A stretch of 64,000 nucleotides of DNA, taken from Syntrophaceae bacterium (lineage in GTDB: Bacteria; Desulfobacterota; Syntrophia; Syntrophales; UBA5619). The notes beneath the pieces were generated by a model. That model did not search any database, was not told the origin of the DNA, and worked only from the letters and a program-made list of their open reading frames with translations. The stretch's first letter is position 1. Every line of letters starts with the position of its first letter. The stretch is taken from positions 2,875-66,874 of the forward strand of contig PLLC01000087.1 of assembly GCA_003141195.1 (NCBI GenBank). Reading direction: 5' to 3'. Below are positions 1 through 64,000 of this stretch, one piece after another. The position numbers and the translations under genes were made by a program.

Positions 1-1
1 C

Positions 2-1669
2 CTTATGACCGGTCTCCTCAACGGCACAAGCGGCCCCAGCGTCAGCCGCTGGGGCGGCGCCACCAAATCCCCCTACACCGGGCATTATGGAGATGCGAAT
101 GCCGGATCGTGGTTCGGAGCGGAACTTAAAAATGCCGGCTATGACGGCATCATACTCAAAGGCATATCCGCCAAGCCCGTTTATATTGATATCAAGGACG
201 GCAAAGCGGATATTAAAGATGCCGGTCATTTGTGGGGTAAAGACACCGCCAAGACTCAGGAAGAAATTAAAAATGAACATGGGGATAAACGTGTTCAGGT
301 TGCCTGTATTGGTGTTGCTTCCGAGAATCTTGTTCCCTACGGCAATATTATGTCCGAGTATGGCCACTGCCTCGGCCGGGCAGGATTGGGCTGCGTTATG
401 GGCTCAAAGAAGGTTAAGGCGATCGCGGTACGCGGCAAAATGAAGCTGCCCATGGCTGATCCGGAGAAATTCCGCGAAGCTTCACGTAAAGCCATGACCG
501 AGGTTAAAGAAAGTTTCATGACCATACTTTGGCACCAGAGCGGTACAGCCGGATGGGTTGATGGCGCCATTTCCTTCGGGGACAGCCCGGCTAATTATTA
601 TACTGCGCCCTCTTTTCCGGGACAGGCGAAAATAAGCGGTGCTGAACAATTGGAAAAATATCAGACGGACAGCACCGCCTGCTATGGCTGTCCGATACGC
701 TGTCGCAAAGTTCTCCAGATCAAAGAAGGTAAGCATTTATACGATAGGGTCGAAGGACCTGAATATGAAACCTTGATAGCATGGGGCGCATTGATGGGTT
801 TGGATGTCGATATGTCCAGCGCCGTATATTTCAACGAATTGTGCAATGGTTATGGATTCGATACGATCAGCAGCGGTGCCAGCTCCGCCTATGCATTCTA
901 TTTGTATAGTCTCGGGATCATTTCGGAGAAAGATACAGGAGGACTGAAGCTGACCTGGGGCAATATCGATGCTGCCGTAGAGTTGGTTCATCTGATTGCT
1001 AAAAACCAGGGCTTTGGCGCTGTGCTGGCGGGGGGAACTAAGCGAATGGCGCAAAAATACGGCCGCCCGCCTGGAGAAGCCGTCCAATGCAAGGGGCTGG
1101 AATTCCCCATGCACGATCCGAGAGCTTATCATTCCATGGGTCTCGTTTATGCGACCGCTCCGCGTGGAGCGGATCATAATAAAAATGATGCCTATCAGGT
1201 GGACCTCGGAACAGGTCATCCCGACGTTGATATCGAGATCACTGACCGCTGGGATGATAATAAGGCTCCTGGTGTTGTCAAAGGGCAGGATTTCAGAAAC
1301 ATGACCGATTCAATGGGAATCTGTCATTTTGCCGGGATACCCTTCGCTATACTTATCGATATGATTAATGCATCCACAGGCTGGAACACAACCATGGATG
1401 AATTATTGAAAGCCGGAGAACGCACCTTCCAGATGCAGAGGGCGCTGTCCTGCAAGCTTGGAATTACCGCAAAAGATGACGTGTTGCCGGAACTGGCGAT
1501 GAGGCCCATTCCCGAGGGTGGACAGGAAGGTCATGTACCCAATATGGAAAAGATGCTGCCGGAGTATTATGCTCTCAGAGATTGGAACAAGACTACCGGC
1601 AAGCCTTCGAAAAAGCGTTTGGAGGGTCTGGGTATACCGGAAATCGCGGCATCCATTGGGGCGGAATAG
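2..1669 (+). CDS. aor: Aldehyde:ferredoxin oxidoreductase family (tungsten/molybdopterin), 5' end cut by window edge
   Basis: ORF 5..1669 with frame open back to base 2. TKSPYTG and FGAELKNAGYDGIILKG motifs and AOR-type C-terminal domains are recognisable. First residues correspond to roughly residue 65 of Pyrococcus-type AOR (recall, by eye). Confidence 0.85.
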   Translation, partial: LMTGLLNGTSGPSVSRWGGATKSPYTGHYGDANAGSWFGAELKNAGYDGIILKGISAKPVYIDIKDGKADIKDAGHLWGKDTAKTQEEIKNEHGDKRVQVACIGVASENLVPYGNIMSEYGHCLGRAGLGCVMGSKKVKAIAVRGKMKLPMADPEKFREASRKAMTEVKESFMTILWHQSGTAGWVDGAISFGDSPANYYTAPSFPGQAKISGAEQLEKYQTDSTACYGCPIRCRKVLQIKEGKHLYDRVEGPEYETLIAWGALMGLDVDMSSAVYFNELCNGYGFDTISSGASSAYAFYLYSLGIISEKDTGGLKLTWGNIDAAVELVHLIAKNQGFGAVLAGGTKRMAQKYGRPPGEAVQCKGLEFPMHDPRAYHSMGLVYATAPRGADHNKNDAYQVDLGTGHPDVDIEITDRWDDNKAPGVVKGQDFRNMTDSMGICHFAGIPFAILIDMINASTGWNTTMDELLKAGERTFQMQRALSCKLGITAKDDVLPELAMRPIPEGGQEGHVPNMEKMLPEYYALRDWNKTTGKPSKKRLEGLGIPEIAASIGAE

Positions 1670-1733
1670 TTGTAACATCAAGTTCAGTGATCATAGCAAA
1701 GGCTCTCGGAGCCATTAGGAATGGATAACGTAT

Positions 1734-2018
1734 TTGCCTGAAATTAATATAAACTTCATCGGACCATGGAGAGTTTTGCTCGGCGCGCGAACCGTAACCG
1801 TCAATGTGGAAAATATTGGCGAAGCCAGGGATTATGTGGAGAATAATTTCGGTTCTGTGTTCGAGAAAAAGATTAAAGCCATGAAAGTTGGTAAAAAGGA
1901 ATCCATTTGGGATAACAGTAATATCCTGCTCAACGGCACAAATATAAAATTGCTGAATACAATAAACTTTAAAGATGGCGACAAGATCGATCTGCTGCCC
2001 AGAATCGCTGGTGGATAA
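1734..2018 (+). CDS. MoaD/ThiS-family ubiquitin-like sulfur-carrier protein with C-terminal Gly-Gly
   Basis: 94 aa ending ...LLPRIAGG-stop. Size and position beside an E1-like gene fit. TTG start assumed. Confidence 0.6.
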   Translation: MPEININFIGPWRVLLGARTVTVNVENIGEARDYVENNFGSVFEKKIKAMKVGKKESIWDNSNILLNGTNIKLLNTINFKDGDKIDLLPRIAGG

Positions 2019-2036
2019 AATTAAGGAGGGAGGCAA

Positions 2037-2408
2037 ATGAAATTTACATTTTTACTTTTTATTCTCTATCTGAAACTTAAAAAAGTGGCCAAAAAAAATC
2101 CTGAGTTTCAGGAATTCATTAAAAAAGAAAAAACAAGGGTGTTGATTAAAACCGCCGATGGTAAGAGAGGAAGAATGTTTATTTTCGACAACGGGAAATT
2201 TTCGTCAGTGCCAGGGGGTGATCAAAAACAATTTGACGTGGCCATGGTCTGGAAGGATGCTGATACCGCTTTCAAGGTCATGGCGTCGGAAGATCTCAAT
2301 CAATCCATGGAAGCTGCTTATGATGGAAGGCTTGTTTTTGAAGGTGATGCCAATCAAGCGCTCTGGTTTACGGGAGCAACGACATTTTTAACACAAAAAA
2401 AGAAGTAA
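2037..2408 (+). CDS. SCP2 (sterol-carrier-like) domain protein
   Basis: 123 aa. C-terminal GRLVFEGDANQALWF resembles the GKLKIxG...A.K SCP2 signature. AGGAGG-like RBS upstream. Confidence 0.45.
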   Translation: MKFTFLLFILYLKLKKVAKKNPEFQEFIKKEKTRVLIKTADGKRGRMFIFDNGKFSSVPGGDQKQFDVAMVWKDADTAFKVMASEDLNQSMEAAYDGRLVFEGDANQALWFTGATTFLTQKKK

Positions 2409-2523
2409 AATTAGCTGAAGTGGAATTTTCATGAAAGTCTAAAACTGCGAATTACCCGGCCTGTGGACAGGGCAATTCACCTAATAGTGACCTTGTTTTA
2501 TTCTATTAAATCAGTAAGCAAAT

Positions 2524-3387
2524 ATGGCTACAAGTCAATCTATTGATAATTTGATTCGCCGGCTGAGCAAAGTCTGGACGGAGCCCAACAAGAAGAAAAT
2601 GCGGGTTATAGACTTTAAAGTTGTGCGCTTTATTGCATCCAAAAAAAAAATTCCTCTTTTGGAAGTAGAAATATCCTGCCTCGAACAGAACATAGTCCCT
2701 ACGAGATATTTACGTAACATCGGCACGGTCGGTATTGAAGGACAACTAAAATTGCTTCGTTCCACAGTAGTCGTTTGTGGTGCGGGCGGCTTGGGAGGAA
2801 CGATTATCGAATTGCTCGCCAGGCAGGGTGCCGGTCATTTAGTGATCATTGACAATGACAAATTTGCAGAAAACAATCTAAACAGGCAGATAATAGCCAC
2901 GGAAAGTGATCTGAACAAATCTAAAGTTAAAGTTGCCGCGGCCCGAGTTAAGAAAATCAACTCCGCCGTTGTCGTTTCCGCCTTTTATAAAACCATTAAT
3001 TCCAGGAGCATTAAAAAATTAATAATAAATGCAAGCGTGGTGCTTGACGGGTTGGACAATTTGAAAACCCGCCGAATCGCAGCCCGTGCCTGCGATGAAT
3101 TAAAAATTCCTTTTGTTCACGGAGCAATAGCCGGGTTTAGTGGTCAGTTGATGACCATCTTCCCGGGAGATAACGGTCTTGACGCCATTTGCGGTTTATC
3201 CACTGCCGAAGATGAATGCGGTATTGAAACTCATACTGGCAATCCCGCAGCAACTCCGGCTGTAATTGCCGCATGGGAAGTACAGGAAGCAATAAAGATA
3301 ATTACTGGAATTGGGAATCCTATAAGAAACCGTCTTATATTTCTAGATTTTTCCGATGGCATTTGTGATGAAATATCCTTGTCCTAA
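2524..3387 (+). CDS. ThiF/MoeB/HesA-family E1-like adenylyltransferase
   Basis: VVVCGAGGLGGTIIELLARQGAGHLVIIDNDKFAENNLNRQ dinucleotide-binding/adenylation motif; 287 aa. Confidence 0.8.
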   Translation: MATSQSIDNLIRRLSKVWTEPNKKKMRVIDFKVVRFIASKKKIPLLEVEISCLEQNIVPTRYLRNIGTVGIEGQLKLLRSTVVVCGAGGLGGTIIELLARQGAGHLVIIDNDKFAENNLNRQIIATESDLNKSKVKVAAARVKKINSAVVVSAFYKTINSRSIKKLIINASVVLDGLDNLKTRRIAARACDELKIPFVHGAIAGFSGQLMTIFPGDNGLDAICGLSTAEDECGIETHTGNPAATPAVIAAWEVQEAIKIITGIGNPIRNRLIFLDFSDGICDEISLS

Positions 3388-3700
3388 AATAAGTCGCCGC
3401 TCAATCAGGTGGGAAAGCTTTAGTATTGACATCGAAGCGGCCGTGACCCTTGTCTTTGCGGGGGGAAAACTCCGGATCGAGGAGGGGGTCATCGGGAGTC
3501 CGGAGATCGTCATCCGGACGACGTCCGACCGGGTGATGGATCTGAACGCGCTGCGGATTGTCGGCGGGCTCTCCTGGTATTTAGACGAGGCGGGCCGGCG
3601 GGTCCTGGGCCACCTGTTCGCCGGGAGGCTCAAAATTTCAGGAATGTTCGTTCACTTGGCGCTGCTGACGCGGTTGACCAAGATCATGTCCGTCATGTGA
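3356..3700 (+). CDS. SCP2-like domain ORF, probably a chimeric or 3'-fragment ORF
   Basis: C-terminus HLFAGRLKISGMFVHLALLTRLTKIM is SCP2-like. The first ~20 codons lie in AT-rich DNA overlapping the thiF-like stop; the rest lies in a GC-rich patch starting near 3420. Confidence 0.3.
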   Translation: MAFVMKYPCPKISRRSIRWESFSIDIEAAVTLVFAGGKLRIEEGVIGSPEIVIRTTSDRVMDLNALRIVGGLSWYLDEAGRRVLGHLFAGRLKISGMFVHLALLTRLTKIMSVM

Positions 3701-3921
3701 GAGAAGACAAAGATTTACGGTGGTGCGTATGAAGAAATTCATTCGGGCCTGCGGGATAAAAAACCGTGGCGGATTCCACTGCGGTTGTGGTAGAAGGAGC
3801 GGCTTTTTCACAACGGGTTTTCGCAGACCGACCGGTTCCGGCGCCCCGCGAAGTCCTTTTTTATCCGCCCTACCGGCCGTTCAACGAGGCGGATCGATCT
3901 CACAGGCAGGAAACGAGACCC

Positions 3922-4314
3922 ATGGCCAGAAAAGAAGGCGGTATCAGGGATTTTTTCAATTCCGTCCGGCTGACCATCGTTCTGCTGGCGGCAATCGCGC
4001 TCGGGGCGCTCCTCGGAACGATCATCCCCCAGCAGGAGGCGGCGGAGGCCGTTTCCTCGCGGTTGCATCCTGTCCTTCTGTCCGTTTTTCAAGCCTTCCA
4101 GCTCTTCGACGTCTATCACTCCGCCTGGTTCACCCTGCTGCTCGTTCTCTTGGCCGCCAAACTGATCGCCTGTTCCCTGAACCGCTTTCCCGCGGCCTGG
4201 AACTTTTATGGAGTATGGCGCTCATATGGGGGATTATTACGCTTCTTCATGAGGAAGTATCTCCCTTTGTTTATTGATAATCTCACTTGCCGTTTGAGTA
4301 TGTATGTTGATTGA
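3922..4314 (+). pseudogene. resB: resB/ccs1 5' fragment (about 93 codons) fused to unrelated AT-rich sequence
   Basis: Aligns by eye to 33454..33732 of the intact resB in this window (FDVYHSxWF, IACSLxRFPAAW). Homology ends abruptly at 4200. Confidence 0.8.
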
Positions 4315-4644
4315 AAGCAGGTTTCCGAAATATCAGCGCGGATGACTTGTCTCCAAGTAACTGACAATAAAGACAATTCATTGAATTCTTTTGTGTTTCT
4401 GAGTATATCTGGTTGAAAGCTGCAATTTTCGGAAGAGGATTTTTAGGAAGATAGAGGGTGAGCCTAACTTCTCTACTACACACCCGTGACCAGCCCCCAG
4501 AACATGTACCACATTTAGAGTTAGAGTTCTTCCAAGGGGGGCAGGTCAGCTCCTTACGCAATTACTTAACCGGACATCGCTGTTTTTCACTCATATATTT
4601 ACAATAATCATTTGATCATCATACAGAACTTCACCAACATTTTT

Positions 4645-5919
4645 TTACCACGGGAATATGGGTTCTCCTTGCTGAAACGCGATATCGCCGGCTTGAGTCA
4701 AAATTTCGATTTGTGGATGGGCCTTCGCCTCTTCCAGCAAAGCTTCGCTGATCACGATTTCTTCCAACACACAAGTATTTTTAATCCATACGACCCGTTG
4801 TTTCCCGGGGGCTACCCCATTGCAGGTCTTTAGGGCAATCCGGAGCGCATCCTCCTTGCTGCCCGCAACCATGGGGATCTTGACCTGTAAAAACTCCGTG
4901 TGGGTGAAGGCATTGGTATAGGTGCTGACAAAATCGATCTTGTCGAACAGATTTCGCGTGATAATGTCCGCTCCTCCCATTCCGTTTGCATTTCCATGGG
5001 TTTCGTTGGTCAAGTCAAAGATCACGCTTTTTTGAAATTGCGGACCGCCGGTGCAGCACTTGGTGATGTGTAAGCCTGTGACATTGGGATCCTGACCATC
5101 CCCACTGATGTCCTTGCCGATTTCCTCGATCACCAGCAGATCGAACTCGGGAAACAGCAGCCGTCCCATGATCCTTTTGCTCTCTTCGAGCAGAGCCTTC
5201 TCTTTCTCCATGGACAGAATCTCTTCGCGGGAAAACGCCTCGATCCTGTAGGTTTGTTCATAAGCATTTTCAACAATCCCCAGGGCAAACAGCACTTTGG
5301 TCTTTTCAACAATCGCCTGCGCCATCCTGGGAATCAGTTCTGCAAAGCGGCCAAAGCCCTGATGATGTATGAAATCAGCCCCAATTTGTTTGCCCATTCC
5401 AATCGTCAGCATCTTCGCTACGCCACTCTCGATTGGGCCTCTGAAGTCGGTATGAGGCTTCACGCGGGCAATCACGACGATGCCGTCCGCCTGCAGCGCG
5501 CTTTTGGCGACGTAAACGGGAATGCCCGGTTCAAGATCCCCAATACTCGCCACTTCCATAGAGGCTTCGATCGGCACACCCATACTTTCCGGCGTAATTC
5601 CATAAGATGCCAAAACTTCCACTTGTCCGGAGGCCGTTGCCCCTCCATGGCTGCCCATGGTCGGAATGATGAAGGGTTTGGCGTCCGCTCTAATCAATTC
5701 ATCGACGAGCGTCTTGGCGATCTCCTTGATATTGGCAATTCCCCGACTTCCGATCCCGATTGCGATCCTTTTCCCTTGGAGATTGGTCAAGTGAGGTGCC
5801 AACTGCGTTCTGACTTCTTTCGCAATATCGCCAATCCGTCCTTTCTCAAAGTGCTGCCTCACCTTTACGAACCTCGGCAGCGCAACAGTGGCAAACCGTG
5901 TTAAATCCAAAGATTCCAT
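4645..5919 (-). CDS. LarA-like (lactate racemase N-terminal domain / DUF2088-type) protein
   Basis: 424 aa. The GIGSRGI...IIPTMGSHGG...KPHTDFRG pattern is recalled from LarA_N-type families. Family assignment not verified. Confidence 0.45.
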   Translation of the reverse strand: MESLDLTRFATVALPRFVKVRQHFEKGRIGDIAKEVRTQLAPHLTNLQGKRIAIGIGSRGIANIKEIAKTLVDELIRADAKPFIIPTMGSHGGATASGQVEVLASYGITPESMGVPIEASMEVASIGDLEPGIPVYVAKSALQADGIVVIARVKPHTDFRGPIESGVAKMLTIGMGKQIGADFIHHQGFGRFAELIPRMAQAIVEKTKVLFALGIVENAYEQTYRIEAFSREEILSMEKEKALLEESKRIMGRLLFPEFDLLVIEEIGKDISGDGQDPNVTGLHITKCCTGGPQFQKSVIFDLTNETHGNANGMGGADIITRNLFDKIDFVSTYTNAFTHTEFLQVKIPMVAGSKEDALRIALKTCNGVAPGKQRVVWIKNTCVLEEIVISEALLEEAKAHPQIEILTQAGDIAFQQGEPIFPW

Positions 5920-5959
5920 CTTCCTTTCACCCTCGTTCCTATGGCGTCACATCGGGAGT

Positions 5960-7456
5960 CTATATCGTAATGCCCTGTTTGAAAATTCCAATCTCATAAT
6001 ACTTGTTCACTTCATTGCGGGCATGGTACTCTCCGTTGACCGTCCGTAAGATCTTCTCATACAGAGAGACTGCGGTTTCCTTGATGTCGCTCCCCTCGAG
6101 CAGAACGCCGGCGTTGAAGTCTATCCAATGCTTCTTCTGCTCATAGAGTGCCGTATTGGAAGAAATCCGGAAGGTTGGAGCGGCAAATCCACCGGGCGTA
6201 CCGCGTCCCGTGGTAAATACGATAAGATTACACCCTGCGGCGATCTGCGACGTGACCCCGATGAAATCGTTACCCGCGCTGCTCAGCAATACCAACCCGG
6301 GCTTGCGATACCGTTCGCCGGAAAGCAACACGTCGGTCACGACGGCTGTGCCGCCTTTTTGTATGCATCCCAACGATTTTTCTTCCAGCGTCGTCAGACC
6401 TCCCGCTTGGTTGCCCTGAGTCAAGTTGCCGATTGCCGATTCACCATGGCTTTCAAAATAGGCCTTGTAGTCGTTGATCATCCCTACGATTGCGTTGTAG
6501 ATCTTTTCATCTTGGGCACGGTTCATCAGAAACTGTTCCGCACCGAACATCTCAGGAACCTCTGTCATGATCACACTGCCGCTCTGGCGGATGATCATAC
6601 TGCTCATCTCACCCACCAGAGGATTCGCAGTAATCCCTGACAAGCCGTCAGACCCTCCGCAGTTGACCCCTACAACCAGCTTTGAAAACGGAACCGGCGT
6701 GCGGCGGAATGCGTTCACATATTCGTAGATCTCACTGCAGCGCTTAAGCCCCTCTTCAATCTCGTCTCCCACCTCCTGCATGATGAGGATCTTGACGGCA
6801 TCGGGGTCCACATCCCCGAGAATCGGCTTGAAAACCGAAGGAGCATTGACTTCACAACCAAGGCTCAGGAAAAGAGTCCCGCCGGCATTTGGATTGCGTG
6901 CCAGACCGGCCAGGATCTTTTGCATGTTCAGCAGATCATCCCCCGTTTGGCAACAACCATAGGCGTGAGGCAGCACGATGAAGCCATCGAAATGATCTGA
7001 TACGGGGAAAAGCGCGTTGGCCTGGGCCGCGATCTTCTGCGCTGAAGCATTCGCACACTGCACCGTGGGGATGACAAAGATGTAGTTTCTTATCCCTGCC
7101 TGGTTGTCTTTGCGCAAATAGCCTTGGAAAACCTTCTCTTCCTCCTCCCCTATCTTCGCTCCTTCCAGTCTGGGCTCGTACTGGTACGACAATATCCCTT
7201 CCAGTTCGGTGCGGACATTATGCGTGTGTACCCATTGGCCCTGTTGGATATCTTTTGTCGCAACGCCGAAGGGGCAACCGTATTTCAGCACCCTGGTTCC
7301 GGCTGCGATGTTTTCAACAGCCATCTTGTGGCACGGAGGGATGTCGTCAAGAACCAATATCTCCTGTCCGGCAACCTTGACGGTCTGTCCCTTGTGTAAC
7401 CCTATCGGTGCAACAACGACCAGGTCCCTTTCACTGATCCGAATCACGTCCATCAA
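5960..7456 (-). CDS. UxaA/GarD-family (altronate/galactarate-type) dehydratase with SAF N-terminal domain, copy 1
   Basis: 498 aa. Has an N-terminal SAF-like beta-clip (HKMAVENIAAG...VHTHNV) and a C-terminal TTGRGTPGG motif typical of the family. Confidence 0.8.
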   Translation of the reverse strand: MMDVIRISERDLVVVAPIGLHKGQTVKVAGQEILVLDDIPPCHKMAVENIAAGTRVLKYGCPFGVATKDIQQGQWVHTHNVRTELEGILSYQYEPRLEGAKIGEEEEKVFQGYLRKDNQAGIRNYIFVIPTVQCANASAQKIAAQANALFPVSDHFDGFIVLPHAYGCCQTGDDLLNMQKILAGLARNPNAGGTLFLSLGCEVNAPSVFKPILGDVDPDAVKILIMQEVGDEIEEGLKRCSEIYEYVNAFRRTPVPFSKLVVGVNCGGSDGLSGITANPLVGEMSSMIIRQSGSVIMTEVPEMFGAEQFLMNRAQDEKIYNAIVGMINDYKAYFESHGESAIGNLTQGNQAGGLTTLEEKSLGCIQKGGTAVVTDVLLSGERYRKPGLVLLSSAGNDFIGVTSQIAAGCNLIVFTTGRGTPGGFAAPTFRISSNTALYEQKKHWIDFNAGVLLEGSDIKETAVSLYEKILRTVNGEYHARNEVNKYYEIGIFKQGITI

Positions 7457-7515
7457 CGATTCTCCTCTACTTTATGGTCATACAAGCACTCAAGGTCCTG
7501 AGGCGCTCTTGATGC

Positions 7516-8280
7516 TTAAGCGCCTGCTTTCTCATCGCGGCGGCGCTGACGTGCCTCCTTGATGTGGGCATGGGCTCCCAGGTAGTGTTGCTTCATCTCT
7601 TCATTCGCCAGCAGATTAGCCGCCGTATCGGCCAGCATCACCCTGCCCGTCTCCAACACGAAACCGCGGTTCGCGATCAAAAGCGCCATCCGGGCGTTCT
7701 GTTCCACCAGCAGGATGGTCGTCCCCGCCTTGTTGATCTCCTGGATGACCCGGAACACCTCCTGCACCACGACCGGCGCCAGCCCCAGGGAGGGCTCGTC
7801 CAGAAGCAGGATCTTTGAGTTGGCCATCAGCCCACGCCCGATGGCCAGCATCTGAAGCTGGCCGCCGGACAGCTGCCAGCCCAGCCGTCCCTTGAATTCC
7901 TCGAGCTGAGGAAAGATACCGAAGATGCGTTTGAGGTCCTTTTGAATCTCTTCCTTGGACACCCGCTTCCTCGGCGTCGCGCCCAGCATCAGGTTGTCCA
8001 ACACGGTGAGCCCCGGGAAGATGCGCCGCCCCTCAGGGACACAGGCAATTCCGATTTCCGCTATCTCCTCGGCCTCCATCCCCGTGATGTCCTGACCCAA
8101 AAACTCGATCCTCCCCTTCGCCGGCTTCAGCATGCCCGTGACGGTCATGATGGTGGTGCTCTTGCCTGCGCCGTTGGCACCGAGAAGCGCCACAATCTCC
8201 CCCTGCTTTACGTCCAGCGAGATACCCTTTAAGGCCTGAATGGCCCCGTACCAGGTTTCGATTCCTTTAATTTCAAGCAT
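7516..8280 (-). CDS. livF: Branched-chain amino acid-type ABC transporter ATP-binding protein (LivF-like)
   Basis: Walker A GANGAGKST, signature LSGGQLQML, Walker B ILLLDEP. Start moved to MLEIKG (ATG at 8280). Confidence 0.85.
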   Translation of the reverse strand: MLEIKGIETWYGAIQALKGISLDVKQGEIVALLGANGAGKSTTIMTVTGMLKPAKGRIEFLGQDITGMEAEEIAEIGIACVPEGRRIFPGLTVLDNLMLGATPRKRVSKEEIQKDLKRIFGIFPQLEEFKGRLGWQLSGGQLQMLAIGRGLMANSKILLLDEPSLGLAPVVVQEVFRVIQEINKAGTTILLVEQNARMALLIANRGFVLETGRVMLADTAANLLANEEMKQHYLGAHAHIKEARQRRRDEKAGA

Positions 8281-10108
8281 TTCCCACCTCCGTTCCCAGA
8301 TAGGCATCGATCACTTCCTGATTCTTCTCGATCTCCTCGGCGGACCCTTCGGCGATCTTCTTGCCGAAGTTCAGGACCGTGATGTGGTCGGAGACGTTCA
8401 TGACCAGATTCATGTCATGCTCGACGAGCAGGATCGTGACGCCCCGGGTGCAGATCTGAAACAGGAGTCCCACCAGCGCCTCGGTCTCGGCAGCATTCAA
8501 CCCGGCTGCCGGCTCGTCCAGGAGCAGGAGTTGGGGATCGGAGGCCAGGGCTCGCGCCAGTTCGAGCAGTCGCTGCTGGCCATAGGGCAGGCTGTTGGCC
8601 TGGGCAAACTCCTTGCCGTTGAGGCCGACGAATTCCAGCATCTCCAGCGCCTTCGCCCGTATTGCGGCCTCCTCGGCCTTTTGGGAGGGCAGCCGCAAAA
8701 TGCTGGTAAAGAGTCCCGCCCGGGAGTGGCAATGCCGGCCGATGAGCACATTTTCCAGCACCGTGAGCTCCCCGAAAAGGCGGATGTTCTGGAACGTCCT
8801 GGCCATGCCCAGGGACGTGATGATATGCGGCTTTTTCCCGGCAATGGCTGCACCGCCCAGGCTGATCTCCCCGGCCGTGGGAACGTAGAGGCCGCTGAGC
8901 ATGTTGAGGATCGTCGTCTTTCCGGAACCGTTCGGCCCGATGAGCGCCTGAATTTCGCCCCGCCGGACTGCCATGTCCACCCCGTCCACCGCTTTGAGAC
9001 CGCCAAAGTGCTTGGCCAACCCCTTGACGGTGAGCAGCACCTCGCCCGATCCCGAGCAATCCCGAGGGGTGAAGGCTTTTTGGCTTCCACCGGAATTTTC
9101 CCGGGAGGAAGCGGTCGCCGCAACCTGCAGCGTCGCTACTGAATCGGCATTCCACCAGGTCCGCAACCGCAGGCTGATCGGCATGTTGCTAACCAGGCCG
9201 GCGATGCCTCTGGGCATGAAGATCATGATGAGCACGATGCCGGCGGCATAGACCATCATGTAAGAATCCTTGAGGAACCGCAGTACCTCCGGCAACAGCG
9301 TCAGCAGTGTGCCGCCCACGATGGAACCGATGGCCGACCCGTTTCCGCCCAGCACCGTCATCACCAGCAGGATCACCGACTGATCGAAAGAAAAGGTGTC
9401 CGGACTGATGTAGTGCGAACCGCCGTGGGCGAACAGCCAGCCCCCGACGCCGGCGTAGCCCGCCGATAGCGCGAAGGCCATGATCTTGTAGTAGGTCGTG
9501 TCAACCCCCGTGGTTCCGGCCGCCATCTCGTTCTCCCGGATGGCCATGAAGGCGCGGCCCACGCGGGAATTTTTGAGGTGGATTGCGCCCCAGGTCAGAA
9601 GTATCAAAGAAACCGCCGCCACGTAGAAGAAGGTGGCTGGGTCTTTCAACTCAAAGGAACCGATCCAGGGCGAAGGAATCTTCGTGATGCCGTCGGAGCC
9701 GTTGGTGAGCCAGATCTCATTGACCAAAATGAGCTGGACTATAATTCCGAACCCAATGGTTGCCATCGCCAGATAGTGTCCCGACAGCTTCAATGTGGGA
9801 ATGCCCAGCAGCACCCCGCAGAGGGCTGCCACGAAAAACGCGGCGAAGATCCCCGCCCACACGGGCAAACCCAATTGGGTGGTGAGGATGGCCGAGGTGT
9901 AGGCCCCCACGCCCCAAAAGGCCGCCTGGGCCAGCGACAGTTGCCCGGTGTATCCCAGGACAATGTTCAGTCCCAGGCAGGCAATCGAAAAACTGATGGC
10001 AAGGTTGATCAGGTTCAGCCAGTAGCTGCTCGTTATGAACCGGGGAAGGAGCAGAACAACGACGACCAGAACGGCAGGAACGAGAAGGCTTTTTATTCTT
10101 GTATTCAT
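8273..10108 (-). CDS. Fused LivM-like permease / LivG-like ATPase
   Basis: The N-terminal ~330 aa are polytopic membrane. The C-terminal half has GPNGSGKTT, LPYGQQRLLELARAL and LLLLDEPAAG. Start taken at MNTRIKS (10108). Confidence 0.8.
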   Translation of the reverse strand: MNTRIKSLLVPAVLVVVVLLLPRFITSSYWLNLINLAISFSIACLGLNIVLGYTGQLSLAQAAFWGVGAYTSAILTTQLGLPVWAGIFAAFFVAALCGVLLGIPTLKLSGHYLAMATIGFGIIVQLILVNEIWLTNGSDGITKIPSPWIGSFELKDPATFFYVAAVSLILLTWGAIHLKNSRVGRAFMAIRENEMAAGTTGVDTTYYKIMAFALSAGYAGVGGWLFAHGGSHYISPDTFSFDQSVILLVMTVLGGNGSAIGSIVGGTLLTLLPEVLRFLKDSYMMVYAAGIVLIMIFMPRGIAGLVSNMPISLRLRTWWNADSVATLQVAATASSRENSGGSQKAFTPRDCSGSGEVLLTVKGLAKHFGGLKAVDGVDMAVRRGEIQALIGPNGSGKTTILNMLSGLYVPTAGEISLGGAAIAGKKPHIITSLGMARTFQNIRLFGELTVLENVLIGRHCHSRAGLFTSILRLPSQKAEEAAIRAKALEMLEFVGLNGKEFAQANSLPYGQQRLLELARALASDPQLLLLDEPAAGLNAAETEALVGLLFQICTRGVTILLVEHDMNLVMNVSDHITVLNFGKKIAEGSAEEIEKNQEVIDAYLGTEVGNA

Positions 10109-10121
10109 TGGCGTATCCCCC

Positions 10122-11003
10122 CTATGCCTTCTCGGCGATCTTCTCGCCGAAGATCCCCTGCGGACGCAGAAGGAGAACAAGGATCAGAATGATGAAGGCG
10201 AAGGCGTCACGATAGGCGCTGGAGACATAATAGGCCGCGAATACCTCGATCACGCCCAGGAAGAGGCCCCCCAGGATCGCCCCGGGGATACTCCCGAATC
10301 CCCCCACAATGGACGAGCAGAACGCCTTGACCCCGATCATCGCTCCCATGTCCTTGGTAACAAAGAAAATGGGTCCCACCAGGATTCCGGCCGCCGCCCC
10401 GAGAATCGAGCTGTAAACGAAGGTGACGGCGATCATCGTCGCCACCCGGATGCCCAGGAGCCGCGCCATCTGCTTGTCCTGCGCCGTGGCCAGCATCTTT
10501 TTGCCCAGCATGGTCTTTTCGAAGAAGAAGTACTGGAAGCCGAGCAGGGCCAGGGTGCACAAGATGATCACGATGTACTGGGGATCCACGAACACCCCGA
10601 AGAAGTTCAACGCCTCCGGGGAGGTCGGTCGCGGCATGGACAACGGCTCCGCGCCGAAGATGAGCTGCGCCCCGTTCTTCAGAAAGATGCCCACACCGAT
10701 GGTGCTGATGATGACCGGCAGGAAGCTGCGGTTACGCAGGGGGTAGTAGGCAATACGCTCGAAGACGATGCCGAAGATGCCCATGAAGACGACGGTGATC
10801 ACGCAGGTCATGGCAAAGGAGAGATTCAGGTAGGACATCAGCCACACGGCTACGAAGGCCGGGACCATCGCGAACTCACCCTGCGCGAAATTGACGACGT
10901 TTACCGCATTGAAGATCAGGACGAACCCCAGTGCCACAAGGGCGTATATGGAACCCATGGCCAAGCCTGCGACTACCATTTGAAGATTTGTAGACCAATC
11001 CAT
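10122..11003 (-). CDS. livH: LivH-like ABC transporter permease
   Basis: 293 aa hydrophobic protein. The N-terminus MDWSTNLQMVVAGLAMGSIYALVALGF is typical of LivH. Confidence 0.85.
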   Translation of the reverse strand: MDWSTNLQMVVAGLAMGSIYALVALGFVLIFNAVNVVNFAQGEFAMVPAFVAVWLMSYLNLSFAMTCVITVVFMGIFGIVFERIAYYPLRNRSFLPVIISTIGVGIFLKNGAQLIFGAEPLSMPRPTSPEALNFFGVFVDPQYIVIILCTLALLGFQYFFFEKTMLGKKMLATAQDKQMARLLGIRVATMIAVTFVYSSILGAAAGILVGPIFFVTKDMGAMIGVKAFCSSIVGGFGSIPGAILGGLFLGVIEVFAAYYVSSAYRDAFAFIILILVLLLRPQGIFGEKIAEKA

Positions 11004-11093
11004 TCAGAATCCCTCCTCAAATGCATCCGGTCCCGGCATACAGCCATCCCGGGAACGGATGCATGTTGTGTCGACCCATGCGCCGGGAGATGC

Positions 11094-12236
11094 CTATTTC
11101 GAACCCACGTTAACGATTTTCAGCAGTTTCTGCTGGCCCTTCTCGATCTGGACAATGCTCACCTCGCTCAGGCCGTCGCCGTTCGGCGTAAAGGAAAAGG
11201 TGCCTTGGGCGCCCTGATATCCTTGCGTGGCCAGGATGGCTTCCCGTATCTTGGCCCGATCTTCCCCGGCCTTCTTGATGGCGTTGACCAGGATCTTCAG
11301 ACCGTCATAAGTCCAAACGCTGAGGCTGTCGAACTCCGCATTGTACTCCTTCTTGTAGGCGTCGGCGTAGCTCTTGTTCTCCTTGCTCTGTCCCGGCACG
11401 AAATCGACCACGGCCCAAATCCCCTCGGCAGCCTCCTTGGCAAGGTTCAGGCTGTCTTTCGATGCGGCGCTGGGCGAGCCGAGAAACTTGAAAGGGGAGC
11501 CGATCTGGCGCATTTGGCGCTGGAGCAACGCCGTAGCTTCCTCGTGGCCGTAGAAGACCAGGATCTGAGCGCCTGCGTTCTTCATGGCCAGGAGCTCCGC
11601 AGTGAAGTCCTTCGCCGCGGTCGTGCACTTCTCCCGCCTCACCACCGTCAGCCCTGCCTCCTTGGCGTATTTTTCCACCAGATCGGCGCCGCCGGTGCCA
11701 AAGGCGTCTGCATCGTGAATGAGTCCGATCTTTGTTAACTTGGTGTCTTCCTTTATGTATTTCACCATGGCGCCGGCGGCGACGGAGTCATCGGGCCGCA
11801 CGCGGAACAGCCAGGGGTTTCCCTGTTTGGTGATGTTGACATTGGTGGCGCCGATAATCGTGGGTATGCCATAGTTTTTGGTGGCATCCGCCGTGGCCAT
11901 GACCTGGGTGCTGTAGAGGCAGCCGACCATGGCCAGCACCTTCTCCTGCTCCACGGCCTTCTGCAGCGCCGCCAGCGCGCCGGGGTTCGTGGACTGATTG
12001 TCGATGATCCTAAGATCGATCTTCTTCCCGTTCACCCCGCCGGCGGCATTGATCTCCTTGAGGGCCAGATTAATCGACTTGACCTGGAGAGATCCCCCTG
12101 CCGCGTGTACACCCGTGATGGGGGGGGTAAATCCGATCCGGATCTCGTCAGCCGCCGTCGCAATGCCGCTGCCGAAAATGGCCACGATCATGACGGATAA
12201 AAAAGTAACCGATAAGATGCGCTTTACGTTTGTCAT
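11094..12236 (-). CDS. Periplasmic substrate-binding protein (LivJ/K-like type 1 PBP), copy 1
   Basis: 380 aa with a signal peptide; IGFTPPITG...NPWLFRVRP pattern. Confidence 0.8.
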   Translation of the reverse strand: MTNVKRILSVTFLSVMIVAIFGSGIATAADEIRIGFTPPITGVHAAGGSLQVKSINLALKEINAAGGVNGKKIDLRIIDNQSTNPGALAALQKAVEQEKVLAMVGCLYSTQVMATADATKNYGIPTIIGATNVNITKQGNPWLFRVRPDDSVAAGAMVKYIKEDTKLTKIGLIHDADAFGTGGADLVEKYAKEAGLTVVRREKCTTAAKDFTAELLAMKNAGAQILVFYGHEEATALLQRQMRQIGSPFKFLGSPSAASKDSLNLAKEAAEGIWAVVDFVPGQSKENKSYADAYKKEYNAEFDSLSVWTYDGLKILVNAIKKAGEDRAKIREAILATQGYQGAQGTFSFTPNGDGLSEVSIVQIEKGQQKLLKIVNVGSK

Positions 12237-12427
12237 ACCTTCCTCCCTCTTTCTGTTTGATAAGGTTCGATAAAAAACTCACTTTGGGGCAAACCGATTC
12301 AATCTCTAATCCATGCTGTCTCCAGGGAACTGAACGAATGATCACCCCCTTTCATTTGGTGCATTTTGATCCACTTGCATTTCGCCTCTGTCGTTACCAA
12401 CTCACCCTTGTCGAGTGAGGCCGTCGT

Positions 12428-14956
12428 TTAAAGCAGTGGTCTGGATGGGTTAAAGTTTCCCGAGGGATCCCAACGTTGCTTAAGGGCCGTCATTAGACGA
12501 GTCCCACTCCGGTCTTTAAAAATACGATTATGATCTGGTGGTGTTTTACTTATGTCAATAGCATATCCATTCAATTGGAGCGCATTCTGGGCAAGACAGG
12601 CATGGTCATCGTTGCCGAGATAGAGACAACCATTGGCAATATCAATGAGTACCGCGTTGGATGCCATGTCATCAGGTTGATTACTGATCAATTCAAGCAA
12701 ATCTCCCGGAGCTACACCATATTTGACCAGAGGCCCCGTATCGCAACCGGAGCGGACCCAATCCGCCCAGATGGCCGTCCCGTCATTAGATTCAACGGCA
12801 TCGATGGCTGTAAGATCATTGGCCGTTGCGATGCGTTGGAGCAGGCTTGCTTCAATTTGAATATCTTCCGGCAACCCTTCGAATGTACATATTAAATTCC
12901 CCTGCAATGCATCTTTTTCCTTGATCCATAATATGGCTGAGGCATTGAAAGTTTGCTGGTACACGGCTAATCCCGTCCGGATCGCCTGGGCAGGGTCCCT
13001 GACAGGAATAGAATAGGTGGTACGCATTTTGGGGTTGGCCTGTACTTTGAATGTCACGCTCGCAATCATTCCAAGGCAGCCGAATGATCCGATGAACAAT
13101 TTGGGCAAATCATATCCGGCAACATTTTTCACAAGAGGTTTTCCGGCATCGATCACCCGGCCGTCCGGCAGGATCACTGTCATGCAAAGCAGAAGATCCC
13201 TGATCCCCCCATAGCGGGTACGCAGCGGGGCATTGAGATTGGCGGCCACGAACCCGCCGAGGGTTGTTTCATCCCATGGCGAAACCAGTGGAAGATAGAG
13301 ATCCTTCGATTCGAGAAAGCTCCGCAAGTCCCGTAATGTAGTTCCTGCTCCCGCAACGATGTACATATCATCCGGAATGAAAGATATGACGCCATCCAAT
13401 GTTCGACTGGACAGGTAGAGATCCCCGGAAGGCGAAACACCCTCGGGCACCTGATGCCCGACGACAAACACCTTGGACGGGGGTACGGATTCGGCGGCTG
13501 TTCGAATCTTGTCTGCGAGAGTCTGTACGGCCGGGAGGACCCGGCATTGCGGGATGAGCTCAGGATCCGGCGGGACGGTGGGGAACATTTTATCCGGGTT
13601 GAACCGATTCTGCGGATCAAATACGGCCTTGAGATCCCTCATGACAGCAAGTTCATCGGGTGTATGCATAAAACTCATGAATTCGCGCTTTTCAACCCCG
13701 ATCCCGTGCTCGCCCGATATGGTCCCGCCCAGACGCACGGCTTCCTGCATCATGAGCTTGCCTGTCTCACGAACATTCTCCATCAATTTCTCATCGTCCG
13801 CATCCTTTATGAGGATGTGGGGATGCAGGTTGCCATCGCCTGCATGGGAAACGTAATATATGGGCAAGCCACGATCTTCACAGATTCTTGTCATCCGACG
13901 CAGGGCTTCCCCCAACAAGGATCGTGGTACTGTAGGGTCCACCGCTAAAAAAGCAGATGCAAGCCGTGCCAAGGCACCTGCTGTACTTTTCCGGGCAAAC
14001 CAGATGGCGGCTCTCTCTTCTTCGTCCTTTGCGCTGCGAAAGCCAAAGGCGTTAAATCGCTTTATTATTTCTATGATTAGATCGATTTGGGGTTGCAAGC
14101 CGGCCGAATAGCCGTCCACCTCGATGATCAACGCCGCTCCGGCCTGCACCGGCAGACCCGCATGTGTATAATCTTCCAGGATCTCCATGATCTTCTGATC
14201 CATCAATTCAAGCGTGGCCGGGACAATGCCGTTGGCAATGATTGCCGAGACGGCAGAACACGCCTGATCGACGGAATCGAATGCCGCCATCATGGTCATC
14301 ACCGCAGGGGGCTTTTTTAACAACCTGACCGTCGCACTGGTGATCATCCCCAATGTCCCTTCACTCCCGGTCAGCAAGCCGGGCAACTCGATGCCCGGAT
14401 AATCGAGCGCCGGGCCGCCCAGGGTGATGCATTGCGCATCCGGCAGAACCACTTCCATCCCCATCACGTAATTGGTCGTTACGCCATATTTCAAACAATG
14501 AGGTCCGCCGGCATTTTCTGCGATGGTACCGCCCAGGGTCGCCGAACGGTCGCTGCCCGGATCGGGGGGATAATATAAACCCCTCTCGGCAACAGCATCG
14601 GAGAAATGAAGCGTGATGACGCCGGGCTGGAAGCGCGCCCGCAGACCCGTTCCGTCGATTTCCTGGATTTCTTTCATCCGCGAAAATTCTACGATCAAAC
14701 CGCCCTTTGCCGAAACAGCACCCCCGGAAAGACCTGTTCCTGAGCCGCGGGCCGAAATGGGTATCCGGTGATCGCGGCACCACTCCACGACACGGATGAC
14801 ATCCCCTGTATTGGCGGGAAAAACGACCGCCAAAGGCTTTTCCCGGTCCACACCGGCATCAATTTCATATGTCATTAATTCCACAGCGTCACTGATCACA
14901 TGATCGGCAGTGAAAAGATCTATTAAAGACATTATCTTATCAGTGGCAGGATTCAT
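12428..14956 (-). CDS. FAD-linked oxidase: GlcD-like half fused to a GlcE-like second FAD-binding half
   Basis: 842 aa. The N-terminal half has an FAD PCMH domain (ARGSGTGLSGGAV) and an oxidase C-terminal domain. The C-terminal ~350 aa form a second FAD-binding domain. Confidence 0.75.
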   Translation of the reverse strand: MNPATDKIMSLIDLFTADHVISDAVELMTYEIDAGVDREKPLAVVFPANTGDVIRVVEWCRDHRIPISARGSGTGLSGGAVSAKGGLIVEFSRMKEIQEIDGTGLRARFQPGVITLHFSDAVAERGLYYPPDPGSDRSATLGGTIAENAGGPHCLKYGVTTNYVMGMEVVLPDAQCITLGGPALDYPGIELPGLLTGSEGTLGMITSATVRLLKKPPAVMTMMAAFDSVDQACSAVSAIIANGIVPATLELMDQKIMEILEDYTHAGLPVQAGAALIIEVDGYSAGLQPQIDLIIEIIKRFNAFGFRSAKDEEERAAIWFARKSTAGALARLASAFLAVDPTVPRSLLGEALRRMTRICEDRGLPIYYVSHAGDGNLHPHILIKDADDEKLMENVRETGKLMMQEAVRLGGTISGEHGIGVEKREFMSFMHTPDELAVMRDLKAVFDPQNRFNPDKMFPTVPPDPELIPQCRVLPAVQTLADKIRTAAESVPPSKVFVVGHQVPEGVSPSGDLYLSSRTLDGVISFIPDDMYIVAGAGTTLRDLRSFLESKDLYLPLVSPWDETTLGGFVAANLNAPLRTRYGGIRDLLLCMTVILPDGRVIDAGKPLVKNVAGYDLPKLFIGSFGCLGMIASVTFKVQANPKMRTTYSIPVRDPAQAIRTGLAVYQQTFNASAILWIKEKDALQGNLICTFEGLPEDIQIEASLLQRIATANDLTAIDAVESNDGTAIWADWVRSGCDTGPLVKYGVAPGDLLELISNQPDDMASNAVLIDIANGCLYLGNDDHACLAQNALQLNGYAIDISKTPPDHNRIFKDRSGTRLMTALKQRWDPSGNFNPSRPLL

Positions 14957-16254
14957 CCTTGGCTTCCCCGAGTGTAAGATTCTTCCAACACTTCCGCGAT
15001 ATGGAGCACCCGCATTGGGTAGTTTGACCGTTTGGTGCCCGCGATCAATTGCATGTGACAGCCCGTGTTGCTCACAATTAGGAGATCGGCTTTTGCAGCC
15101 TTGATATCCTCCATTTTCAGATCAAGGATGGGATTGGCCGTTTGAGGGTGTACGATGTTATAGACGCCGGCCGATCCGCAGCATAAATCGGGACGTTTGA
15201 GTTCCATCAGTTTCAGCCCGGGGATCAAACGGAGTAATTGGCGCGGTTGTTTGCTGATCTTCTGCACATGGCGAAGATGGCAGGAATCGGAATATACGGC
15301 ACGGGCCTGTACAACCCCATTGGGCGGCTCGTGCAGATGATCCAGCATGAATTCACTGAAATCCTGCACCAGTGCAGAAAAACGAGCGGCCCTGGCGGAG
15401 TAGATCGGATCTTCTGTGAATAGTTCCGCATAGTCCTCTTTCAGCGTCGCGCCACACCCCCCGGCATTACTGATGACCGCTTCAAAACCCTGATCCAGAA
15501 AAGCATCGATGTTTTTGCGGGCCAACTCACTGGCAAATTCGAGGTCACCCTGGTGGAGCTGGGCGGCCCCGCAACAGGTTTGCCCGGCTGGAAAATGCAC
15601 TTCATAACCATTGCGCTGCAGAACACGAATGGTAGCGCGATTGGCCTTGGCTATAAATGCTTCCTGCACGCAACCAATAAAAAAAGCAACCTTGCCTCTT
15701 TTCGTGCCGATGGCCGGAGCGGGAAATGCATAATTGAAATATTCGCGGGATATGGGAGGCAGAAGCAGTTCCATCTGTCGCAGCGCCTGAGGCATGAAAT
15801 GCAATGACCGGAAGAGGGACTGCAAACCGCTGTTTTCATACAGCCAGAGCACGGAAGCCAGTACTTTCAGGCGTTCACGGAAAGGCATCAGCTGCTTGAA
15901 CCCAAGCCATTTCAGACCGGCGGCCGCCAAGCTCTCCTTGGTGTTCTGACGAATGGTCATCTGGGCGGCTTTGATCAGGTGGCCGTACTTTACAGCGGAG
16001 GGACAGGCGGTTTCACAGGCCCGGCATCCCAGGCACAACTCGATGTGTCGGGTAAAAGATGATGGCAGTTCGTCCACTTTTAACCGCCCCTTGGCCACGG
16101 CCCGCATCAAGGCGATACGTCCCCGGGGAGAATCCATTTCCGTGCTGTAAATGTGGTATGTCGGACAGACCTGCAAACACATTCCGCAGTGCAAGCAGCG
16201 GAACAATTCACCTTGTACGGCCGGATCCAGCAACCCTGTCTGAAACTGATGCAT
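14953..16254 (-). CDS. GlcF-like (Fe-S)-binding subunit with CCG domains
   Basis: CLHCGMCLQVCP and CLGCRACETACP ferredoxin motifs plus two Cys-rich CCG-type regions. Overlaps the downstream gene start by 4 nt. Confidence 0.75.
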   Translation of the reverse strand: MHQFQTGLLDPAVQGELFRCLHCGMCLQVCPTYHIYSTEMDSPRGRIALMRAVAKGRLKVDELPSSFTRHIELCLGCRACETACPSAVKYGHLIKAAQMTIRQNTKESLAAAGLKWLGFKQLMPFRERLKVLASVLWLYENSGLQSLFRSLHFMPQALRQMELLLPPISREYFNYAFPAPAIGTKRGKVAFFIGCVQEAFIAKANRATIRVLQRNGYEVHFPAGQTCCGAAQLHQGDLEFASELARKNIDAFLDQGFEAVISNAGGCGATLKEDYAELFTEDPIYSARAARFSALVQDFSEFMLDHLHEPPNGVVQARAVYSDSCHLRHVQKISKQPRQLLRLIPGLKLMELKRPDLCCGSAGVYNIVHPQTANPILDLKMEDIKAAKADLLIVSNTGCHMQLIAGTKRSNYPMRVLHIAEVLEESYTRGSQG

Positions 16255-16275
16255 ATCACCTATCCAACGTGCCGT

Positions 16276-17748
16276 TTATGCTTCCCCGGATCTGCTCCCC
16301 CCGGATTCCGTGGCGATGCCGCAGAGCCTCTTTGCCTTACGCTGCTTCCCCTTCAGATCGACCAGGCGGGAAATCATGATTCGCTGCGCCTGGGGAGAAC
16401 CGGCCCCGTGCATCGATTCCGTGAGGTATCCCACGGCAGCGGACCCCAGCGTGAGGTTTTCGATCAGCCGCAGGATGCGCATCCGGTCCTCCACGGGGAC
16501 GCCTTCGACGCCTCGGTAGTATTTTTCGATCCACTTTCCGACATCCGGTGAACGGAGATCCGCTTCCGAGGGCAGGGTAACCATCAGGCCGCCGGCGATA
16601 TCCTGGGCGAGACGGGCGATTTCGTATGGAAACCGGGTAACGTTCTGCTTGTGCACATTGGCCAGAAGGGTGTCGACCAGGTAAGTTCCGCTGGGTTCCG
16701 GGTGGCCTTCCGAAGCGCAGGCAATGCATCCGCAGTAGAGCGTCTCGTTCAACTGGTTCATCTCGATGATCTTGTCTTTGATGTGGGATGCCTTAGCGGC
16801 CCCGTTGTACTCGGCGATCGTCTGCGTCGCGCCGATCAGCACGTCGCCGACCCCCACCTTGCAGGCATAACTCTGGCGGTGGTAGGAGGCGAATTTTTCT
16901 ACCAGCGGCCCGGTAAACTCATACTCCCGGTACATGAAAACCCTCTCCCAAGGAACGAACAGGTGATCGAAGATCACCAGCGCCTCATGTCCGCCGAAGA
17001 AGGAGTTGCCGACGTCCATGCGACCCGCTTCGAGCTTCCGGGTATCGCAGGACTGGCGTCCGATGATATACGTGATTCCCTGCGTATCGCTGGGTACGGC
17101 AAAGGAGACCGCATAATCCTTGTCCTCCTCGCGCATCGCGACGGTCGGCATGACGATGATCTCATGGGAGTTCACCGCGCCGGTCTGGTGGGCCTTCGCC
17201 CCGCTCACCACGATTCCGTCGGGTCTCTCCTCCACGACATGCAGATAGAGATCCGGGTCGGTCTGCTGCCGGGGCGCGAGGCTTCTGTCCCCCTTGGGAT
17301 CCGTCATCGCGCCGTCGCAAGTCAGGTCGTTTTCCTGGACATGGGCCAGGAATTTCAGGAAGCGCTCATTGTATTTTGTGCCGCATTTGGCGTCGATGTC
17401 GTACGTGACGATGGACAGCGCGTTGAGCGCGTCCATTCCCACGCAACGCTGGAAGCAGCAGGCCGTATGACCTCCCAGCATCCGTCCCATTTTGCTTTTC
17501 TTCACCAGGTCGTCCCTGTTCTGATGGATATGGCAGAAGCGGTTGATCCTCTTGCCGGTCAGATGCGACACGGCGGTCATCAGCTCCGCCCATTCCGGCC
17601 GCCCAGCCAGTTCGTACGTGGCGGCTACGGCATTCATGGAAGGCCGAAGGATCGGATCATCTACCACATTTTCAATCCGCTTGCCGAACATATACACTTC
17701 CAGTTCGAGTTTTCTCAGGCTCTCCTCATATTGCCGGGCCGTCATCAT
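16276..17748 (-). CDS. abfD: 4-hydroxybutyryl-CoA dehydratase / vinylacetyl-CoA isomerase family
   Basis: Very close by eye to Clostridium aminobutyricum AbfD, including CCFQRCVGMD and AMTDPKGDR. Start at MMTARQ (17748). Confidence 0.85.
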   Translation of the reverse strand: MMTARQYEESLRKLELEVYMFGKRIENVVDDPILRPSMNAVAATYELAGRPEWAELMTAVSHLTGKRINRFCHIHQNRDDLVKKSKMGRMLGGHTACCFQRCVGMDALNALSIVTYDIDAKCGTKYNERFLKFLAHVQENDLTCDGAMTDPKGDRSLAPRQQTDPDLYLHVVEERPDGIVVSGAKAHQTGAVNSHEIIVMPTVAMREEDKDYAVSFAVPSDTQGITYIIGRQSCDTRKLEAGRMDVGNSFFGGHEALVIFDHLFVPWERVFMYREYEFTGPLVEKFASYHRQSYACKVGVGDVLIGATQTIAEYNGAAKASHIKDKIIEMNQLNETLYCGCIACASEGHPEPSGTYLVDTLLANVHKQNVTRFPYEIARLAQDIAGGLMVTLPSEADLRSPDVGKWIEKYYRGVEGVPVEDRMRILRLIENLTLGSAAVGYLTESMHGAGSPQAQRIMISRLVDLKGKQRKAKRLCGIATESGGSRSGEA

Positions 17749-17780
17749 AACACAATATCTCCTTTCTTTTTTCCGCCGGG

Positions 17781-17857
17781 TCATCACGCCGCATTCGGAA
17801 CCTGGCATCTGTTGATCAAACGCTGCCAGTCATGGTCCACCTGCGTTGCTCCAAACC
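17781..17857 (-). pseudogene. About 75-bp remnant of a 2-oxoacid oxidoreductase beta-subunit 3' end
   Basis: Aligns by eye to 21373..21450, the 3' end of the intact beta-subunit gene (..catctgttgatcaaacgctgccagtcat..). Confidence 0.55.
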
Positions 17858-17886
17858 TGCTCACCCATCAAAACCATGAACGATTA

Positions 17887-19395
17887 TCACGTCGTAATAC
17901 CATCCCGCCAGATACCCATCTCGAAGTACTTGTTGACTTCGGTGTTCGTTCGGACTTCACCATTGGCCACCTTGATGATCAGGGTGAGCAATTCCTCCGT
18001 CAGCGTTTGCATATCCTTTCCACTCAGCAGAGCACCGGCATCGAAGTCGTTCCATTTTCTTTTATGCTTAAAGATGTCGCTGTTCGTGGTCACCCGCAAC
18101 ACTGGCGCCGCAAACCCTCCTGGAGTTCCGCGCCCGGTTGTGAAGAGAATGAGTGTGCAGCCCGCGGCGACCTGGCCGGTGATGCTTACCAGGTCATGCC
18201 CCGGCGCTTCAAAAAGATTAAGGCCGGGAACCTTTAACCTCCTGCCAAAGCGAATGACATCGGCCACCTTGGATTTGCCTCCTTTTTCGATACAACCCAG
18301 GGATTTCTCTTCCAGCGTGGAAAGCCCACCCGCGAAATTTCCCGTGGTGGGATTTCTGCTGACATCGATGCCGTATTTCTTGTAATAAGCTTTGGAGTCG
18401 TTGATCAGCCCGACGATGTCGCGAAACACCCTTTCATCGATCGCCCGATCCATTAGAATCTGCTCGGCGCCGAACATCTCCGGTACTTCCGTCATCACCG
18501 AAGTACCGCCCTGGGCGGTCAGGATGTCGGTGATCTCCCCCACCAGCGGATTTGCGGTCAGACCGGAAAAACCGTCCGAGCCTGCGCAGTTGCTGCCCAC
18601 AATCAGTTTGGATATAGGAACCGTTTCCCGTTGATAGGTTAGGGCGTGGGCGTACAGTTCCCGCAGAAGCTTCAGAGACTCTTCGAATTCATCCTCAACA
18701 TCCTGGTAGGCGATAAATTTGACCCGGGTGGGATCAAAATCTCCGAGGCTCGGTTTAAAGGATGTCAGGTCATTGATCTCACACCCCAGACCGACGAAAA
18801 GGACACCCGCCGCATTGGGGTTTTTCGACATTCCCGCAAGGATCGACCGGGTATAGGACAAATTGAGACCGCTCTCGGCACAACCACACTCGTGGGTAAA
18901 GGGGATGAAGCCGTCGAAATTGGCCGCTGCCGGCATCTCCTTTTCCGCCAAAGTAGCCAGTTTTTCGATGGGCCCGTTGACGCAAAATACGGTGGGAATA
19001 ATATAGATGTAGTTACGAATCCCCACACCACCATCGTTTCGCCGGTAGCCGTTGAAGGTTAATTCTCTGGTGATCAGTGGTTTCATGGCCGGAGCGCGTT
19101 CCGGATGGTACTCATAGGACAGTGCCTCAGTGAGGGCAGATTTCACGTTGTGGGTGTGTACCCATTCCCCTTCCTCGATGTCCCGGGTTGCATAACCGAT
19201 CGGATAACCGTACTTGTGTACCACGCTGCCCTTCTCGATTCTTCGCAGGGCAATTTTGTGGGGAACAGGGATATTAACCTTCACCAAAATGCTTTTTCCT
19301 TTGATATTGATGGTCTCCCCATTCGCAAGCAGTCTGGTCGCCACTGCAACGGGGTCTTTTTCATTGATGACAATCACATCTTTCGTTAACTCCAT
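17887..19395 (-). CDS. UxaA/GarD-family dehydratase, copy 2
   Basis: 502 aa, colinear with copy 1 and about half the residues identical by eye. Same SAF N-terminus and TTGRGTPGG motif. Confidence 0.8.
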   Translation of the reverse strand: MELTKDVIVINEKDPVAVATRLLANGETINIKGKSILVKVNIPVPHKIALRRIEKGSVVHKYGYPIGYATRDIEEGEWVHTHNVKSALTEALSYEYHPERAPAMKPLITRELTFNGYRRNDGGVGIRNYIYIIPTVFCVNGPIEKLATLAEKEMPAAANFDGFIPFTHECGCAESGLNLSYTRSILAGMSKNPNAAGVLFVGLGCEINDLTSFKPSLGDFDPTRVKFIAYQDVEDEFEESLKLLRELYAHALTYQRETVPISKLIVGSNCAGSDGFSGLTANPLVGEITDILTAQGGTSVMTEVPEMFGAEQILMDRAIDERVFRDIVGLINDSKAYYKKYGIDVSRNPTTGNFAGGLSTLEEKSLGCIEKGGKSKVADVIRFGRRLKVPGLNLFEAPGHDLVSITGQVAAGCTLILFTTGRGTPGGFAAPVLRVTTNSDIFKHKRKWNDFDAGALLSGKDMQTLTEELLTLIIKVANGEVRTNTEVNKYFEMGIWRDGITT

Positions 19396-19440
19396 GTTTT
19401 GCCTCCATTATTTCTTCTGAGAAAACCCCCTGCTCCGGGC

Positions 19441-19584
19441 CGAGACCATCACAAATTACCCCTGGGCAAAGTTGACGACATTGACTGCATTGAAAATCAG
19501 GACAAATCCCAGGGCAACCAAGGCATATATTGAGCCCATGGCTAGACCTGCGGCTACCATTTGAAGATTCGTAGACCAATCCAT
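19441..19584 (-). pseudogene. livH: livH 5' fragment (42 codons, then stop)
   Basis: Translates to MDWSTNLQMVAAGLAMGSIYALVALGFVLIFNAVNVVNFAQG-stop, almost identical to the LivH N-terminus at 10878..11003. Confidence 0.8.
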
Positions 19585-19677
19585 TCAAGGTCCTCCTTAG
19601 AGGCATCCAGTCCCCGCATGTAGCCATGCAGCGGGACCGGATGCCTCTCGTGTCTATACGGGCGCGTCGAGAGGTGC

Positions 19678-20820
19678 CTATTTCTTACCCACACTGATGA
19701 TCTTCAGGAGTTTCGGCTGGCCCTTCTCGATCTCAACAATGCTCACCGAACTCAAGCCGTCGCCGTTCGGCGTAAATGAGAAGGTGCCGAGTACGCCTTC
19801 ATATCCCTGAGTGGCCAGGATGGCTTGACGGATTTTGTCGCGATCTTCCCCGGCCTTCTTGATGGCGTTAACCAGGATCTTCAGACCGTCATACGTCCAA
19901 GAGCTGAGCATGTCGGGTTCCTCATTGTATTCCTTCTTGTAGGCATTGCAGTAACGCTTGTTCGCCTCGCTCTGTCCCGGCACGGCATCGACCGCGGCCC
20001 AGATCCCCTCGGCGGCCTCCTGGGCAAGGTTCAGGCTGTCGTTCGATGCGCTGCTGGGCGAACCGAGATACTTGAAGGGGGAGCCGAGTTGGCGTACTTG
20101 GCGCTGGATCACCGCCGTGTCGGGGGAGGGAGAGTAGACGATCATGACCTGCGCCCCGGCATTCTTCAGTGAGAGCAGGAATGCGGTGTAATCCTTGTCT
20201 TTGGGCGTGAACCTCTCCCTTTTAACCATGTTAAGGCCATATTCCTTTGCATATTTTTCGACCAAGTCTCCGCCGCCTTGTCCAAAGGCCTCGGTATCGT
20301 TCAGGATTCCTATTTTGGTGAACTTAGTGTCTTCCTTGATGTACTTCACCATGGCGCTGGCGGCAATAGTGTCATCGGGCCGTACGCGGAACAACCAGGG
20401 GTTCCCCTGCTTGGTGAGGTTGACATTGGTGCCGCCGATTATGGTGGGGATGCCGTAGTTCTTGATGGCATCCGAAGTGGCAAGAATCTGTGTACTTCTT
20501 ACGGAGCCGACCAACGCCAGTACCTTCTCCTGCTCCACGGCCTTCTGTAGCGCCGCCAGTGCACCGGGGTTAGAGGAACGGTTATCCACCATCACGAGGT
20601 TGATCTTCTTTCCATTTATGCCGCCGGCCGCATTGATCTCCTTGAGGGCCAGTTTGATGGACTTGATCTGGAGGGCGCCTTCTGCCGCTGAGTCACCGGT
20701 AATCGGCGGAGTAAATCCAATCTTGATTTCTTCAGCCGCCATTCCAATACCGCTGCCGAAAATGGCCACGATCATGACGGATAAGAAAGTAACCGATAAG
20801 ATGCGCTTTACGTTTGTCAT
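19678..20820 (-). CDS. Periplasmic substrate-binding protein (LivJ/K-like), copy 2
   Basis: Start at MTNVKRILSV (20820). The first 22 residues are identical to copy 1; overall about three quarters are identical by eye. Confidence 0.8.
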   Translation of the reverse strand: MTNVKRILSVTFLSVMIVAIFGSGIGMAAEEIKIGFTPPITGDSAAEGALQIKSIKLALKEINAAGGINGKKINLVMVDNRSSNPGALAALQKAVEQEKVLALVGSVRSTQILATSDAIKNYGIPTIIGGTNVNLTKQGNPWLFRVRPDDTIAASAMVKYIKEDTKFTKIGILNDTEAFGQGGGDLVEKYAKEYGLNMVKRERFTPKDKDYTAFLLSLKNAGAQVMIVYSPSPDTAVIQRQVRQLGSPFKYLGSPSSASNDSLNLAQEAAEGIWAAVDAVPGQSEANKRYCNAYKKEYNEEPDMLSSWTYDGLKILVNAIKKAGEDRDKIRQAILATQGYEGVLGTFSFTPNGDGLSSVSIVEIEKGQPKLLKIISVGKK

Positions 20821-21104
20821 ACCTTCCTCCTCTTTCTGTTTGATAAGTTTCGATAGAACTCGCTCTGTGGCGAACCGATTCAACCTCCAATCCATGCTGT
20901 CTCCAGGGAACTGAACGAACGATCACCCCCTTTCACTTGGTGCATTCCGCTCCATTTGCATTTCGCCTCTGTCGTTACCAACTCTTAAGATATAGGTGTA
21001 GAATTTGACAAAAAATGCCAGTAAATACCAATTTTTAACTCTAGTGGCCGTTTTAACAAAATATTTTGCAGTATGTTCATCAACCCCTTGTCGAGTGCGG
21101 TAGA

Positions 21105-21338
21105 TTAAAGCAGCGGTCTGGATGGGTTAAAGTTGCCCGAGGGTCCCAACGTTGCTTAAGTGCCGTCAATAGAGGAGTCCCACTCCGGCCGTTGGGCCAG
21201 TTCGTACGTGGCGGCTACGGCATTCATGGAAGGCCGAATGATCGGATCATCCACCACATTTTCAATCCGCTTGCCGAACATATAGACTTGCAGCTTGAGT
21301 TTTCTCAGGCTTTCCTCATATTGCCGGGCTGTCATCAT
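21105..21338 (-). pseudogene. abfD: abfD 5' fragment joined out of frame to the last ~27 codons of a GlcD/E-type oxidase gene
   Basis: The 60-aa ORF MMTARQYEESLRKLKLQVYMFGKRIENVVDDPIIRPSMNAVAATYELAQRPEW then diverges. 21105..21188 aligns to 12428..12512, and 21189..21338 aligns to 17599..17748. Confidence 0.8.
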
Positions 21339-21372
21339 GGCAAAATATCTCCTTTCATTCTTTCCGCCGGGG

Positions 21373-22266
21373 TCATCCCACCGCTCTCGGGGCTTGGCAT
21401 CTGTTGATCAAACGCTGCCAGTCATCATCCACCCGCATTTGCATGCGGTCGCGTTCCTCCACGGACATCTTTTTGAACCGGCCCTGATGTTTCAGATAGG
21501 CATCCACGCCTTCCTTCTCAGGCATGGAACTCAACTGCCATGTATCCCCACCGAACACCTCATAAAGCGGAAACACGCGGCTTTTAATGGCCTGCCTGGC
21601 AACCTCGATGGACAGCTCCGTGGCATGCCGCCAGCCGGTCGGGCAGGAGGCAAAGAGATGGATAAATCGCGAACCCTTGATATTTTTCGCTTTTTCCAGC
21701 TTCTCTTTCAGATCCTCCGGCGCGCCGATGCTGGCAGTGGCCGCGTAGGGAATGCGGTGCGCAGCCATGATCTCCACCATGTTTTTCTTCCTCTGACCCT
21801 TCCGGGCCGAATCGGGTGTGGTGGTGGTCCACGCGCCGGCCGGTGTCGCCGAGGAGCGCTGGATACCCGTGTTCATGTAGGCTTCGTTGTCGTAGCAGAT
21901 AAAAAGGATATCATCGTTTCGTTCCACAACACCGGAAAGCGGCTGAAAACCGATATCGAAGGTGCCGCCGTCGCCTGCAAAGGCCAGGACGGTCGTATGA
22001 TCGTTTCCCTGAATGGTCAAACCGGCCTTGATCCCGGCGGCAACGGACGCGGTGGCTCCAAAGGCGACCGAAACCACCGGCACGGTCAGGCAGGTGTAAG
22101 GGTAAATGCCGATAAGGCTTGACCAGCATCCAGCCGTCATCACCACAATCGTATCCTCACCCAGGACCGACAATGTTTGTTGCATGGCCACGGTGGCGCC
22201 GCAGCCGGGACAACCATAGTGACCCGGTATGAACAGTTCCCTCTTCGCCCGGATTTGTTCACTCAT
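21373..22266 (-). CDS. 2-oxoacid:ferredoxin oxidoreductase beta subunit (TPP-binding)
   Basis: CPGCG and GDGGTFDIG motifs. ATGA overlap with the alpha subunit stop. Confidence 0.85.
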   Translation of the reverse strand: MSEQIRAKRELFIPGHYGCPGCGATVAMQQTLSVLGEDTIVVMTAGCWSSLIGIYPYTCLTVPVVSVAFGATASVAAGIKAGLTIQGNDHTTVLAFAGDGGTFDIGFQPLSGVVERNDDILFICYDNEAYMNTGIQRSSATPAGAWTTTTPDSARKGQRKKNMVEIMAAHRIPYAATASIGAPEDLKEKLEKAKNIKGSRFIHLFASCPTGWRHATELSIEVARQAIKSRVFPLYEVFGGDTWQLSSMPEKEGVDAYLKHQGRFKKMSVEERDRMQMRVDDDWQRLINRCQAPRAVG

Positions 22267-23426
22267 GGCAACACCTCCGCCCAAAGCGACATCCCTGCTT
22301 CGACTGCGTTCCCGTATCCGGATATCGCCTGTCGTACCAATGGGATGATCGTATCCACGGTGACATCATTTCCGCCGACACCCGCAACAAAGCCTGTTAC
22401 TTTTAAATCCCCCCGGTGCCCGAAAAGGCCCGCCTTCACCTCCTGGGCCACGATGCCCTCGGCCCCGAAAGAGACATCCCGATCGATGACGATCACATGT
22501 TTGACCTTTGCAATCGCCCTTTGCAACCCTTCCAGGGGAAAGGGCCGGATCATCGCAAGCCGCAGGCTGCCGACCTTTAACCCCTCTTCCCGCAGCCGGT
22601 CGACCGCCAGCCGGATAGTGCCGGTGGCCGTACCGATGCTAACGATGCACAGGTCGGCATCCTCCGTTCGATATGCTTCCACGGTCTTGTGCAATCGGTT
22701 GAAATGGCTGTTGTATTTCTCGGCCACCTGATCCCAGAGCCTTGCCACCGCAAGCGTGTCGCCCTGGCGTTTGTACTTGATGGAGCTGAAGAGGTCTGCC
22801 CCGCATACAATGCTGAAGGTCTTGGGATCGTTCACATCCAGCTTGAGCGACGCATGATAGGGGGGAAGAAAGAGATCCACCGTCTCCTGATCCGGCACAT
22901 CCAGCGGCTCGGAGGTATGGGTTAAATAAAATGCGTCCAGATTGATCATGACCGGCAAAAGCGCCTGTTCGGCAACCGCATAGGCGATCAAAATGGCGTC
23001 GAGCACATCCTGGGCATCGGCGCAGTAATACTGAATCCAGCCGGTGTCGCGCTGGGACAGCGAATCGGTGTGGTCGCAGTACAGGTTCCAGGGGGGGGCC
23101 AAGGCGCGGTTGCAGTTGACCATGACGACCGGCACCCGCTCGCCGGCGGTAAAATGGAGCATTTCATGCATGTAGGCCAGTCCCTGCGAGGAGGTTGCCG
23201 TAAAGGTCCTGGCGCCTGCCAGCGACGCGCCCATGCAACTGGACATGGCCGTGTGCTCCGACTCCACGGGCATGTACTTGGCCTTCAGTTCGCCCCGACC
23301 GATGATATCGGCCAGACTCTCGACAATCACGGTCTGTGGGGTGATCGGATACGCCGAGACCACTTGAACACGGGCCAGTTTTACGGCCATCGTAGCGGCT
23401 TCGGTCCCCATCATGACTTTCTTCAT
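22263..23426 (-). CDS. 2-oxoacid:ferredoxin oxidoreductase alpha subunit
   Basis: MKKVMMGTEAATMAVKLARVQVVSAYPITPQT is a typical N-terminus. ATGA overlap with the upstream gene. Confidence 0.85.
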   Translation of the reverse strand: MKKVMMGTEAATMAVKLARVQVVSAYPITPQTVIVESLADIIGRGELKAKYMPVESEHTAMSSCMGASLAGARTFTATSSQGLAYMHEMLHFTAGERVPVVMVNCNRALAPPWNLYCDHTDSLSQRDTGWIQYYCADAQDVLDAILIAYAVAEQALLPVMINLDAFYLTHTSEPLDVPDQETVDLFLPPYHASLKLDVNDPKTFSIVCGADLFSSIKYKRQGDTLAVARLWDQVAEKYNSHFNRLHKTVEAYRTEDADLCIVSIGTATGTIRLAVDRLREEGLKVGSLRLAMIRPFPLEGLQRAIAKVKHVIVIDRDVSFGAEGIVAQEVKAGLFGHRGDLKVTGFVAGVGGNDVTVDTIIPLVRQAISGYGNAVEAGMSLWAEVLP

Positions 23427-24625
23427 ACGCTCATATCCTCCATTGTGATCACCCCCCGGGGGCATTCATAGGCACAGATGCCGCATCCCTTGCAGTGGTC
23501 CAGGTCGACCGCAACGGCGATATTCTCCCCATCCGGCCGGATACTGGCGTCGGGACAATAGGAGACACACTGCAAACAGAGGTTACAGGTGCCGCACGAG
23601 AGGCAGCGTTCCGCTTCCTGCAGTGCCCGCTCCCGGTCCCATGTTACCTCCTGTTTGGTCTCCGTCTCTGCAGCAGGACCGGAGACCGGAAAACGCTCAA
23701 TCTTTATATTTTCGATGCTTACTGCCTGCAGGGGGAGGTCCGGGGCCGGCTGTGCAAGATCCACCGGGCGCAGACCATCGAAAACCTTCCGGGCCAGCAG
23801 ACGGCCTGCGGCAATGTAATGGGCAATCATGGGCGCCTTGAATGGTGTTAGGTTTTGCGGCAATTTTACGGAGATGATGCCTCCGGTGGCGGTTTCTTCA
23901 TCAAAGGGATTGCAAGCGACCGCACCGGTTGGCACGCTAAAGTCTTCCGAAAGTCCGGTCGGATCCAAAATGACGAGGTCTGCGTTCGACAGCAGTTCGC
24001 CGGGTGTGTCGAAATCGATTACGGCGCCGGTTTCAAGCCTGATATCGGCAAGACGGATCAAGCGGTTGATTTCATGAGACAGCACCTGCGGCTCTATTTT
24101 CCCCGGCGAAAGATCGACAAGCGCCCCGCCCGCCTGGCCGGCGGGGTCCAGGACAACGACCCGGCATCCCCAACAAGCCAGATAAAATGCACAGGAGAGC
24201 CCCAGAGGGCCGGAACCGATGACCGTGACCCGCTGATCGGTTTTATCACTTTTCTCAATTGTGACATCCGTCGCGAGATCACCCAGAAACCGCTCCACCT
24301 TTTGGATGGATATCGTCCGATCTATTGTTCTGCGGATACATTTGGTCTGGCAAGGGTGATAGCACAGGCGGCCGGTCAGACCGGGCAGGGGGTTATAGGC
24401 CAGCAGCAGGGCGAGACCGCCTTCAATATCCCCACGGTTCATGGCACCCAGATGGCGCGGAATCGGAATGCCCGCCGGACAGTTCTGGCTGCAGGGTGCC
24501 AGTTTGTCTGCGACCAGCGGTGTTACATAACGCCAGTCGCCCGTCTGGTTCCAAGCCATGGTGCCGATCGTGGTCGGCGCTGTCGGAAGCTCCGACAACC
24601 TTTGAATGATGATTTTAGTCTGCAT
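23423..24625 (-). CDS. Fusion protein: GltD-like Fe-S/FAD-NAD(P) N-terminal region plus C-terminal 2x[4Fe-4S] ferredoxin (delta-subunit-like)
   Basis: N-terminus has CSQNCPAGIPIP...GRLCYHPCQTKC (GltD small-subunit-like). This is followed by a Rossmann VTVIGSGPLGLSCAFYL and a C-terminal CLSCGTCNLCLQCVSYCP...CKGCGICAYECP. Confidence 0.65.
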   Translation of the reverse strand: MQTKIIIQRLSELPTAPTTIGTMAWNQTGDWRYVTPLVADKLAPCSQNCPAGIPIPRHLGAMNRGDIEGGLALLLAYNPLPGLTGRLCYHPCQTKCIRRTIDRTISIQKVERFLGDLATDVTIEKSDKTDQRVTVIGSGPLGLSCAFYLACWGCRVVVLDPAGQAGGALVDLSPGKIEPQVLSHEINRLIRLADIRLETGAVIDFDTPGELLSNADLVILDPTGLSEDFSVPTGAVACNPFDEETATGGIISVKLPQNLTPFKAPMIAHYIAAGRLLARKVFDGLRPVDLAQPAPDLPLQAVSIENIKIERFPVSGPAAETETKQEVTWDRERALQEAERCLSCGTCNLCLQCVSYCPDASIRPDGENIAVAVDLDHCKGCGICAYECPRGVITMEDMSV

Positions 24626-25193
24626 TCACATCTCCTGATATCCTGAATACTGCCTGATATGCCGCTTCGGCGGCGGCCATGTTCTGTTTAGGGCTCACCG
24701 GTACGCCAGTTTCAATGGCCTCCAGCAGGTTGGAAAGCGCAAGGTCGCCGGAAACCCGGGCATAGGCGCCGAGGATGACGGTGTTAATGATCGGGGCGGT
24801 CTTCGAGCCCAAGCCGTGATGAAGCGCTATTTTCACGGCGTCCACGCCGGCCACTCGAAAGGAGCCCTTGATGGGGTTCTGATTCTCATTCTCCTTGCAA
24901 TTGAGCAGGATCAGTGCATCCGGCTTGGCGCCATGAGCCACATCCACTTTGCGCAGCAGCGAAAAATCCAGCACGATGACGACATCAGGGTTCTTGATGT
25001 CTCCGCGCTCGACAATGGGAGCGCTATCCAGCCTGACGAATGCGGAGACGGCAGCTCCTTTTCGTTCCATACCGAAGGAAGGAAAAGCCTGAACGTAGAG
25101 CCCCTGTTTGAAGTAGGCATGGGCTAAAATTTTTGAAGCGACCACAGCTCCCTGCCCCCCTCTGCCATGGAACCTAATGCCGACCATATTCAT
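24615..25193 (-). CDS. 2-oxoacid:ferredoxin oxidoreductase gamma subunit
   Basis: GRGGQGAVVASKILA motif. Start at MNMVGIR (25193). Confidence 0.8.
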   Translation of the reverse strand: MNMVGIRFHGRGGQGAVVASKILAHAYFKQGLYVQAFPSFGMERKGAAVSAFVRLDSAPIVERGDIKNPDVVIVLDFSLLRKVDVAHGAKPDALILLNCKENENQNPIKGSFRVAGVDAVKIALHHGLGSKTAPIINTVILGAYARVSGDLALSNLLEAIETGVPVSPKQNMAAAEAAYQAVFRISGDVNAD

Positions 25194-25224
25194 ATTCCTC
25201 TCAGTTTTAGCGGTGTCCCGAAAT

Positions 25225-26031
25225 TTATAGTTCACTCAATGAACTTGAGATTTTCCCAGCCGTTTCCGATACCAACTTTGCAAGCGTGTCGCTCGTCTCT
25301 GCAGTTACCCGATTTTTCGGAGCTGAAATACTGATGGCTGCCACACATTCCCCCTTAGAGTTCAATATCGGTGCGCCAACACAGTAGACCCCTACCAGGG
25401 CCTCTTCATCATCGACTGCCACCTTCCTGACCCTGACTTTCTCGATCTCCTTAATCAATTTATCTACAGAAGTAATCGTATTTTGAGTGTATTTTTTTAA
25501 AGATCTATTCAGTCTGTAAATCTGCCGGATATCTTCATTGCTGAAGTATGACAGCAATATCTTGCCGGTTGCGGCACAGTAGCCTGCGAATCTTGCGCCA
25601 GCCGTCGTGGAAATTCGAAGGAGCGCTTCAGATTCCAATCGGTAGATGTAGCGAATTCCATTATATTCCCACACAGCCGCGTTCACCGTTTCCCCGCACC
25701 TCTCGTAGAGTTTCATCAGAAAGGGGGCCATGGCCATGCGAAGAAATCTCTCTCGCTTGGAGTCCATTCCGATTTCCAGCGTTCGCACGCCAAGACCGTA
25801 CATTTTTGTTTTTCTGTTCTGCTGGATGAATTTTCGTGCCACGAGGGTACTCAGGACCCGATGAACCGTTCCCTTCATCATGCCGAGTTTCTGGCAGATC
25901 TCCGTAATGGAGAGATCCCGGCTCTGGTCAATCACTAACTCAAGAATTAAAAGCGCTTTATCAAGTGAGGTTACTCGGTATTTATTTTCGGAATTCGACT
26001 GAGTCTTCGATTTTGATGGCACCTCTTTCAT
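25225..26031 (-). CDS. IclR-family transcriptional regulator
   Basis: N-terminal wHTH (SLDKALLILELV...LSITEICQKLGMMKGTVHRVLSTL) and a C-terminal IclR effector domain. Start at MKEVPSK (26031). Confidence 0.85.
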   Translation of the reverse strand: MKEVPSKSKTQSNSENKYRVTSLDKALLILELVIDQSRDLSITEICQKLGMMKGTVHRVLSTLVARKFIQQNRKTKMYGLGVRTLEIGMDSKRERFLRMAMAPFLMKLYERCGETVNAAVWEYNGIRYIYRLESEALLRISTTAGARFAGYCAATGKILLSYFSNEDIRQIYRLNRSLKKYTQNTITSVDKLIKEIEKVRVRKVAVDDEEALVGVYCVGAPILNSKGECVAAISISAPKNRVTAETSDTLAKLVSETAGKISSSLSEL

Positions 26032-26056
26032 GGCAAAAAACCTCCATAAGCGATGG

Positions 26057-26147
26057 TTCCGTATATTGTGAAGATTTTTTACCATACGGAAAACTATAGT
26101 CAAGCAAAATGTTCCGCATCTTTAATATTGAGTTCTAATATACGGAA
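26057..26147. promoter_or_regulatory. Candidate operator: two inverted pairs of TTCCG(T/C)AT boxes upstream of iclR
   Basis: TTCCGTAT 26057..26064 pairs with ATACGGAA 26084..26091. TTCCGCAT 26112..26119 pairs with ATACGGAA 26140..26147. Spacers are 19-20 nt. Confidence 0.45.
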
Positions 26148-26602
26148 CAATCGGTTGATCGGATCATTGAATCCTTATCACGCTGGAGGATTGGTCTGGA
26201 GGCTTACGGCACCTACTTTCCCCTCTTCCGATTGGAGGTGATTCCTCCTATCAATCATTCCATAGCAGTCTATTGAGCAGATGTTCCCAGCAGGGGCACA
26301 CTCCACCGCAGGGTGCTCGGCGCAGCTGACGAGTGTGCGTTTCATGGCTGCCCCTGCCCTGATCGGGTTTTCAAATGGCAAAATGCTCTCTTTTGGTACT
26401 TTCATTTCATCGCTATCGGCATCCGTACGTGCTTCGAGGCAGCGATCTCGCATCACATCAATGGATGGGGGATTTTTCAGCGCTATCGCGCATTGTTCAA
26501 TATTGATCCATCATTTCATGCAGATGGAGCATGAACATGTTTCTGCGGATTGGTCTATAGTAGGTCCGATTTTGCTTCTCAAGCGATATTCGCGTCTTCT
26601 TG

Positions 26603-26801
26603 TTCCGTATATTAGAACTGATTATTAAGAATACGGAAAAATTTGCTTGACTATGATTTTCCGTATGGTAAATATTTTCACCAATATACGGAATCACTCA
26701 TGGAGGTTTTTTTTACCATGAAGCTGGTACCATCAAAATCGAAGACTCGGTCGCGTCCCGAAAATGTATGCCGAGAGACCTCGCGTGATAAGGCATTTTA
26801 G
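26603..26801 (+). repeat. Inverted, diverged copy of the iclR operator/promoter region plus the first ~27 codons of iclR
   Basis: The same box pairs occur at 26603..26638 and 26659..26693. They are followed by ATG 26718 encoding MKLVPSKSKTRSRPENVCRETSRDKAF-stop, compared with IclR MKEVPSKSKTQSNSENKYRVTSLDKAL. Confidence 0.75.
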
Positions 26802-26925
26802 CAGGCCGCTTAAAGTACGTCACATGGAGTCAACCAAAATTATTCGCAGAATGCCTCGCGGCTTGCCCCGGTGAGTTTCAATGAGAAGGGATGAAAATGA
26901 AAGCGGCGCTTACCCTGAGAAGAGC

Positions 26926-27049
26926 AGTACAAGATCAAGGTATTCGGCATATTTACGGACGATTTGACGCGACTTCGGGAATGGTTGTTGGATTATGAGT
27001 GCCCGACTATGGCGATGGAAAGTACGGGGATATACTGGAGCCCTGTGGT
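26926..27049 (+). mobile_element. IS110-family transposase N-terminal fragment (remnant)
   Basis: Translates to ..KIKVFGIFTDDLTRLREWLLDYECPTMAMESTGIYWSPVV. This matches the conserved (V/M)AMESTG.YW block of the DEDD IS110 transposase. No full ORF is present. Confidence 0.6.
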
Positions 27050-27111
27050 GGTTTGGGTAAATGCACGTGACATTAACTGGTGATGGTTTGGGTAAATGAG
27101 CGTGACATTAA
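27050..27111 (+). repeat. Two near-identical 27-nt direct repeats
   Basis: ggtttgggtaaatgCAcgtgacattaa at 27050..27076 and ggtttgggtaaatgAGcgtgacattaa at 27085..27111. Confidence 0.8.
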
Positions 27112-27150
27112 GACGAAATGAATCTAACAGCGAAAGGAGGAACAGGACAC

Positions 27151-28041
27151 ATGATGAAAAAAGTATTGCGTGGGGTTATCTTTCTGTTTGCGATTGCCGT
27201 TGGCGTACCATTGATGTTTTCAGGGATCCTGGGCGCGGCGGAATCGGGAAGTGCGGGACCGGATAAGATCGTCCAGGGCGGAGCGAATCTGACTGTGGCC
27301 GAGTCCAAGAGGTTGATCGGCAAGGCTGTGGCCCAGATGCCGATCGTCAAGAATGCCCTTGAAAACGGCATGATCATTATCATCAAGGGGACAACCACTC
27401 GCTACGTGGCCGAGGAGATCACGGGGCAGAAAATCGTTCCTGCGGAATTTGTGACGGGGAGACTTATGCCGAAACAGCCCGAGTTACTCCCCAAGGGAAA
27501 GTCCGTTAACAACGTGATTCTTGAGAAAGGCAAGTTACTTGATATCCCGCTTCCTGACGCCGTGAAGAAGTTGAAACCAGGCGACGTGGTCATGAAGGGG
27601 GCGAATGCCCTGGACTACAAGAACAAGTTAGCGGCGGGCAATATTATGGTCGGTCCCCACCTGGGTTTTGTGCCGGGTCCGGATGGGGGAACGACAGGGA
27701 TCACAATGCCCTTCATCGTGGCACGCAAGGTTCACCTCGTCATTCCGGTCGGCCTCGAGAAGCAGGTTGTAGGGGATATAGTGGATGTGACCTTGAAGAT
27801 GCGTGAGCCGATAGAGTCGTTGAACGTTCTTCCTTCGATGTGGCTCCTCACGGGCGAGATCGTCACGGAGTTGGAGGCCATTAAAATGCTGACCGGTGCA
27901 ACTGCCTTTCAGGCCAATGCAGGGGGTGTCAACGGTGCGGAAGGTGGATCATGGCTTGTTTTCAGGGGAACCCGTGATCAAGTAGAGAAGGCCATGGAAT
28001 TGGCAAAATCCGTGAAAGGGGAACCGCCTTATACGGAATAG
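27151..28041 (+). CDS. Hypothetical exported protein
   Basis: AGGAGG RBS, then MMKKVLRGVIFLFAIAVGVPLMFSGILGAAES signal-like N-terminus. No family recognised. Confidence 0.5.
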   Translation: MMKKVLRGVIFLFAIAVGVPLMFSGILGAAESGSAGPDKIVQGGANLTVAESKRLIGKAVAQMPIVKNALENGMIIIIKGTTTRYVAEEITGQKIVPAEFVTGRLMPKQPELLPKGKSVNNVILEKGKLLDIPLPDAVKKLKPGDVVMKGANALDYKNKLAAGNIMVGPHLGFVPGPDGGTTGITMPFIVARKVHLVIPVGLEKQVVGDIVDVTLKMREPIESLNVLPSMWLLTGEIVTELEAIKMLTGATAFQANAGGVNGAEGGSWLVFRGTRDQVEKAMELAKSVKGEPPYTE

Positions 28042-28059
28042 AAAATGATGGGGTGAACT

Positions 28060-28101
28060 GACCAGCCCCCCCCGAATGATCCGGATCTAGGGGGGCTGGT
28101 C
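28060..28101 (+). terminator. GC-rich hairpin after the exported-protein gene
   Basis: gaccagcccccc (28060..28071) pairs with ggggggctggtc (28090..28101). No clear T-tract. Confidence 0.4.
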
Positions 28102-28123
28102 ATCGGAGAGGATTAAATTTGCC

Positions 28124-29329
28124 TTGGGCGATGAAGTGAAAAGAAGAGCTTACCGGGGACTCTTTGTCATCAACTTCATGATTTCCCTCGGATTCGGAAT
28201 CGTTGACCCTTTCTTCCCGGTCTACGCTGTCAGCGCCGGTGCAACCGCGCTTCATATCGCTCTGATTTTTTCATCATACGCAGTCGCCAAGATGCTCATG
28301 TCGCCGCTCATCGGATGGTGGTCGGACCATCGGGGGCGCCGCGAACTCCTCATCGCCGGCCTTTGCACCTGCCTGGCGGTATCTCTGTGCTATCTCCTCA
28401 TGCCGGGACCACTGCCCTTGATTACCCTCAGGATGATCCAGGGGATTGGCGCTGCCCTGGTCCGGCCGATCGCTCTTGCATTCATCGGCGATATAGCGCC
28501 GGCAAGAAGAGAGGCCCAGACCATGGGGACCTTCGATATCTCCTATTTCAGTGCACAGGCCATAGGTCCCATGATCGGGGGGATGATAAAAGATTTTGCC
28601 GGTTTCCCGGGTGTTTTCTGGAGTCTCGCTGTTCTCTGTTTGCTTTCGCTGCTTTCGGCCTTACTTTTTGTAAGGATTTTTCCCGCCAACCGGCCGGACA
28701 ATGTGGCCCGGACGCGACTTCATCTGAGTGGACTTAGAATGGGCAGGACACTGATCGGCCTGTCGGGTTTCATCCTCACGCGCTCTTTCTCCATTGCACT
28801 TTTTGCTGTTTTTATTCCGATCTTCATGTATGACAGCCTGAAACTGACGGGTCTTGAGATGGGCATCATCATGGGTGCCGGCACGGTTGTCACCGCGCTC
28901 CTTCTGAGACCCATGGGCAGCTTGTCCGATAAGCTGAACCGTCGTTGGATGGTGATCTTCGGCGGCTGTATGACGGCTCTCCTCACCTTTTGCCTTCCCC
29001 TGGCTCAGAGTTTCGGTCACCTTCTGGCCTTGAGCGTCGCCATAGGCATGTTTAGAGTGGTTTCATTGCCTGCAAGCCAAGCCCTCCTTGTCCAGGAAGG
29101 GAATCTATATGGGATGGGGCTTTCCATGGGCGTCTTTAACGGTGCCCTGAACTTTGGCACGGTTCTGGCTCCTTTGGCGGGTGGACTTGCGTTGGGATTC
29201 TTCGGAATCAAGACAATTTTCTATGGAGCCGCCTTCCTGGGGCTGATCGGGATCGTTTTCTTCTGCTTTTGCACGTGGCCGGTCGCGAACCCGAGAAAAC
29301 TAGGGAAGGAAGTGTCTGCCTGCATTTAA
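28124..29329 (+). CDS. MFS transporter
   Basis: About 12 predicted hydrophobic segments and a WSDHRGRR loop motif. TTG start uncertain. Confidence 0.75.
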   Translation: MGDEVKRRAYRGLFVINFMISLGFGIVDPFFPVYAVSAGATALHIALIFSSYAVAKMLMSPLIGWWSDHRGRRELLIAGLCTCLAVSLCYLLMPGPLPLITLRMIQGIGAALVRPIALAFIGDIAPARREAQTMGTFDISYFSAQAIGPMIGGMIKDFAGFPGVFWSLAVLCLLSLLSALLFVRIFPANRPDNVARTRLHLSGLRMGRTLIGLSGFILTRSFSIALFAVFIPIFMYDSLKLTGLEMGIIMGAGTVVTALLLRPMGSLSDKLNRRWMVIFGGCMTALLTFCLPLAQSFGHLLALSVAIGMFRVVSLPASQALLVQEGNLYGMGLSMGVFNGALNFGTVLAPLAGGLALGFFGIKTIFYGAAFLGLIGIVFFCFCTWPVANPRKLGKEVSACI

Positions 29330-29383
29330 GCGTTGTGTCTCGGCCCTGGTCTCAAGATCAAGGAAAAGAATAATGGGAGGCGT

Positions 29384-29743
29384 ATGAAAATGGTTAGAAA
29401 AAGAAGGATGTCTGCAAAGATATTCGGTTATCTGTTATCGCTGCTTCTCCTCAGCGTGTTTACAGCGCAGCTACTTTTTGCGGCCGACGTATTCAATTCT
29501 GACAAACACATTAAGACAGGGCTCAACTGCGAGAGCTGCCATGGGGCGGCGAAAGTGGCTGCGGGGGCAGAGGTCGGCATGGCCAAGTGTCTGAGTTGTC
29601 ACGGACCGTATGAAAAACTTGCGAAGCGGACGGAAACAATGACCCGTAACCCGCATACAAGTCCGCATTACCTCGACTGCAATGTGTGCCACCATGGACA
29701 CAGCGCTGACAAAAACGATTGCGACCGTTGTCACGGAAAATAA
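29384..29743 (+). CDS. Small periplasmic tetraheme c-type cytochrome (c3/STC-like)
   Basis: Signal peptide plus four CxxCH motifs (CESCH, CLSCH, CNVCH, CDRCH) in 119 aa. GGGAGG RBS before ATG 29384. Confidence 0.85.
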   Translation: MKMVRKRRMSAKIFGYLLSLLLLSVFTAQLLFAADVFNSDKHIKTGLNCESCHGAAKVAAGAEVGMAKCLSCHGPYEKLAKRTETMTRNPHTSPHYLDCNVCHHGHSADKNDCDRCHGK

Positions 29744-29958
29744 GGTTCATCCGGCAAGCAAACATTTTACCCGGAAGTAGGTATCTATGAAGATCAGGCC
29801 GGGGGAGGTTGTCCCAGAAAACGGCGGCATGACCCCTGCAAAGGGTTCATCGAAGGACCGTCATACTGTCCTGCTGATGGCAGGAATCTTGATAGCATTT
29901 TTGTGGCAAAACGTTGGCGGATAAGACTATTCACAAATCAGGAGGCAGTGCTGTGGGC

Positions 29959-32700
29959 ATGAATTGGCGTTTTTTCCCAAGGACACTCAATGTCTTAACC
30001 ACACTTGCCCTTATCCCCTGCATCAGCGTGCTCTTGTGCTGCAATGCGGCCGTAGCTGATAACGGAACTCCGAAACGCCTGACGAACGCGCAACCGGGAG
30101 ACTGCGCTTCGTGCCATGCGGACGGCAAACAAGTCCTCCCGAGTGGGCACATGGCCACGAAGACAATGAACCTTCAACAGTGCCTTATGTGCCACAAGAG
30201 GGACAAAACCCCCATAAAGGATAAGCTGCCTACGAGCCATATGCACATGCTCTCGGAAATTTCATGCCAGAATTGTCACGAGGGAAAAGAGTCATTTTCC
30301 AGGGTGGGCATGAAGGCATGCATTGCGTGTCACAGTATTGATACTCTAGCGAAAACCCCCGCCAAGGACGAGAAGAAAATACCGAACCCGCACAATTCCC
30401 ACTATGGCACCGATGCAGAGTGTTCAGAGTGCCATCGCCAGCATGCCAAGTCAAAATTCCTTTGTGCGGAGTGCCATAATTTTACTAACATAACACCCTC
30501 GCCTATGACCCCACTTGCCTTCAATTCAAAGGTCTCGAGTGAAAAGGTGCCTGCGACAGTGCCTGAGGTTGAAAGTGGGGTATCACAGCCTGCCGCCCCG
30601 GCCCCTGCAGAGCCTCCCGGCACGGTTCTGAAGTGCAGCACGTGTCACTCTGGGTCTCAGTATCAGAAATATTTCTCCCAAACTGCTCACGGCAAGCTGG
30701 GTTGTGCCTCCTGTCATAAGGGCATCAAGGACTTCAACAGACATATGCAGGGGAAGGAAAAGCCCGAAATCGTGTCCTGCCTCACCTGTCATAAGGACAC
30801 CCAGAAGCAGAGCTTCCACGCCACGGTGAAGAAGATTTCGTGCCTCCAGTGCCACACCGATATGCACCCCAAGGAGGCTGCTGGCTCGAAAATAGGCAAG
30901 TCGGCCTCAGCCGCACCTGCAAGTGCTCCTGGAGCGGCCATGGAATGCAGCACGTGTCATTCAGGTCCCAAGTATCAGCAGCATTTTGCCCAGACATCGC
31001 ATAGGGCGCTCACCTGCGCGACCTGTCACCTGGCTATACAAGATTTTACTAGACACATGCAAAAGAAAGAAAAGTCCAAGCTGCTCTCCTGCGCAGTCTG
31101 TCATAGGAACATCGAGAAACAATACGGAAAAAGCTATCATGCCCTTGAGGCGAAGATCTCATGTCTTCAGTGCCACACCGATATCCATCCCGAAAAGGCC
31201 CTGCCCGCGAAAAAAGGGAAGTCGGAGTCCGTACAGACCTGTCTGAGATGCCACAGCGACGAGAATAAGTACTTGAAAAAAGGGCACACAGCAAAGGCCT
31301 TGGCAGGCAATGCCGATGCAGCCGTGTGCAGCGACTGCCACGGTATTCACGGCACACCAGTGTTCGCTGCGACGGACAGGGGGATTGCAGACAAGAGGAT
31401 TTACTACACTCAACTATGTATCCAGTGCCACCGGGAGGGGGGAGTAGCGGGGCAATACAGGGTTTTCCCCATGGCAGTGGGCACATATGGAGAGACATAT
31501 CATGGAAAGGTGATGAAGCTTGGGTACCCTGATCAGGTAGCCGGCTGCGCGGACTGCCACAGCGCCCACAACATTCTGCCTGCGGGCGATTCCGCGTCGG
31601 CCCTGAACCCCGGCCAGCTGGTGAAGACCTGTGGGAAGTGCCACCAAGGCTTCCACCCGCGTTTCGTCTCCTACGTGCCGCACCCTAACCCAGATAACCC
31701 GAAAGGGTTCTTCGGATTGTACCTGGCCAAGAAGTTTATGATCGCGCTTCTGGCCGCGGTATTCGGTTTCTTCTGGATCCACATCCTGCTCTGGTGGCGC
31801 AAGGCCTATGCGGAAAAGAGCTGCCTCGTCAAGGGAGGCCTCGAGTTCAGAGCAGAGCTTCCTGAAGAGGAAGGCCGTCAGTATGTCAAGAGGTTCTCCG
31901 TGCGTGACAGGGGCATGCACGTGGTTCTCATCCTCTCCTTCTTCGGCCTGGTCGTTTCGGGATTCCCGCTGAAATACCCCGATATCTCCTGGGCCAGGGC
32001 ATTCATAACCTTGTTCGGGGGTGTCGAGAACGCGGGCATCATTCACCGCACCAGCGCAGTGGTCATGTGGCTGCTGTTCCTGTACACTGGCTGGCTCTCA
32101 CTCAAGTTCCTGTTTCCGGGCTTCAGGTTCAAGGGATGGGTGGACCGGCTCTTCGGACCTGACTCGCTGTTCCCGCGGATCAAGGACTTCCAGGACTGCT
32201 GGGGCATGTTCAAGTGGTTTTTCAACGCAGGAGAGAGGCCGCATTTCGACCGTTGGACCTACTGGGAGAAATTCGATTTCATGGCAGTCTTCTGGGGCAT
32301 GTTCATCATCGGGATCTCGGGAGTCATCATGTCGATACCCGAGTGGTCATCGCATGTCATGCCCGGCTGGATGATCAACATCCTCTACTTGGCCCATTCC
32401 GAGGAGGCATTCCTGGCAGCGGTATTCATCTTCACGATCCATTTCTTCAACAACCATCTGGTCCCGGACAAGTTCCCCTTGGAAAGGAACATCTTCACGG
32501 GAAGCTACACCGTGGAAGCGCTCAAGAGGGAACGTCCGCTGGAGTACGAGCGCATCCTTGAGGAAAACAGGCTTGAGGAGATCAAATGCAAAGGCCCGGG
32601 CGCCGGGATACAGCTCTTTGCCGGGGTGTTCGGAATTGCCAGCGTACTGCTCGGCCTCGCCCTGACTGCTCTTATATTCTGGGCAATGTTCATGATATGA
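29959..32700 (+). CDS. 19-heme c-type cytochrome fused to a C-terminal FdnI/HydC-like cytochrome b membrane domain (CbcL-type architecture)
   Basis: 19 CxxCH motifs counted in the first ~580 residues. These are followed by multiple TM helices with conserved His ([45 protein letters not shown]). Start is ATG 29959 or GTG 29953 after AGGAGG at 29940. Confidence 0.85.
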
Positions 32701-32790
32701 TAAGCCTTCTTGTTGAGTATAATATTCCCCAAAAACTGGAAAGGGCAATACGGTGCGTTTCAGTCTGCTAGAGACTACGATATACTGACT

Positions 32791-33150
32791 TCAAATGGCA
32801 ATCATCACTTCTATTCCATCCTTGTGGGCCAGTTCCTTGTCCATCTGCGCATCGTCGCCCTGGTGACAGGCGGTGCATCCCTTCGCGAAAGGCTCGTCCT
32901 CCCCGATCAGTTTCCTGTCGACGAGGAAACCGCGGTGGTACGTTTCCGCCGAAACCGGCGGAGGCGCCCCCGCTCACCCCTCCGCCTCGCCGGTCGGAAT
33001 CTCCGGCACCTTGCAGAGTTTTTTCAGCGCGGCTTCATCGGTATAGCAGGTGACGCAGGAGCTCTCGTTCTTGGCCGTGGTCGACGTGACAAGGACTAAC
33101 AGGACGATCAGGGAAAAGAGAATGGCACCCGTAACGACTCGACCCCTCAC
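32791..33150 (-). pseudogene. Degraded c-type cytochrome N-terminal fragment with an in-frame TGA
   Basis: GTG 33150 with an AAGGAG RBS, then a signal/TM segment, CVTCY, TGA at 32974..32976, then the same frame continues through ..KGCTACHQG.. to a stop at 32791. Confidence 0.45.
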
Positions 33151-33447
33151 TTGTTTCTCCTTCGGTAACGCTTTGATGTTTTTCCCCTGATACCCTAAAA
33201 GTAGTGGCTGTCAAAGTTATTTCATGACCCGGGGACTGTGCATGGCGGATCGTCGCCCGACCTTTTTCCGACAGGCTCCTGCTTGGCAGCGGCCCGTTTT
33301 TGTGTTAAAGACCTTCCCTACAGATACCCGCTCTCGATCTCCCCAGACGGCACCGGACGCCTTCCTTCCGAACCCGAAGGGTGGGGGCCGTCTCCTTTCA
33401 CGGGGAAAGAGGGACCGACAGGGATTTCCGGACAGCGCAAGGAGAGG

Positions 33448-34839
33448 ATGGGCATGGCCAGTAAATACACCGGTTTGAGGGAATTTCTGACCTCCATACG
33501 GCTGGCGGTTGCCCTGTTGAGCCTGATCGCCCTGGGGGCCGTGCTGGGAACGGTCATTCCTCAACAGGTGGAAGGAGAGACCTTTGCGGCCCGTCTCCAC
33601 CCCGCCCTGCTGGCCCTTTTCAAAGCGTTGCAGCTTTTCGACGTCTACCATTCCACCTGGTTTGTCCTGCTGCTCCTCCTGCTGCCCGTCAACCTGATCG
33701 CCTGTTCCCTGGACCGCTTTCCCGCGGCCTGGCGGCAGTTTCGCGGCGGCGCCGCGCCGGATGGAACGGAGCGCCTCGCGGATCTCCCCCCGGAACGGAT
33801 CGTCGCGGCGGACAGGCCCCCTGCGGAGGAGGCCTCCCGCCTGGAGGCCCTCCTCCGGAAACGCTGCGGGCGGGTCCAAAAGGTGGAGACGCCCCAGGGG
33901 TTCGTCCTCGCCGGCGGGAAGGGCGCCTTCTCCCGTTTCGGGGTCTTTGTCGTCCACCTGGGCGTCCTGCTGCTGATCGCGGGGGGGCTCGCCGGCGCCA
34001 TCTTCGGCGTCCGGGGTTACGTGGAAATCGCGGAGGGGGATACCGCAAACACGATGCAGTTCAGGGGCGGAAAGGGGGCAGAGACCCTTCCCTTCGCCAT
34101 CCGCTGCGACCACTTCACCGTGGAGTACTATGAGAACGGCGCCCCGAAGGTGTTCCGTTCCGATCTGACCTTTATCCAGGATGGGAAAACCGTCCGGCAG
34201 GGGGCGCTCCTCGTCAACCACCCGATCGCCTTCGGCGGCCTGCGTTTCTATCAGGCGAGCTACGGCCTCCTCCCCGGCGGCCGTCTAAATCTGTCCTATG
34301 TTAGAGGGGATGGAAAGGCCAACGAGCGGGATGTGGCCGTCGGCGACCGTTTCGCCCTTCCCGGAGGGGAGGGAGAGGTGGAGGTCCTCCGCGCCGAGAA
34401 CGACCTTATGCGGATGGGACCGGCCGTGAAGCTCTCCGTCACATCAACACGAGGGAATGTCCAGGTCTGGGTCTTCCAGAACATCGAGCGGATTAAGGAG
34501 GCGAATCCGGGGGTGCTCGCGCAGGTCCCTCTGATGAACCCCGGTCTTTTTGCCCCTTACCTCTTTTCCATGCAGAAAAAGGGAGAGGGGTTCTACACGG
34601 TGCTTCAGGCGGCCCGTGATCCGGGCGTCCCCCTCGTCGCCGGAGGCGCGTCCCTGCTCATCGTCGGTCTCATGATCACCTTCTTTTTCTCCCACCGCCG
34701 GTTCCGGATCGTCCTGGAGGAGGAGAAGGGGAAAAGCCGGATCGGCCTTACCGGATCGAGCAACCGGGACCCGGTCGGTCTGGAAAACGAGATGAATCAA
34801 CTGCTCGCGGAGATCGGAAAGGCGGAGGGGCATTCATGA
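33448..34839 (+). CDS. resB: Cytochrome c biogenesis protein ResB/Ccs1 (System II)
   Basis: N-terminal TM pattern, FDVYHSTWF, and a large periplasmic domain. Start is ATG 33448 or 33454. Confidence 0.85.
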   Translation: MGMASKYTGLREFLTSIRLAVALLSLIALGAVLGTVIPQQVEGETFAARLHPALLALFKALQLFDVYHSTWFVLLLLLLPVNLIACSLDRFPAAWRQFRGGAAPDGTERLADLPPERIVAADRPPAEEASRLEALLRKRCGRVQKVETPQGFVLAGGKGAFSRFGVFVVHLGVLLLIAGGLAGAIFGVRGYVEIAEGDTANTMQFRGGKGAETLPFAIRCDHFTVEYYENGAPKVFRSDLTFIQDGKTVRQGALLVNHPIAFGGLRFYQASYGLLPGGRLNLSYVRGDGKANERDVAVGDRFALPGGEGEVEVLRAENDLMRMGPAVKLSVTSTRGNVQVWVFQNIERIKEANPGVLAQVPLMNPGLFAPYLFSMQKKGEGFYTVLQAARDPGVPLVAGGASLLIVGLMITFFFSHRRFRIVLEEEKGKSRIGLTGSSNRDPVGLENEMNQLLAEIGKAEGHS

Positions 34840-35678
34840 GCGATTCGGCGATTCTGAGCGGAGTGACCTTTGTCTACCTGCTCTCATTTCTTTTATACCT
34901 CGTCCGGATGGTCCGGGGGAAGGAGTTCTGGGGAAGCGCGGCCTCCTGGATCGCCCGGATCGGTTTCCTGCTGCACAGCGCGGCCCTCCTGCTGCGCTGG
35001 AAAAGCTCCTACGATCTGGGGATCGGCCATGCGCCGCTCGCGAACTTCTATGAGTCGCTCATCTTCTTCGCCTGGGCGGTCCTGCTTCTCTACCTCATCA
35101 TCGAATGGAAAACGTGCAGCCGCAGCCTCGGCGTCTTCGTGATCCCCGTCGCCTTTCTCCTTCTGGCCTTCGCCTCGATCTCCCCGGGCGTCAACGACCG
35201 GATCCAGCCCCTCATCCCGGCCCTGCAGAGCAACTGGCTCACCGTCCATGTCCTCACCTGCTTTCTGGGCTACGCCTCCTTCGCGATGGCCTTCGCCCTG
35301 GGAATCATGTATCTGCTCAAAGGGAAAGGTCAAGACGGCGGGAAGGAGGCGGGTGCGTTTTTCCGCCTGATCCCGGCCGCCAATGCGATCGAGGAACTCC
35401 TCTATCAGAGCGTAGTGCTCGGTTTTGTGTTGCTGAGCCTCGGGATCATGACGGGGTCCGTCTGGGCTCAATATGCCTGGGGTTCTTACTGGAGCTGGGA
35501 TCCGAAGGAGACCTGGTCGCTCATCACCTGGATCGTCTACGCGGTGATGCTCCACGCCCGTTCCGTCCGGGGCTGGCGGGGGAAGCGGATGGCCGTCATG
35601 GCTCTTGTCGGCTTCGCCTCCGTCCTGTTCACCTACCTCGGGGTGAACTACCTCGACAGCCTCCACAGCTATTTCTGA
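34836..35678 (+). CDS. ccsA: Cytochrome c biogenesis protein CcsA/ResC (heme handling)
   Basis: WAQYAWGSYWSWDPKETWSL W-rich heme-binding motif. 4-nt overlap with resB. Confidence 0.9.
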   Translation: MSDSAILSGVTFVYLLSFLLYLVRMVRGKEFWGSAASWIARIGFLLHSAALLLRWKSSYDLGIGHAPLANFYESLIFFAWAVLLLYLIIEWKTCSRSLGVFVIPVAFLLLAFASISPGVNDRIQPLIPALQSNWLTVHVLTCFLGYASFAMAFALGIMYLLKGKGQDGGKEAGAFFRLIPAANAIEELLYQSVVLGFVLLSLGIMTGSVWAQYAWGSYWSWDPKETWSLITWIVYAVMLHARSVRGWRGKRMAVMALVGFASVLFTYLGVNYLDSLHSYF

Positions 35679-35679
35679 C

Positions 35680-35822
35680 GGCTTCGTAAAAAGTCCGGAT
35701 GCTGCGTTGCGCTTCATCCTTCCCCTGCTTTCGCAGGGGAAGGCTTATTGAGGCGTACGCAAGAGTACGCCTCATTCCTCAGGATTCGCGCGCCTTGCCT
35801 GCGGACTTTTTACGAGGGTGTC
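35680..35822. repeat. MITE-like element, copy 1 (terminal inverted repeats TCGTAAAAAGTCCG / CGGACTTTTTACGA)
   Basis: TIR cores at 35685..35697 and 35802..35814. Flanked by the 9-bp direct repeat ATTTCTGAC (35671..35679, 35823..35831), which includes the ccsA stop codon. Confidence 0.55.
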
Positions 35823-35936
35823 ATTTCTGACCGATGGAAAAACCAGGCGGAGGTGGAAAAGTTACGATGACGCCCTGGTGGAATTATAACATATACCTGA
35901 ATCAGTGGCATTCAATGTGCTTGCCACATAAAATGG

Positions 35937-36095
35937 TTAAAAACGGACACCCGACCCGGCCGCCTTCATTTGAAGACGGCAAGCATCACGCATCATCAGT
36001 TCCATACGTTCCATCAGGGCGCCGATCAAGGCCAGTACCGAATGGCTGGTCAAATGTTCGTCACCCTCTTTGATGATAAATTCTTCAGGTCGCAT
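35937..36095 (-). CDS. Small ORF (52 aa), function unknown
   Basis: Strong GGGAGGTG RBS 5 nt before ATG 36095. MRPEEFIIKEGDE resembles a piece of a cNMP-binding fold but is far too short, so it is possibly a remnant. Confidence 0.25.
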   Translation of the reverse strand: MRPEEFIIKEGDEHLTSHSVLALIGALMERMELMMRDACRLQMKAAGSGVRF

Positions 36096-36141
36096 TTTCA
36101 CCTCCCAGGTGTTGCTTCTGAGGCAGGCGAACAACATTCCC

Positions 36142-36170
36142 TTGACAAAAGAAAATCTATATCGCATAAT
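36142..36170 (+). promoter_or_regulatory. Sigma-70-type promoter for the thiamine operon
   Basis: TTGACA (36142..36147), a 17-nt spacer, then CATAAT (36165..36170), directly upstream of the riboswitch. Confidence 0.5.
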
Positions 36171-36173
36171 TTC

Positions 36174-36272
36174 GCTGCTCGTTAGGGGTGTCCTTAAGGG
36201 ACTGAGATGCCGGATTTCCGGTGACCCTTTACCGACCTGATCAGGGTAATGCCTGCGTAGGGAAATGAGCCG
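36174..36272 (+). promoter_or_regulatory. TPP (THI-box) riboswitch
   Basis: GGGGTG...CTGAGA...ACCCTTTACCGACCTGATCAGGGTAATGCCTGCGTAGGGAA matches the conserved TPP aptamer core. Confidence 0.85.
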
Positions 36273-36288
36273 AATGTGCAACGCGCAT

Positions 36289-36328
36289 AAAGGCCGCTTC
36301 CCCAAGGGAGGCGGCCTTTATGCATTTT
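36289..36328 (+). terminator. Riboswitch expression-platform hairpin / intrinsic terminator
   Basis: aaaggccgc..gcggccttt stem (36289..36319) followed by atgcatttt. Confidence 0.55.
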
Positions 36329-36345
36329 GAAAGGAGATGGATGAG

Positions 36346-37638
36346 ATGACACAACTGGATGCGGCCAAAGCGGGGGAAATAACGCCGGAAATGGTTCAGG
36401 CGGCAAAACATGACGGCGTGGAACCGGAGGAAATCCGCCGGAAACTGGCGGCAGGCTCCGTGGTGATTCCGAAAAACAGGTTACGAGCCTTTGAAGTTAG
36501 GGCGATCGGCCTGGGGCTCTCGACCAAAATCAACGCCAACATCGGGACCTCGGCAAGCCATGCCAATCTGCCGGAGGAGATCGAAAAATTGCGTGCGGCC
36601 ATCGAGGCCGGGGCGGACGCCGTCATGGACCTCTCCACGGGAGGCGACATCGATGCCATTCTTGCCGCGATGATCGAACATTCCTCCGTCATGATCGGCA
36701 CGGTGCCCATCTATCGTTCCATCAGCCGCCTGTTCGCCGGCGGCCTCACTTGCGGCGACCTGACCGAGGACGCCATCTTTGCGGACATCGAACACGAGGC
36801 CCGGATGGGCGTCGATTTCATGACCCTCCACTGCGGCATCACGACCCGAACCCTGGCCGTCCTCGAGAAGGGCGACCGCATCATGGGGATGGTCTCCCGC
36901 GGCGGGAGCCTGATGGCGGAATGGATGAAGCTGCACGGGCGCGAAAATCCGCTCTACGAACATTTCGACCGTCTGCTGGAGATCGCCCGTCAATACGATG
37001 TCACCCTCTCCCTGGGCGACGGGTTGCGGCCGGGAACCATCTGCGATGCGGAAGACCGCGCGCAGCTCGCCGAACTGATCGTTCTTGGGGAACTGGTGGA
37101 CCGGTCCCGGAAGGCGGGGGTTCAGGTCATGGTGGAGGGACCGGGCCATGTTCCGCTGAACCGCATCGCCGCGGACATGAGGCTTCAGAAGCGCCTCTGC
37201 AACAACGCGCCCTATTACGTGCTGGGACCGCTGCCCACGGATATCGCCCCGGGCTATGACCACATCGTCGGAGCGATCGGCGGAGCGATCGCGGCCGGCG
37301 CCGGCGCCGATTTTCTCTGCTATGTGACGCCGGCCGAACATCTGGGGCTTCCCACCGTCCCGGATGTCTACGAGGGGGTGATCGCATCGCGCATCGCGGC
37401 GCACATCGGAGACCTGGAGAAGGGGGTCGCCGGCGCGTGGAAGAGGAACGAAAACATGTCTCGGGCCAGGAGACGCTTCGACTGGGAGGCGATGTTCCAA
37501 CTGGCCCTCGATCCGGCGAAGGCGCGAAGGGTCAGATGCCTTACCGAGGACAAGGACCGGGATGTCTGCACCATGTGTGGGGAGCTCTGCGCCATCAAGA
37601 CGTACAACCGATTCTTGGACGGCAATCCTGTCGGTTGA
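36346..37638 (+). CDS. thiC: Phosphomethylpyrimidine synthase ThiC (radical SAM)
   Basis: MTQLDAAKAGEITPEM N-terminus and a C-terminal CTMCGELCAIK cluster motif. ATG 36346 is preferred over 36337 because of RBS spacing. Confidence 0.9.
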   Translation: MTQLDAAKAGEITPEMVQAAKHDGVEPEEIRRKLAAGSVVIPKNRLRAFEVRAIGLGLSTKINANIGTSASHANLPEEIEKLRAAIEAGADAVMDLSTGGDIDAILAAMIEHSSVMIGTVPIYRSISRLFAGGLTCGDLTEDAIFADIEHEARMGVDFMTLHCGITTRTLAVLEKGDRIMGMVSRGGSLMAEWMKLHGRENPLYEHFDRLLEIARQYDVTLSLGDGLRPGTICDAEDRAQLAELIVLGELVDRSRKAGVQVMVEGPGHVPLNRIAADMRLQKRLCNNAPYYVLGPLPTDIAPGYDHIVGAIGGAIAAGAGADFLCYVTPAEHLGLPTVPDVYEGVIASRIAAHIGDLEKGVAGAWKRNENMSRARRRFDWEAMFQLALDPAKARRVRCLTEDKDRDVCTMCGELCAIKTYNRFLDGNPVG

Positions 37639-37743
37639 ATGAAGACCGTCACGGGCCGCTTCGTCAGCAAAAGGAAGATGTGCCCGGGTGTGATTGCACG
37701 GGAAGACCCGGCTCGGCGCACGGGGCGGCGGACAGGAGGTCTG

Positions 37744-38649
37744 ATGAAATTCAAGGGTATCGTCACCGTCATTCGCGTTCCCTTTCTGATCCTAACTTTG
37801 ATTCTCGGGATTCTCGGGGCCGGTGTCGCCTGGTACGAATCGAGACGGTTCGGATCGCCGTTCCACATGGGGTACGCGCTCCTGGCGACGTTCGGTTTGC
37901 TGGTCGCCCATGCGGCGGTCAACATTTTCAACGAGTATTTTGACTCCCGGAGCGGTCTGGATTTCAAAACCCGCCGGACTCCGTTCAGCGGGGGCAGCGG
38001 CGCCGTCCCCAGCGGCCTGCTGACGCTGCAACAGGCCCTGTGGCTCGGCATCGCCTGCTTCGTCTTCATTGTCCCGATCGGCGTCTTCTTCACGCTGGAG
38101 AAGGGGTGGATGCTCGTGCCGCTGCTGGTGATCGCCACGCTTCTGATCGTCCTGTACACCCCCTTCATTCTCAAGATGGGCTATCCCGAGTGGTCGCCGG
38201 GTCTGGGCCTGGGCATCCTGCCCGTCATGGGCGCCTATTTTGTCCATACCGGCGAATATACGCTGACTGCCTTCATCGCCTCGATGCCGTCCTATTTCCT
38301 GGTGCACAATCTGCTTCTGCTCAACGAGTTCCCGGACGTCGAGGCGGATATTACGGTCAAAAGGCGGACGCTGCCGATCGTTTTCGGCAAAAAGAGGGCG
38401 GCCGTCGTTTTCTCCCTGTTTACCGTATTGGTCTATCTCTGGATCGTCGGGGCGGTGATGCTGCATTACATGCCCGCATTTACACTTCTGGCCCTGCTGA
38501 CGCTGCCCATCGCCCTGCAGGTGATCCGGGGGTCGTTCCGGTATGACGAGATGGAGCTCTTCCTGCCGGTCATGATGAAGAACGTCCAACTGGTATTGCT
38601 GACCCAGGCGCTCATTGCGGCGGGATATATCCTGGGCGGAATCTTCTGA
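37744..38649 (+). CDS. UbiA-family aromatic prenyltransferase (MenA-like)
   Basis: NIFNEYFDSRSGLD and NEFPDVEADITVKRRTLPIVFG Asp-rich motifs, and about 8-9 TM segments. AGGAGG precedes ATG 37744. Confidence 0.75.
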   Translation: MKFKGIVTVIRVPFLILTLILGILGAGVAWYESRRFGSPFHMGYALLATFGLLVAHAAVNIFNEYFDSRSGLDFKTRRTPFSGGSGAVPSGLLTLQQALWLGIACFVFIVPIGVFFTLEKGWMLVPLLVIATLLIVLYTPFILKMGYPEWSPGLGLGILPVMGAYFVHTGEYTLTAFIASMPSYFLVHNLLLLNEFPDVEADITVKRRTLPIVFGKKRAAVVFSLFTVLVYLWIVGAVMLHYMPAFTLLALLTLPIALQVIRGSFRYDEMELFLPVMMKNVQLVLLTQALIAAGYILGGIF

Positions 38650-38659
38650 GGAGATATCG

Positions 38660-39298
38660 ATGGTCAGGCAAAACATGGATTTTACCCTTTACCTCGTGAC
38701 GGATCGTCGCTGGCTTGGCGAAAGGACCCTCTGGGATGGTGTCGAAGAGGCCATTCTCGGCGGTGTAACCCTCGTTCAGCTTCGTGAAAAGGAGATATCC
38801 TCCAAAGAATATCTCGAACTCGCTCAAAAGGTGAAAACCGTAACCGACCGGCATGACATCCCGCTGATCATCAATGACCGAATAGACATTGCTCTGGCGA
38901 TCGACGCCGACGGTGTCCATCTTGGCCCGGAAGATCTGCCCGTTCCGCTTGCCCGCAAATTGCTGGGTGACGGTAAGATCATCGGCTCTTCCGCCGCTTC
39001 GGTGGACGAGGCGCTGTTGTTTCAGGCGCAGGGCGCGGATTATCTGGGGGTGGGCGCCGTCTTTCCGACTGCCACGAAACGGGGGACAGAGAAGGTCGGC
39101 CTTGAAGATCTCAGAGGGATAAAATCGGCTGTCCATATCCCGGTGGTGGCGATCGGCGGCATCAAGGCGGAGAATGCAAAGCCGGTCATGGAAACGGGGG
39201 TGGATGGTGTGGCCGTGGTCTCCGCCATCATGGATCAAACGGACATCCGGGAAGCGGCCCGGCAGCTTTTATCCCTGCTGAAAGGAGCAACGGCATGA
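38660..39298 (+). CDS. thiE: Thiamine-phosphate synthase ThiE
   Basis: LYLVTDRR...VQLREK...INDRIDIALA..ADGVHLG...GVGAVFPT..K...VAIGGI. Confidence 0.9.
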   Translation: MVRQNMDFTLYLVTDRRWLGERTLWDGVEEAILGGVTLVQLREKEISSKEYLELAQKVKTVTDRHDIPLIINDRIDIALAIDADGVHLGPEDLPVPLARKLLGDGKIIGSSAASVDEALLFQAQGADYLGVGAVFPTATKRGTEKVGLEDLRGIKSAVHIPVVAIGGIKAENAKPVMETGVDGVAVVSAIMDQTDIREAARQLLSLLKGATA

Positions 39299-40491
39299 AT
39301 GGAACCCGATACCGTTGGCCTGTCCTGTGGGCCGCGTTTGTGACCTATCTTTTTGACAGCTACGATTTGATGGTTCTGGCCATCGCCATGCCGGTTCTTC
39401 TCAAGGTCTTGAATATAACCCTTCCCGAAGGAGGGCTGCTGGGATCCGCCACGATGCTGGGCGCCATGGCCGGAAGCGTGCTGTTCGGGCTGATCGCCGA
39501 GAATTACGGCCGGCGTTTTGCCCTCCTGCTGGCCCTGGTCTGGCTCGGGATCGGAATGGGGGTTGTCTATTTCATGGACTCCTGGACCCATTGGATGGTC
39601 CTCAGATTCATGACGGGGATTGCAATCGGAGGGATATGGGGGCCCTGCGCCGCCCTGATTGCCGAACACTGGTCGCCTGAATACCGCGGACGCGCCGCGT
39701 CGTTTGTTTTCAGCAGTTTTGCCATCGGCGCTGTCCTGGCCTCCCTGGTCGGGCGGCTGGTCCTCCATGTCGAATGGCAATGGTTGTTTGTCGCCGGGAC
39801 CGTTTCCATTCCCGCCGCCCTGCTGGTCACCCGTCTGGTGCCTCCCGATCCGGAGCGATCGGTATCGGCCGACGGCAATCATGGGAAATCCAGGATCGGC
39901 ATCGGGGCTATTTTTGAAGGCGGCCTGGCCAAGACCACTTTTCTCGCGACGCTGGTCAGCGTTGTCAATCTGGCGGGTTACTGGGGTGCGGCCTTCTGGA
40001 TTCCGACCTTTTTGACCCAGGAGCGAGGGTTGAGCCTGACGACCATGGCCGGATTTTCCTTTGTAATGTACCTCGGAATGTTTCTCGGCTTTCAGTTCTT
40101 CGGCGTACTCTCGGACAGGATCGGTCGCCGTCGGGCCATGATTGCCTCCTTTGTCACCGTCGCCGCCGCGGTTGCGGTCTATATCGTGGTCCGCCATCCC
40201 CTGTTCCTGTTCTGGTGGGGGATTGTGGTCGGTTTCGGCCTCTGCGGTTCCGGCGGCGTACTTGGGGCGTACTATGCAGAGCTCTTCCCGGAGCGGGTCC
40301 GCGCGTATGCCGGCGGCTTCTGCTGGAACATGGGTCGCGTCGGGGCTGTGCTGGCGCCTTTCACCATCGGTTATATCGGCAAGGTCCACGGCCTGCAAAC
40401 GGGTCTTGCCCTCACCTGTGTGATCTATATCCTTGGAGCCGCGATGCTTTTATTGCTGCCCGAGACCTTTAAGGGCCGGAGGAGTGTTTGA
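39295..40491 (+). CDS. MFS transporter
   Basis: 398 aa with 12 hydrophobic segments and a GRRFA loop motif. 4-nt overlap with thiE. Confidence 0.75.
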   Translation: MNGTRYRWPVLWAAFVTYLFDSYDLMVLAIAMPVLLKVLNITLPEGGLLGSATMLGAMAGSVLFGLIAENYGRRFALLLALVWLGIGMGVVYFMDSWTHWMVLRFMTGIAIGGIWGPCAALIAEHWSPEYRGRAASFVFSSFAIGAVLASLVGRLVLHVEWQWLFVAGTVSIPAALLVTRLVPPDPERSVSADGNHGKSRIGIGAIFEGGLAKTTFLATLVSVVNLAGYWGAAFWIPTFLTQERGLSLTTMAGFSFVMYLGMFLGFQFFGVLSDRIGRRRAMIASFVTVAAAVAVYIVVRHPLFLFWWGIVVGFGLCGSGGVLGAYYAELFPERVRAYAGGFCWNMGRVGAVLAPFTIGYIGKVHGLQTGLALTCVIYILGAAMLLLLPETFKGRRSV

Positions 40492-41087
40492 GAAAGATGC
40501 CGGGAATTCATCTTGAGGACTATCTCAGCCGAAAAACCCTGATCCTGGGCGACGTCAATACCGGGAAGACCACCCTGACGAGGAAGGTACTGGAAGCATT
40601 ACTGTGCCGTCAGGATCTCGGAGGGCGGATCGCGATCGTGGATATGGCGCCGGAAGTCCCGGAAAAACTGGCAAACGAGAAGGGACTGATTGGCGTCGGC
40701 GGGAAATTGACGCCGCCGGAAGGGCAAGACATTCTCTATCTGGGCGGCCATTTTGAGCCGCCCCGCCTGAGTTCGAAGACGGAAGAAGAGGCCATGGAAA
40801 AGGCCCGACAAAATCGGCGGATCAGTGAGGGGCTCTTCCGGAAGCTCGACGGGCAGTCGCGGGACATCCTGTTTGTCAATGACGTCAGCATCTATCTCCA
40901 GGCGGGAATGACGGAAAACCTGACCCGATGGCTGGATCAGGCCGCAACGGTCATTGCAAACGGCTACTGGGGCAAAAGGCTCGGAGGGGGGACGCTGACC
41001 GAACGGGAAAGAACCGAGACGGCGAAGCTTAAGACTTATTTTGAACAGAAGGGGAGAGTCCTGATTTTAGAGCCTCGTCAACGTTGA
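40488..41087 (+). CDS. P-loop NTPase-like hypothetical protein
   Basis: GDVNTGKT Walker A-like motif; 199 aa. Overlaps the MFS stop. Family not recognised. Confidence 0.45.
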   Translation: MRKMPGIHLEDYLSRKTLILGDVNTGKTTLTRKVLEALLCRQDLGGRIAIVDMAPEVPEKLANEKGLIGVGGKLTPPEGQDILYLGGHFEPPRLSSKTEEEAMEKARQNRRISEGLFRKLDGQSRDILFVNDVSIYLQAGMTENLTRWLDQAATVIANGYWGKRLGGGTLTERERTETAKLKTYFEQKGRVLILEPRQR

Positions 41088-41191
41088 TGAACTCGTAAAA
41101 AGTCAAAATTTGCCAAACGCCGCTTTGTAACCTACTGTAATTATTAGGCACGAATTTTCAAAAAGGGCCATTTTTCGACTTTTTACGGGGC
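41088..41191. repeat. MITE-like element, copy 2 (same TIR core CGTAAAAAGTC / GACTTTTTACG)
   Basis: TIR cores at 41094..41104 and 41177..41187. Flanked by the 12-bp direct repeat CGTCAACGTTGA (41076..41087, 41192..41203), which includes the stop codon of the upstream gene. Confidence 0.55.
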
Positions 41192-41341
41192 CGTCAACGT
41201 TGACCGCACAAAAAGATCTCCGAGAGCTGGTTTTTGATCATTGTTAGGTCGTTCGGTATCCTCATTTCTTGAGAGTTCCAATTTTCAGGGCGCGTTCCTG
41301 ATGATTGATTGCAACATGATGCGCCCCGAAGAAGAAAGACA

Positions 41342-42271
41342 TTAGTTTCCTGTCTTCAGGAGATGCCGGCCAAAGAACACCGTCACCTCGCGAATGCTGT
41401 CCGCCCACGCTGTGGGATCGCCGCCTGTCGTGGCGCCGCGCCCGCTGGGCGAGTTCGCATTCACACGTGTCGCGCTGTAGCGCACGGGGTTGTTGCTGTC
41501 GAACGAATGGTGCACCCCCGGATAGACCTTGATCGCCACCGGGTACCCACCCTTCTGGGCGATTTCGGTCAGTTTGCGGCAGGATTCCGCCGGGGTCCAG
41601 TCGTCGTTTTCTCCGATCAGGATCAGCAGGGGGGCAATGGGCTTGTACACACCGATGTAGTCCGTGATCGGCCCTCTCGCCCCGGATTGGCGAGTGACGC
41701 GCCAGTCGCCGAATCGCTCGGCGCAACCCGGATACAGAGCGACCGCGGCGGCAAAACCGGCGGCCTTGTCGCGCGCGAACACGTCCCTCTCGCTTTCCGG
41801 CGCGACCATGGATGCCAGCGTCGTGGATCCGCCATGCGAGCCGCCCATAAGGCCCACCCGAGAGCCATCGACATAGGGTAATGTCCGGACATAGGAGAGC
41901 GCCGCATACGCGTCACGGACGCGCCGAACGGGATTGACCTCGGCTCGACTCGGCGACGGGTCGGCGCAAACGCCACCGGCATGGCCGCGCGTCGTGAAAC
42001 TGTCTGGAATAGCGATGGCATATCCCTGCTTCACCAGTTCCCCGGCCCAGCGGTCGGGAGCGCCGCTTGAGCGGGGACCGAGGCCGCTGCAGTCGTGCAT
42101 GATTACGACGGCGGGAAACGGTCCCGGCCCGTCGGGCTTCAGCAGCCTGACCGGAATCCGCTCCGGGGCTCCGGAGGGTCCGGTCGTGGTGATGGACAGG
42201 TTAGAGGTCGTGCCGACGCAACCCCCGAGGAAAACGAAGGCAAGCAGCAGTGGCATAAGCTTTGTGTACAT
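41342..42271 (-). CDS. Dienelactone hydrolase-family protein, lipoprotein-type signal
   Basis: LLAFVFLGGCVG lipobox; alpha/beta hydrolase with VVIMHDCSG and GGSHGG nucleophile-elbow-like motifs. Confidence 0.7.
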   Translation of the reverse strand: MYTKLMPLLLAFVFLGGCVGTTSNLSITTTGPSGAPERIPVRLLKPDGPGPFPAVVIMHDCSGLGPRSSGAPDRWAGELVKQGYAIAIPDSFTTRGHAGGVCADPSPSRAEVNPVRRVRDAYAALSYVRTLPYVDGSRVGLMGGSHGGSTTLASMVAPESERDVFARDKAAGFAAAVALYPGCAERFGDWRVTRQSGARGPITDYIGVYKPIAPLLILIGENDDWTPAESCRKLTEIAQKGGYPVAIKVYPGVHHSFDSNNPVRYSATRVNANSPSGRGATTGGDPTAWADSIREVTVFFGRHLLKTGN

Positions 42272-42491
42272 CGTTACTCCCCATGAAGAGCCAATCGGAC
42301 CACCTGACCAGTTTTTCTACTGTAAGCGTAAATCCAACCCACGTGCCACGAGGCGCGGAGGGGCGGGAGGGAGACGGAAAATCAGCCGAAAAGCTTCAGA
42401 AATGAATCACTTTTCACTAATTTTGTCAATGACTTTAGGCGGAATTATCACTTTTCCGATAAACCAAAAGGCCGCAGTTTTAAAAAACCCA

Positions 42492-42524
42492 TTGACAATT
42501 TCAAATGTATATTTTAAATGTCAA
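42492..42524. promoter_or_regulatory. Imperfect palindrome upstream of the TetR gene (candidate operator)
   Basis: TTGACAATTTCAAATGTATATTTTAAATGTCAA: both arms are TTGACA.TTT.AAA. Confidence 0.3.
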
Positions 42525-42550
42525 TTGAAAGTAACCAAGGAGACACAACG

Positions 42551-43246
42551 ATGAAAATCCCGAGAGAGGATACGACAAGGACCCGCGGGAAACTGCTGGC
42601 GGCCGCGGGTGAGATCTTTGCGGAGAAGGGCTTCCGGGACGCAACAATTGCGGAGATATGCCTGCGGGCCGGGACCAATGTCGCCGCCGTTAATTACCAC
42701 TTCGGCAGCAAAGAAGCCCTGTACAGCGAGGCCTGGCGGCACGCCTTTGCCCAATCCGTGCAGGCTCATCCCCCGGACGGCGGCGTGGCCGCCGACGCAC
42801 CGCCGGAAGAGCGCCTGCGGGGGCATGTCACGGCCCTGCTCCACCGGGTCGCCGACGAGAACAACCGGGAGTTCTGGTTCATGCAGCGGGAGTTTGCCAA
42901 CCCCACCGGCCTGCTGGAGGAGGTGATGCGGGAAGAGATCCGGCCCCTCCAGCAACGGACCGAGAGGATGGTCCGCGAGCTCCTCGGTCCGCAGGTCGCG
43001 GAGAGGGAGGTGCGGTTCTGCGAGGTGGGGATTATCAGCCAGTGCATCAACCCGATGGTCGTCCGGAATCGTCTCAAAGAGGGCGGGGACAATCAGGACG
43101 GCACGCGGAGAATCGACGATATCGAGGCCTACGCCCGGCATGTCGTGACCTTCTCCCTGACCGGGATCCGTGCCATTCGCGCGGCGGCCGAACAAGGCCA
43201 GGGCATAAACGAAGCGGAAACGCCTGAAAACGGGGGTCGCCGATGA
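42551..43246 (+). CDS. TetR/AcrR-family transcriptional regulator
   Basis: The N-terminal HTH LLAAAGEIFAEKGFRDATIAEICLRAGTNVAAVNYHFGSKEALY is typical of TetR. Confidence 0.85.
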   Translation: MKIPREDTTRTRGKLLAAAGEIFAEKGFRDATIAEICLRAGTNVAAVNYHFGSKEALYSEAWRHAFAQSVQAHPPDGGVAADAPPEERLRGHVTALLHRVADENNREFWFMQREFANPTGLLEEVMREEIRPLQQRTERMVRELLGPQVAEREVRFCEVGIISQCINPMVVRNRLKEGGDNQDGTRRIDDIEAYARHVVTFSLTGIRAIRAAAEQGQGINEAETPENGGRR

Positions 43247-44718
43247 AGTTGTTATCAAGCAGAATCCTTCCAGGGGCGATATTCCGGATCGCTTTGGGGT
43301 TGGCGGTCGTGATTCTGGCCGGTTGCGCCACGGTGGGCCCGGATTACGTCCCGCCCCGAACGACGGCCCCCCCCGCCTGGAACACCCCGTTGCAGGGCGG
43401 TCTGACGGTCGAGGCAAATCCGCCGGGGCTCGCGGCTTGGTGGAAGACCCTGAACGACCCGGAACTCTCCAAACTGATCGAACGCGCGGTGGCTCGAAAC
43501 CGTGACCTGAAAAAGGCCGAGGCTAGGGTCCGCGAGGCGCGCGCCCGCCGGGGCCTGAGCAAGGCCGGTCTCTACCCCACGCTCGACGCCTCGGGCTCCG
43601 CAAGCCGCAGCCGCGGCAGCGCCGACATCGGCCCGACCGCGACCACCGACCTCTTTTCCGCGGGCCTGGACGCCTCCTGGGAGATCGATCTTTTCGGGGG
43701 GGTCCGGCGTTCGGTGGAGGCCGCCGATGCGGACCTCCAGGCCGCCGGGGAGGACTTGCGCGATACGCTCGTGTCGCTCCTGGCCGAGGTCGGCCTCAAT
43801 TACGTCGATCTTCGCACCGGCCAGGCCCGTCTTGCCGTGACCGAGGCGAGTCTGAAGAGCCAGGAGGAGACGCACCGCCTTGCCCTGTGGCGCTTCCAGG
43901 CGGGGTTGGGCGACGATCTGGCCGTGCAGCAGGCCCGCTACAACCTGGAGAATACCCGCGCACAGATCCCGACCCTGCGCACTGCAATCTCAGAGGCTAA
44001 AAACCGCCTGGCGGTCCTCCTGGGCGAAGCGCCGGGTGCGGTGCACGCGGAGCTTTCGAAGCCCGAACCGGTCCCGAGCCTGCCCCCGGAAGTCGCAATC
44101 GGGGTGCCGGCGGACCTCCTCAGACAGCGGCCCGACGTACGCCGGGCCGAGCGCCAGCTCGCGGCACAGACGGCGCGGATCGGCGTCGCCACAGCGGAAC
44201 TCTACCCCAAACTCACCCTCAGCGGCGCGATCGGCCTTCAGGCCCTCACCTTCGGCGGCCTCTTCAATGCGGCAAATGCCACGTCCAGCGGCTCTTCCGG
44301 CCTCACCTGGCGGGTCTTCGACGCCGGCGCGATCCGGAAGAACATCGAGATCCAGTCCGCCCTGCAGGAGCAGTCCCTGATCGCCTACGAGTCCGCCGTG
44401 CTCGCCGCCCTGGAGGAGGCGGAAAACGCAATCCTGGCCTATGCCCAGGAACAGCGGCGCCGGCAGTCGCTCGCTGAGGCAACCCGGTCCGCTCAGGCGG
44501 CGGCTGAGCTCGCCGAGATCAAGTACCGCGCGGGGCTGATCGATTTTACGACGGTGCTGGAGGCCGAGCGGTCGCTCCTTAGCTTCCGGGACCAGCTCGC
44601 CCAGAGCGACGGGGCCATCGTCACGAACCTGGTCAAACTCTACAAGGCCTTGGGTGGCGGGTGGACCGCGCTCAACCCGGGCGAAAAGGAAATGTCCGCA
44701 AACGGAGCAAAATCATGA
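43243..44718 (+). CDS. Outer-membrane efflux lipoprotein (NodT/TolC family)
   Basis: VILAGCAT lipobox and two-repeat OMF architecture. ATGA overlap with the TetR gene. Confidence 0.85.
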   Translation: MKLLSSRILPGAIFRIALGLAVVILAGCATVGPDYVPPRTTAPPAWNTPLQGGLTVEANPPGLAAWWKTLNDPELSKLIERAVARNRDLKKAEARVREARARRGLSKAGLYPTLDASGSASRSRGSADIGPTATTDLFSAGLDASWEIDLFGGVRRSVEAADADLQAAGEDLRDTLVSLLAEVGLNYVDLRTGQARLAVTEASLKSQEETHRLALWRFQAGLGDDLAVQQARYNLENTRAQIPTLRTAISEAKNRLAVLLGEAPGAVHAELSKPEPVPSLPPEVAIGVPADLLRQRPDVRRAERQLAAQTARIGVATAELYPKLTLSGAIGLQALTFGGLFNAANATSSGSSGLTWRVFDAGAIRKNIEIQSALQEQSLIAYESAVLAALEEAENAILAYAQEQRRRQSLAEATRSAQAAAELAEIKYRAGLIDFTTVLEAERSLLSFRDQLAQSDGAIVTNLVKLYKALGGGWTALNPGEKEMSANGAKS

Positions 44719-46007
44719 CCGAACAAAACAATGAAAAGGGGATCGCCGAGACCCTGGAGATCGGCAAGGAAGTCAGGCCGGGCCGGAGATGGGGGCGCTG
44801 GGCGGCCGTCGTCCTCGTCCTGGCGATCGCGGCCGCGGCAGCCTGGTATTTTCTGAAACCCGACCCGAAGGCTGCGGCGACGCAGTACAAAACCGAGCAG
44901 GTCCGGCGGGGCGATCTGACGGTGATCGTCACTGCGACCGGCACCCTGAAGCCGACCAACTCCGTGGATGTCGGGAGCGAGCTCTCCGGGATCGTCAAGA
45001 GCGTGGAGGCGGACTACAACAGCCGCGTCAAGGTCGGACAGGTCCTGGTGCGCCTCGACACCTCGAAGCTGGAGGCGACGATCACCCAGTCCAAGGCGGC
45101 GCTCGAATCGGCGCAGGCGAAGGTCCTGCAGACCCGGGCCACCGTCACGGAGACCCGGGCAAAGCTCGCACAGCTCAAAAACGCCCGCGAGATCAGCCAG
45201 GGCAGGCTCTCTTCGCAGGCCGAGGTCGATGCGGCGGAGGCGGCCTTCGCCCGCGCCCAGGCCGACACCGCCAGTGCCATGGCGGCGGTCTCCCAGGCCC
45301 GGGCCGTCCTCGAGGCGAACGAAACGGACCTCGCCAAAGCGGTGATCCGCTCGCCGATCAACGGCATCGTCCTTGTCCGCAGCGTCGAGCCCGGGCAGAC
45401 CGTGGCCGCCGCCTTCCAGTCCCCGGTGCTCTTCAGCCTGGCCGAAGACCTGACCCGGATGGACCTCCACGTAAACGTCGACGAGGCCGACATCGGCAAG
45501 ATCCGCGAGGGGCAGAAGGCGACCTTCACCGTGGCCGCCTACCCGAACCGCACCTTTACGGCACAGATCACCCAGGCCCGCTACGGCTCCTCCACGACCT
45601 CGGGTGTCGTGACCTACGAAACAATCCTCAAAGTGGCCAACCCCGACCTCGCCCTGCGGCCGGGGATGACGGCCACCGCGGACATCACGGTCCGGGAACT
45701 CAAGGACGCCCTCCTGGTCCCGGGCGCGGCACTCCGCTTCACCCCGCCGGTGGTGCAGGTGGAAGAGAAAACCTCCCGCGGCTTGTTCTTCTCGCTCTTC
45801 CCGCGGCCGACCCGTCCGTCGCAGGGAAGCGACAACGGAGGCGCCGGCAAGGGTAAGCAGCGGGTCTGGGTCCTCAAGGACGACCGGCCCGTCGCCGTTC
45901 TCATCACGACCGGCTGGACCAGCGGCAGCCTGACCGAGGTCACTTCCGGCAATCTTGCGCCCGGCACGCCGCTGGTCGTCGACATCCTGGCGGGGGCAAC
46001 GAAGTGA
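44715..46007 (+). CDS. Periplasmic adaptor subunit (HlyD/MacA-like)
   Basis: N-terminal TM anchor, coiled-coil hairpin and barrel-sandwich motifs. ATGA overlap with the OMF gene. Confidence 0.8.
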   Translation: MTEQNNEKGIAETLEIGKEVRPGRRWGRWAAVVLVLAIAAAAAWYFLKPDPKAAATQYKTEQVRRGDLTVIVTATGTLKPTNSVDVGSELSGIVKSVEADYNSRVKVGQVLVRLDTSKLEATITQSKAALESAQAKVLQTRATVTETRAKLAQLKNAREISQGRLSSQAEVDAAEAAFARAQADTASAMAAVSQARAVLEANETDLAKAVIRSPINGIVLVRSVEPGQTVAAAFQSPVLFSLAEDLTRMDLHVNVDEADIGKIREGQKATFTVAAYPNRTFTAQITQARYGSSTTSGVVTYETILKVANPDLALRPGMTATADITVRELKDALLVPGAALRFTPPVVQVEEKTSRGLFFSLFPRPTRPSQGSDNGGAGKGKQRVWVLKDDRPVAVLITTGWTSGSLTEVTSGNLAPGTPLVVDILAGATK

Positions 46008-46747
46008 CGACCGCAGCGCAAAACGCAAACGGCGCCGGGCCGCAGCCCGAGAATCTGGTTGCCTTCCGCGGGGTGACGAAGGTGTACGGCCGGGGAGGCG
46101 CCTCGATGCAGGCCCTGCGCGGGATCGATCTCGACATCTCCGGGGGCGAGTTCGTGGCGATCATGGGGCCGAGCGGATCGGGCAAGTCGACCTGCATGAA
46201 CATCCTGGGCTGCCTCGACACGCCGACCGCCGGGAGCTATCGCTTCAAGGGGGTCGAGGTCGGCGGCCTGAGCCGCAATCAGCGGGCTCTGCTCCGCCGC
46301 CACTACCAGGGGTTCGTGTTCCAGGGGTACAATCTCCTCAACCGCACCTCGGCGCTGGAGAACGTGGAGCTGCCACTCCTCTACCGCGGCGCCTCCGCCT
46401 CCGAGCGCCGCGCCCGCGCCCGCGAGGCCCTGGAGACGGTGGGGCTCACGGGGTGGGAGGCCCATTCGCCCGGCGAGCTCTCGGGGGGACAGCAGCAGCG
46501 CGTCGCGATCGCCCGCGCCATCGTCACGAAGCCGGCGGTGCTTTTGGCCGACGAGCCGACGGGGAACCTCGACACGGCCCGGAGCCGCGAGATCATGGAG
46601 CTTCTGACCGCCCTAAACCGCGAACGGGGGATCACCGTCATCATGGTCACCCACGAGCAGGACATGGCCGCCTACGCGACGCGGATCATCCGGTTCATGG
46701 ACGGCCTGGTCGCATCGGATCAGCCGAACGGAGGGAAATCATCATGA
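46004..46747 (+). CDS. MacB/LolD-type ABC transporter ATP-binding protein
   Basis: GPSGSGKST, LSGGQQQRVAIARA, LLADEPTGNLD. Confidence 0.9.
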   Translation: MTTAAQNANGAGPQPENLVAFRGVTKVYGRGGASMQALRGIDLDISGGEFVAIMGPSGSGKSTCMNILGCLDTPTAGSYRFKGVEVGGLSRNQRALLRRHYQGFVFQGYNLLNRTSALENVELPLLYRGASASERRARAREALETVGLTGWEAHSPGELSGGQQQRVAIARAIVTKPAVLLADEPTGNLDTARSREIMELLTALNRERGITVIMVTHEQDMAAYATRIIRFMDGLVASDQPNGGKSS

Positions 46748-47949
46748 TCGGAAACACCATTCTCCTCGCCCTGCGCGAGATCCGGCGGAATGTCCTGCGC
46801 TCCTTCCTGACCATCCTTGGTATCGTGATCGGCGTGGGGGCCGTGATCACCATGGTGACCATCGGAGGCGGCGCCACCCTTCAGGTCAGGCAGCAGATCG
46901 CGAGCCTGGGGAGCAACATGCTCATCGTGAGCGCAGGCAAGCGGATGGGGCCGGGCCAGGCGAGCAGCGCGGCGCTCTTCAAGGAGGCCGACGCCGAGGC
47001 CATCGACGCCGAGATCAGCGATATCGCGGCCGTCGCCCCGGTCACCACCCAGTCGCTCAAGGCCATCTCCGGAAACCAGAACTGGTCCACCTCCGTGGTC
47101 GGGACCGACAACCGTTATCTCAGGGTCACCAGCCGGGTCCTCAGGACGGGACGGTCCTTCAACGACGGCGAGCGGCGCGGCGGCGCGGCGGTCTGCCTCC
47201 TGGGGGAGACGGTGAAGAAGAAACTCTTCGGCAGCCAGGAGGCCCTGGGAGAGAGGATCCGCCTGCAGAAGTTCTCCTGCGAGGTGGTCGGCCTCCTGGA
47301 GGGAAAGGGGCAGAGCAGCATGGGGATGGACCAGGACGATCTCGTGGTGATCCCGCTGCGCACCTTCCAGCGGCGCGTCTCCGGCAATCAGGACGTCTCC
47401 CTGATCCAGATCTCGGTCCGGGAGGGCGCCTCCACCGACAAGGCCAAAAAGGACATCGAACGCCTGATGCGCGAGCGGCGCCATCTGGGCCCGAGCGACG
47501 ACGACAATTTCACCGTGATGGACATGAAGGAGATCACGAACATGCTGACGGGAACCACCACGATACTCACCGCCCTGCTGAGCGCGGTCGCGGCCGTGAG
47601 CCTCCTGGTCGGCGGGATCGGGATCATGAACATCATGCTGGTGTCGGTGACCGAACGCACCCGCGAGATCGGCATCCGGCTCGCCATCGGCGCCCTCGAA
47701 CGGGAGGTTCTCACGCAGTTCCTCGTGGAGGCGGTGGTTCTTTCCTCATTCGGCGGCCTCATCGGCATCTTCCTGGCCCTCGCCGGATCGGTGTGGCTTT
47801 CGGCAGTGCTCCATGTGCCGTTCGTCTTCAACGGGGGGATCGTCCTGGTCGCCTTCCTCTTCTCGGCACTGGTGGGGGTGATCTTCGGCTATTTCCCGGC
47901 GCTCAAGGCCGCCCGCCTGGATCCCATCGTGGCGCTAAGGCACGAATGA
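46744..47949 (+). CDS. MacB/FtsX-type ABC transporter permease
   Basis: Begins MIGNTILLALREIRRN (ATGA overlap with the ATPase gene). Has a large periplasmic loop and a C-terminal FtsX-like TM bundle. The upstream part of track ORF 45955..47949 is out-of-frame overlap. Confidence 0.85.
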   Translation: MIGNTILLALREIRRNVLRSFLTILGIVIGVGAVITMVTIGGGATLQVRQQIASLGSNMLIVSAGKRMGPGQASSAALFKEADAEAIDAEISDIAAVAPVTTQSLKAISGNQNWSTSVVGTDNRYLRVTSRVLRTGRSFNDGERRGGAAVCLLGETVKKKLFGSQEALGERIRLQKFSCEVVGLLEGKGQSSMGMDQDDLVVIPLRTFQRRVSGNQDVSLIQISVREGASTDKAKKDIERLMRERRHLGPSDDDNFTVMDMKEITNMLTGTTTILTALLSAVAAVSLLVGGIGIMNIMLVSVTERTREIGIRLAIGALEREVLTQFLVEAVVLSSFGGLIGIFLALAGSVWLSAVLHVPFVFNGGIVLVAFLFSALVGVIFGYFPALKAARLDPIVALRHE

Positions 47950-48181
47950 GGCTTCCGCCCCCCTTGCCGCCGATTTCATCCACGCACGGGCAAATTCACG
48001 GATTCAGACAAGTCTGCGGCTGACAACCTTTTCGGCTATTTTGAGGTCAAGGCTGCCTTAAGATACCTCTTGTTTGGCCTGCGGTGAATAGCGGCCTTAT
48101 TCGACGCAATAAATGCGGAGATTGTCCTTGCTTTATGCGGCGAATACGCGGCATAATATCACCAGGGAGTGTCAGAGAATT

Positions 48182-49288
48182 ATGAACTATATCCACAATA
48201 GGAAGAATTGGCCAAAACTGACTTGGAGCCAGGAGCGGCTGGCAGGGCAGCTTGCCGGCGTACGTCATCGGCAGGGGCGGCTCATCGGGCGTATGGAGGG
48301 GCTGGGTTTTTCGCTCCGCAGTGAAGCCGTGCTGCAAACCCTGACCGAGGATGTTCTCAAATCCAGCGAAATCGAAGGTGAAAAGCTGGATAAGGACCAG
48401 GTGCGGTCTTCTATCGCCCGCAGACTCGGACTCGATATCGGCGGACTGATACCGGTTGACCGGCATGTCGAGGGGGTTGTTGAAATGATGCTCGACGCCA
48501 CCGGCCGTTTTGCCGATCCGTTGACCGAGGAACGTCTGTTTTCCTGGCACTCCGCTCTGTTCCCAACCGGGCGCAGTGGTATGACCAAAATCGCGGTTGG
48601 CCGCTGGCGTGATGATCAATCCGACCCCATGCAGGTGGTTTCCGGCCCGATTGGCAGGGAGAAGGTGTATTATCAGGCCCCTGAAGCCAAGCGTGTTTCC
48701 AAGGAGATGAGCGCTTTCCTGAAGTGGTTTAACGGTCCCCAATCTATTGATCCGGTTTTGGCGGCAGGTCTGGCGCATCTCTGGTTTGTAACGATCCATC
48801 CTTTTGAGGACGGTAACGGCCGGATTGCCCGGGCGATTGCGGATATGGCTCTGGCGCGTTCGGAAAATAGCACGCAGCGTTTCTATAGCATGTCGGCGCA
48901 AATTCGCCTGGAGCGAAACGCCTACTACGATATGCTGGGAAAAACCCAAAAAAGCGGCCTGGACATAACCCCCTGGCTTGAATGGTTCCTGGGATGTCTC
49001 GATCGCGCCATTGACGGCGCGGAACATATCCTGGCCGGCATCTTCCATAAGGCCCATTTCTGGGAGGCGCAAACCCAGAAGCCATTCAATGAACGCCAGC
49101 GAGCCGTCATCAACCGGCTGTTCGACGGTTTTGAAGGCAAGCTGACTTCTTCCAAATGGGCCAAACTGGCCAAATGCTCGCAGGATACCGCCCTGAGGGA
49201 CATCGATGATCTGGTGAAGCGTGGTGTTTTGCTGAAAGAGCCGGGAGGCGGTCGCAGCACAAGTTATGCCTTGGCGAACGATGGATAA
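48182..49288 (+). CDS. fic: Fic-family protein (AMPylase-type) with N-terminal DUF4172-like region
   Basis: Catalytic motif HPFEDGNGRIARA. Start at MNYIHNRKNWP (48182). Confidence 0.85.
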   Translation: MNYIHNRKNWPKLTWSQERLAGQLAGVRHRQGRLIGRMEGLGFSLRSEAVLQTLTEDVLKSSEIEGEKLDKDQVRSSIARRLGLDIGGLIPVDRHVEGVVEMMLDATGRFADPLTEERLFSWHSALFPTGRSGMTKIAVGRWRDDQSDPMQVVSGPIGREKVYYQAPEAKRVSKEMSAFLKWFNGPQSIDPVLAAGLAHLWFVTIHPFEDGNGRIARAIADMALARSENSTQRFYSMSAQIRLERNAYYDMLGKTQKSGLDITPWLEWFLGCLDRAIDGAEHILAGIFHKAHFWEAQTQKPFNERQRAVINRLFDGFEGKLTSSKWAKLAKCSQDTALRDIDDLVKRGVLLKEPGGGRSTSYALANDG

Positions 49289-49291
49289 GGA

Positions 49292-50191
49292 TCAGCAGAG
49301 ATATTTTCCAAACCACTGAAAAACCTTTTTCCATCCGTCGACTGCAGCCACCGGCCGATAATCCGCACGATCCACCGCGAAGAAGGAGTGGCCGGCATTA
49401 TCATACGTATGGAACTCGTAGCTCTTTCCCCATTTCTTGAGCTCCGCTTCTGTTTTTGCCACATCCCCGGGCGAGGGACGCTTGTCCTCCCTGCCGAACA
49501 GCCCGAGCAAAGGACAGCTCAGGTCCTTCGTGTAATCGATCGGATCAACGGGTTGACGCGGCGTCAGCCCCTCCTTGCCCGCCCCGACACCGCCTGGGTA
49601 GCAGGCTACTGCGGCGTCGATCCCCCTGAGCGTGCACACGGCCAGGTAGGCTTGCCGGCCCCCGGAACAATAGCCGATGATGCCTACCTTCCCGTTGAGA
49701 TACGGCAGGGCGCGGAGATACCGTATGGCGCCTTCCACATCACCCATGGTGCGGTTGTCCGGCATGCCGCCGGCATCCCGCACGCTGGCGCTGTTTGCCT
49801 CGGGCGTCCCTTTGCCTTCGCGAAAATGCAGATTCGGCGAGATTGCCGCGTAGCCGTGGTACGCGAATTTGCGGGCGATCTCCTTCGACGCTTCATCCCA
49901 GCCGGGCATGTGATGGATCACCACGACCCCGGGGTGGGGGCCGGGTCCCGTGGGACGCGCCAGGTAGGCATCGATCGTGTCGCCCTCGTGCCCGCGCATC
50001 TTCACGATCTCCGCACACATGGCTTCGGACGGCATCCCCTTGGCCGGCTGCGCGGGCTTCGGCTCCGCCTTTGACGCCGCAAGCACCGTCCCTGCCGCAC
50101 CCACCACCATTCCCCCCACTGCTCCGGCCGCAGTCCCCCTGATGAAATCCCTGCGCGTGAGTCCTTTTTGCCTTTTCTCGACGAAACTCAT
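49292..50191 (-). CDS. Dienelactone hydrolase-family protein with twin-arginine (Tat) signal
   Basis: MSFVEKRQKGLTRRDFIRGTAAG Tat motif, then a DLH fold (VVVIHHMPGWDE, IGYCSGG). Confidence 0.75.
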   Translation of the reverse strand: MSFVEKRQKGLTRRDFIRGTAAGAVGGMVVGAAGTVLAASKAEPKPAQPAKGMPSEAMCAEIVKMRGHEGDTIDAYLARPTGPGPHPGVVVIHHMPGWDEASKEIARKFAYHGYAAISPNLHFREGKGTPEANSASVRDAGGMPDNRTMGDVEGAIRYLRALPYLNGKVGIIGYCSGGRQAYLAVCTLRGIDAAVACYPGGVGAGKEGLTPRQPVDPIDYTKDLSCPLLGLFGREDKRPSPGDVAKTEAELKKWGKSYEFHTYDNAGHSFFAVDRADYRPVAAVDGWKKVFQWFGKYLC

Positions 50192-50447
50192 AAGTATTTT
50201 CCCTCCTTTAAAGAGATGCTTCGGTCTCGTGGAATGTTCCGTAGTATACTTCATCCCGTAAGGGGAGGCAACTTCTCGGTCCACTCTTTCAGCTCACTCT
50301 TTCGGAGGGAGGATCCGGCAGGGGGGACCGGAAAGCGAGAATTCGGTTGCCTCGCGGCGATTCACTGTGATAACCAGATCCCGGGAACCGGCGTATCACA
50401 GTCCTGGATTCATTGCTGCGAATGTGGACTCATTCAGGGAGGGGCGC

Positions 50448-51710
50448 GTGGTCAAAGCTTCACGGGAATTCCAGATTTTTGCAAAACCCGCAGGGGCCGC
50501 CTGCAACCTGGATTGCAGCTACTGTTACTACCTGCGTAAGGACCTGCTCTATCCGGACAGCGACTCGTTTCGCATGCCCTACGATCTGCTGGAGGAGTAC
50601 ATCCGCCAGCAGATCGCAATCGCCCCCGAACCGGAGATCAGTTTCTTCTGGCACGGCGGCGAGCCGACCGTGCTCGGGATAGACTATTTCCGCAAGATAA
50701 CCGGGCTCCAGCGCAAACACCTGCCCCCCGGCAGGCGTATCAACAACGGCATCCAGACGAACGGCGTACTCCTCGACGACGACTGGTGCCGCTTTTTTGC
50801 GGCTGAGAATTTTGCCGTCGGGCTCAGCCTCGACGGTCCGCCGGCGCTGCACGACGTCTATCGCGTGACCAAGGACGGGAAGCCCACGCACCGGCAGGCG
50901 ATGCAGGGCTATCGGCTCCTGCGCAAACACAAGGTCCCGGTGGATCTCCTGTGTGTCGTGCATGCTGAGAACGTCCGGCACCCCCTCCAGGTGTACCGCT
51001 TCTTCAAGGAGATCAAAGCCCAATACATCAGCTTCATCCCCCTCGTCGAGCCGCAGCCGGCTTCCCAGGGCGGCGTGAGCGCGCGCACCGTGCCGGCGGA
51101 AGCGTTCGGCGCCTTCCTGTGCGTCGTCTTCGACGAATGGGTGCGGCAGGACGTCGGGCGGATCATCGTGCAGATGTTCGAGGAGGTGGCGAGGCCGGCA
51201 TACGGCCAGGACCATTCCCTGTGCATCTTCCGGTCCACCTGCGGGGATGTCCCGGTGGTCGAGCACAACGGCGACTTCTATTCGTGCGATCATTTCGTCA
51301 CCCCCGAGCACCGCCTCGGCAACATCCGCACGACCCCGCTTATCGAACTCATCGAACATCCGGCGCAGCTCGCCTTTGGGCAGGCCAAGCAAGAGGCGTT
51401 GCCGCGCTGCTGCCGGGAGTGTGAAGTCAGGGCCATGTGCAACGGGGGATGCCCGAAGGATCGCATCATCCGGACCCCGGACGGCGAAGCGGGGCTGAAC
51501 TACCTGTGTGCGGGCTACCGCAGGTTCTTCGCCTACTGCCGCGACTTCACCGGGCAAATGGCGGCGCTGCGATTGGCTGGGCAACCGCCCGAGCGGATGA
51601 TGCAGGTTCTCCGCGACGCGGAGGTCAAGGCGCATCCCGCAGTCGGGCGTAACGACCCCTGCCCCTGCGGCAGCGGCCGCAAATACAAGAAATGCTGTTT
51701 GAACGCATGA
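50448..51710 (+). CDS. Anaerobic sulfatase-maturase-like radical SAM/SPASM enzyme with C-terminal SEC-C motif
   Basis: [10 protein letters not shown] radical SAM motif, Cys-rich SPASM region and a C-terminal [16 protein letters not shown] 50448 is preferred (GGGAGGGG RBS); the track ORF begins at 50367. Confidence 0.75.
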
Positions 51711-51752
51711 AATGACTCTTTATGAACAGCCACAAGAAAGGAGCGATACGAG

Positions 51753-52499
51753 ATGCCGTACGAAGCGATGTTGGCGGAAACCGTAAACGTATGCGGGCAC
51801 AAGGGCGACATGATCGACGCGTACCTGGCGCGTCCCACCGGACCCGGCCCCTACCCGGCGGGGGTGGTGGTGATCCACCACATGCCCGGCTGGGACGAAG
51901 CGACGAAGGAGATCACCCGCAAGTTCGCCCATCATGGCTATGCGGCCATCTCGCCGAATCTGCATTTCCGCGAAGGCAAAGGGACGCCCGAGGAAAACAG
52001 CGCAAGCGTGCGGGCCGCCGGCGGCATGACGGATAATCGCACCATGGGCGATGTGGAAGGAAGCATCCGGTATCTCCGCACCCTGTCGTATCTCAACGGC
52101 AAGGTCGGCATCATCGGCTATTGTTCCGGGGGCCGGCAAGTCTATCTGGCCGCGTGCACGCTGAAAGGGATCGACGCCGCGGTTGACTGCTACGGCGGCG
52201 GTGTCGTGGCGCCCCCGGAGGAACTCGACGCGCGTCAACCAGTAGCCCCGATCGACTATACAAAGGATCTGCGTTGTCCTTTGCTCGGACTCTTCGGCAG
52301 GGAGGACCAGCGCCCCTCGCCCGGGGACGTGGCCAAAACCGAAGAAGAACTCAAGAAGTGGGGAAAGACTTACGAGTTCCACACGTACGACAATGCCGGG
52401 CACGGCTTCTTCTCGGTCGATCGTCCCAGCTATCGGCCGGAGGCTGCGGTCGACGGATGGAACCGGGTCTTTCAATGGTTCGGCAAATACCTCCGCTGA
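51753..52499 (+). CDS. Dienelactone hydrolase-family protein, no signal peptide (paralogue of 49292..50191)
   Basis: 248 aa, about 80 percent identical by eye to the mature part of the Tat-signal paralogue. Confidence 0.75.
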   Translation: MPYEAMLAETVNVCGHKGDMIDAYLARPTGPGPYPAGVVVIHHMPGWDEATKEITRKFAHHGYAAISPNLHFREGKGTPEENSASVRAAGGMTDNRTMGDVEGSIRYLRTLSYLNGKVGIIGYCSGGRQVYLAACTLKGIDAAVDCYGGGVVAPPEELDARQPVAPIDYTKDLRCPLLGLFGREDQRPSPGDVAKTEEELKKWGKTYEFHTYDNAGHGFFSVDRPSYRPEAAVDGWNRVFQWFGKYLR

Positions 52500-52507
52500 T
52501 CCTCAGC

Positions 52508-52616
52508 CGCCAGCAAGCCGTCATCAACCGGCTGTTCGCCTCTCCTCCTTCGGCGGTCTCATCGCTATTGCCCTGGCCCTGGCCGGATCGCTATGGCTTT
52601 CGGCAGCGCTGCATAT
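52508..52616 (+). pseudogene. Two abutting gene fragments: 31 nt of fic and about 78 nt of the MacB-type permease 3' region
   Basis: 52508..52538 matches 49094..49124 at 30 of 31 positions. 52539..52616 aligns with mismatches to 47739..47816. Confidence 0.7.
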
Positions 52617-52874
52617 GATCGGCGTGAAGGTCTTTCCGGTTGCGCGTTCATTTATTATTTATTGAAGTCGAGGTTTTCAGCTGATGTGCTTGTATAGCAG
52701 ATTTCTTTTGGTAATACACGAGTGCGATCAATGAAAAGATGAATTGTGCCGGTCATTGAGGCAACTTCAAATCTTCACTATGAAGTAGGATTCTCTCCCA
52801 ACACTTACGGAAAGAAACCTTCAAAAGAGAAGCTGAGAGGAGAATATTTTGGAAAGAAAATAGAATTTGTGATG

Positions 52875-53633
52875 CTATGATTTTTTCAGCATCATCAACT
52901 CGTCATCCATGTTGTGGCGGATGCAATCCAGCCGAGGCGAAGCCATTAAGAGACTTTCTGAGGCTGTCCGCTTCAGACGAAACGGGAACAGGCTTGTGTT
53001 ATCCAGCAGCTCCGCGAGCCTTGTCGAGCCGTTAGCCTTCGCATGAAGGGATGCTTCAATCAACCATGCAATGAGCTGAGGATCGTCAATGGATACAGGC
53101 AACCCCCGACGATAGACGCCCTTTGTATCGGTTTCCTGCAGCACATCCCAGGCGATAAAAGATCTGAGGACGTAACGAACCCTTCGGAAAACTGATTCCC
53201 GCTCACCGTACTGTTCACAGATACGGCGCTGAACTTGTTCCGCCGTGATGGTTTCCTGAAGCCGCAGCAACCGCCCTACTTGGCCCGATACGGCGCTCCA
53301 AAAGGGATAAGTCGCCATGACCATGGCCCAATGGATCGCCAAGCGCTCCCCGCCCGATTTTATACGCAGCAACTCCAAACCGCTTTCCCTGAATTTGGCA
53401 AGTTCCCTTGGTCCGGATAACCAGACGTTCATCAAAATAGTCACGGTTTTAGAAAGCGAACCCCGGACAGTTGGACTGGAGGTGGGAAAACTGGTTGCTA
53501 AAAATTCCACCATGCTTTGCTTGACTGTGTCCGGAGGATTGCCGGCCAAAGCAAGCTGCGCCACACGTTCCAACCATTCCAAGCGAACGATCCTGTCAAT
53601 GCCAATCTGCTGTATTCGACTGTTGGGTTTCAT
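52875..53633 (-). CDS. BREX-associated helical protein, in the position and size expected for type-3 BrxA
   Basis: 252 aa, ATGA-coupled to the pglZ stop, last gene of the operon. The BrxA assignment rests on position only. Confidence 0.35.
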   Translation of the reverse strand: MKPNSRIQQIGIDRIVRLEWLERVAQLALAGNPPDTVKQSMVEFLATSFPTSSPTVRGSLSKTVTILMNVWLSGPRELAKFRESGLELLRIKSGGERLAIHWAMVMATYPFWSAVSGQVGRLLRLQETITAEQVQRRICEQYGERESVFRRVRYVLRSFIAWDVLQETDTKGVYRRGLPVSIDDPQLIAWLIEASLHAKANGSTRLAELLDNTSLFPFRLKRTASESLLMASPRLDCIRHNMDDELMMLKKS

Positions 53634-55630
53634 CCGGCCTTCCTCTCTATTTGAACAAGAGGAACGATAACTTCCTCTATGGATATCCCGCCGTGACTGA
53701 CGAGACGTTCTTTTTCACGAACGAACGCTTTTCGAGAAGGCGCCAGTAAGGGCAGATAATCGTTCGGCAACCCAACGGGCGGCCATTCCAATGCGGTCGG
53801 AAAACGATCCGCGACCTTTTTCCTCAGAAGCGGATCAGAATAGATGCGAGCCCGTTCGCCGCGCAGGTCGGCAACCGCCCCTTCCGAGGGACGTCCACAA
53901 CCTTCTGCTTCAATGTTTCCGTGATCTGATGTCAGAAAAACCCGGAATCCCCGGTCGAGGAGCAAGTCAAGAAGAGACGCCAGGTAAGACTGTTCCGCCC
54001 ATTGACGCACCTGGTTGTGCATGCCCGCCGTGCCCAGTTCCATGCCGTGCATGATTCTATCGATCTTGTCGATGACCAGCCCCGCCACTCTTATCCTGGG
54101 ATAAGAAAGCAGTTCTTCAAGATGGCTCAGGTTCCCGTCACCAAATCCCTTGGCGTAGGAGATCTCGTTCGGCGTCAGTCCTTGATCTGCCCAAAACTGT
54201 GACCACAAGGCAGATTCCTTCTCGGTCGTCAGGATGCTGTTCGGAAAGAAAATCGGCGGCTTGCCGGCGAAGAGGGCCTGCCGCGAGATTGAGGTGATTG
54301 TCGGAATCCAGGCGAATACAGCGCTCTCACGGAACTGGATTATGGGTCGCTGGGAGGCAATTATTTTACGCACCGCGATCCACTGGTCTAAGGCCAGCCC
54401 GTCAATCACGAGGAGAGCGGCCTTGAATGTCTTGTCATCGACCACCTGGCGCGCCAGGTACCGGGGCAGGTGATGGAGCATGACCGGTGGCGCAGGAGGC
54501 AGGTTGATCAGCCCAGCGAACCGCCGGGTCAACCAGGAAGTGAAGGCATGGTCAACATGGGTCTGAATTTCTTTGATTCCTTGATCAGTTTTGGCATCAG
54601 CGAGCGCCTCATGGGCAATGGCGATCAACTCCGCCCAACCGCGGGCAAACAATAACCAATCTCCATATCGAACATCCTCAGCCGGAATAGCAGTGCGGAT
54701 GCCAGCGAGCAGCTTTTCCAGACGACGCGTTCGATCTCCGGCAGAGTCGGTTCGAACTCCGATGCCGGCCCACGTCTTGGCGATCATTCCCGCCCGTTCG
54801 TGGGGTACCGGGTGCAGAAGACCTTCAAGAAAGAATGTGTCCATATAAACGCGGACATCATGGTGATCAAACGGCAGATCCGGCGGTCCCGGTATCTGGA
54901 AGATGTATCCGGCATATTCTTCTACACCGGTCTGGGTGTCCTGAACCTGCCCACGGTTCAGGAACAATGGCCAGCGTTCCTGCAGGAAGGACAAAAAAGC
55001 TTCCCGATCCGGAACGATTCTTTCCAGAGGCCACCCAGCGAAGCTGTCAGTTTGCCGGAGGATCTGGTTGAAGCGGTTGTCGAGAACCAATGGTATACGC
55101 TGTCCGCGGTAGTGACGGCGCAGGAGTACCCTCAGCAGATCGGATGGCTGCTTGATGAGTTCCACTGCGATCTCAAATACATGCCGAAGGACGAACTCCT
55201 TGGTGGCGTTATCACCGAGCTGCCCGGGCATATGGCGCCGCTGGGCTGTGTACAAGGCGTCAAGATCGCCACGATCCAGGACAGTAATGATGGGATAACT
55301 GAGTGTCGGAAAGATGTCACCAAGATTGAAGAACAGCTTGCGACCCGCCTGAAGCAAATCGAAGGGCAATGTGCTGAGATCGCTGGCCTGGGATCGCAAC
55401 ACCACCACAAGGTCGGTCTGTTCTCCGCAATCCCATCGCGAACGGAACCCGGATTCGTAGGCATAGCGGAAAGCGACAGGGTCCTCAAAAGGAATGAGCT
55501 CGAATCCCCGCTCCCGGATGCCCTCCAGTATTCCTTCCTCCAGCAGCAGCCCATCCGGGTCCGCCACCAGGGTAAGCCGCGAAACCTGCGGGGTGAATTC
55601 CTTGAGAATCTGATCACGCCAGCTACTCAT
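53630..55630 (-). CDS. pglZ: PglZ-domain alkaline-phosphatase-superfamily protein (BREX)
   Basis: LLVIDGLALDQW and VFLTSDHGNIEAEG PglZ signatures. Start at MSSWRDQI (55630) preceded by AGGAGGG. Confidence 0.85.
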   Translation of the reverse strand: MSSWRDQILKEFTPQVSRLTLVADPDGLLLEEGILEGIRERGFELIPFEDPVAFRYAYESGFRSRWDCGEQTDLVVVLRSQASDLSTLPFDLLQAGRKLFFNLGDIFPTLSYPIITVLDRGDLDALYTAQRRHMPGQLGDNATKEFVLRHVFEIAVELIKQPSDLLRVLLRRHYRGQRIPLVLDNRFNQILRQTDSFAGWPLERIVPDREAFLSFLQERWPLFLNRGQVQDTQTGVEEYAGYIFQIPGPPDLPFDHHDVRVYMDTFFLEGLLHPVPHERAGMIAKTWAGIGVRTDSAGDRTRRLEKLLAGIRTAIPAEDVRYGDWLLFARGWAELIAIAHEALADAKTDQGIKEIQTHVDHAFTSWLTRRFAGLINLPPAPPVMLHHLPRYLARQVVDDKTFKAALLVIDGLALDQWIAVRKIIASQRPIIQFRESAVFAWIPTITSISRQALFAGKPPIFFPNSILTTEKESALWSQFWADQGLTPNEISYAKGFGDGNLSHLEELLSYPRIRVAGLVIDKIDRIMHGMELGTAGMHNQVRQWAEQSYLASLLDLLLDRGFRVFLTSDHGNIEAEGCGRPSEGAVADLRGERARIYSDPLLRKKVADRFPTALEWPPVGLPNDYLPLLAPSRKAFVREKERLVSHGGISIEEVIVPLVQIERKAG

Positions 55631-55838
55631 AGCTGCTGCCCTCCTGCCAAGCATTCTTAAGTCCAAGGCAGGCTGCCTCTATGCGGCTGCCCTTCAGGCA
55701 CATGGTATTACGTTTGCACCATGGCAGACAAACGCGGCAGATCGTCGCGCCCCAAGGCGTTTGGGCTTCGATGACCTGACAGAGTTGCCCGTGGTCCGGG
55801 CTGTAGTACCATGAGCCTTGTGCAAAGCCACCCATCAT
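55623..55838 (-). CDS. 71-codon ORF, possible stub of a deleted gene
   Basis: ATGA-coupled to the upstream gene. The first ~35 residues (FAQGSWYYSPDHGQLCQVIEAQTPWGATICRVCLP) look like a small SH3/Tudor-like beta module. The remainder is Cys-rich junk overlapping the pglZ RBS and start. Confidence 0.3.
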   Translation of the reverse strand: MMGGFAQGSWYYSPDHGQLCQVIEAQTPWGATICRVCLPWCKRNTMCLKGSRIEAACLGLKNAWQEGSSYE

Positions 55839-56920
55839 TTCCGTTTCCTGGCTCCGAAATTATGTCTTTGCTTTTCCCACACGCCCTCGACATCGACCCC
55901 GTTGTTTATGGCACTTTGGAGCCTGTCCAAGGCTGCCTTGCTGTAACCTTTGAATGTTGAAGATTTCCGTCGGAGGACTTTAAAGTAGTCCTGGTCATCC
56001 TGAATCCCCAGCTCAAGCAACAGGGCACTGGTCTTGGGTCCGGACAAGCCGAGCTTCTTGGCGAGATCGTCCCGGCCGAGGTTGTACTTATCCCAAATGT
56101 TGACCTCCTGCTTCACCAAGGTTCCGACGGCAGGTTCACCGTCTTTGGCCACGCGGAAGGCAAGATCAGCATCCTTCTTGATCCGGAGATAGATCGGAAT
56201 GCCTTCGCCTTGGGTATCAAGCTTGAGCTGTGCGATTTCGGGGAGGATGATGGACCATTCGTCTCCCTGCCGTCTTCTGTTGATTGCCTTTCGCAATTCG
56301 CCTTCGGTCACCCGTTCGGCATCCTCGCGAGTCGCCGTGGCCAAGGCGAGAATCGGTCGCAGTCTGGCTGCAGCCTGAATCCCTCGGCGACTTCCAGCCT
56401 GCAGCAGTTCGTCAACCTGACTCAGTTCACTATCGATCAGAACCTTCAGGTCTTTGGGTGGTCGCGACGAGACCGGCAGCACACGTTCAGGGATGCAGTC
56501 AGCAAGCCTCTCCTTGAAGACCCGGCTGAGCAGGTCGTCAAAAAGCGTGACCGCGGCTTGGGCTTGAAGGTAAAGAAGGTCCTCTGAGATGTCCTGGTAA
56601 TAATGAACGGCGGTGTCCCGGTGGGCATCCAAGATGGACAAGGTGGCCCGCTCATCAGCAGTGATCACCTTAATTCCGTTCTGGGCCACCTCCAAACACT
56701 TGTCGAAGCCGAAGGAGTACTTCTCTCCTTTTGCATGAACGGTCCCGGTCCTGTCTTTGATAATCGCCTTCAGCAGCATCTCGAAGGCGTGATGCAGAAG
56801 AATCAAGACGCTCTCGGAACGCCCCTGGTCATGGGGTCTATTGAACAGCTCGATGCCAAGCACCAAGGAGTTGATGGCGCGGTTTTTGAGTTCAGCCACA
56901 TCTCTCTTGGCTTTGGGCAT
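55835..56920 (-). CDS. DUF3644-like protein with C-terminal HTH-like region
   Basis: The N-terminal NRAINSLVLGIELFNRP...HHAFEMLLKA pattern is recalled from DUF3644; not verified. Confidence 0.5.
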   Translation of the reverse strand: MPKAKRDVAELKNRAINSLVLGIELFNRPHDQGRSESVLILLHHAFEMLLKAIIKDRTGTVHAKGEKYSFGFDKCLEVAQNGIKVITADERATLSILDAHRDTAVHYYQDISEDLLYLQAQAAVTLFDDLLSRVFKERLADCIPERVLPVSSRPPKDLKVLIDSELSQVDELLQAGSRRGIQAAARLRPILALATATREDAERVTEGELRKAINRRRQGDEWSIILPEIAQLKLDTQGEGIPIYLRIKKDADLAFRVAKDGEPAVGTLVKQEVNIWDKYNLGRDDLAKKLGLSGPKTSALLLELGIQDDQDYFKVLRRKSSTFKGYSKAALDRLQSAINNGVDVEGVWEKQRHNFGARKRK

Positions 56921-56923
56921 GAA

Positions 56924-59779
56924 TCATTCCTCCCCCGCGCGGGTGAGTGCTTGGTCGTACCACATGAGGAGCTTTGGGTCTTCCTGGAGAACATTCTCCG
57001 GGATCTTCTTAGCTACCTCGATAATGGTGCGGTAACCATCTTCCGATTTATCTTGCCATGCCTTTTTGAAGCCAGCGCGGACGGCCTCGATGCGGAACAC
57101 CTTCAGTCGCTTCTGGCTGGTCGTCCGGTATTCCTCGAACTCCTTGAACAGGGACCTCTCGCGTAGCTTCTCCAGGTCGCCGGCCTTGTTCGGGTCGGGC
57201 ACGTACCAGCGGTCCTTACCCTTGGCGCGGAGGCTCTCGTCGTCCTTGGGCAGGTTGCGCAGCTCCTTGAAGTTGGTGGACAGGTAGCTGTGAATCTGGT
57301 TCGGCACTTCGCCTTTGCCGTCGTAGCGCAGGAAGTTCTGTTCCATCAACTCGGATAGCTCCAGTGGCTTTTCGTACTTCTGCCAACCGCCAAGTTCCTT
57401 AATGAACAGTGGATGAATATCCTGAAATGTTTGTGTCTTGTCTTTGAGTAGTTGGCGCAGCCATGCGATGGCAGTGGATTCGTCAGACACAAACACCGAC
57501 ATTTGCTCCATGCCTCCTGCTGTCAGCTTCTTCTTGTCGTATTCGGCCACCTGGTCGGGCAGGAAATACATGCCATCACGATAAGAAAAGCGCTGAGACA
57601 GCCCTTCCTGGAAAGCCGCGCTGTCCAGCGGCACGGGATAACCTTTGCGGACGAAGTAGGCCACCATCTGGTCATATAGAATGCGGGGGTCGCGCTCGGT
57701 GACAGCAATCAGGTGCGTGCTGGCTCCTCGCTTGACGACGGAGAGGTATTTCAGGTGTGTGCGGACGAAATCCCAAACGCCTTCTTCGGTAGTGGCTTCC
57801 TTTTGGAAACGCTCTTCGAATCCGTCGTTGGGCTTGTAGGCGGAAATGACGAGGTCTTGTTTGACCGAAGTGGTGTTTGTTACAGCATTGAAGCTGCCCT
57901 GTTTCTTATTGAGAGAGGAAACATTGGCTACTATAAAGCCAGCTTCAGTCAGTGCGGTCTGAATACTGTTCCAGACAGAAGCTTTGGTATTGGAAAACTC
58001 CACGGTCATCCAACGACCTGGCTTCAATACACGGTAAGCCTCCTTGAAACATGCCGTCATAAGCTGGCGGTATTCTTTTGCACCTTTACCTTGCGTCTTG
58101 TTTTCGATGGCTTCAGATTTATTGTTTGTCCATACTTTTAGCCAAGATTCCCAGAGTAAGTTGAGTTCTGAGTAATTCAGATTAGAACCAAACGGTGGGT
58201 CAATAAACATGTAGTCCAAGGAGTTGTCATCCATGAACACTAACTGATTGTTGCTTTGAGACGAAACTATTGCCGAATTCGATTCTGGACATATTGATTT
58301 CAGTCCTCTCAAAACGAAATCGATATTCCTCCCTACAGTGAGAACGGGATTCGGCGGTGTAATCAAAGACGCAATGTAAAGCGTTCCCGCCAGGGGGCCG
58401 CCACCTTTTTTATCAGATCTGAATCGTCTTAGTTTAGAGGCGTATGGACTCGCCGCAGTGTGCGTTAGAAGGCATGCACGAGATACTCTCGACGACTCTA
58501 CTTGGTGATAATGATTCCAGATACTTGCCAGTTCATAAAGTGAGTTTTGCGTAAAAAAGTGATGCACATGGGTGATGCCGATGCGTAGCGGTTCACCAGT
58601 TTTATCTCCTTTGGGAATAGTAGTTGTCGGGAACCAATAGGGAATCTCGCCCCTCTCAATCTTTTCAATCAACGCCAAATCAAAGATATCTGGCACCTTT
58701 TCCGCCCGCTTGCCGACCACTGTGTAGTTGATGAGCACAGGCACCTGCTTGGCCTGCCTGATGGTCGCCTTGATAGCGCTGTCGTACTTGGTCACCCAGG
58801 CCCGCTCCATATTCCGCTTGGTCAAATTGGCCGAACAGTGCGGGCAAGGGAATTCGTCTTTTAGGCTTCCCGCTTCCTTATCCACCGCCGTTTCCCAGAA
58901 GACGATCTCCCTCGTACATCCCTGGCAGACAAAGACATCCGACCAGACGGTGAAGTTGATTTTGCACTTGGTCTTGCCATCGCTGTGGAGTGTCTCATAC
59001 ATCCAGCCGCATTCATCCTCGACTTCCTTCAAAATGCGTTTTGCTTCGCGCTCAAATTCACGGACGTCCACCGGCGTGTTGTAGTTGTAAGCGATGAAGG
59101 TGGCGGCTGGCGAAAGGTCATTCAGCACCGCTCGACGCGCGCCGAGTTTCGAGAACGGTTTCCAGACCGTCTTTCCATTTTCATCCGGCTCTTGTTGGGA
59201 GATTGTGCCATCCTTGTCCACCCTATAACCCAAAGACTCAACGACCGTTCTGTCACCGCACAGTTGCGCCGCTACGCCGGTCATACCCGTTCCACAGAAT
59301 CCGTCGAAGACCACATCTCCTGGCTCGGTGTAATGCAGGATGTACCGCATAATGGCCTTGTGCGGCACCTTGGTGTGGTAGGAGTGGGCGTTGTAAATCG
59401 GGTCGTTCTTCCCCTCGCTCACGTCAGCAGCGAAAGGTTCCCGGCTGTAAGGCTTGCTCTGGTCGTAGGGTTTGCCGTAGTGCTTGATGAAATCCGCGAT
59501 GAAGGGATTCGGGCAGGCGGTGTAATACGGCGGATCGGACAGGGCCAGGATGTCCTCGTCCGTGCCGATGGGGAACCCCTCGATCTTGCGGAAGTCTGGG
59601 TCCTTCAGCTTCTCGCTTAGCTTCTCCAGGAAATATTTCCTCCGCTCCTCGTCGTTCGGGAAGGTCATGCCGAGACATTCGACAGGCTGACTTTTTTCTT
59701 CCAGCACATTCTCCTCGTAGGACTTCTCAAAGAAGTCTGATTGAGCTTCGGCAAATAACTTTTCTGAAGGTCTGCTCAT
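56924..59779 (-). CDS. pglX: Large site-specific DNA methyltransferase (N6/N4 class), in the BREX PglX position
   Basis: SAM motif VVFDGFCGTGMTGVAA and catalytic-type FIDPPFG, plus an N-terminal SDPPYY; 951 aa. Confidence 0.85.
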   Translation of the reverse strand: MSRPSEKLFAEAQSDFFEKSYEENVLEEKSQPVECLGMTFPNDEERRKYFLEKLSEKLKDPDFRKIEGFPIGTDEDILALSDPPYYTACPNPFIADFIKHYGKPYDQSKPYSREPFAADVSEGKNDPIYNAHSYHTKVPHKAIMRYILHYTEPGDVVFDGFCGTGMTGVAAQLCGDRTVVESLGYRVDKDGTISQQEPDENGKTVWKPFSKLGARRAVLNDLSPAATFIAYNYNTPVDVREFEREAKRILKEVEDECGWMYETLHSDGKTKCKINFTVWSDVFVCQGCTREIVFWETAVDKEAGSLKDEFPCPHCSANLTKRNMERAWVTKYDSAIKATIRQAKQVPVLINYTVVGKRAEKVPDIFDLALIEKIERGEIPYWFPTTTIPKGDKTGEPLRIGITHVHHFFTQNSLYELASIWNHYHQVESSRVSRACLLTHTAASPYASKLRRFRSDKKGGGPLAGTLYIASLITPPNPVLTVGRNIDFVLRGLKSICPESNSAIVSSQSNNQLVFMDDNSLDYMFIDPPFGSNLNYSELNLLWESWLKVWTNNKSEAIENKTQGKGAKEYRQLMTACFKEAYRVLKPGRWMTVEFSNTKASVWNSIQTALTEAGFIVANVSSLNKKQGSFNAVTNTTSVKQDLVISAYKPNDGFEERFQKEATTEEGVWDFVRTHLKYLSVVKRGASTHLIAVTERDPRILYDQMVAYFVRKGYPVPLDSAAFQEGLSQRFSYRDGMYFLPDQVAEYDKKKLTAGGMEQMSVFVSDESTAIAWLRQLLKDKTQTFQDIHPLFIKELGGWQKYEKPLELSELMEQNFLRYDGKGEVPNQIHSYLSTNFKELRNLPKDDESLRAKGKDRWYVPDPNKAGDLEKLRERSLFKEFEEYRTTSQKRLKVFRIEAVRAGFKKAWQDKSEDGYRTIIEVAKKIPENVLQEDPKLLMWYDQALTRAGEE

Positions 59780-59782
59780 GGT

Positions 59783-60559
59783 TTAGGCCTGCATCACTTC
59801 CTGCAAATAGCGGGTTATCCGATCGCGGTTTGTTCCCAAACTGGAATACTGTTTCTCACAGACGTCGCTGAAGCGAGCCAAAACCTTACGGTTGACCGTT
59901 TCCTGATCTTCAAAAATACCCAGGGAACGGTTGGTCAAGTTCCATTTCTCATACTGGAGCAGTGAGATTGTGGCGTCCCGGATTTTGTCATCATTGGGAA
60001 GGGCAAAAACAAACAAGGGACGAGGCATGCCATTCACGCGACAGTCCACGGTATACATGCCCTGGGGATCGTGGTTCTGGTCCTTCCAGTCGAATATCCG
60101 CCGTTCTTCGGGCACGGCCGCCGCCATCAGTTCCTGGAAATCCTCCAGAAAGGTTGAGCGAACCCGTTCCCTGGTCAGATAAGATACATCGGATATCTTA
60201 AGCAGAGCCTGGATAAACGAAAACAAGGCGTCGCCATACTGCTCATTCTCTATCCTTAAAACCAGCTCACCGTCCTGATCCCCCACCTGAAAGGCAGAGA
60301 GGGCATTATTGATGATCTTCTGACGGTTGCCGCGATGCAGATCCTTCTCGTCGAGGTCATAGGTCAGGTGCATGTAGGTGTGGCCTTCATCGGAAAGCGT
60401 CCACGCTGTCTGATCACGTCGGAGCACGATGGACAGATGGTCGCCATCCTCAAACATGAAGGGGGTGAAGACGCGATAACGGTTCACACCTTCATGCGCC
60501 AAGTTGACCTTGGCGCAAACCCTTTCACGAAATGACTGTTCTATGGATTCGGTCGTCAT
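59783..60559 (-). CDS. DUF1828/DUF1829-like protein
   Basis: 258 aa. Family recalled from overall pattern and size; not verified. ATGA-coupled to the upstream 162-aa ORF. Confidence 0.5.
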
Positions 60560-61044
60560 GATTCGATCTCCTTGAATAAGGACAATTGCGAGTCCTGAAT
60601 GGCGTCAATATGACAATCTTCCATCAGGCAACGGAGTGCAGAAGGAAAATCAGAATAGCGATCCGATGGTTCCGCATAGGCGTCTTCCCGTGTACCCATA
60701 TCCTGATAACGCTCCGTGGCTTGATGTATGTGAAAGTCATAAAATGATATTATCTCTATGATATTGGTATGTTCGTGGCTTTTTCCGTTATAGCGTCGAA
60801 GACGGAATGTCTGGCTCGTATCGGGTGGGCAGAAGGCGAGAATAATTGAAAAATCGAGGTGATTGTAGTTGCTCTGCCGAAAGATCAAACGAAATTCATT
60901 GCCGTCGGCGCCAATAATGTCCAGTTCACGTTCCTTGTGTCCTCTCTTTTCGCGCAACTGGATTTTGGAGCGATAATTTCCCGGCAAAGGTTTGGGTTCA
61001 TTTATCAATCCGTTGATCTCCTGATCCGAAAATCTTGCCGCCAT
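60556..61044 (-). CDS. Hypothetical protein (162 aa), no family recognised
   Basis: Clean ORF, coupled to the next gene. Conserved-looking block [14 protein letters not shown]...[11 protein letters not shown]. Confidence 0.6.
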
Positions 61045-61108
61045 TGTGGTACCTCATTGAAATTATTCTACATAAGCAAAGTTACACTGTAAACATGTTC
61101 CGCTCATC

Positions 61109-61125
61109 GCAATTGCCGCAATTGC
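61109..61125. promoter_or_regulatory. Two tandem GCAATTGC palindromes
   Basis: GCAATTGC at 61109..61116 and 61118..61125, within the 279-bp AT-rich gap upstream (minus strand) of the 162-aa ORF. Confidence 0.3.
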
Positions 61126-61323
61126 AACTTGGGCCTCGACTTGGACCTCTTGGGCTTCATCATGGTCCTGGACTTTGTGGCAGAAAATAGTCATTTATGA
61201 TACCATACTTAGTACTGCGGTTCATAAATTCGGTTACGTATTTTTCGAATCCGCATGCTTAATCATCGCAGGATCGGCTACAAATGGAACGTCACCGTAA
61301 TCACGAAACGCTGTACTTAGTAA

Positions 61324-64000
61324 TTACTCCAGCACAATACGTACCTTGCCGGGCTCTTTACCCTTAATTAGCTGATCCAGGTAGTCTTCGAACCGCTTTC
61401 TCATTTCCGCTGGGGTGACCGGTGAGCCGCCCGTAAGGAGCGCTGATCGCAGGGCATCGGTCTTGACTAAAACCTTGATCAATCCTGTGAGCGCATCCTG
61501 CAGGGCGCTGATGAAGTCTTGGCCTATAACATCTGGAAGGATGCGTTTTTTGATAAAGCCGTCCACTATTTTCCGCTGGTCAGGCTTGAGGAGGGCCAGT
61601 TTCTCCCTGGTCGTAGGGTATTCAAGGTTTGCCAGCAAGGTTTGGGTCCAATCAACCACCAGTTTGTCCAGTTCGCTGTCCAGATTGTCGAGCGTCATGC
61701 CGGCTGGGGTTGTTGCAGACTCGGATGCAGGTTTGTGGCCGCAGTGCTGGCAGACAGGCGCTGCGTTGAGTTCCTGTTCGGTGAGGGCGAAGCAGCTCCT
61801 CAGGCCTGCAAGCCGGTTCTGGAAATCGGTCAGGTGCTGGAGGGGCATGAGATTGATGGTGGAGAGTTTTTGTAATACCTTGAGACGTTCGTCGCCCATG
61901 AGCAGGGCCTTGCGCTTGTCCTCCTTTACGCCCAGCCGCGCCTTGCTGTGGTGGGCAAGGTATATCTGGATATAGGCTTTTTTTAGGTCCGTCAACCGGC
62001 GCTGGGTTTGCTGGCGGAAGGCGGCCGCCCCGCGTTTGTCCGGGTCGCTAATTTGCCCGAGGACTTCATCGCGCACGAACTTCACCTTGTCGAGCCATTC
62101 ATGTCCGGTAGGCAGGACCGCTTCCGCTGTGGAAAGGTACGACGCGACCGTCCCGAGCTCATTGGCCAGTTCCTGCAGGGATTCAATTTCCTTCAGGGAT
62201 TGAAATCCTTCGTGATGGCCCTTTACTTCCGGGGCATCGTAACGGAAATTCTTCAGTTTCCCCGGCGTGGTGTACGCCTGAAGCGATTCGAGGAATGTCT
62301 TGGTTTCTTCCAGTCGGGCTTTCAACTTCTGAACTTCATCCTCGGACAGGAGACTTCGCCCCCAGAAGAACAGGCCATTATGTAAATTTTGCTGGGCGAT
62401 GACAAGCCGGTTGACTGTTTCCGAGACGGCCTTTTGCATTTGCTGAACCGGTGTCTCATCCGCTTGGGTAATCTGTTGAACCATTCCTGGAGGGAGTCCC
62501 AACAGTTCAAAAAGCGCTTTGAGCGCCGGGATATTCCAGTCTTTAGGGCGTTCGACGTGTTTGAATTGTACCAGCTCTTCCACGCCGGTACCGGCCATTT
62601 GCGGTAAGATAGTGGCGTCGAACTTTTTACCGGGAATGGCCAATACAATTTCTCCGGCATAAACCAGCGCGGCCAGTACCACCACCGCCCATTCCGGTTC
62701 CAGTCGCAGCGTTTGCGGCGCCAGATACTCGACCCCGAGAACCTCCTGGAACAGTTCAGACCGATTGACAACTTGGCCAGCACCTTTCTTCTTTGCATTG
62801 TCGAGAATATATCGGGCGTATTTTGACTGATACGGATCAATCCGCTCCCCGTCGAGGAGTCCCAAGGCATCCATAACCGCCGTTGCTTGCTTGGTGCGGT
62901 TCTGGCCGGCAATGGCCCGCAAGGCGTCCTGTGCCGCCTGGGCGCGGTTGGCGCCCGTGATGAGCACCGAAAAGAAGGGGTAATCCGGCGCCTGATCCCG
63001 AAAATGGCTGTCGAGACATATTCCCGCGACGGTATTCACCATATCGCGAAAATTGATCCGCTCATGGGGCGCTATGCCGGACAGCTCGCGGATCGACTTT
63101 CCCTTTGCCCATTCGGTGAGGGGTTTGGTCCGTCCCTGACAGGTGACATCGAAGGCTGTCGTCATGTTCTTCTGGAGCCATTGGACCAGATCCCGCAGAA
63201 AGTTCGACGCCTTGGATTCATATGTGTTTTTGGCATGGCCAGATGCCGTGGAGGCAAGATCGAGGGCCGCCGTATAGCCGCGTAACGCCGTGCGGAAGGT
63301 TTCATCGTCATTTTTCAGGTGAAGGAATAATTCGTCCGGTTTCTTCTCATCTTTGAAGGACGGCGCCTCGAAAGGTTGAAGGAAGTAAAGATAAAAATCG
63401 CGGGGCGGCACTGCCGTGGATCGCTCATTGGGCGCGCCGAAAAAGAGGTACCCAAGGCGTGCGGCCTTCCGTTCCAGCCACTCGATCTCATGCTGCCAGA
63501 TCTTGTAGCCGGTGACATAGGTGTAATCAGTACATTCCATGACCCGCTTCAGGGCTTCATAATAATAGCGATCAAGCTGCGAGGGTTCGAGACTCTCGGT
63601 GCGATTACGAACCTGTGCGTCGTAATCCACGGTTTTATGAACGTCGAGATAGAACTGCCCGCTCAGCCTTCCATTGACGTCCGTCTCTGTTGCCGACAGG
63701 AATTGACCATTGACGGCTTGGCTGATCACTCGTAACGCCGATTCAATTTCTCCGCGCAGATCGTCGGCAGGATCTCCGCCAAGATCGGCTACGTTTGGAT
63801 CAAAGAGGCACAGAGAATCCCTCAATGATTCCGATGTCAGGCCCACAGGCGTTTCAATGCTGCCGACAGTTAGCCGGTGCAGGCTCAGGCCATGGATAAT
63901 CCTTCCGGCGAATTCCTTATTCTTGCCTTTCGGGTAATTGCTGTTGATCAGCCCCTCAAGTTTTGCGCTGCACTCGATGACCTCCCTGATTTCCGGGATG
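61324..64000 (-). CDS. Large BrxC/PglY-position protein (DUF6079-like by recall), 5' end beyond the window
   Basis: The reading frame stays open from 63846 to base 64000 (translated by hand), so more than 890 aa are visible. Its position upstream of the methylase in a PglZ operon supports the call. The N-terminal ATPase part is not in the window. Confidence 0.5.

Follow-up and report, generated by a model that had tools for sequence, protein, structure and literature searches.

The question raised by this locus is how one gene cluster, a putative operon for the breakdown of sugar acids or oxo acids, came to carry, beside its working genes, a second and largely emptied version of the same genes. 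The window, the whole stretch of 64,000 nucleotides that was analysed, carries all genes of the region on the minus strand, as are all features given below, and the gene identities are all backed by Pfam. A sequence-only reading had described a second livH-livJ-glcDE-abfD-porB block in the same order and orientation. Self-blastn of the window recovered it as three colinear, same-strand blocks: 10857-12403 against 19438-20984 (80.6% over 1552 bp, E = 0), 12405-12512 against 21085-21188 (88.9%, E = 3e-32), and 17589-17847 (HA) against 21179-21439 (HB; 88.5%, E = 3e-90). This significant colinear similarity in three blocks identifies a partial duplicate of an operon segment, and the truncation or disruption of abfD', glcDE', livH', and porB' identifies it as a gutted one. 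The counterpart block in copy A (10857..12512, self-blastn) comprises the glcDE 3' end, the leader, livJ1 (11094-12236), a spacer hairpin, and the livH 5' end. Every gene represented there is intact. L176 and L174, both single-copy clusters, are colinear with this block, as is L003 from the leader onward. Identity between copy A and copy B ranges from 73% to 94% depending on the block. The hedged earlier interpretation (an old duplication or recombination between related loci, then deletions) stands as to the second gutted copy and the deletions, but given this range the copies are not uniformly old.

The porB end of the segment is present twice. Upstream, porB is intact (21373-22266, Pfam TPP_enzyme_C) and encodes the TPP-binding beta subunit of a 2-oxoacid:ferredoxin oxidoreductase. 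Its 3' end (22 codons and the stop, 21373..21439, self-blastn) forms the first part of repeat HB and is contiguous with L176 porB at 92.9% identity. Next comes the intergenic stretch between porB and abfD (21339-21372), which includes a ribosome-binding site, and then the abfD' stub (21179-21338, from sequence and translation), in which the roughly 50 codons reported before are refined to 53 of 490. The stub runs on out of frame, giving a chimeric ORF of 60 aa (21156-21338) that matches Pfam HpaB_N (E = 1.6e-13). It is 91.9% identical to abfD 17589-17748 and 94.4% identical to L176 abfD, with Sd 6 and Nd 3 against the latter. Directly upstream of the real abfD, the first part of HA is a porB' relic (22 of 297 codons and the stop, 17781..17847). 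Its presence before abfD had been noticed correctly, with a length of about 75 bp that measures 67 bp here. The relic is 83.6% identical to 21373-21439 and shows Sd 2 and Nd 6 against L176 (dN/dS about 0.75), so that it looks neutral, on few sites. The remainder of HA is the intergenic region and the first 53 codons of functional abfD (17589..17780, self-blastn). For functional abfD (490 aa, 16276-17748) the start was taken from gene calls in public assemblies; a start at 17808, where the ORF begins, was rejected because these calls put the ATG at 17748. HB is 93.8% identical to the L176 junction vs 87.6% to HA in the same window.

The abfD' stub ends at a deletion junction (21179..21188), where two BLAST blocks overlap by the 10-bp microhomology CCGGAGTGGG. 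This motif is common to abfD codons 50-53 and the glcDE 3' end; it matches the L176 abfD allele at 10/10 positions, copy A abfD at 9/10, and copy A glcDE at 10/10. About 5076 bp are missing at this joint: abfD beyond the stub, glcF, and the greater part of glcDE. What follows is the glcDE' stub (21107..21188), the last 27 of 842 codons and the stop of a fused FAD-oxidase gene, 93.9% identical to 12428-12512. These final codons had been listed before; additionally, a 1-bp deletion breaks their frame. Short direct repeats lying no more than a few kb apart are known to give rise to deletions independently of RecA (PMC7145654), and the window likewise lost about 5.1 kb exactly between two copies of CCGGAGTGGG. 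Unlike in the typical case, the repeat has only 10 bp, the spacing of ~5 kb is at the long end, and the event is reconstructed.

Between the glcDE' stub and the leader lie 100 extra AT-rich intergenic bases (20985..21084), absent from copy A and from the earlier description. Parts of them could be aligned with the glcDE-livJ spacers of L176 and L174 and with the spacer between abfD and livJ in L003. The stretch is therefore read as an ancestral spacer lost from copy A, not as an insertion in copy B. No promoter-like site was seen on its coding strand.

A livJ leader copy of 164 nt (20821..20984) precedes livJ2 and is 91.5% identical to 12237-12403. Within the window, its conserved motifs occur at these two leader sites only; the leader gave no Rfam match, and its consensus fold is weak. 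As reported from the letters alone, livJ2 (19678..20820) is a full paralogue. It encodes an intact HAAT-family periplasmic binding protein of 380 aa with a signal peptide (Pfam Peripla_BP_6, E = 2e-66). LivJ1 and LivJ2 both match Peripla_BP_6, both have an N-terminal signal peptide, and they share 76% aa identity (dN/dS 0.23). The signal-peptide codons of livJ2 resemble those of livJ1 (93.8%). The mature core shows 92% identity to L171 and 86% to L167, vs 79% to livJ1, and the LivJ2-type group P0001-P0005 shows 84-91% to LivJ2 and 69-73% to LivJ1. The mature livJ2 core thus belongs to a different orthologous group from livJ1. With full length and a dN/dS of 0.17 against L171, livJ2 is under purifying selection. 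The livJ2-livH' spacer (19588..19677) folds into a long hairpin (MFE −46.8 kcal/mol, z = −5.5), and the livJ-livH spacer of copy A folds similarly (−40.6 kcal/mol, z = −3.0). The livH' stub (19438..19584, read from the sequence) has the 42 codons first counted, out of 293, from an ATG at 19584 to a TAA at 19458-19456, and livH homology stretches past the stop to 19438. It is 82% identical to copy A livH (Sd 20, Nd 2) and 90% identical to L006 livH.

Beyond livH', a complete second dehydratase gene lies between the copies, as the first reading had it. This is uxaA2 (17887..19395, 502 aa, intact), with the Pfam domains SAF, GD_AH_second, and GD_AH_C that mark GarD/UxaA dehydratases such as altronate dehydratase and PDB 6u7l. 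UxaA2 matches the latter, a galactarate dehydratase, with E = 8e-68. By its sequence, UxaA2 is a GarD/UxaA-family member and a predicted sugar-acid dehydratase. Unlike in the E. coli gar/uxa operons, its usual partners are an MFS protein, a TAT-signal DUF362 protein, and a cyclase-family protein, and its orthologues (78-87% identity, 19 metagenome loci) are normally found within an MFS-UxaA2-DUF362-cyclase module after porB. The gene is full length and constrained, with a dN/dS of 0.12 against orthologues. The estimate that the dehydratase pair shares about half of its residues was accurate (51% as proteins), and as DNA the two genes are weakly alike (6091-6696 against 18019-18623, about 67%). 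Counting this pair as part of the duplication does not hold: UxaA1 and UxaA2 are ancient paralogues with saturated dS and separate orthologues, UxaA1 being 90% identical to a gene at the end of type-1 clusters. Both uxaA2 joints are illegitimate. Between the livH' stub and uxaA2 (19396..19437), alignment with L167, L086, L087, and L096 showed about 10 nt of filler and then about 30 nt with homology to sequence upstream of uxaA2 orthologues. In the aligned spacer after uxaA2 (17848..17886), about 22 nt are homologous to the orthologues' downstream flank and 17 nt are filler. A transposon, IS, or integron cassette was considered for this structure and rejected: Pfam found no transposase or integrase domain among the larger ORFs between 5 and 34839 and no match for the plus-strand ORFs of the region, self-BLAST showed no inverted repeat at the module borders, and the repeats on either side are gene fragments of 260 bp.

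Repeats of 88% identity can mislead assemblers, and the window is of metagenome-type source, so a repeat-driven mis-join by assembly or binning was weighed. We regard it as having next to no chance of being correct. The same layout was present in all 24 contigs read with exact UxaA2 and in all 24 read with exact AbfD (24 per look-up, from ENA and JGI assemblies; the index lists UxaA2 and AbfD in 41 and 32 blocks, respectively). The 21.5-kb layout is 99.7-100% identical to the window in the six aligned contigs, which come from several different samples in ENA and JGI. Repeats with 12% divergence and a length of only 260 bp would, in addition, not be collapsed by an assembler. The layout is reproducible in independent assemblies and is not an assembly artefact. 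The stubs show no SNPs among contigs, and the population is clonal.

In related genomes, the single-copy arrangement is seen: porB abuts a full abfD in eight related clusters, and L003, L176, and L174 carry a colinear single-copy cluster. Structures of this kind most often arise by tandem duplication and later deletion. An in-genome tandem duplication from porB codon −22 onward would have been followed by divergence of the copies, gene conversion of patches, gutting of the upstream copy, and insertion of uxaA2 at the duplication joint. The like order and orientation and the direct repeats flanking the module fit this course. The glcDE' stub, leader, and signal-peptide codons of copy B also fit it, as they are closest to copy A itself (92-94%), each being the other's nearest relative. 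We nevertheless think it unlikely. The expected livH'/porB' joint is split by a complete foreign uxaA2 with flanks of only about 30 and 22 nt, and an old duplication would need many independent losses, because all eight related clusters with a porB-abfD junction are single-copy. In its simple in-place form it was rejected: uxaA2 and filler lie where the copies should join directly, the block identities of 73-94% are far from uniform, and HB, the livJ2 core, and livH' are not closest to their counterparts in copy A.

The ancestry of copy B is mosaic. Other genomes contain nearer relatives of the livJ2 core, of the livH' stub, and of HB than the window does, which speaks against tandem duplication. 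The affinity of glcDE', leader, and signal peptide to copy A in turn needs a close donor or in-genome gene conversion. Because the blocks are short (67-260 bp), these best-hit patterns are statistically soft. A mosaic of this kind is better explained by recombination of diverged clusters than by duplication in place followed by drift. Two comparisons speak against such recombination: dS against L176 is 0.23-0.30 for the por genes and 0.30-0.54 for copy A genes, a modest difference, and a sliding comparison of the por operon gave no clear breakpoint. A direction of transfer did not emerge from the data either.

The stubs also carry information on timing. Between the copies, dS is 0.26-1.56, and abfD' and livH' together differ from their nearest working homologues by 15.5 synonymous and 4.5 nonsynonymous changes. 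This synonymous excess has P = 5e-5 vs the expectation of neutrality for half of the divergence time. As the differences are almost all synonymous, abfD' and livH' were working genes until recently, and the gutting is recent relative to the divergence; the young age of these two stubs relative to copy divergence is shown by these counts. The near absence of neutral decay despite such inter-copy dS is a further point against tandem duplication. The low stub dN/dS could alternatively reflect present-day constraint rather than recent truncation. Stubs kept because they function, with the abfD' start and 60-aa ORF or the 42-aa LivH' serving translational coupling or as small proteins, would explain the strong synonymous bias. 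Both stubs retain a ribosome-binding site and start codon, both are called as genes in public assemblies, and abfD' stubs follow porB in three lineages. Recent truncation, however, explains the bias equally, the length of the abfD' stubs varies by lineage (53, about 97, and about 242 codons), glcDE' carries a frameshift, and livH' has a two-step stop codon with extra nonsynonymous changes in its last codons. We give function very little credence. The abfD', glcDE', livH', and porB' stubs are dead, and livJ2 and uxaA2 are the only intact survivors of the second copy.

Another course would start from the common 'type-2' layout, porB-MFS-UxaA2-DUF362-cyclase-AbfD, in which a copy of the downstream abfD...livH segment overwrote the MFS slot and DUF362-cyclase was deleted. 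Five independent loci have MFS2-UxaA2-DUF362-cyclase after porB. In a sixth, L086, an abfD' stub precedes the module, and in L098 and L100 the module is followed by abfD. The position of livJ2 is exactly that of the MFS gene in type-2 loci, abfD' stubs behind porB are likewise seen in L167 and, fused to the MFS gene, in L086, and the porB' relic, by its dN/dS, looks older than the other stubs. Against this, window por/abfD is nearer to type-1 clusters (L176 92.9% nt, L003 84% nt) than to canonical type-2 clusters such as L096, in which the porA-porB segment that aligns is about 79% identical. There is no trace of MFS2, DUF362(TAT), or cyclase in the window, a porB' relic before abfD was not detected in L098, and the alleles of copy B do not simply reproduce those of copy A. 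This derivation appears improbable, more so than the tandem duplication.

We consider it probable that 17781-21439 is the remnant of a second, diverged abfD-glcF-glcDE-livJ-livH segment, and that it arose when recombination brought two clusters together, after which deletion removed redundant genes. In the first step, recombination between related clusters would have placed the second version, which most likely came from a related lineage, in head-to-tail order with the existing one. The porB/abfD region would have been the homology used, and the event would have ended in illegitimate joints and left the 260-bp direct repeat (porB 3' end and abfD 5' end) on both sides. A deletion of ~5.1 kb between the two copies of CCGGAGTGGG would then have removed abfD, glcF, and glcDE; livH would have been truncated at codon 49 and fused to the region upstream of uxaA2 by at least one more. 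We infer this order of events and a foreign rather than in-genome origin. UxaA2-type and LivJ2-type genes do share one cluster in L167-L170, with the order uxaA2-DUF362-cyclase-livJ2 in L167, and L166 holds only a fragment of the uxaA2-type gene; neither a donor with livJ2 followed by uxaA2 nor a genome with the un-gutted intermediate was found among the relatives.

The kind of event is already known; this is an ordinary recombination scar, though an unusually readable one. Homology-facilitated illegitimate recombination is defined in PMC3240628. Modules anchored on a conserved upstream region, with an illegitimate far joint, leftovers, and mosaics, are described for Vibrio cholerae T6SS effector-immunity arrays and rhs loci (PMC5361080). 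The window module is similarly flanked by conserved porB/abfD and has illegitimate joints at uxaA2. Unlike those loci, it belongs to a metabolic operon and not to a toxin/immunity system, it shows one displacement-like event and no array, and its mechanism is read from the scars alone.

For the transporter, the nearest parallel is the E. coli livHMGF system, which uses two SBPs (LivJ/LivK) with different specificities (PMC5807212). As in E. coli livJ/livKHMGF, the window has two paralogous secreted LivJ-type proteins for one livH-livM/G-livF set (a single livH, a single livM-G fusion, and a single livF between IclR and LarN), and one binding-protein gene lies apart from the permease genes. Unlike its E. 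coli counterpart, livJ2 came within a gutted operon copy, 7 kb upstream, among stubs, and is paired with a dehydratase. The ligands are also probably not branched-chain amino acids, because the neighbours are of GarD/UxaA and GlcD type. In E. coli the use of one translocator by both proteins is established; for the window we infer it, as we do the substrates. We propose that the genes form one long putative operon, with a single LivH-LivMG-LivF translocator and a single redox set serving two binding proteins and two dehydratases, which would probably give a wider range of hydroxy-acid or sugar-acid substrates.

A broader reading, which we hold only tentatively and think doubtful, is that in uncultured Syntrophales-like Desulfobacterota related catabolic clusters may repeatedly use the porB/abfD junction as a docking site to exchange 'specificity cassettes'. 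A cassette may consist of a transporter component and a UxaA-type dehydratase, brought in by homology-anchored recombination, with abfD'/porB' stubs as footprints. A little evidence supports it: at least six independent loci have a uxaA2 module immediately behind porB, the post-porB abfD' stubs of three lineages differ in length, and module borders in L005, L006, L094, and L001 carry relics of uxaA2, uxaA1, livJ, and abfD. If this were true, it would be a general way for these organisms to retune their substrate range: the incoming binding protein and dehydratase would be kept, and the resident translocator and redox enzymes would be re-used.

The region's genes are all on the minus strand and are listed in transcription order, with identities from Pfam and starts from public gene calls. 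An IclR regulator (25225-26031) is followed by porG (24615-25235), the Fer4_20/NAD-binding subunit (23423-24625), porA (22263-23426), and porB (21373-22266). Next come the copy B remains, namely the truncated abfD' and glcDE' stubs with a 100-nt AT-rich spacer and a leader (20821-21338), the intact livJ2 (19678-20820), and a livH' stub (19438-19584), and then the intact uxaA2 (17887-19395) and a porB' relic (17781-17847). The intact downstream segment, with copy A of the repeated blocks, begins with abfD of the HpaB/AbfD family (16276-17748) and continues with a glcF-like gene (14953-16254), a fused glcD/E-like FAD oxidase gene (12428-14956), livJ1 (11094-12236), livH (10122-11003), a livM-livG fusion (8273-10108), livF (7516-8280), uxaA1 (5960-7456), and a LarA_N/DUF362-like gene (4645-5919). 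The longer ORF 16276-17808 was rejected as the abfD gene because its extension crosses the porB' relic; the true start is 17748.

The sequence-only reading had claimed colinear repeated blocks, and self-BLAST of the window recovered them, with order and strand conserved and with E values of 0 to 3e-32. Positions 10857-12403 matched 19438-20984 with 80.6% identity over 1552 bp, 12405-12512 matched 21085-21188 (88.9%), and 17589-17847 matched 21179-21439 (88.5%). The abfD' stub, put at ~50 codons, has 53 by sequence reading and continues into the glcDE' stub in a different frame, so that a 60-aa chimeric ORF results. The glcDE' stub holds the last 27 codons, agreeing with the ~27 claimed, with a 1-bp deletion. 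The livH' stub has the expected 42 codons, followed by TAA where copy A has GAG, and homology stops at 19438. The porB relic before abfD was present, but its length was 67 bp and not ~75 bp. The dehydratases, judged about half identical, showed 51% protein identity between UxaA1 and UxaA2. Every contig read with the exact UxaA2 or AbfD protein (24 contigs per look-up) had the same layout, and the six contigs aligned were 99.7-100% identical to the window; assembly error was therefore excluded. These strains were nearly clonal with zero SNPs in the stubs, and searching for the exact UxaA2 and AbfD proteins gave only the window layout and no strain without the insert. The feature is real, and its earlier interpretation was right in outline and needs refinement. 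Public assemblies annotate the 60-aa 'HpaB_N' ORF and the 42-aa LivH stub as genes; both are due a pseudogene-fragment flag. A function for the stubs is considered very improbable.

The abfD' and glcDE' BLAST blocks overlapped by 10 bp. CCGGAGTGGG lies at abfD codons 50-53, matching 10/10 in the allele of L176 (the closest related locus) and 9/10 in the window's own abfD, and occurs again 27 codons before the glcDE end. The abfD'/glcDE' junction retains one copy of it, with ~5076 bp missing. This junction reads as the signature of a deletion mediated by short direct repeats, an event class recognised as RecA-independent (PMC7145654). The 260-bp direct repeats on both sides of the module (17589-17847, 21179-21439) could mediate module loss. 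Copy B also has 100 extra bases (20985-21084), parts of which were alignable to the matching spacers of L176, L174, and L003. Insertion into copy B was thus ruled out, and this stretch is therefore the ancestral spacer, lost by copy A. A sigma-70 scan showed no coding-strand promoter site in this AT-rich stretch, the sigma-70 site count in the region was not above shuffles, and no sigma-54 match was seen there by eye.

Identity between copies A and B, compared over short blocks, was 83.6% for the porB 3' end, 75% for the porB-abfD spacer, 91.9% for the abfD 5' end, 93.9% for the glcDE 3' end, 91.5% for the leader, 93.8% for the livJ signal-peptide codons, 78.6% for mature livJ, 73% for the livJ-livH spacer, and 82% for the livH 5' end. 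The porB-abfD' junction of copy B was nearest to L176 (93.8%), while the window's two copies were 87.6% alike. The mature livJ2 core was nearest to L171 (92%) and then L167 (86%), livH' to L006 (90%), and livJ1 to L174 (95%). LivJ2 belonged to its own group in the protein database, with P0001-P0005 showing 84-91% identity to LivJ2 and 69-73% to LivJ1. UxaA2 orthologues at 19 loci showed 78-87% identity, compared with 51% for UxaA1, and the two dehydratases are therefore ancient paralogues that stand outside the repeat-making event. Around uxaA2, ~30 nt upstream and 22 nt downstream were homologous to the orthologues' flanks, followed by short filler on each side; both uxaA2 joints are therefore illegitimate. 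Sliding identity against nine relatives gave no clear switch that would mark a recombination breakpoint in the por operon. Given the block-wise mosaic and the ancient UxaA paralogy, the proposed old duplication or recombination followed by deletions stands in outline, but a single uniform duplication including the dehydratases does not. A mobile-element origin was rejected, as no transposase or integrase Pfam domain was found in the larger ORFs (5-34839) and the borders were without inverted repeats.

Relatives were collected by an AbfD-query scan with one genome per species and by genomic-context look-ups of GlcDE and LivJ2 orthologues. They are metagenome-assembled genomes, some with frameshifts (L005), and were annotated mainly by tblastn with the window's proteins. 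Two cluster layouts recurred. Type 1 (L003, L005, L006, L176, L174) is IclR-porGDAB-AbfD-(variable genes, GlcF-GlcDE)-LivJ1-LivH-LivMG-LivF-UxaA1, and type 2 (L086, L087, L093, L095-L098, L100) is porB-(abfD' stub in some)-MFS-UxaA2-DUF362(TAT)-cyclase-(AbfD). A variant (L167-L170, L166) showed porB-abfD'(242 aa)-UxaA2-DUF362-cyclase-LivJ2-type-LivH-LivMG-LivF. The single-copy arrangement sought in relatives was found, as a full abfD directly abuts porB in eight independent loci. The window combines elements of types 1 and 2. Neither a donor with an un-gutted copy B nor an intermediate state was found in the GlcDE- and LivJ2-orthologue contexts.

Relics at module borders were common in the related clusters. 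L005 has two uxaA2 fragments immediately upstream of livJ (13646-13786), L006 a gutted uxaA1 (13207-13464), L094 a 47-bp livJ 3' relic after uxaA2 (11603-11649), L001 an abfD 3' relic behind an insertion (3028-3218), and L166 a truncated uxaA2 (1613-2143). Directly after porB, L086 carries a 532-aa ORF (2137-3735) in which the N-terminal stub of AbfD (HpaB_N at residues 25-118) continues in frame into an MFS transporter; this could be a real fusion or mere stub read-through.

The dN/dS value was 0.17 for livJ2 against L171, 0.23 for livJ2 against livJ1, and 0.12 for uxaA2 against L086; judged by these ratios, livJ2 and uxaA2, the sole intact survivors, are under purifying selection. The stubs showed 6 synonymous and 3 nonsynonymous changes for abfD' against L176 abfD, 20 and 2 for livH' against the window livH (dS 1.56), and 9.5 and 1.5 for livH' against L006 livH. 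Pooled against their nearest working homologues, the stubs had 4-5 nonsynonymous changes of 20, where neutrality over half the divergence time would predict ~13 (P = 5e-5). So few nonsynonymous changes indicate that the versions diverged while both worked and that the truncations are comparatively recent. The porB' relic differs from L176 by 2 synonymous and 6 nonsynonymous changes; it looks neutral over few sites and may be an older scar. Descent from the type-2 layout with its MFS slot overwritten would account for this older look and for uxaA2 between porB and abfD; we consider it quite improbable. A tandem duplication in place would fit the geometry, but a foreign gene sits at the joint, the best hits are mosaic, relatives are single-copy, and the stubs are undecayed, which makes this origin unlikely.

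Most likely, two diverged cluster versions were joined by recombination, with shared homology in the porB/abfD region and illegitimate joints at the other ends. The redundant genes of the upstream version would have been deleted next, keeping intact the two genes different in kind from their downstream counterparts, whose types co-cluster elsewhere (L167). The proposed merger has parallels in homology-facilitated illegitimate recombination (PMC3240628) and in the displacement of modules that has been suggested for T6SS loci of V. cholerae (PMC5361080).

The livJ leaders (12237-12403, 20821-20984) share conserved motifs, GAAAGGGGGTGATCGTTC ... GGATTGGAGATTGAATCGG, which occur in the window only at these two places and also in L003, L171, L166, and L167, preceding livJ-type genes of either cluster layout. 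These motifs may be a regulator binding site or promoter. A riboswitch or structured RNA in the leader was dropped: no Rfam match was found in 17500-21600 even at E <= 1, and the RNAalifold consensus of six livJ leaders reached no more than −4.2 kcal/mol. Over the whole window, a TPP riboswitch (RF00059, 36174-36280, plus strand, 64.2 bits) was the sole Rfam hit to pass the gathering threshold. Between livJ and livH, both copies carry a long stable minus-strand hairpin (19590-19680, −46.8 kcal/mol, z = −5.5; 11006-11096, −40.6 kcal/mol, z = −3.0) despite only ~73% sequence identity. By this folding prediction, it may be an mRNA element uncoupling binding-protein from permease expression.

Other repeats were seen in the window. 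An inverted repeat (25955-26150 / 26600-26794, 81% identity) spans the first ~25 IclR codons and ~120 bp upstream, and could reflect duplication of a regulatory region or be one more relic. Its second copy, which matches the L003 IclR region by 69%, lies upstream of a divergent gene X (27118-28041, plus strand, 307 aa, no Pfam match) and an MFS gene (28124-29329). Gene X is conserved in L003 (18225-19221), L005 (12523-13455), L006 (7320-8180), and L094 (11905-12801), and its place differs: it lies upstream of IclR in the window, follows uxaA1 in L003 and uxaA2 in L094, and occupies the abfD-livJ interval of L005 and L006. A radical-SAM/SPASM gene carrying a SEC-C motif (50367-51710) is flanked by inverted dienelactone-hydrolase-family paralogues (49292-50284, minus; 51753-52499, plus), which share 84% nt identity across 750 bp; the edge of this repeat recurs in extra short copies (47740-47817, 49094-49124), and a Fic/DUF4172 gene (48113-49288) adjoins the repeat. 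A 280-bp direct repeat (73%) links 3921-4200, in an ORF without Pfam match (3720-4277), to 33453-33732, within the 5' portion of the ResB-like gene for cytochrome c biogenesis at 33238-34839; this ORF is possibly an incomplete paralogue of ResB. A 928-aa multihaem cytochrome with cytochrome c3/c7 and MtrC-like domains (29914-32700, plus strand) has an internal tandem repeat of ~300 bp (30601-30904 vs 30913-31225, 65%), and a small c3-type cytochrome gene lies upstream (29333-29743).

The coding strand from porB to abfD showed no terminator-like site, which makes it probable that the module is read within one long operon. In E. coli, LivHMGF is common to LivJ and LivK (PMC5807212); by analogy, LivJ2 would use the single LivH-LivMG-LivF translocator. 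In other genomes, LivJ2-type genes co-cluster with UxaA2-type ones and LivJ1-type genes with UxaA1-type ones, which suggests matched uptake-protein/dehydratase pairs. We infer that the two pairs would handle different hydroxy-acid or sugar-acid substrates; UxaA2 is similar to galactarate dehydratase (6u7l). HpcH/HpaI aldolase and DmpFG-like genes are present in the L176 cluster. An extra block, IclR-HpcH/HpaI aldolase-acetaldehyde dehydrogenase-DmpG-like, separates abfD from glcF in the closest relatives (L176 3635-7429; L001 ~2000-11760) and is missing from the window; it hints at aldol cleavage of a 2-keto-3-deoxy acid as the pathway end.

Recombination, microhomology deletion, and pseudogene stubs are well-known processes, so the proposed operon merger in the window changes no concept. 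On the favoured reading, the window is a dated case of operon evolution, in which an uncultured anaerobe's catabolic operon was joined to a second, diverged version, genes different in kind were kept, and redundant ones were lost. Its main value lies in a legible record of how an operon merged and was pruned, and in pointing to binding proteins and dehydratases that form matched pairs, which could steer substrate screening of uncharacterised clusters.

Follow-up and report, generated by a model that had tools for sequence, protein, structure and literature searches.

CbcL (GSU0274; NP_951335.1) of Geobacter sulfurreducens is a protein of 619 aa with a signal peptide, a periplasmic domain of nine CxxCH motifs, and six transmembrane (TM) helices with an FdnI-type core. 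It is a low-potential menaquinol oxidase that releases protons to the cytoplasm (bioRxiv 10.1101/2022.08.31.506072; PMC9129911). MtoC and MtrH of iron-oxidizing and iron-reducing Betaproteobacteria (Gallionella, Dechloromonas, Rhodoferax) belong to the same family, have 8–9 hemes and six TM helices, and are often encoded in clusters with mtoAB/mtrAB (PMC6295460). Zhong and Shi (2018; PMC6295460) catalogued CbcL/MtrH/MtoC homologs with 3–23 motifs from 15 phyla. Table S2 of that work lists two proteins with 19 motifs from Syntrophus sp., PtaU1.Bin005 OPY82910.1 and PtaB.Bin138 OPY10732.1 (925 aa), and gives coordinates only for them, with no module dissection or function.

Here we describe a 19-heme member of this family encoded in a 64-kb stretch of DNA (herein the window). 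Against Geobacter CbcL alone, a 19-heme bc fusion seems exceptional; it is really a common and already catalogued form, and what is added here is a dissection of its modules and its pairing with flavoprotein and molybdoenzyme genes in relatives.

Gene Integrity and Heme Motifs

The gene occupies a single, uninterrupted open frame (29914–32700, + strand), with the following features at its start:

29940..29945, + strand: ribosome-binding site AGGAGG, 7 nt 5′ of GTG 29953, read from the sequence
29953..32700, + strand: gene for a CbcL-family multiheme cytochrome c/di-heme cytochrome b fusion of 915 aa if translated from GTG 29953 and 913 aa if translated from ATG 29959

The sequence suggests GTG 29953 as the likely translation start, and the 915-aa gene calls at NCBI and ENA begin there; residue numbers in this work are counted from ATG 29959. 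A regular-expression scan of the fusion protein finds exactly 19 CxxCH motifs, spread over residues 49–558, and no CxxxCH, CxxxxCH, or CxxCK variants; composition-preserving shuffles (n = 20,000) contain 0.11 CxxCH on average and at most 3. The count of 19 given in a preliminary description of the locus is therefore exact. The periplasmic domain has 38 cysteines, every one of them inside a CxxCH motif, and its 40 histidines would suffice to give each of the 19 hemes bis-His ligation.

The same 19-heme protein of 913–915 aa is encoded on at least eight independently assembled contigs, and its colinear orthologs (52–73% identity) retain every CxxCH motif and every b-heme ligand. The presence of the full frame in these independent assemblies rejects the refuting case named in the preliminary description, a frame split by sequencing errors into separate c and b subunits. 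An assembly artefact, a chimera, or a nonfunctional pseudogene, to which one public gene call of just 651 aa (a JGI entry) might point, is likewise refuted for practical purposes by these assemblies and by the conservation among orthologs; that entry starts at an internal Met, and its sequence equals the last 651 residues of the full protein. The product is confirmed as an intact membrane protein in which 19 c-type hemes are joined to a cytochrome b with two hemes.

Membrane Domain

Six helices follow the last heme, as seen both in hydropathy and in an AlphaFold model:

31729..32697, + strand: six-helix membrane domain (residues 591–913), with TM0 first, then a di-heme b core of four helices of the FdnI type (about residues 640–866), then TM5 at the C terminus

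The predicted cytoplasmic loops contain 7, 9, and 9 Lys and Arg residues vs. 1 and 0 for the loops on the periplasmic side, satisfying the positive-inside rule. Across 20 diverse family members, five membrane histidines never vary (H608, H654, H696, H813, and H828). A family profile matches Escherichia coli FdnI (1KQF_C), the cytochrome b556 gamma subunit of formate dehydrogenase-N, with E = 2.7e-13 over residues 3–212 of 217. H654, H696, H813, and H828 align with the FdnI ligands H18, H57, H155, and H169, and the family-invariant stretch R765-W-T-Y-W-E-K-F-D773 aligns with FdnI residues 108–116. The AlphaFold model of the membrane domain (pLDDT 84.8) is matched to 1KQF_C by Foldseek with a probability of 1.00 and a TM-score of 0.79. 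The two proteins thus share the four-helix di-heme core, its four ligands, and an aligned loop before helix III, at only about 15% identity. The fusion protein differs in having two further helices, TM0 and TM5; whereas FdnI docks a molybdenum/FeS dimer, the b domain here is joined to a multiheme c domain.

Searches with the lone sequence are less telling. The isolated C-terminal domain does not match PF01292 even at E ≤ 10 and falls under all curated FdnI and PF01292 thresholds (22 bits for TIGR01583, cutoff 116); phmmer against PDB sequences returns no match for the b domain. Of the relatives, 18 of 20 match PF01292 singly (best E = 1.2e-17). These misses are superseded because the family profile and the fold both identify FdnI. 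The profile check proposed in the preliminary description accordingly comes out in two ways, negative for the lone sequence and positive for the family, while its reading of the C terminus as a multi-TM domain with the histidines of FdnI/HydC-type cytochromes b agrees with profile, ligand alignment, and fold alike. Sequence and model agree on a fusion of a multiheme c domain with a di-heme b domain of the FdnI/HydC type.

Modular Periplasmic Domain

The periplasmic part resolves into three heme blocks separated by two low-complexity linkers:

29959..30057, + strand: Sec-type signal peptide (residues 1–33, ending in AAVA before DNG; hydrophobic peak at residues 8–36; cleavage site inferred by eye)
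30091..30483, + strand: heme block 1, hemes 1–6 (residues 45–175)
30484..30624, + strand: linker 1, Pro/Ala/Ser/Thr-rich (residues 176–222; 62% P/A/S/T/G)
30625..30858, + strand: heme block 2, hemes 7–10 (residues 223–300), a tandem duplicate of hemes 11–14 in block 3
30859..30939, + strand: linker 2, Ala/Ser/Gly/Pro-rich (residues 301–327; 70% P/A/S/T/G; 24 to 32 aa among orthologs)
30940..31647, + strand: heme block 3, hemes 11–19, a CbcL-like nine-heme core (residues 328–563)

The comparison with CbcL rests on the published GSU0274 coordinates, on two 9-heme proxies (L013 and P0248), and on the published catalogue. Motif spacing in block 3 (23, 25, 24, 26, 29, 30, 43, 28) closely follows that of GSU0274 (23, 25, 23, 24, 29, 28, 43, 28), and the spacing of the TM helices is almost identical to the published GSU0274 coordinates. 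L013, which has the CbcL pattern, is colinear with the fusion protein at 41% identity over 594 aa (E = 7e-146); P0248 is colinear at 47% identity over 584 aa. A neighbor-joining tree of b domains, computed with no bootstrap, groups the window clade with L013, and b-domain identity is 43% to L013 vs. 40–41% to MtoC-type proteins, a small margin. The last nine hemes and the membrane domain would together make up a complete CbcL-architecture unit. With its signal peptide, multi-CxxCH periplasmic domain, six C-terminal TM helices, and conserved TM histidines, the protein is by all sequence indications a member of the CbcL/MtoC/MtrH family, a known, widespread group of quinol-linked electron-transfer proteins.

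The order of parts is that of CbcL, and the original account of a CbcL-type protein in which the number of hemes is roughly doubled (19 vs. 9) is borne out. The fusion protein differs from CbcL in its ten extra N-terminal hemes, carried in two blocks on low-complexity linkers, in its length (913 aa vs. 619 aa), and in its lineage, which its nearest named homologs place as Syntrophaceae-like rather than Desulfuromonadia. MtoC and MtrH share the b domain at ~40% identity, but their heme spacing is unlike that of the window protein; their genes often cluster with genes for 10-heme MtrA-like proteins, and the window contains neither these nor mtoAB/mtrAB.

Block 2 resembles the start of block 3: BLASTP of residues 223–314 against residues 327–420 gives 55% identity (E = 3e-39). 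It is missing from 15-heme (6+9) and 11-heme relatives. In block 1, hemes 3–6 form a tetraheme module of the flavocytochrome-c3/STC type (PF14537 over residues 95–174), which is also the type of the tetraheme domain of the Shewanella fumarate reductase flavocytochrome c3 (Fcc3/Ifc3); that of Fcc3 (1QO8) matches residues 102–184 with E = 2.7e-6. In Fcc3 this heme module sits on a flavoprotein, whereas here it sits on a quinol dehydrogenase. The module is also 34% identical to a free-standing tetraheme cytochrome encoded next to the fusion gene, with all four CxxCH motifs aligned.

Block 1 is nearly invariant in length (130–131 aa in 11 orthologs), while linker 1 has 39 to 60 aa, depending on the ortholog, and contains the lowest pLDDT of the full-length model. 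Relatives within the clade have 11 (2+9), 15 (6+9 or 2+4+9), or 19 (6+4+9) hemes. The ten extra hemes would represent two four-heme cassettes, both optional, and an N-terminal stub of two hemes, added by modular accretion; we propose this because of the series of heme counts in the clade, the internal duplication at 55% identity, and the variable linkers between blocks of invariant length. The full-length AlphaFold2 model, built with 17 homologs, has a mean pLDDT of 49.4 and a pTM of 0.36 and is unusable for heme packing. The single-polypeptide electron conduit put forward in the preliminary description is unproven; the 19 hemes are divided among three blocks on variable, low-complexity linkers, and these blocks may either form one continuous chain or swing freely.

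Nineteen-Heme Homologs

The two Syntrophus proteins of the published catalogue, OPY82910.1 and OPY10732.1, have motifs at 50, 75, 103, 121, 154, 168, and so on, compared with 49, 75, 103, 121, 155, 169, and so on in the window protein; the spacing is the same throughout, as are the six TM helices, and linker 1 is longer by 15 residues. The family as a whole is large (1,212 cluster representatives at E ≤ 1e-30), and 19 hemes are found at 17 of 80 reference-genome loci. A protein with this common count, in a family whose 3–23-heme homologs were published in 2018 (PMC6295460), is not the unusually long form it was first taken to be.

A second lineage of 19-heme CbcL/MtoC proteins occurs in Bacteroidota, Calditrichota, Krumholzibacteriia, Acidobacteriota, Latescibacterota, and others. 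These proteins, of about 920–950 aa, share the b domain and are 28–30% identical to the window protein over the full length. Their motif spacing (37, 23, 30, 28, 45, 28, 30, 23, occurring twice and followed by 30, 28) is that of an 8-heme duplication on an 11-heme base, and the neighbor-joining tree of b domains (no bootstrap) sets them apart from the window clade. A natural split form, with separate c and b genes, occurs in this second lineage. The number 19, the commonest large count in both lineages, thus appears to be reached by 9+4+6 in the window lineage and by 11+8 in the other, suggesting from sequence comparison that the two expanded independently.

Neighboring Genes

Near the fusion gene lie the following genes for a heme protein and for cytochrome assembly:

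29384..29743, + strand: free-standing periplasmic tetraheme cytochrome c of the c3/STC type (4 CxxCH; PF14537, E = 3e-16; sub-threshold CctA match)
33448..34839, + strand: ResB, the CcsA partner in System II cytochrome c maturation (PF05140, E = 3.5e-99; start inferred at M71 of the listed frame)
34836..35678, + strand: CcsB/CcsA heme-handling subunit of System II (PF01578; TIGR03144, 274 bits vs. cutoff 188)

The free tetraheme cytochrome, a weak match to STC/CctA, is a possible redox partner of the fusion protein. It lies alongside the fusion gene, as the preliminary description noted, but the pairing is absent in all five relatives examined, and a conserved tetraheme partner was rejected on that ground. 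The ResB/CcsB pair, earlier called dedicated, is separated from the cytochrome gene by ~750 bp containing an opposite-strand gene remnant and is adjacent to it in none of the five relatives; it is probably the organism's general machinery. A UbiA-family neighbor resembles MenA only below curated cutoffs and is given no weight here. As a separate observation, a TGA-containing cytochrome (L087 type), for which UGA read-through is a possibility, differs in architecture from MccSep/ExtKL, and its membership in that group lacks support.

Gene Context in Relatives and Proposed Function

In three relatives, a gene for a Tat-signal flavoprotein lies directly upstream of the fusion gene (matches to urocanate reductase, E = 4e-80, and to Fcc3 residues 112–567, E = 2.5e-77). 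The flavin domain that Fcc3 carries together with its hemes is in these relatives a separate Tat-exported protein. In two relatives, the genes directly upstream encode a Psr/Arr-like molybdoenzyme with a Tat signal, followed in the list by an FeS subunit and a chaperone of the NarJ/TorD kind, and this run contains no other membrane anchor gene. Neither the flavoprotein nor the molybdoenzyme partner genes are present in the 64-kb window.

We consider it probable that the protein is a menaquinol:cytochrome c oxidoreductase of the CbcL family whose enlarged periplasmic arm hands electrons to periplasmic partners. Heme bC, toward the cytoplasm, would be ligated by H654 and H828, and heme bP, toward the periplasm, by H696 and H813. 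By analogy with FdnI and CbcL, we infer that (methyl)menaquinol is oxidized beside heme bC on the cytoplasmic side; the invariant R765–D773 stretch, aligned with FdnI, is in keeping with such a site. Protons would be released to the cytoplasm while electrons move outward across the membrane, and the membrane potential would therefore assist delivery to low-potential hemes. The electrons would enter the nine-heme CbcL-like core first and then pass, via linkers that are presumably flexible, to the duplicated four-heme block and the terminal six-heme block with its flavocytochrome-c3/STC-type tetraheme module. From there they would reach periplasmic partners, for which the adjoining free tetraheme cytochrome is the obvious candidate in the source genome; in close relatives, the partners are probably the Tat-exported, heme-less Fcc3/urocanate-reductase-like flavoprotein and the Psr/Arr-like molybdoenzyme. 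These associations suggest that the Syntrophaceae-like proteins are general quinol dehydrogenases that supply periplasmic reductases and are not part of extracellular transfer. Multiheme cytochromes in syntroph genomes are often read as markers of direct interspecies electron transfer; if confirmed, a role with periplasmic reductases would refine how they are interpreted.

The best-surviving alternative, which we nevertheless regard as unlikely, is extracellular or direct interspecies transfer, in which the heme arm feeds an outer-membrane conduit leading to Fe(III), electrodes, or a syntrophic partner. CbcL itself performs extracellular transfer in Geobacter, and at 46 of 84 family loci further multiheme cytochromes, some of them 10-heme MtrA-like proteins, are encoded no more than about 6 kb away. 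The nearest named relatives of the window protein are from Syntrophaceae/Syntrophus, and multiheme cytochromes are reported to be expressed in roughly half of the surveyed syntrophic fatty-acid-degrading species of Desulfobacterota and Spirochaetota (PMC7382037). The immediate context, however, points elsewhere: the 64-kb window contains no further multiheme frames besides the tetraheme gene and a gene remnant with a heme motif, no porin-cytochrome conduit is encoded among the roughly 20 larger flanking genes scanned, and none of five loci of the window clade has another multiheme gene nearby, these loci carrying periplasmic reductases instead. The link to extracellular acceptors drawn in the preliminary description, and known for CbcL, thus finds no support in gene context, and there is no evidence of that role for the fusion protein.

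Somewhat less likely again is flow in the reverse direction, from a periplasmic c3 pool fed by hydrogenase or formate dehydrogenase to menaquinone reduced at the cytoplasmic face. The protein would then build proton motive force as FdnGHI does and be a functional analogue of Qrc. The FdnI-type domain does run this way in formate dehydrogenase-N (1KQF), a c3-type tetraheme gene adjoins the fusion gene, and CbcL/MtoC homologs occur in iron reducers and iron oxidizers, with both directions proposed (PMC6295460). Against this, no hydrogenase or formate dehydrogenase gene was found among the window genes scanned, and the fumarate/urocanate-reductase-like and Psr/Arr-like neighbors in relatives suit quinol oxidation better.

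The apparent arrival of two lineages at the same heme count raises a further, rather improbable, idea: 19 hemes may be a selected physical length, with the arm spanning the periplasm or swinging across it on its linkers. If so, the arm could connect the quinol pool directly to partners in the outer membrane or the periplasm, with no need for soluble carriers.

A Single Uninterrupted Gene Encodes 19 Heme-Binding Motifs

The cytochrome gene occupies a single unbroken open reading frame (ORF; 29914–32700, + strand). An AGGAGG lies 7 nt 5′ of a GTG at 29953, and the product therefore likely has 915 residues; residue numbering here starts at the ATG at 29959 (913 residues). Counted by regular expression, CxxCH occurs exactly 19 times, within residues 49–558, and the protein has no variant heme motifs; composition-preserving shuffles yield a mean of 0.11 CxxCH and a maximum of 3. 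All 38 cysteines of the 557-residue periplasmic part sit inside CxxCH motifs, and the 40 histidines in the same part make bis-His ligation of all 19 hemes feasible. The count of 19 motifs in one polypeptide made from the sequence alone is thus confirmed. An ORF split by sequencing error into separate c and b subunits is rejected, because at least eight independent assemblies carry the same full-length protein and a 651-residue JGI entry is an internal-Met gene call whose sequence is identical to the window protein. That entry (P0121, on a 93-kb JGI/IMG contig) is labeled “cytochrome b subunit of formate dehydrogenase,” and its internal start leaves 8 hemes of the 19 out of view; the gene calls of NCBI, ENA, and Logan run to 913–915 residues.

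Profile and Fold Comparisons Point to an FdnI-Type Membrane Domain

The isolated C-terminal domain matches no Pfam cytochrome b model even at E ≤ 10, scores only 22 bits against TIGR01583 (cutoff 116), and finds nothing in the PDB by phmmer. In a family alignment (A1) that brings together the C-terminal domains of 20 diverse members, 18 of the 20 match PF01292 individually, five membrane histidines are invariant, and the profile matches FdnI of Escherichia coli (1KQF chain C) at residues 3–212 of its 217 with E = 2.7e-13, aligning H654, H696, H813, and H828 with FdnI H18, H57, H155, and H169. When the domain is modeled with AlphaFold (pLDDT 84.8, pTM 0.81), FdnI is the sole confident structural match (probability 1.00; TM-score 0.79, normalized to FdnI), hydrogenase-1 cytochrome b being a second, weaker one. 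In the fitted topology, TM0 runs out-to-in and is followed by four FdnI helices, a cytoplasmic tail, and TM5; loop charges satisfy the positive-inside rule with the heme arm outside. Judged indirectly, by aligned ligands and predicted fold, the domain is an FdnI-type di-heme cytochrome b, as the preliminary description had proposed, although the expected match to a b-type profile is found in relatives and not in the window domain alone.

The most conserved motif of the family, RWTYWEKFD, lies ahead of helix III and aligns to FdnI residues 108–116, which border the menaquinone/HQNO pocket close to the cytoplasmic heme. [quoted passage not shown] Most distant members also carry a second TM2 histidine, 14 residues past the bP ligand, at which position the window clade has threonine (T710). 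These features may point to a third heme, or to a residue of the quinone site, in some members of the family.

Ten Hemes Are Added to a CbcL-Like Core

CbcL of Geobacter sulfurreducens (GSU0274, 619 residues) has heme motifs at 34, 57, 82, 105, 129, 158, 186, 229, and 257 and transmembrane (TM) helices starting at 285, 351, 399, 477, 511, and 589 (PMC6295460, Table S2). By these published coordinates, its motif spacing (23,25,23,24,29,28,43,28) is close to that of the last nine motifs of the window protein (23,25,24,26,29,30,43,28), and the helix spacing is nearly equal. Residues 329–908 are colinear with the whole mature nine-heme protein at locus L013 (41% identity, E = 7e-146) that shows the CbcL motif pattern, and residues 330–911 align with another nine-heme homolog (P0248, 617 residues; 47% identity). 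In a neighbor-joining tree of 174 b domains, which has no bootstraps and a small identity margin, the window clade groups with L013, away from MtoC/MtrH-type proteins. By motif and helix spacing and by its nine-heme homologs, the protein is a CbcL-type unit plus additions; the proposed CbcL type with about twice the hemes holds, the nine-heme core matching the CbcL pattern and ten hemes being added N-terminally.

A tandem duplication relates residues 223–314 to 327–420 (55% identity, E = 3e-39). Six hemes lie in residues 45–175; hemes 3–6 match both the Shewanella flavocytochrome c3 tetraheme domain (1QO8; E = 2.7e-6) and the neighboring free tetraheme cytochrome (34% identity, 4/4 motifs aligned). 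Relatives of the same clade (47–73% identity) have 11 (2+9), 15 (6+9 or 2+4+9), or 19 (6+4+9) hemes; each of the two four-heme cassettes is therefore present or absent independently of the other. Across 11 orthologs the lengths of the three heme blocks (hemes 1–6, 7–10, and 11–19) are essentially constant, whereas the connecting segments, 62–70% P/A/S/T/G, range over 39–60 and 24–32 residues. Three heme blocks joined by apparently flexible linkers thus describe the arm better than one continuous 19-heme wire does, and the long conduit envisaged at first is putative; confidence in the full-length AlphaFold model is too low for judging heme packing.

Nineteen Hemes Are Common in a Known Family

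The preliminary description had envisaged an unusually long conduit. The protein is not unusual; it belongs to a known, already surveyed family, the survey counting 138 CbcL/MtrH/MtoC homologs from 15 phyla, with 3–23 CX2CH motifs, 416–1034 residues, and mostly six TM helices (Zhong & Shi 2018, PMC6295460). The third of the three parts of Table S2 alone holds 13 entries with 19 motifs, including Syntrophus sp. PtaU1.Bin005 and PtaB.Bin138 (925 residues), whose motif positions in that part (50, 75, 103, 121, 154, 168 ...) match those of the window protein. Nineteen motifs occur in 40 of the 120 homologs that we found, most with a b domain; a subset of ∼680 residues is without one. They also occur in 17 of the best 80 loci in species-representative genomes, where others have 21 or 23. 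At E ≤ 1e-30, the C-terminal profile recovers the representatives of 1,212 clusters built at 50% identity.

The majority of the other 19-heme proteins form a separate lineage, whose motif spacing points to duplication of eight hemes on top of an 11-heme base. Two lineages appear to reach exactly 19 hemes via differing module duplications (11+8 versus 9+4+6); the 11+8 pattern is 37,23,30,28,45,28,30,23 repeated (e.g., loci L021, L031, and L037 and protein P0028). One locus (L086, 5001–7990) has a natural two-gene form: the 19-heme cytochrome carries one TM helix at its C terminus, and its stop codon overlaps the start of a separate PF01292 gene encoding a 312-residue cytochrome b; a 669-residue fused c–b paralog lies just upstream of the pair.

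Gene Context Suggests a Link Between the Clade and Periplasmic Reductases

Features of the window
12428–25235, −: catabolic cluster, including GlcD/GlcF-like and HpaB-family enzymes
27118–28041, +: 307-residue protein with N-terminal signal or anchor, two genes upstream of the cytochrome gene and in the same orientation
29384–29743, +: free tetraheme cytochrome
32791–33150, −: small ORF between the cytochrome gene and ResB, in-frame TGA at 32974–32976
33448–34839, +: ResB
34836–35678, +: CcsB
37639–38649, +: UbiA-family prenyltransferase, between ThiC and ThiE
53630–63846, −: BREX-like defense cluster (PglZ-domain protein, 951-residue DNA methylase, DUF6079 protein cut by the window end)
Also in the flanks: amino-acid ABC transporter; 2-oxoacid:ferredoxin oxidoreductase and IclR regulator; thiamine biosynthesis genes; efflux pump

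The separate tetraheme cytochrome is present in the window as described but absent beside the cytochrome gene in five of five relatives. ResB and CcsB are genuine, but “dedicated” is not supported: they lie ∼750 bp downstream, past an opposite-strand gene remnant, and in the five relatives they do not adjoin the cytochrome gene. The catabolic cluster encodes a fused GlcD–GlcE-like FAD oxidase (842 residues), a GlcF/LdhH-like CCG iron-sulfur protein, an HpaB-family enzyme, an altronate/galactarate dehydratase-family protein, and four 2-oxoacid:ferredoxin oxidoreductase subunits. The 307-residue protein matches no Pfam family and has a weak NCBIfam match. The prenyltransferase bears the JGI name MenA (1,4-dihydroxy-2-naphthoate octaprenyltransferase) but scores well under every curated MenA cutoff (110 bits versus 277).

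In three relatives, a Tat-signal flavoprotein gene lies directly upstream of the cbcL-like gene; its product matches urocanate reductase (E = 4e-80) and residues 112–567, the flavin part, of Shewanella flavocytochrome c fumarate reductase. The Shewanella flavin part is fused to a tetraheme module, whereas here the module resides on the large bc protein. This Fcc3/urocanate-reductase-like flavoprotein is Tat-exported and heme-less. In two relatives, the genes immediately ahead encode a Psr/Arr-like molybdoenzyme with a Tat signal, an FeS subunit, and a NarJ/TorD-like chaperone. The stretch between these sets and the cbcL-like gene contains no separate membrane anchor gene.

Reductase gene sets, either or both, in relatives' loci
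L082: 5308–6864
L083: 894–6855
L084: 1970–3520
L085: 2779–6868

As its general function, the protein likely passes electrons between quinol and the c hemes of the periplasm. By homology with FdnI and CbcL, quinol would be oxidized near the cytoplasmic b heme, with protons going to the cytoplasm and electrons passing outward via two b hemes to the nine-heme core, then to the duplicated block, the terminal Fcc3/STC-type block, and periplasmic partners. Such an arrangement has been proposed for CbcL; it generates no proton motive force, the membrane potential assists it, and it suits low-potential acceptors (bioRxiv 10.1101/2022.08.31.506072). The nearest named relatives are Syntrophaceae, and for Syntrophus aciditrophicus a reverse redox loop has been described that is based on methylmenaquinone and includes a formate dehydrogenase bound to the membrane (bioRxiv 10.64898/2026.08.18.745454); by analogy, a quinol oxidase of FdnI type that feeds hemes in the periplasm would be in keeping with this scheme. 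Overall, quinol oxidation with electrons moving through the heme arm to periplasmic partners is probably the best explanation; a role as a hub for such partners is less certain and is put forward tentatively.

The preliminary description linked the protein to extracellular acceptors, which the context makes unlikely: other multiheme genes do flank 46 of 84 family loci, but the window clade is without them, its relatives adjoining Tat flavoprotein or Psr/Arr-like molybdoenzyme genes instead. The 64-kb window holds no multiheme ORF besides the tetraheme cytochrome and the remnant, and a scan of ∼20 larger flanking genes shows no porin-cytochrome gene. Operation in the reverse, quinone-reducing direction seems unlikely as well. 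The original observation stands and its interpretation does so in part; the modest value of the present analysis lies in the modular dissection and the reductase-linked context of the clade.

A Neighboring ORF Resembles a Selenocysteine-Containing Cytochrome

A good ribosome-binding site precedes the ORF at 32791–33150, which encodes a signal anchor and one CTACH motif; its in-frame TGA is followed by a GC-rich hairpin. In two metagenome loci (L087, 3001–4353; L088, 1182–2537), an equivalent frame runs for ∼450 codons, contains 11 CxxCH motifs, has only one TGA, at the matching position, and is followed by a rhodanese gene. The post-TGA peptide AGAPPPVSAETYHRGFLVDRK is identical in all three, and the hairpin is nearly so. 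The longer frame looks like a selenocysteine-containing multiheme cytochrome, although its placement with the known selenoprotein MccSep/ExtKL is not supported; the window copy, which has CVTCY in place of CIICH and stops 60 residues past the TGA, is a truncated, degenerate remnant. MccSep/ExtKL (PMC13510729) differs from the 11-motif frame in having five hemes, with Sec near residue 325.

Follow-up and report, generated by a model that had tools for sequence, protein, structure and literature searches.

What kind of defence locus is a BREX operon that has no helicase and carries three extra genes among those of the BREX core? Type 3 BREX has the gene order brxF, brxC/pglY, pglXI, brxHII, pglZ and brxA (Goldfarb et al. 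2015, as cited in PMC12839542). The operon considered here lies on the minus strand of a 64,000-nucleotide stretch of Syntrophaceae bacterium DNA, referred to as the window, in which eight ORFs at 52875-63999 have the order and sizes that a first-pass annotation had assigned to them. That annotation had recognised a type 3 backbone without a helicase and suggested either an undescribed BREX subtype or a BREX hybridised with other modules. In our reading, to which we give a probability of roughly 0.8, the locus is a type 3 BREX system in which brxHII has been deleted to a scar and in which two cargo cassettes are embedded, and its core would exclude DNA without the helicase. The locus varies a known system in an informative way and is not a new one. 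Neither type 3 loci without a helicase nor embedded cargo are new to the literature: a 2026 survey gives BrxHII for 77% of type 3 taxa, leaving 23% without it, and reports auxiliary effectors embedded within BREX core loci (PMC12839542). We found neither the scar, nor a helicase-less type 3 clade, nor selection on such a clade described in the literature.

Core genes and layout of the locus

The proposed type 3 backbone was borne out by profile searches, including matches to both PglZ- and BrxC-type profiles, with BrxC, PglXI, PglZ_3 and BrxA inside the window and BrxF just outside (Table 1). The brxC gene is open-ended (61324-63999): its reading frame reaches the window edge without a stop. 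Extension past position 64,000 on identical metagenome contigs revealed the 5' end of brxC with brxF and an HTH_17 gene upstream; the complete BrxC on one of them (L001:5975-9721) has 1248 residues and covers positions 1-1231 of the 1231-position model. In PglXI, the motifs FDGFCGTG and IDPPFG sit on invariant columns of an alignment of four PglXI sequences. PglZ further matches the PADLOC PglZ (3e-302, model 1-664 of 666) and Pfam PglZ (3e-24) profiles; its identity stands, but its start is most likely the ATG at 55630, as called on four identical metagenome contigs, and not the TTG at 55666 of the earlier reading. The last ORF, formerly described only as a 252-aa helical protein, is now identified as BrxA. 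Among the type 3 core proteins, these five were recovered and BrxHII between pglXI and pglZ was not. The absence of a helicase from the window extends to the whole locus, and the idea of one hidden just outside was rejected, as nothing BrxHII-like was present in the 20.5 kb of L001.

Together with the identical contigs, the full order is HTH_17, brxF, brxC, a DUF6978-like plus DUF1828 pair, pglXI, a DUF3644/HEPN gene, the scar ORF, pglZ and brxA. The operon is as tightly coupled as first noted, with 4-nt overlaps at the junctions of the 162-aa and 258-aa genes, of the 361-aa gene and the 71-codon ORF, and of pglZ and brxA, and with 3-nt gaps on both sides of pglXI. The sole exception is a 279-nt AT-rich spacer from brxC to the 162-aa gene, for which no homolog turned up in the loci fetched for comparison or in the rest of the window; in four other loci (L010, L011, L034 and L088) the cargo gene begins 4-10 nt past brxC. 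The spacer holds one sigma-70-like -35/-10 match (61093-61065), and across the island neither promoter-like nor terminator-like sites exceeded their frequency in shuffled sequence. On the left flank, where gene fragments had been reported, a 375-bp spacer is followed by intact genes for two dienelactone hydrolases, a radical-SAM/SPASM protein and a Fic protein. The island borders are not marked by a tRNA gene, and gene calling on the identical contigs yielded no integrase.

The locus shares with type 3 BREX the proteins PglZ_3, BrxF, DUF6079-type BrxC, PglXI and BrxA, encoded in the same order on a single strand, and an upstream HTH_17 gene, which about a dozen further type 3 loci also have. 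It differs by three extra genes in two intergenic junctions and by a brxHII consisting of a 39-codon stub and the last six codons, and for the latter reason we file it as a helicase-deleted type 3 derivative and not as a canonical member. The DUF499/DUF1156 "BREX-related" systems resemble it in their homologous ATPase, methyltransferase and Snf2-helicase and in their HTH_17 leader gene (PMC12839542), and the DUF6978/DUF1828 cassette is found in them too (L091-L093), but they have no PglZ, BrxA or BrxF. Because the window locus has PglZ_3, it belongs to BREX proper.

Table 1. Features of the helicase-less type 3 BREX locus (window coordinates unless a contig is given).
Feature	Position	Strand	Evidence or remark
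brxF (type-3-specific small P-loop/iSTAND protein)	L001:5459-5932, beyond window		PADLOC BrxF 1.6e-69; NCBIfam BREX_3_BrxF 180 bits (cutoff 50)
brxC (pglY-type P-loop ATPase, DUF6079), 3' 891 codons	61324..64000	-	PADLOC BrxC E=0, model 359-1231 of 1231; Pfam DUF6079 E=0
AT-rich spacer, brxC to first cargo gene	61045..61323	-	one sigma-70-like -35/-10 match
gene A, 162 aa, DUF6978-like (divergent PDC-M24A)	60556..61044	-	Pfam hits of homologs; phage homolog
gene B, 258 aa, DUF1828 (PDC-M24B-like), 4-nt overlap with gene A	59783..60559	-	Pfam DUF1828 1e-27
pglXI (brxXI), N6-adenine DNA methyltransferase of type 3 BREX, 951 aa, full length	56924..59779	-	PADLOC PglXI E=0, model 7-918 of 919; Pfam N6_N4_Mtase
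361-aa protein, N-terminal DUF3644 (HEPN), PDC-S19	55835..56920	-	Pfam DUF3644 1.2e-15; PDC-S19 profile
scar part 1: brxHII 5' stub, codons 1-39 (start of Tudor-like N-terminal domain)	55722..55838	-	PADLOC BrxHI/BrxHII, model 2-38 of 933, E 1.5e-6
scar part 2: 8-codon linker WCKRNTMC, then pglXI 3' relic LKGSRIEAACLGLKNAWQ, in frame	55644..55721	-	BLASTP
scar part 3: final six codons of brxHII (EGSSYE) and stop	55623..55643	-	blastn homology to brxHII 3' end/pglZ resumes at 55644
pglZ, BREX-3 type, alkaline-phosphatase superfamily, 666 aa	53630..55630	-	NCBIfam NF033449 BREX_PglZ_3 845 bits (cutoff 250)
brxA, 252 aa, last gene of the operon, 4-nt overlap with pglZ	52875..53633	-	PADLOC BrxA 9e-92, model 2-249 of 251

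What is left of brxHII

The 71-codon ORF at 55623-55838 is an in-frame chimera of a BrxHII N-terminal part, a PglXI 3' fragment and the BrxHII C-terminal end. As judged from these sequence relationships, it is a deletion scar that records the loss of brxHII by deletion. The start codon of the ORF overlaps the stop of the DUF3644 gene, and its first part is 50-84% identical in amino acids to the intact BrxHII N-termini of about 35 loci, up to the residues ...CRVCLP; DNA homology to brxHII stops at 55723 (blastn). Conserved residues have changed in this stub, from TLWGE to TPWGA and from RVWLP to RVCLP. The relic LKGSRIEAACLGLKNAWQ matches PglXI residues 892-909, the segment between the two brxHII parts matches residues 892-912, and in BLASTP the scar ORF is identical to the PglXI of the same locus at 12 of 21 positions (E 2e-4). 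Equivalent chimeras of a stub followed by a PglXI fragment are found at L034:14637-14921 and L027:5973-6244. The end of the scar runs 8 nt into the pglZ start (ATGAGTAG), just like that of intact brxHII; comparable C-termini are ...VEGGGHE and ...EGGDHE before the stop (L083 and L015, with the ATGAGTAG overlap), and VEGGSHE in L095.

The stub match became evident only once the BrxHII ORFs of the genome loci were extended upstream. BLASTP of the 71-codon ORF against two plasmid BrxHII proteins gave no match; both genes are annotated with starts that leave out ~20-25 N-terminal residues. When JGI metagenome contigs were scanned for the scar junction, one contig was recovered.

Embedded cargo cassettes

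The three extra genes form two passenger cassettes, inserted at the brxC-pglXI and pglXI-brxHII junctions. In a comparison sample of 57 type 3 loci, these two junctions hold 173 cargo ORFs in 90 clusters, with families such as Schlafen, Ppl-like, NsnB/HEC-03-like, PDC-S02, HEC-01 and Mrr-STAND; the two junctions carry interchangeable, mostly defence-type genes in type 3 loci generally. [quoted passage not shown] The view of a BREX hybridised with other modules holds, the two cassettes being of known candidate families, and so do the earlier DUF1828-like and DUF3644-like calls. Like the embedded defence genes described so far (BrxU in pEFER, and the PADLOC HEC and PDC families), the cargo of the window is nested on the same strand between core genes.

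The first cassette is a pair of genes. The 162-aa protein has 2391 homolog clusters and gives no Pfam DUF6978 hit itself at E<=0.01; of 40 close homologs (61-94% identity), 11 hit Pfam DUF6978 (PF22398), with a best E of 1.7e-7. It falls below the PDC-M24A profile threshold and is linked to the family via a homolog in phage phita81A (34% identity, E 2e-22) that matches PDC-M24A at 1e-8 and whose neighbour matches PDC-M24B. The 162-aa protein also matches phrog_27326 (8e-26). Its AF2 model is of moderate quality (pLDDT 72) and has no significant PDB match (best E 0.37); in BFVD, an uncharacterised siphovirus protein is the sole match. An HNH/His-Me-finger assignment for its His-rich motif (SHEHTN...HIH) was considered and not adopted, as it drew only single weak PADLOC hits (E ~0.02). 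The DUF1828 protein, with 4267 homolog clusters, matches PDC-M24B at 1e-20 over its N-terminal half only. Its AF2 model is poor (pLDDT 57) and gave only weak, unreliable matches, which were secretion-chaperone-like for the N-terminal half and receiver- or REase-like for the C-terminal half. PDB sequence and profile searches with the three cargo proteins returned nothing below E 0.25.

In L010, L011, L034, L088, L089, L091-93 and the phage L094, DUF1828 always adjoins a DUF6978 gene. The pair stands beside intact BrxHII in L010 and L034, and it also occurs outside BREX: in DUF499/DUF1156 systems, adjoining a lone methyltransferase and, in a Pseudomonas phage, downstream of cI; a temperate phage is thus also a carrier. 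By sequence, the most fitting description of the pair is a divergent PDC-M24 branch. With roughly 2400 and 4300 sequence clusters, its nesting in both BREX-3 and DUF499 systems and its place behind a phage cI repressor gene, this widespread pair is a defence candidate.

The second cassette encodes the DUF3644 protein, which matches PADLOC PDC-S19 (PDLC04951) over its full length (1.9e-117, residues 5-354 on model positions 2-352 of 357). DUF3644 has been grouped as HEPN (PMC3710099). The Rx4H motif, R101-DTAV-H106, is invariant in three DUF3644 homologs. The validated defence protein HEC-08, embedded in Hma and combining DUF3644 HEPN with zinc-finger-like domains, requires its motif histidine (bioRxiv 10.1101/2024.01.29.577857). 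The window protein resembles it in the N-terminal DUF3644/HEPN and the Rx4-6H motif, but it has no PADLOC HEC-08 hit and its C-terminal ~200 residues differ. These C-terminal ~200 residues of the 361 constitute an uncharacterised region. We predict that the DUF3644 protein is an RNase-type backup effector. We found no experimental test of PDC-S19 or PDC-M24 in the literature. The DUF3644 gene lies beside an intact BrxHII in L027 (85% amino-acid identity) and in L024.

The comparison with L027 also reveals how such cassettes travel. The two loci share 80.7% nucleotide identity over exactly the last 28 codons of pglXI, the DUF3644 gene and the first 39 codons of brxHII, while their PglXI proteins are merely 62% identical, and duplicated arms are found in L010, L027, L034 and L074. 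When the cassettes move, they take along short stretches of the neighbouring core genes, so that stacked cassettes leave junctions of a brxHII stub with a pglXI fragment. The arms show physically how embedded defence cassettes move, which could help in reading untidy BREX loci from metagenomes. We found no mention of core-gene arms moving with cassettes in the available portions of the embedded-defence literature.

Maintenance of the locus without a helicase

A full helicase is missing from 20 of the 57 type 3 loci, with independent losses counted on an NJ tree without support values. The closest PglZ relatives fetched (five groups, 11 contigs, L095-L105; 86-94% identity) all lack BrxHII. The scar, with its CKRNT and terminal SYE residues, is common to the window and three of the five groups (L096/97, L102/103 and L104/105), and in every variant the scar ORF is open and in frame with its pglZ overlap kept. 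The window and the five groups make six loci with six different cargos in the helicase position: HEPN; ABC ATPase with a 168-aa protein; ABC ATPase with Schlafen; AAA_15-DUF3696 with a 355-aa protein; a YopA-like protein; and a kinase-containing trio.

The presence of cargo in the helicase position in all six of these loci might suggest a new BREX subtype, in which the extra genes are obligate and replace the helicase, and the BREX-3 core serves as a sensing and methylation platform driving a plug-in effector. Translational coupling of the cargo to the operon via the scar ORF and the purifying selection that persists on the core genes without the helicase point in the same direction. However, the cargo in that position is non-homologous between close relatives, the same cargo families adjoin intact BrxHII in L027, L024, L010 and L034, the first-cassette pair occurs outside BREX, the bay is also filled in 27 of 36 helicase-bearing loci, and three helicase-less loci (L008, L072 and L075) have no cargo at all, pglXI being directly followed by pglZ. 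We consider a new subtype improbable, and the extra genes were rejected as core components on account of their occurrence beside intact BrxHII and, for the pair, outside BREX. The undescribed subtype of the first-pass annotation gives way to a deleted helicase, whose ends survive in the scar, and to passengers of listed families. That annotation had itself named what would speak against its proposal, namely common unrelated passengers together with a canonical BrxHII just outside the window; the passengers were found and the helicase was not.

The deleted helicase and the mutated stub could also belong to a decaying, non-functional remnant, in which restriction is lost and at most an orphan methyltransferase and unrelated passengers survive. 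Degraded type 3 loci are known, such as L088 with its BrxC broken into three ORFs, and BrxL, the proposed functional counterpart in type 1, is regarded as the unwinding component (PMC12839542). Against this stand BrxF, BrxC, PglXI, PglZ and BrxA that are full length against their models, and the scar ORF with its intact reading frame and pglZ overlap. Among the helicase-less relatives, dN/dS is 0.17-0.25 for pglZ, 0.14-0.44 for brxA (0.14-0.22 in window comparisons) and 0.13 for brxC, at dS of 0.15-0.5; for pglZ of the scar-sharing loci, dS is about 0.15-0.26 and yet dN/dS is about 0.17-0.21, with brxA and brxC behaving alike. Moreover, the helicase-less locus has kept spreading, as it is found in no fewer than five different chromosomal settings. 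Spread of the shared scar by recombination instead of by descent together with pglZ is unlikely, since the two physically overlap. Since three groups of relatives share the scar in spite of different cargo and chromosomal surroundings, and purifying selection acts on their pglZ, brxA and brxC, the form without a helicase is old and has been maintained, not decaying, and we give little credence to the remnant model.

How would the helicase-deleted type 3 system work? By analogy with type 1 BREX, on which the roles given here to PglXI, BrxC and PglZ are modelled, PglXI would methylate a host DNA motif, and BrxC, PglZ, BrxA and BrxF would discriminate and exclude unmethylated incoming DNA. Without the Snf2-type helicase, restriction might be reduced or altered, or the helicase might be dispensable. 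The co-transcribed HEPN protein and PDC-M24-like pair may provide independent backup defences of the abortive-infection type. As judged from BrxL of type 1, helicase loss could abolish restriction and leave methylation alone; that pglZ and brxA are under purifying selection speaks against such a methylation-only state, without proving phage exclusion. The searched literature yielded no experiments on type 3 BREX, where the helicase role is only inferred.

A further, rather speculative model takes the helicase slot as a swappable effector bay, with the five-gene core kept as a methylation and sensing platform and the scar ORF acting as recombination arm and pglZ coupler; we hold it to be unlikely. 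Unrelated effectors, such as the HEPN protein, ABC ATPases, Schlafen, the kinase-containing trio and the YopA-like protein of this lineage, would enter by recombination between short arms of core-gene sequence, the scar being the right-hand arm, and the scar ORF would feed ribosomes into pglZ. If the core did license or activate them, BREX would have a modular sensor-effector architecture of a kind so far undescribed for it. For the helicase-deleted type 3 system itself, the locus and its relatives amount to a deletion series made by nature: the core is the same, the helicase is cleanly removed, the deletion has persisted over a synonymous divergence of about 0.2 under purifying selection, and the core without a helicase has moved between genomes, which makes it testable whether BrxHII serves methylation, exclusion or neither.

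Gene content of the BREX island

The eight minus-strand open reading frames (ORFs) listed in the first-pass annotation are all present at 52875-64000, and we assigned them to families using PADLOC, Pfam, and NCBIfam profiles. The large upstream ORF, brxC, runs without an in-frame stop as far as the window edge. An exact-protein look-up located the same locus on metagenome contigs L001-L004, in 54 blocks of the collection, and on these identical contigs the full BrxC comprises 1248 aa. The brxF gene, which the annotation proposed to seek past the window edge, was found upstream of BrxC (PADLOC 2e-69; NCBIfam BREX_3_BrxF above its cutoff), together with a 68-aa HTH_17/excisionase-type gene that has a one-base overlap with brxF. 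The helicase reported as absent from the window is also absent beyond it, as none was found in 20.5 kb of identical contig. With all core genes at full length except brxHII, which encodes the Snf2-type helicase of type 3 systems, and no helicase over this distance, the locus is a type 3 BREX backbone.

Genes of the BREX island and their profile matches
Gene	Position	Strand	Profile match
BrxC / DUF6079	61324-63999	-	E=0, model positions 359-1231
162-aa gene	60556-61044	-	no direct match (PADLOC, Pfam, NCBIfam)
DUF1828	59783-60559	-	Pfam 1e-27; PADLOC PDC-M24B 1e-20, covering just the N-terminal half
PglXI	56924-59779	-	E=0, full length
DUF3644	55835-56920	-	Pfam 1.2e-15; PADLOC PDC-S19 2e-117, full length
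71-codon ORF	55623-55838	-	BrxHI|BrxHII model positions 2-38 of 933, E 1.5e-6
PglZ	53630-55630	-	PADLOC 3e-302; NCBIfam BREX_PglZ_3 845 bits, cutoff 250
BrxA	52875-53633	-	PADLOC 9e-92

The gene junctions in the island are 4- or 8-nt overlaps or 3-nt gaps, with the sole exception of an AT-rich spacer of 279 nt (61045-61323) between brxC and the 162-aa gene. Within this spacer there is a single sigma-70-like -35/-10 match; no homolog of the spacer was detected, and the other loci with the same cassette all lack it. The G+C content of the island is 0.46-0.57, compared with 0.65-0.69 in the DNA further left.

The brxHII scar and the distribution of the helicase

The 71-codon ORF is the scar that a deletion of brxHII left behind. 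When the BrxHII ORFs of related loci were extended upstream before alignment, scar residues 1-39 (MMGGFAQGSWYYSPDHGQLCQVIEAQTPWGATICRVCLP) aligned with the intact BrxHII N-terminus (e.g., ...GEWYYSPDHGQLCQVIEAQTLWGETICRVWIP... in L028), with BrxHII-conserved residues changed from L to P and from W to C in the window stub. The DNA homology to the brxHII 5' region ends at 55723 and restarts at 55644, 14 nt ahead of the pglZ ATG. A filler origin of the mid-scar segment was ruled out because it matches PglXI of the same locus: scar residues 48-68 (LKGSRIEAACLGLKNAWQEGS) resemble PglXI residues 892-912 (LKVFRIEAVRAGFKKAWQDKS), with 12/21 identical and an E-value of 2e-4. The scar end, EGSSYE*, is the counterpart of the BrxHII C-terminus (...VEGGGHE*) and keeps the ATGAGTAG overlap with pglZ present in intact loci. 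Given the stub, the PglXI-like middle, and the C-terminal match, the scar is a chimera in a single frame, in the order BrxHII(1-39), 8 codons, PglXI(892-909), and the last 6 codons of BrxHII.

A genome scan by PglXI alignment, with one genome per species, confirmed 562 relatives, from which 80 loci were fetched and laid out by tblastn; the 57 loci with both pglXI and pglZ formed the base of the helicase census. Full BrxHII is encoded in 36 of them and stubs in three (the window locus, L011, and L043), while L087 carries a Snf2-type helicase and L031 a short BrxHII-like fragment downstream of brxA. No BrxHII was seen in 16/57 loci, six of which have pglXI followed directly by pglZ. This direct succession occurs in L008, the locus with the closest PglXI of the scan. 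The helicase-less loci are scattered over a neighbor-joining tree of PglZ without support values, implying roughly nine independent helicase losses. This fits the published value, by which 77% of type 3 taxa have BrxHII (PMC12839542). A plasmid search by PglXI tblastn yielded three informative loci: a canonical type 3 locus in Leisingera, a Roseomonas locus whose brxC-pglXI interval is occupied by an inserted 624-aa gene, and an Enterococcus faecium locus without a helicase gene in the pglXI-pglZ interval. Other fetched type 3 loci are irregular: L036 has pglXI interrupted by an insertion of ~1.4 kb, L045 has two pglXI copies and a partial second BREX set, and L088 has brxC disrupted into three ORFs with the DUF6978/DUF1828 pair still intact.

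Cargo bays and the movement of cassettes

The extra genes are cargo in two bays, brxC-pglXI and pglXI-brxHII, both of which vary in size from about 0 to >6 kb. The first interval exceeds 300 bp in 31/53 loci and the second in 27/36 helicase-bearing loci, and the two bays combined hold 173 ORFs in 90 clusters. Schlafen-AlbA_2/HATPase_c_4 proteins form the largest cluster (29 members); other representatives include Ppl-like PHP + ABC ATPase, NsnB/HEC-03-like AAA_15-DUF3696 proteins, YhcG nucleases (PDC-S02), HEC-01-like ATPases, and an Mrr-STAND NTPase. Auxiliary and backup effectors are described as embedded in BREX (PMC12839542), and the PADLOC PDC families are said to originate from "guilt by embedding" (bioRxiv 10.1101/2024.01.29.577857); the cargo families match both published accounts.

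Both cassettes of the window recur elsewhere. In L027 (85% aa) and L024 (63%), the BrxHII that follows DUF3644 is intact, and the 162-aa/DUF1828 pair occupies the brxC-pglXI interval in L010, L011, and L034, with the helicase intact in L010 and L034. A stretch of exactly 1285 nt, comprising the last 28 codons of pglXI, the DUF3644 gene, and the first 39 codons of brxHII, is 80.7% identical at the nucleotide level between the window and L027; between the two PglXI proteins, identity is just 62%. In each of L027 and L034, two cassettes are separated by a brxHII stub with a pglXI 3' fragment behind it (L034:14637-14921, ...CRIWL|EKLKVFRLKAVRAGFKKTWQ...TRSGEET*), and in L010 a brxC 3' fragment is duplicated ahead of the 162-aa gene. 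The simplest reading would be that cassettes are exchanged by homologous recombination via short flanking core-gene arms and that their stacking leaves stub-plus-fragment joints. Such a joint might have been present in the ancestor of the window locus, which would later have lost the DNA from within the pglXI fragment to the last brxHII codons, possibly via short CAGGAGGG/GAGGG similarity. The brxHII 5' stubs of the window (55722), L027 (5973-6061), and L034 (14637-14740) stop at the same codon (~39), each followed by a pglXI 3' fragment, in loci that are otherwise diverged; the common end might reflect either the spread of a single ancestral joint or a site at which breaks are favored.

The DUF3644 domain belongs to the HEPN class (PMC3710099), and the Rx4H motif R101-DTAV-H106 is invariant in three homologs. 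For HEC-08, a different protein with DUF3644, a defence function has been validated that depends on the motif histidine (bioRxiv 10.1101/2024.01.29.577857). The window protein is most likely an RNase-type abortive-infection effector.

The 162-aa family is large and well conserved (2391 clusters), and Pfam DUF6978 is matched by 11 of 40 close homologs; the DUF1828 family has 4267 clusters. The two genes are adjacent and overlapping in every case, whether in BREX-3 loci, in DUF499/DUF1156 BREX-related systems, or beside a lone N6_N4 methyltransferase. A homologous pair lies just downstream of cI, on the same strand, in the temperate Pseudomonas phage phita81A (L094, PQ738200.1, 3474-4765), with proteins 34% and 29% identical to those of the window. 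As the phage proteins match PDC-M24A (1e-8) and PDC-M24B (1e-13), the window pair would be a divergent PDC-M24. Structure models of both pair proteins gave no structural match. The place downstream of cI is typical of lysogen-expressed exclusion genes. On three metagenome/MAG contigs (L091-L093), the pair is nested in DUF499/DUF1156 systems directly after a Snf2-NOV_C helicase, followed in L092 and L093 by a QatABCD-like block.

Helicase-less relatives and surroundings of the island

None of the closest PglZ relatives fetched (86-94% aa identical) encodes BrxHII, and they occupy differing chromosomal settings with differing cargo ahead of pglZ.

Cargo and junctions ahead of pglZ in the window locus and its helicase-less relatives
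Locus	Cargo	Junction
window	DUF3644/HEPN	71-codon scar
L096, L097	ABC ATPase + 168 aa	same scar, short form
L102, L103	YopA-like	same scar, short form
L104, L105	238 aa + protein kinase + 397 aa	same scar, short form
L095, L100, L101	ABC ATPase + Schlafen	cargo, then last ~6 brxHII codons
L098, L099	AAA_15-DUF3696 + 355 aa	remnant of BrxHII residues ~50-82

The short form (...WYYSPDHGQLCQVIE..TLWG.TTCRVWLPGCKRNTKRLKG[SN]SYE*) lacks 66 nt that the window scar has, deleted in frame between AGGGCA(G/A)C repeats. Pairwise Nei-Gojobori estimates of dN/dS for pglZ are 0.17-0.21 among the scar-sharing loci (dS 0.15-0.26) and 0.17-0.25 in the whole clade; those for brxA are 0.14-0.44, and that for brxC between the window and L098 is 0.13. 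By these low ratios, purifying selection has acted on the remaining core genes long after the helicase loss; the helicase-less state is maintained, and the locus in this state went on moving and swapping cargo. PglXI is only 68-79% identical to its close relatives, compared with 86-94% for the other core genes, and its dS is saturated against L098 and L104. This much greater divergence marks the locus as a mosaic and suggests replacement of the methyltransferase allele, hence altered specificity.

The earlier interpretation offered an undescribed BREX subtype or a BREX combined with other modules. Type 3 BREX with extra modules is the correct reading, and an undescribed subtype is not. Since the locus lacks the BrxHII helicase, one of the defining features of canonical type 3, we file it as a helicase-deleted type 3 derivative in which two candidate defence cassettes are embedded. 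The literature already covers both cargo of this embedded sort and type 3 loci without the helicase. We found no description in the literature of the scar anatomy, of the helicase-less clade with purifying selection and rotating cargo, or of how widely the DUF6978/DUF1828 pair is distributed, nor, in the portions of the sources available, of the core-gene arms of cassettes.

The genes immediately left of the island, previously taken for fragments, are intact: two paralogous dienelactone-hydrolase genes (49292-50284, minus strand; 51753-52499, plus strand) lie on either side of a plus-strand radical-SAM/SPASM gene (50367-51710) whose product has a SEC-C motif at its C-terminus. Past the right edge of the window, DNA of low G+C (0.46-0.50) extends the island upstream of HTH_17-brxF at L001:2400-5200, with genes for an NT5C/HAD-like protein of 183 aa and a SIR2 protein of 261 aa, the latter having only weak PADLOC matches. 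The product of the plus-strand ORF at 48113-49288 is of the Fic/DOC type and carries DUF4172 at its N-terminus, and the G+C content around this ORF (47500-49500) is 0.55-0.59, compared with 0.65-0.69 to its left; this patch, ~3.5 kb from the BREX island, may have been acquired separately as a small segment. Further left, a TPP riboswitch on the plus strand (36174-36280; Rfam RF00059, 64 bits, gathering score 54) lies just upstream of a 433-aa ORF (36337-37638).

Follow-up and report, generated by a model that had tools for sequence, protein, structure and literature searches.

A strictly paired, highly conserved DUF6978/DUF1828-type gene cassette embedded in a type 3 BREX locus: a candidate anti-phage module

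Between brxC and the methyltransferase gene pglXI of a type 3 BREX locus lies a cassette of two overlapping genes, here called A and B, which occur together in genomes of many phyla and which are repeatedly embedded in methylation-based defence operons. We lean towards reading the pair as an autonomous, mobile module of second-line (backup or abortive) anti-phage protection that here occupies a BREX cargo slot. That BREX operons carry embedded cargo is already known, as is the candidate family PDC-M24, of which the pair appears to be a divergent relative. New here are the strict pairing over hundreds of genomes, the link of A to DUF6978 and the poor coverage of the pair by current models, together with the census of type 3 BREX and Hma slots, the phage copies adjacent to cI, and a protein A for which the PDB holds no fold match.

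The cassette and its host locus

The window, that is, the whole stretch of 64,000 nt that was analysed, carries the features below (L001, L002 and L107 are related loci).

61324..64000, minus strand: brxC (DUF6079), 5' end beyond the window; Pfam E=0 over profile positions 409-1238, PADLOC BrxC E=0
61132..61323, unstranded: distal 190 nt of the gap, AT-rich, without detectable relative
61108..61125, unstranded: pair of tandem GCAATTGC palindromes next to the -35 hexamer on its upstream side; L001 and L002 conserve them only in part
61065..61093, minus strand: sigma-70-like promoter TTTACA-17-TAGAAT, 10/12 consensus, 20 nt upstream of the A ATG
61047..61131, minus strand: cassette leader of about 85 nt, 86-93% identical in L001, L002 and L107
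61055-61052, minus strand: Shine-Dalgarno of A, GAGG, properly spaced
60556..61044, minus strand: gene A, 162 aa, single beta-rich domain, divergent DUF6978/PDC-M24A-like
60573-60568, minus strand: Shine-Dalgarno of B, AAGGAG, inside the 3' end of A, properly spaced
60556..60559, minus strand: ATGA overlap of A stop and B start (the ATG of B overlaps the TGA of A; tcat when read on the plus strand)
59783..60559, minus strand: gene B, 258 aa, N-terminal DUF1828 and an uncharacterised alpha/beta C-terminal domain, PDC-M24B-like
56924..59779, minus strand: pglXI, type 3 BREX methyltransferase, 951 aa; PADLOC PglXI E=0, Pfam N6_N4_Mtase
55835..56920, minus strand: DUF3644 gene (PDC-S19); Pfam DUF3644 1e-15, PADLOC PDC-S19 2e-117
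53630-55666, minus strand: pglZ; PADLOC PglZ 3e-302
52875-53633, minus strand: brxA; PADLOC BrxA 9e-92

On their profile matches, the genes flanking the pair are assigned to a type 3 BREX locus, in which the DUF3644 gene is a second embedded cargo gene, standing in the usual place of brxHII. The layout originally claimed for the pair, 162 and 258 aa with an ATGA overlap and an end 3 nt before the methylase, was confirmed in its coordinates: the TAA of B ends at 59783 and the ATG of pglXI is at 59779. Judging by the number of homologues (2391 for A and 4267 for B, both at E<=1e-3) and by the identities maintained across many phyla, A and B are both real genes. Both proteins are acidic and soluble. 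The stop of B is so close to the start of pglXI that pglXI is probably co-transcribed with the pair, and the terminator scan found no terminator-like site between the two genes.

The AT-rich gap of 279 bp upstream of A, also part of the original prediction, was recovered: from the stop of brxC (61324) to the ATG of A (61044) there are 279 nt, with a GC content of 42% against 52-56% in the flanking genes. It is the largest intergenic gap of the BREX part, the next being the 168 nt that lead from pglZ to the DUF3644 gene. Comparison among loci indicates that only the A-proximal 85 nt belong to the cassette. This leader is conserved in L001, L002 and L107 despite a differing upstream gene (brxC or PDC-S02), and the distal part showed no similarity among 160 related loci. 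Searches of the 279 nt returned no Rfam match, no terminator on the coding strand and, in the small-ORF scan, only short unconserved ORFs. At the promoter-like site, L001 and L002 keep TAGAAT and TTTAC and differ in the sixth base of the first hexamer. Because the promoter scan of the region found one site where 2.1 are expected by chance, it is this conservation, and not the scan, that supports the promoter. The cassette carries its own promoter-like leader, and the palindromes next to the promoter-like site are a possible operator.

The nucleotide identity between the window and L001 is 89% over the cassette with its leader and the initial 690 nt of pglXI, but only 72% in brxC and the remainder of pglXI; L001 also has an additional PDC-S02 gene upstream. 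The difference in identity between cassette and flanks implies that the cassette has a separate history.

Family membership and strict pairing

The DUF1828-like label that B had been given is firm. The protein matches Pfam DUF1828 (PF08861) with 96.7 bits (E 1e-27), well above the gathering score of 22 bits, and the match joins residues 32-122 to domain positions 1-91 of 91. B also matches the PADLOC models of PDC-M24B (PDLC04539, 9.6e-21; PDLC04540, 3.4e-15), which cover only residues 8-145 of 258. For A, the original verdict of no recognisable family stands as regards direct matches: A itself matched nothing in Pfam, NCBIfam or PADLOC, neither PF22398 (DUF6978) even at E<=10 nor PDC-M24A at E<=0.1. 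It no longer stands when the relatives are considered, which link A to the DUF6978 superfamily. A protein 66% identical to A (P0042) reaches 30.8 bits against PF22398, above the gathering score of 29.6 bits that the window protein does not reach, and 54 of 89 diverse relatives (35-55% identity) match PF22398 and no other family. The PDC-M24A models detect only 6-8 of these 89 (<10%). The A homologue of phage 5399 (34% identical, E 2e-22) matches PDC-M24A at 1.2e-8 and PF22398 with 46.2 bits. We regard the window A, on these profile comparisons, as a divergent DUF6978/PDC-M24A relative that current models miss, and the pair as a divergent relative of PDC-M24 rather than a model-defined member. 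With A undetected and B matched only N-terminally, PADLOC would not call the system in the window. The A family comprises 1195 clusters at 50% identity, all single-domain and mostly of about 160 aa; among the best 150 representatives there were no domain fusions, and the longer ones carry only N-terminal extensions, which are probably start mis-calls.

PDC-M24 is a phage defence candidate of PADLOC-DB v2 (CAS_00098, FAM_00129>>FAM_00065; Payne, Hughes, Fineran & Jackson 2024, bioRxiv 10.1101/2024.01.29.577857), nominated by 'guilt-by-embedding' in BREX, DISARM or type I R-M (bioRxiv 10.1101/2024.01.29.577857). The window pair resembles it in having two co-directional genes in the order A>>B, with the DUF6978-type protein first and the DUF1828 protein second, and pairs of the window type are likewise embedded in BREX and type I R-M. 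The window clade differs in being very conserved, in belonging mostly to uncultured anaerobes and to soil and sediment phyla, and in being embedded also in type 3 BREX and Hma. Literature on DUF1828, DUF6978 and PDC-M24 consists of incidental mentions, with no functional data or anti-phage test reported, and the original remark that neither gene has an assigned function still holds.

The scan for A covered one genome per species, 185,579 species-representative genomes in all. A is encoded in at least 561 of them, from many phyla, and its carriers include Thermodesulfobacteriota, Planctomycetota, Acidobacteriota, Nitrospirota, Chloroflexota, Spirochaetia and Bacteroidales. Eighty loci were fetched, all found with A alone, and B lies downstream of A on the same strand in every one of the 80. 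Twenty-two loci show a spacing of -4 nt between the two genes and 42 a spacing of +2 or +3 nt; the value is at most 13 nt everywhere but in one locus, whose outlying -774 is a calculation artefact. The same pairing recurs in metagenome contigs and in phages. Such pairing is far above chance. Identity to the window pair ranges across loci and many phyla from 56 to 94% for A and from 60 to 95% for B, the nearest relatives being found in Smithella and Syntrophus MAGs (93-95% identity), and the conservation points to strong purifying selection on the pair.

Genomic contexts and the slot between brxC and pglXI

Neighbouring genes were classified by a seed-based phmmer procedure together with a Pfam count, and the 48 of the 80 loci that have 3 kb or more of flank on each side were taken as evaluable. 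Eighteen of these 48 lie inside methylation-based defence operons, namely 8 in type 3 BREX, 6 in type I R-M and 4 in Hma. Over all 80 loci, the pair stands between brxC and pglXI in 10, between hsdS and hsdR in 6, and between an SNF2 helicase gene and a DUF1156 methyltransferase gene (Hma) in 4; embedded pairs are always co-directional with the host operon. The Hma slot is shared with further defence cargo, either QatABC-like genes or a GajB-like UvrD helicase. Hma loci repeatedly carry an A whose sequence is that of P0042.

This repeated embedding in methylation-based defences is a non-random distribution. A census of co-occurrence near R-M, BREX and DISARM loci had been proposed with the original prediction, and a random distribution of homologues had been named as the result that would speak against it; the 18 embedded pairs among 48 evaluable loci that the census gave do not refute it. 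In about 60 of the 80 loci, the pair is solo, with unrelated and mostly housekeeping neighbours, and thus needs no fixed partner. Among the roles first considered, that of an independent mini-system agrees with the promoter-like leader and with the finding of the pair on its own as well as in type I R-M and Hma loci and temperate phages. That of a regulator was dropped, both because the searches revealed no DNA-binding domain and because in about 60 of the 80 loci there is no surrounding host system for the pair to regulate.

The slot was also sampled independently of the pair, through PglXI, which gave 80 type 3 BREX loci, 58 of them with both the brxC and the pglXI ends. The junction is empty in 26 of the 58, holds a spacer of 200-440 nt in 14, and carries at least 1.2 kb of cargo in 18. 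At least 7 of the 14 short spacers are versions of one conserved sequence of about 321 nt that contains an 82-aa ORF. The 18 cargo-bearing slots contain Schlafen-like genes (11), YhcG/PDC-S02 nuclease genes (4), an AAA_14 ATPase gene (1), the A-B pair (1) and others; one further A-B pair was seen in a truncated locus. The brxC-pglXI junction is therefore a swap-in cargo slot, though it is empty in the canonical scheme. Embedded 'backup effectors' at such sites have been described in BREX surveys (PMC12839542). The original claim that the position is empty in described BREX types is accurate for canonical type 3, though in practice many junctions hold cargo, and the embedded position is less surprising than it first appeared, embedding in BREX being already documented. 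The pair is missing from most type 3 loci and, in 70 of its 80 loci, stands outside BREX, so that a BREX core subunit was discarded as an explanation; the initial reading of an embedded, coupled cassette was borne out.

Other cargo known from BREX offers the closest comparison. Schlafen/AlbA_2-wHTH RNases, YhcG/PDC-S02 PD-(D/E)xK nucleases, PARIS and GmrSD/BrxU, all of them backup cargo of BREX or BREX-related loci (PMC12839542; bioRxiv 10.1101/2024.01.29.577857), share the brxC-pglXI slot with A-B. All of this cargo resembles A-B in following the orientation of the host operon, in being interchangeable among loci and in being found outside BREX too. It has, however, recognisable nuclease or ATPase domains, several with proven activity, whereas A and B have neither.

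Predicted structures, possible function and competing explanations

The AF2 model of A (pLDDT 85.6) has a mainly antiparallel beta-sheet, preceded by one N-terminal helix and followed by C-terminal helices. Foldseek returned no significant match and no nuclease for it in the PDB, the best entry being p32, which was rejected as a relative at E 0.24 and TM 0.29, and only one uncharacterised siphovirus protein in BFVD. Sequence and profile searches against PDB chains gave nothing credible for A or B, and the fold searches gave no recognisable nuclease, NTPase, pore or NADase fold in either protein. Among divergent relatives of A (35-55% identity), K18, F65, R84, H92, N94, H105, H107, Y113 and A124 are invariant, and E97, N86, G87, R112 and Q114 nearly so. 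The H-x-N and H-x-H motifs on neighbouring strands would bring three histidines onto one face, which suggests a putative metal site. An HNH or His-Me finger reading of the motif H92-x-N94...H105-x-H107 was set aside, having no structural support and an atypical spacing.

The model of B has a mean pLDDT of 73, and it is at this quality that its best whole-model Foldseek match should be read, namely InvB (2fm8_A; prob 0.90, E 0.018, target TM 0.40). From the predicted structure, we assign the match to InvB, a T3SS chaperone, to the DUF1828 N-domain, and weak matches of 73-90 columns to receiver or BcsE REC-like domains to the C-domain; the remaining matches, to restriction enzymes, had prob <=0.3. 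Reading the C-domain as Toprim or PD-(D/E)xK was likewise abandoned, as the Pseudomonas subfamily lacks conservation of the acidic residues N189-D191 and E217-E220. The acidic residues of the C-domain and several histidines of the N-domain are not conserved between the two subfamilies, which speaks against catalysis by B, and because the acidic clusters of the window clade are not shared, a metal-dependent nuclease is an improbable identity for B. The Foldseek runs on both models, suggested with the original prediction, thus left A without a significant PDB match and B with weak matches only.

If the pair is an autonomous backup or abortive module, it might operate as follows. The cassette would supply its own promoter and ribosome-binding sites, and translational coupling would set a fixed A:B ratio, probably within a complex. 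B, with its chaperone-like N-domain for protein binding and its alpha/beta C-domain, would be the sensor or regulator, and it would either keep A inactive or recognise a phage cue. A would be a metal-dependent effector, a role that we propose because of the invariant cluster of His92, His105 and His107 and because of the lack of a PDB fold match; N94, E97, R84 and Y113 would complete the cluster, and the most plausible target would be a nucleic acid or a nucleotide. The module would be independent of BREX and would form an extra layer that still works once BREX has been evaded. As neither the fold searches nor the profile searches against PDB sequences gave a significant match for either protein, giving the effector role to A and the sensor-regulator role to B is a guess, in which we place much less confidence than in the module as such. 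Two findings count against the defence reading: the identity of 58-68% across phyla is above what is usual for defence genes, whose sequences tend to diverge rapidly, and most loci of the pair lie outside defence islands.

A bolder proposal is a widespread DUF6978-DUF1828 anti-phage system with a new mechanism, in which A would be a His-cluster metalloenzyme released or activated by a chaperone-like B, the trigger possibly being a phage protein that disables methylation-based immunity; this would make it a PARIS-like guard built of unrelated parts, and we consider it improbable. Should the pair be a working defence module in any form, it would be a very common layer of immunity made of parts without known fold or chemistry, and one that current annotation tools mostly miss. 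Should it not be, it would rank among the most conserved uncharacterised mobile gene pairs of environmental bacteria. In either case, the proteins are small, soluble and extremely conserved, which makes them easy targets for cloning, mutagenesis and structure determination. The slot census gives a concrete picture of the brxC-pglXI junction as a swap-in site for second-line effectors, which bears on how BREX is layered against phage counter-defence.

Three other explanations compete with a backup anti-phage module. The pair could be a toxin-antitoxin-like addiction module that stabilises its island, prophage or mobile element and has no direct anti-phage role. Like type II pairs, A and B are small, overlapping and co-directional, with their own promoter-like site and palindromes nearby, and they have a patchy, horizontal distribution over many phyla; their presence on prophages, the solo position among housekeeping genes in about 60 of the 80 loci, and the PIN and MazE genes near the pair in one locus (L094) would also fit. 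Yet searches of Pfam, NCBIfam, PADLOC and fold libraries revealed no RHH, HTH or AbrB domain, and hence none of the antitoxin DNA-binding type, and no known toxin fold, and the two proteins, both acidic, exceed typical type II pairs in size and, by far, in conservation. We hold this explanation to be unlikely, and it overlaps with the preferred one in that many toxin-antitoxin systems are themselves abortive-infection defences. An equally doubtful alternative ties the pair to methylation-based immunity as an accessory or guard of the methyltransferase complexes in BREX, Hma or type I R-M, with which it would interact functionally, perhaps by sensing their inhibition by phage anti-restriction proteins such as DNA mimics, as PARIS does, or by tuning methylation. 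Its appeal lies in position: the pair is repeatedly found just upstream of PF01555-type/DUF1156 methyltransferases (pglXI, HmaB and, in L094, the NmeDI_C MTase), it sits between hsdS and hsdR in type I systems, always co-directional, and its short distance to pglXI makes co-transcription probable. The ATPase, MTase and helicase genes of type 3 BREX and Hma are moreover homologous (PMC12839542), and the N-domain of B resembles a protein-binding chaperone fold, by a weak predicted-structure match. Nevertheless, 30 of the 48 evaluable loci have no such system within 3-10 kb, the phage copies adjoin cI and not a methyltransferase, and genes unrelated to the pair, Schlafen and YhcG among them, occupy the brxC-pglXI slot as well, so that a hotspot explains the position without functional coupling.

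Least probable of all, in our view, is that the pair is non-defence cargo derived from a phage or mobile element, be it a lysogeny-associated regulator, an anti-defence factor or a selfish passenger. A and B both match PHROG families (phrog_27326, 8e-26, and phrog_5059, 8e-30, respectively), homologues occur in temperate phage genomes, and the GC content of A, 45% against 52-56% in the neighbouring genes, suggests a foreign origin. No integrase or transposase recurs beside the pair in the neighbour survey of the fetched loci, however, and the pair is co-oriented within host defence operons, where an anti-defence gene would implausibly sit inside the very operon that it inhibits. Strong purifying selection across phyla also speaks for a role that is useful to the host.

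The phage copies are themselves compatible with an anti-phage module. The temperate Pseudomonas phages 5399, 5371 and phita81A encode an A-B pair that is 34% (A) and 29% (B) identical to ours and overlaps by 4 nt, and the phage 5399 copy follows cI immediately, on the strand that encodes the repressor. In lambda, rexAB follows directly after cI, the classic lysogen-expressed site for excluding other phages, and RexA and RexB work as sensor plus effector. The likeness of the two cassettes is positional only: they have no sequence or fold relation, and RexB, unlike the soluble and acidic A and B, is a membrane protein. A homologue of B was also found on 316 P. aeruginosa contigs.

The brxC-pglXI junction and its cargo

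The A-B cassette (the 162-aa gene A, a divergent DUF6978/PDC-M24A relative, and the 258-aa DUF1828 gene B) belongs to a mosaic tract shared with L001, a related locus from another genome. Positions 59091-61131 of the window, which take in both cassette genes, their leader and the initial 690 nt of pglXI, are 89% identical at the nucleotide level to L001:9914-11955, and the identity outside this tract is about 72% in brxC and the rest of pglXI. This pattern may result from recombination of the cassette anchored on the conserved 5' end of pglXI. Alternatively, the drop in identity may mark the variable target-recognition part of PglXI.

The following features concern this junction, in the window and in the related locus L117, and the neighbouring pglXI-pglZ interval.

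61108-61125: a tandem pair of perfect palindromes, GCAATTGC-G-GCAATTGC, directly upstream of the -35 hexamer in the cassette promoter-like site
L117:5382-5702: example of a recurrent spacer of about 321 nt between brxC and pglXI
55835-56920 (-): DUF3644 gene between pglXI and pglZ (PADLOC PDC-S19, 2e-117)

The palindromes could form an operator, but no DNA-binding domain is recognisable in A or B. The brxC-pglXI spacer exemplified by L117 recurs with 80-100% identity in L103, L117, L118, L121, L153, L102 and L149, and encodes an 82-aa ORF (MSKGRDRTISRRPDGTWENKRNDADKASS...PGNDPNPPKDKEH) that we take to resemble a DUF2188-type small protein. This ORF may be another small cargo gene of the same slot.

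The usual site of the brxHII helicase in type 3 BREX is the pglXI-pglZ interval. In the window, this interval holds the DUF3644 gene, and no helicase gene is present from pglXI to brxA. The same DUF3644 gene was found in 5 of the 80 type 3 loci sampled through PglXI; brxHII is present in 77% of type 3 loci according to a 2026 survey (PMC12839542).

The pair in other neighbourhoods

In L081-L090, methylation-based Hma loci carrying P0042 (an A relative 66% identical to that of the window), a single backbone is found: HTH_17, SNF2/NOV_C helicase ... DUF1156 MTase ... DUF499. The slot that follows A-B contains either a GajB-like UvrD helicase or a KAP-NTPase/QatB/QueC/ASCH set, and these two alternative contents in one backbone show cargo turnover beside a constant A-B. 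In another locus (L094:8368-11230), the genes after A-B are UPF0758_N (RadC-like N-terminal) and one encoding an 845-aa N6_N4_Mtase/NmeDI_C protein. The latter is a further case of a PF01555-type methyltransferase directly downstream of A-B, here outside BREX and Hma. A distant pair is also carried by a phage.

L091 (Pseudomonas phage 5399, PQ758389.1), 5986-7277: pair of DUF6978 and DUF1828 genes overlapping by 4 nt, on the cI strand, directly downstream of cI

This pair is separated from cI by an 84-aa ORF, and its B protein is present on 316 P. aeruginosa contigs.

Among 89 diverse DUF6978 relatives of A, the PDC-M24A models (PADLOC-DB v2 PDLC04536-04538) match just 6-8 and Pfam DUF6978 matches 54; window A is matched by neither. 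Most cassettes of the A-B clade will escape automated annotation.

Island edge and other window features

The BREX island ends just past brxA (52875).

52500-52874: interval between the 248-aa ORF and brxA
51753-52499 (+): 248-aa ORF, housekeeping-looking, the next gene beyond brxA and on the opposite strand to it
36174-36280 (+): TPP riboswitch (Rfam RF00059, 64.2 bits), upstream of ORF 36337-37638

No tRNA gene was found anywhere in the window. The TPP riboswitch is an ordinary one, with no connection to the A-B finding.
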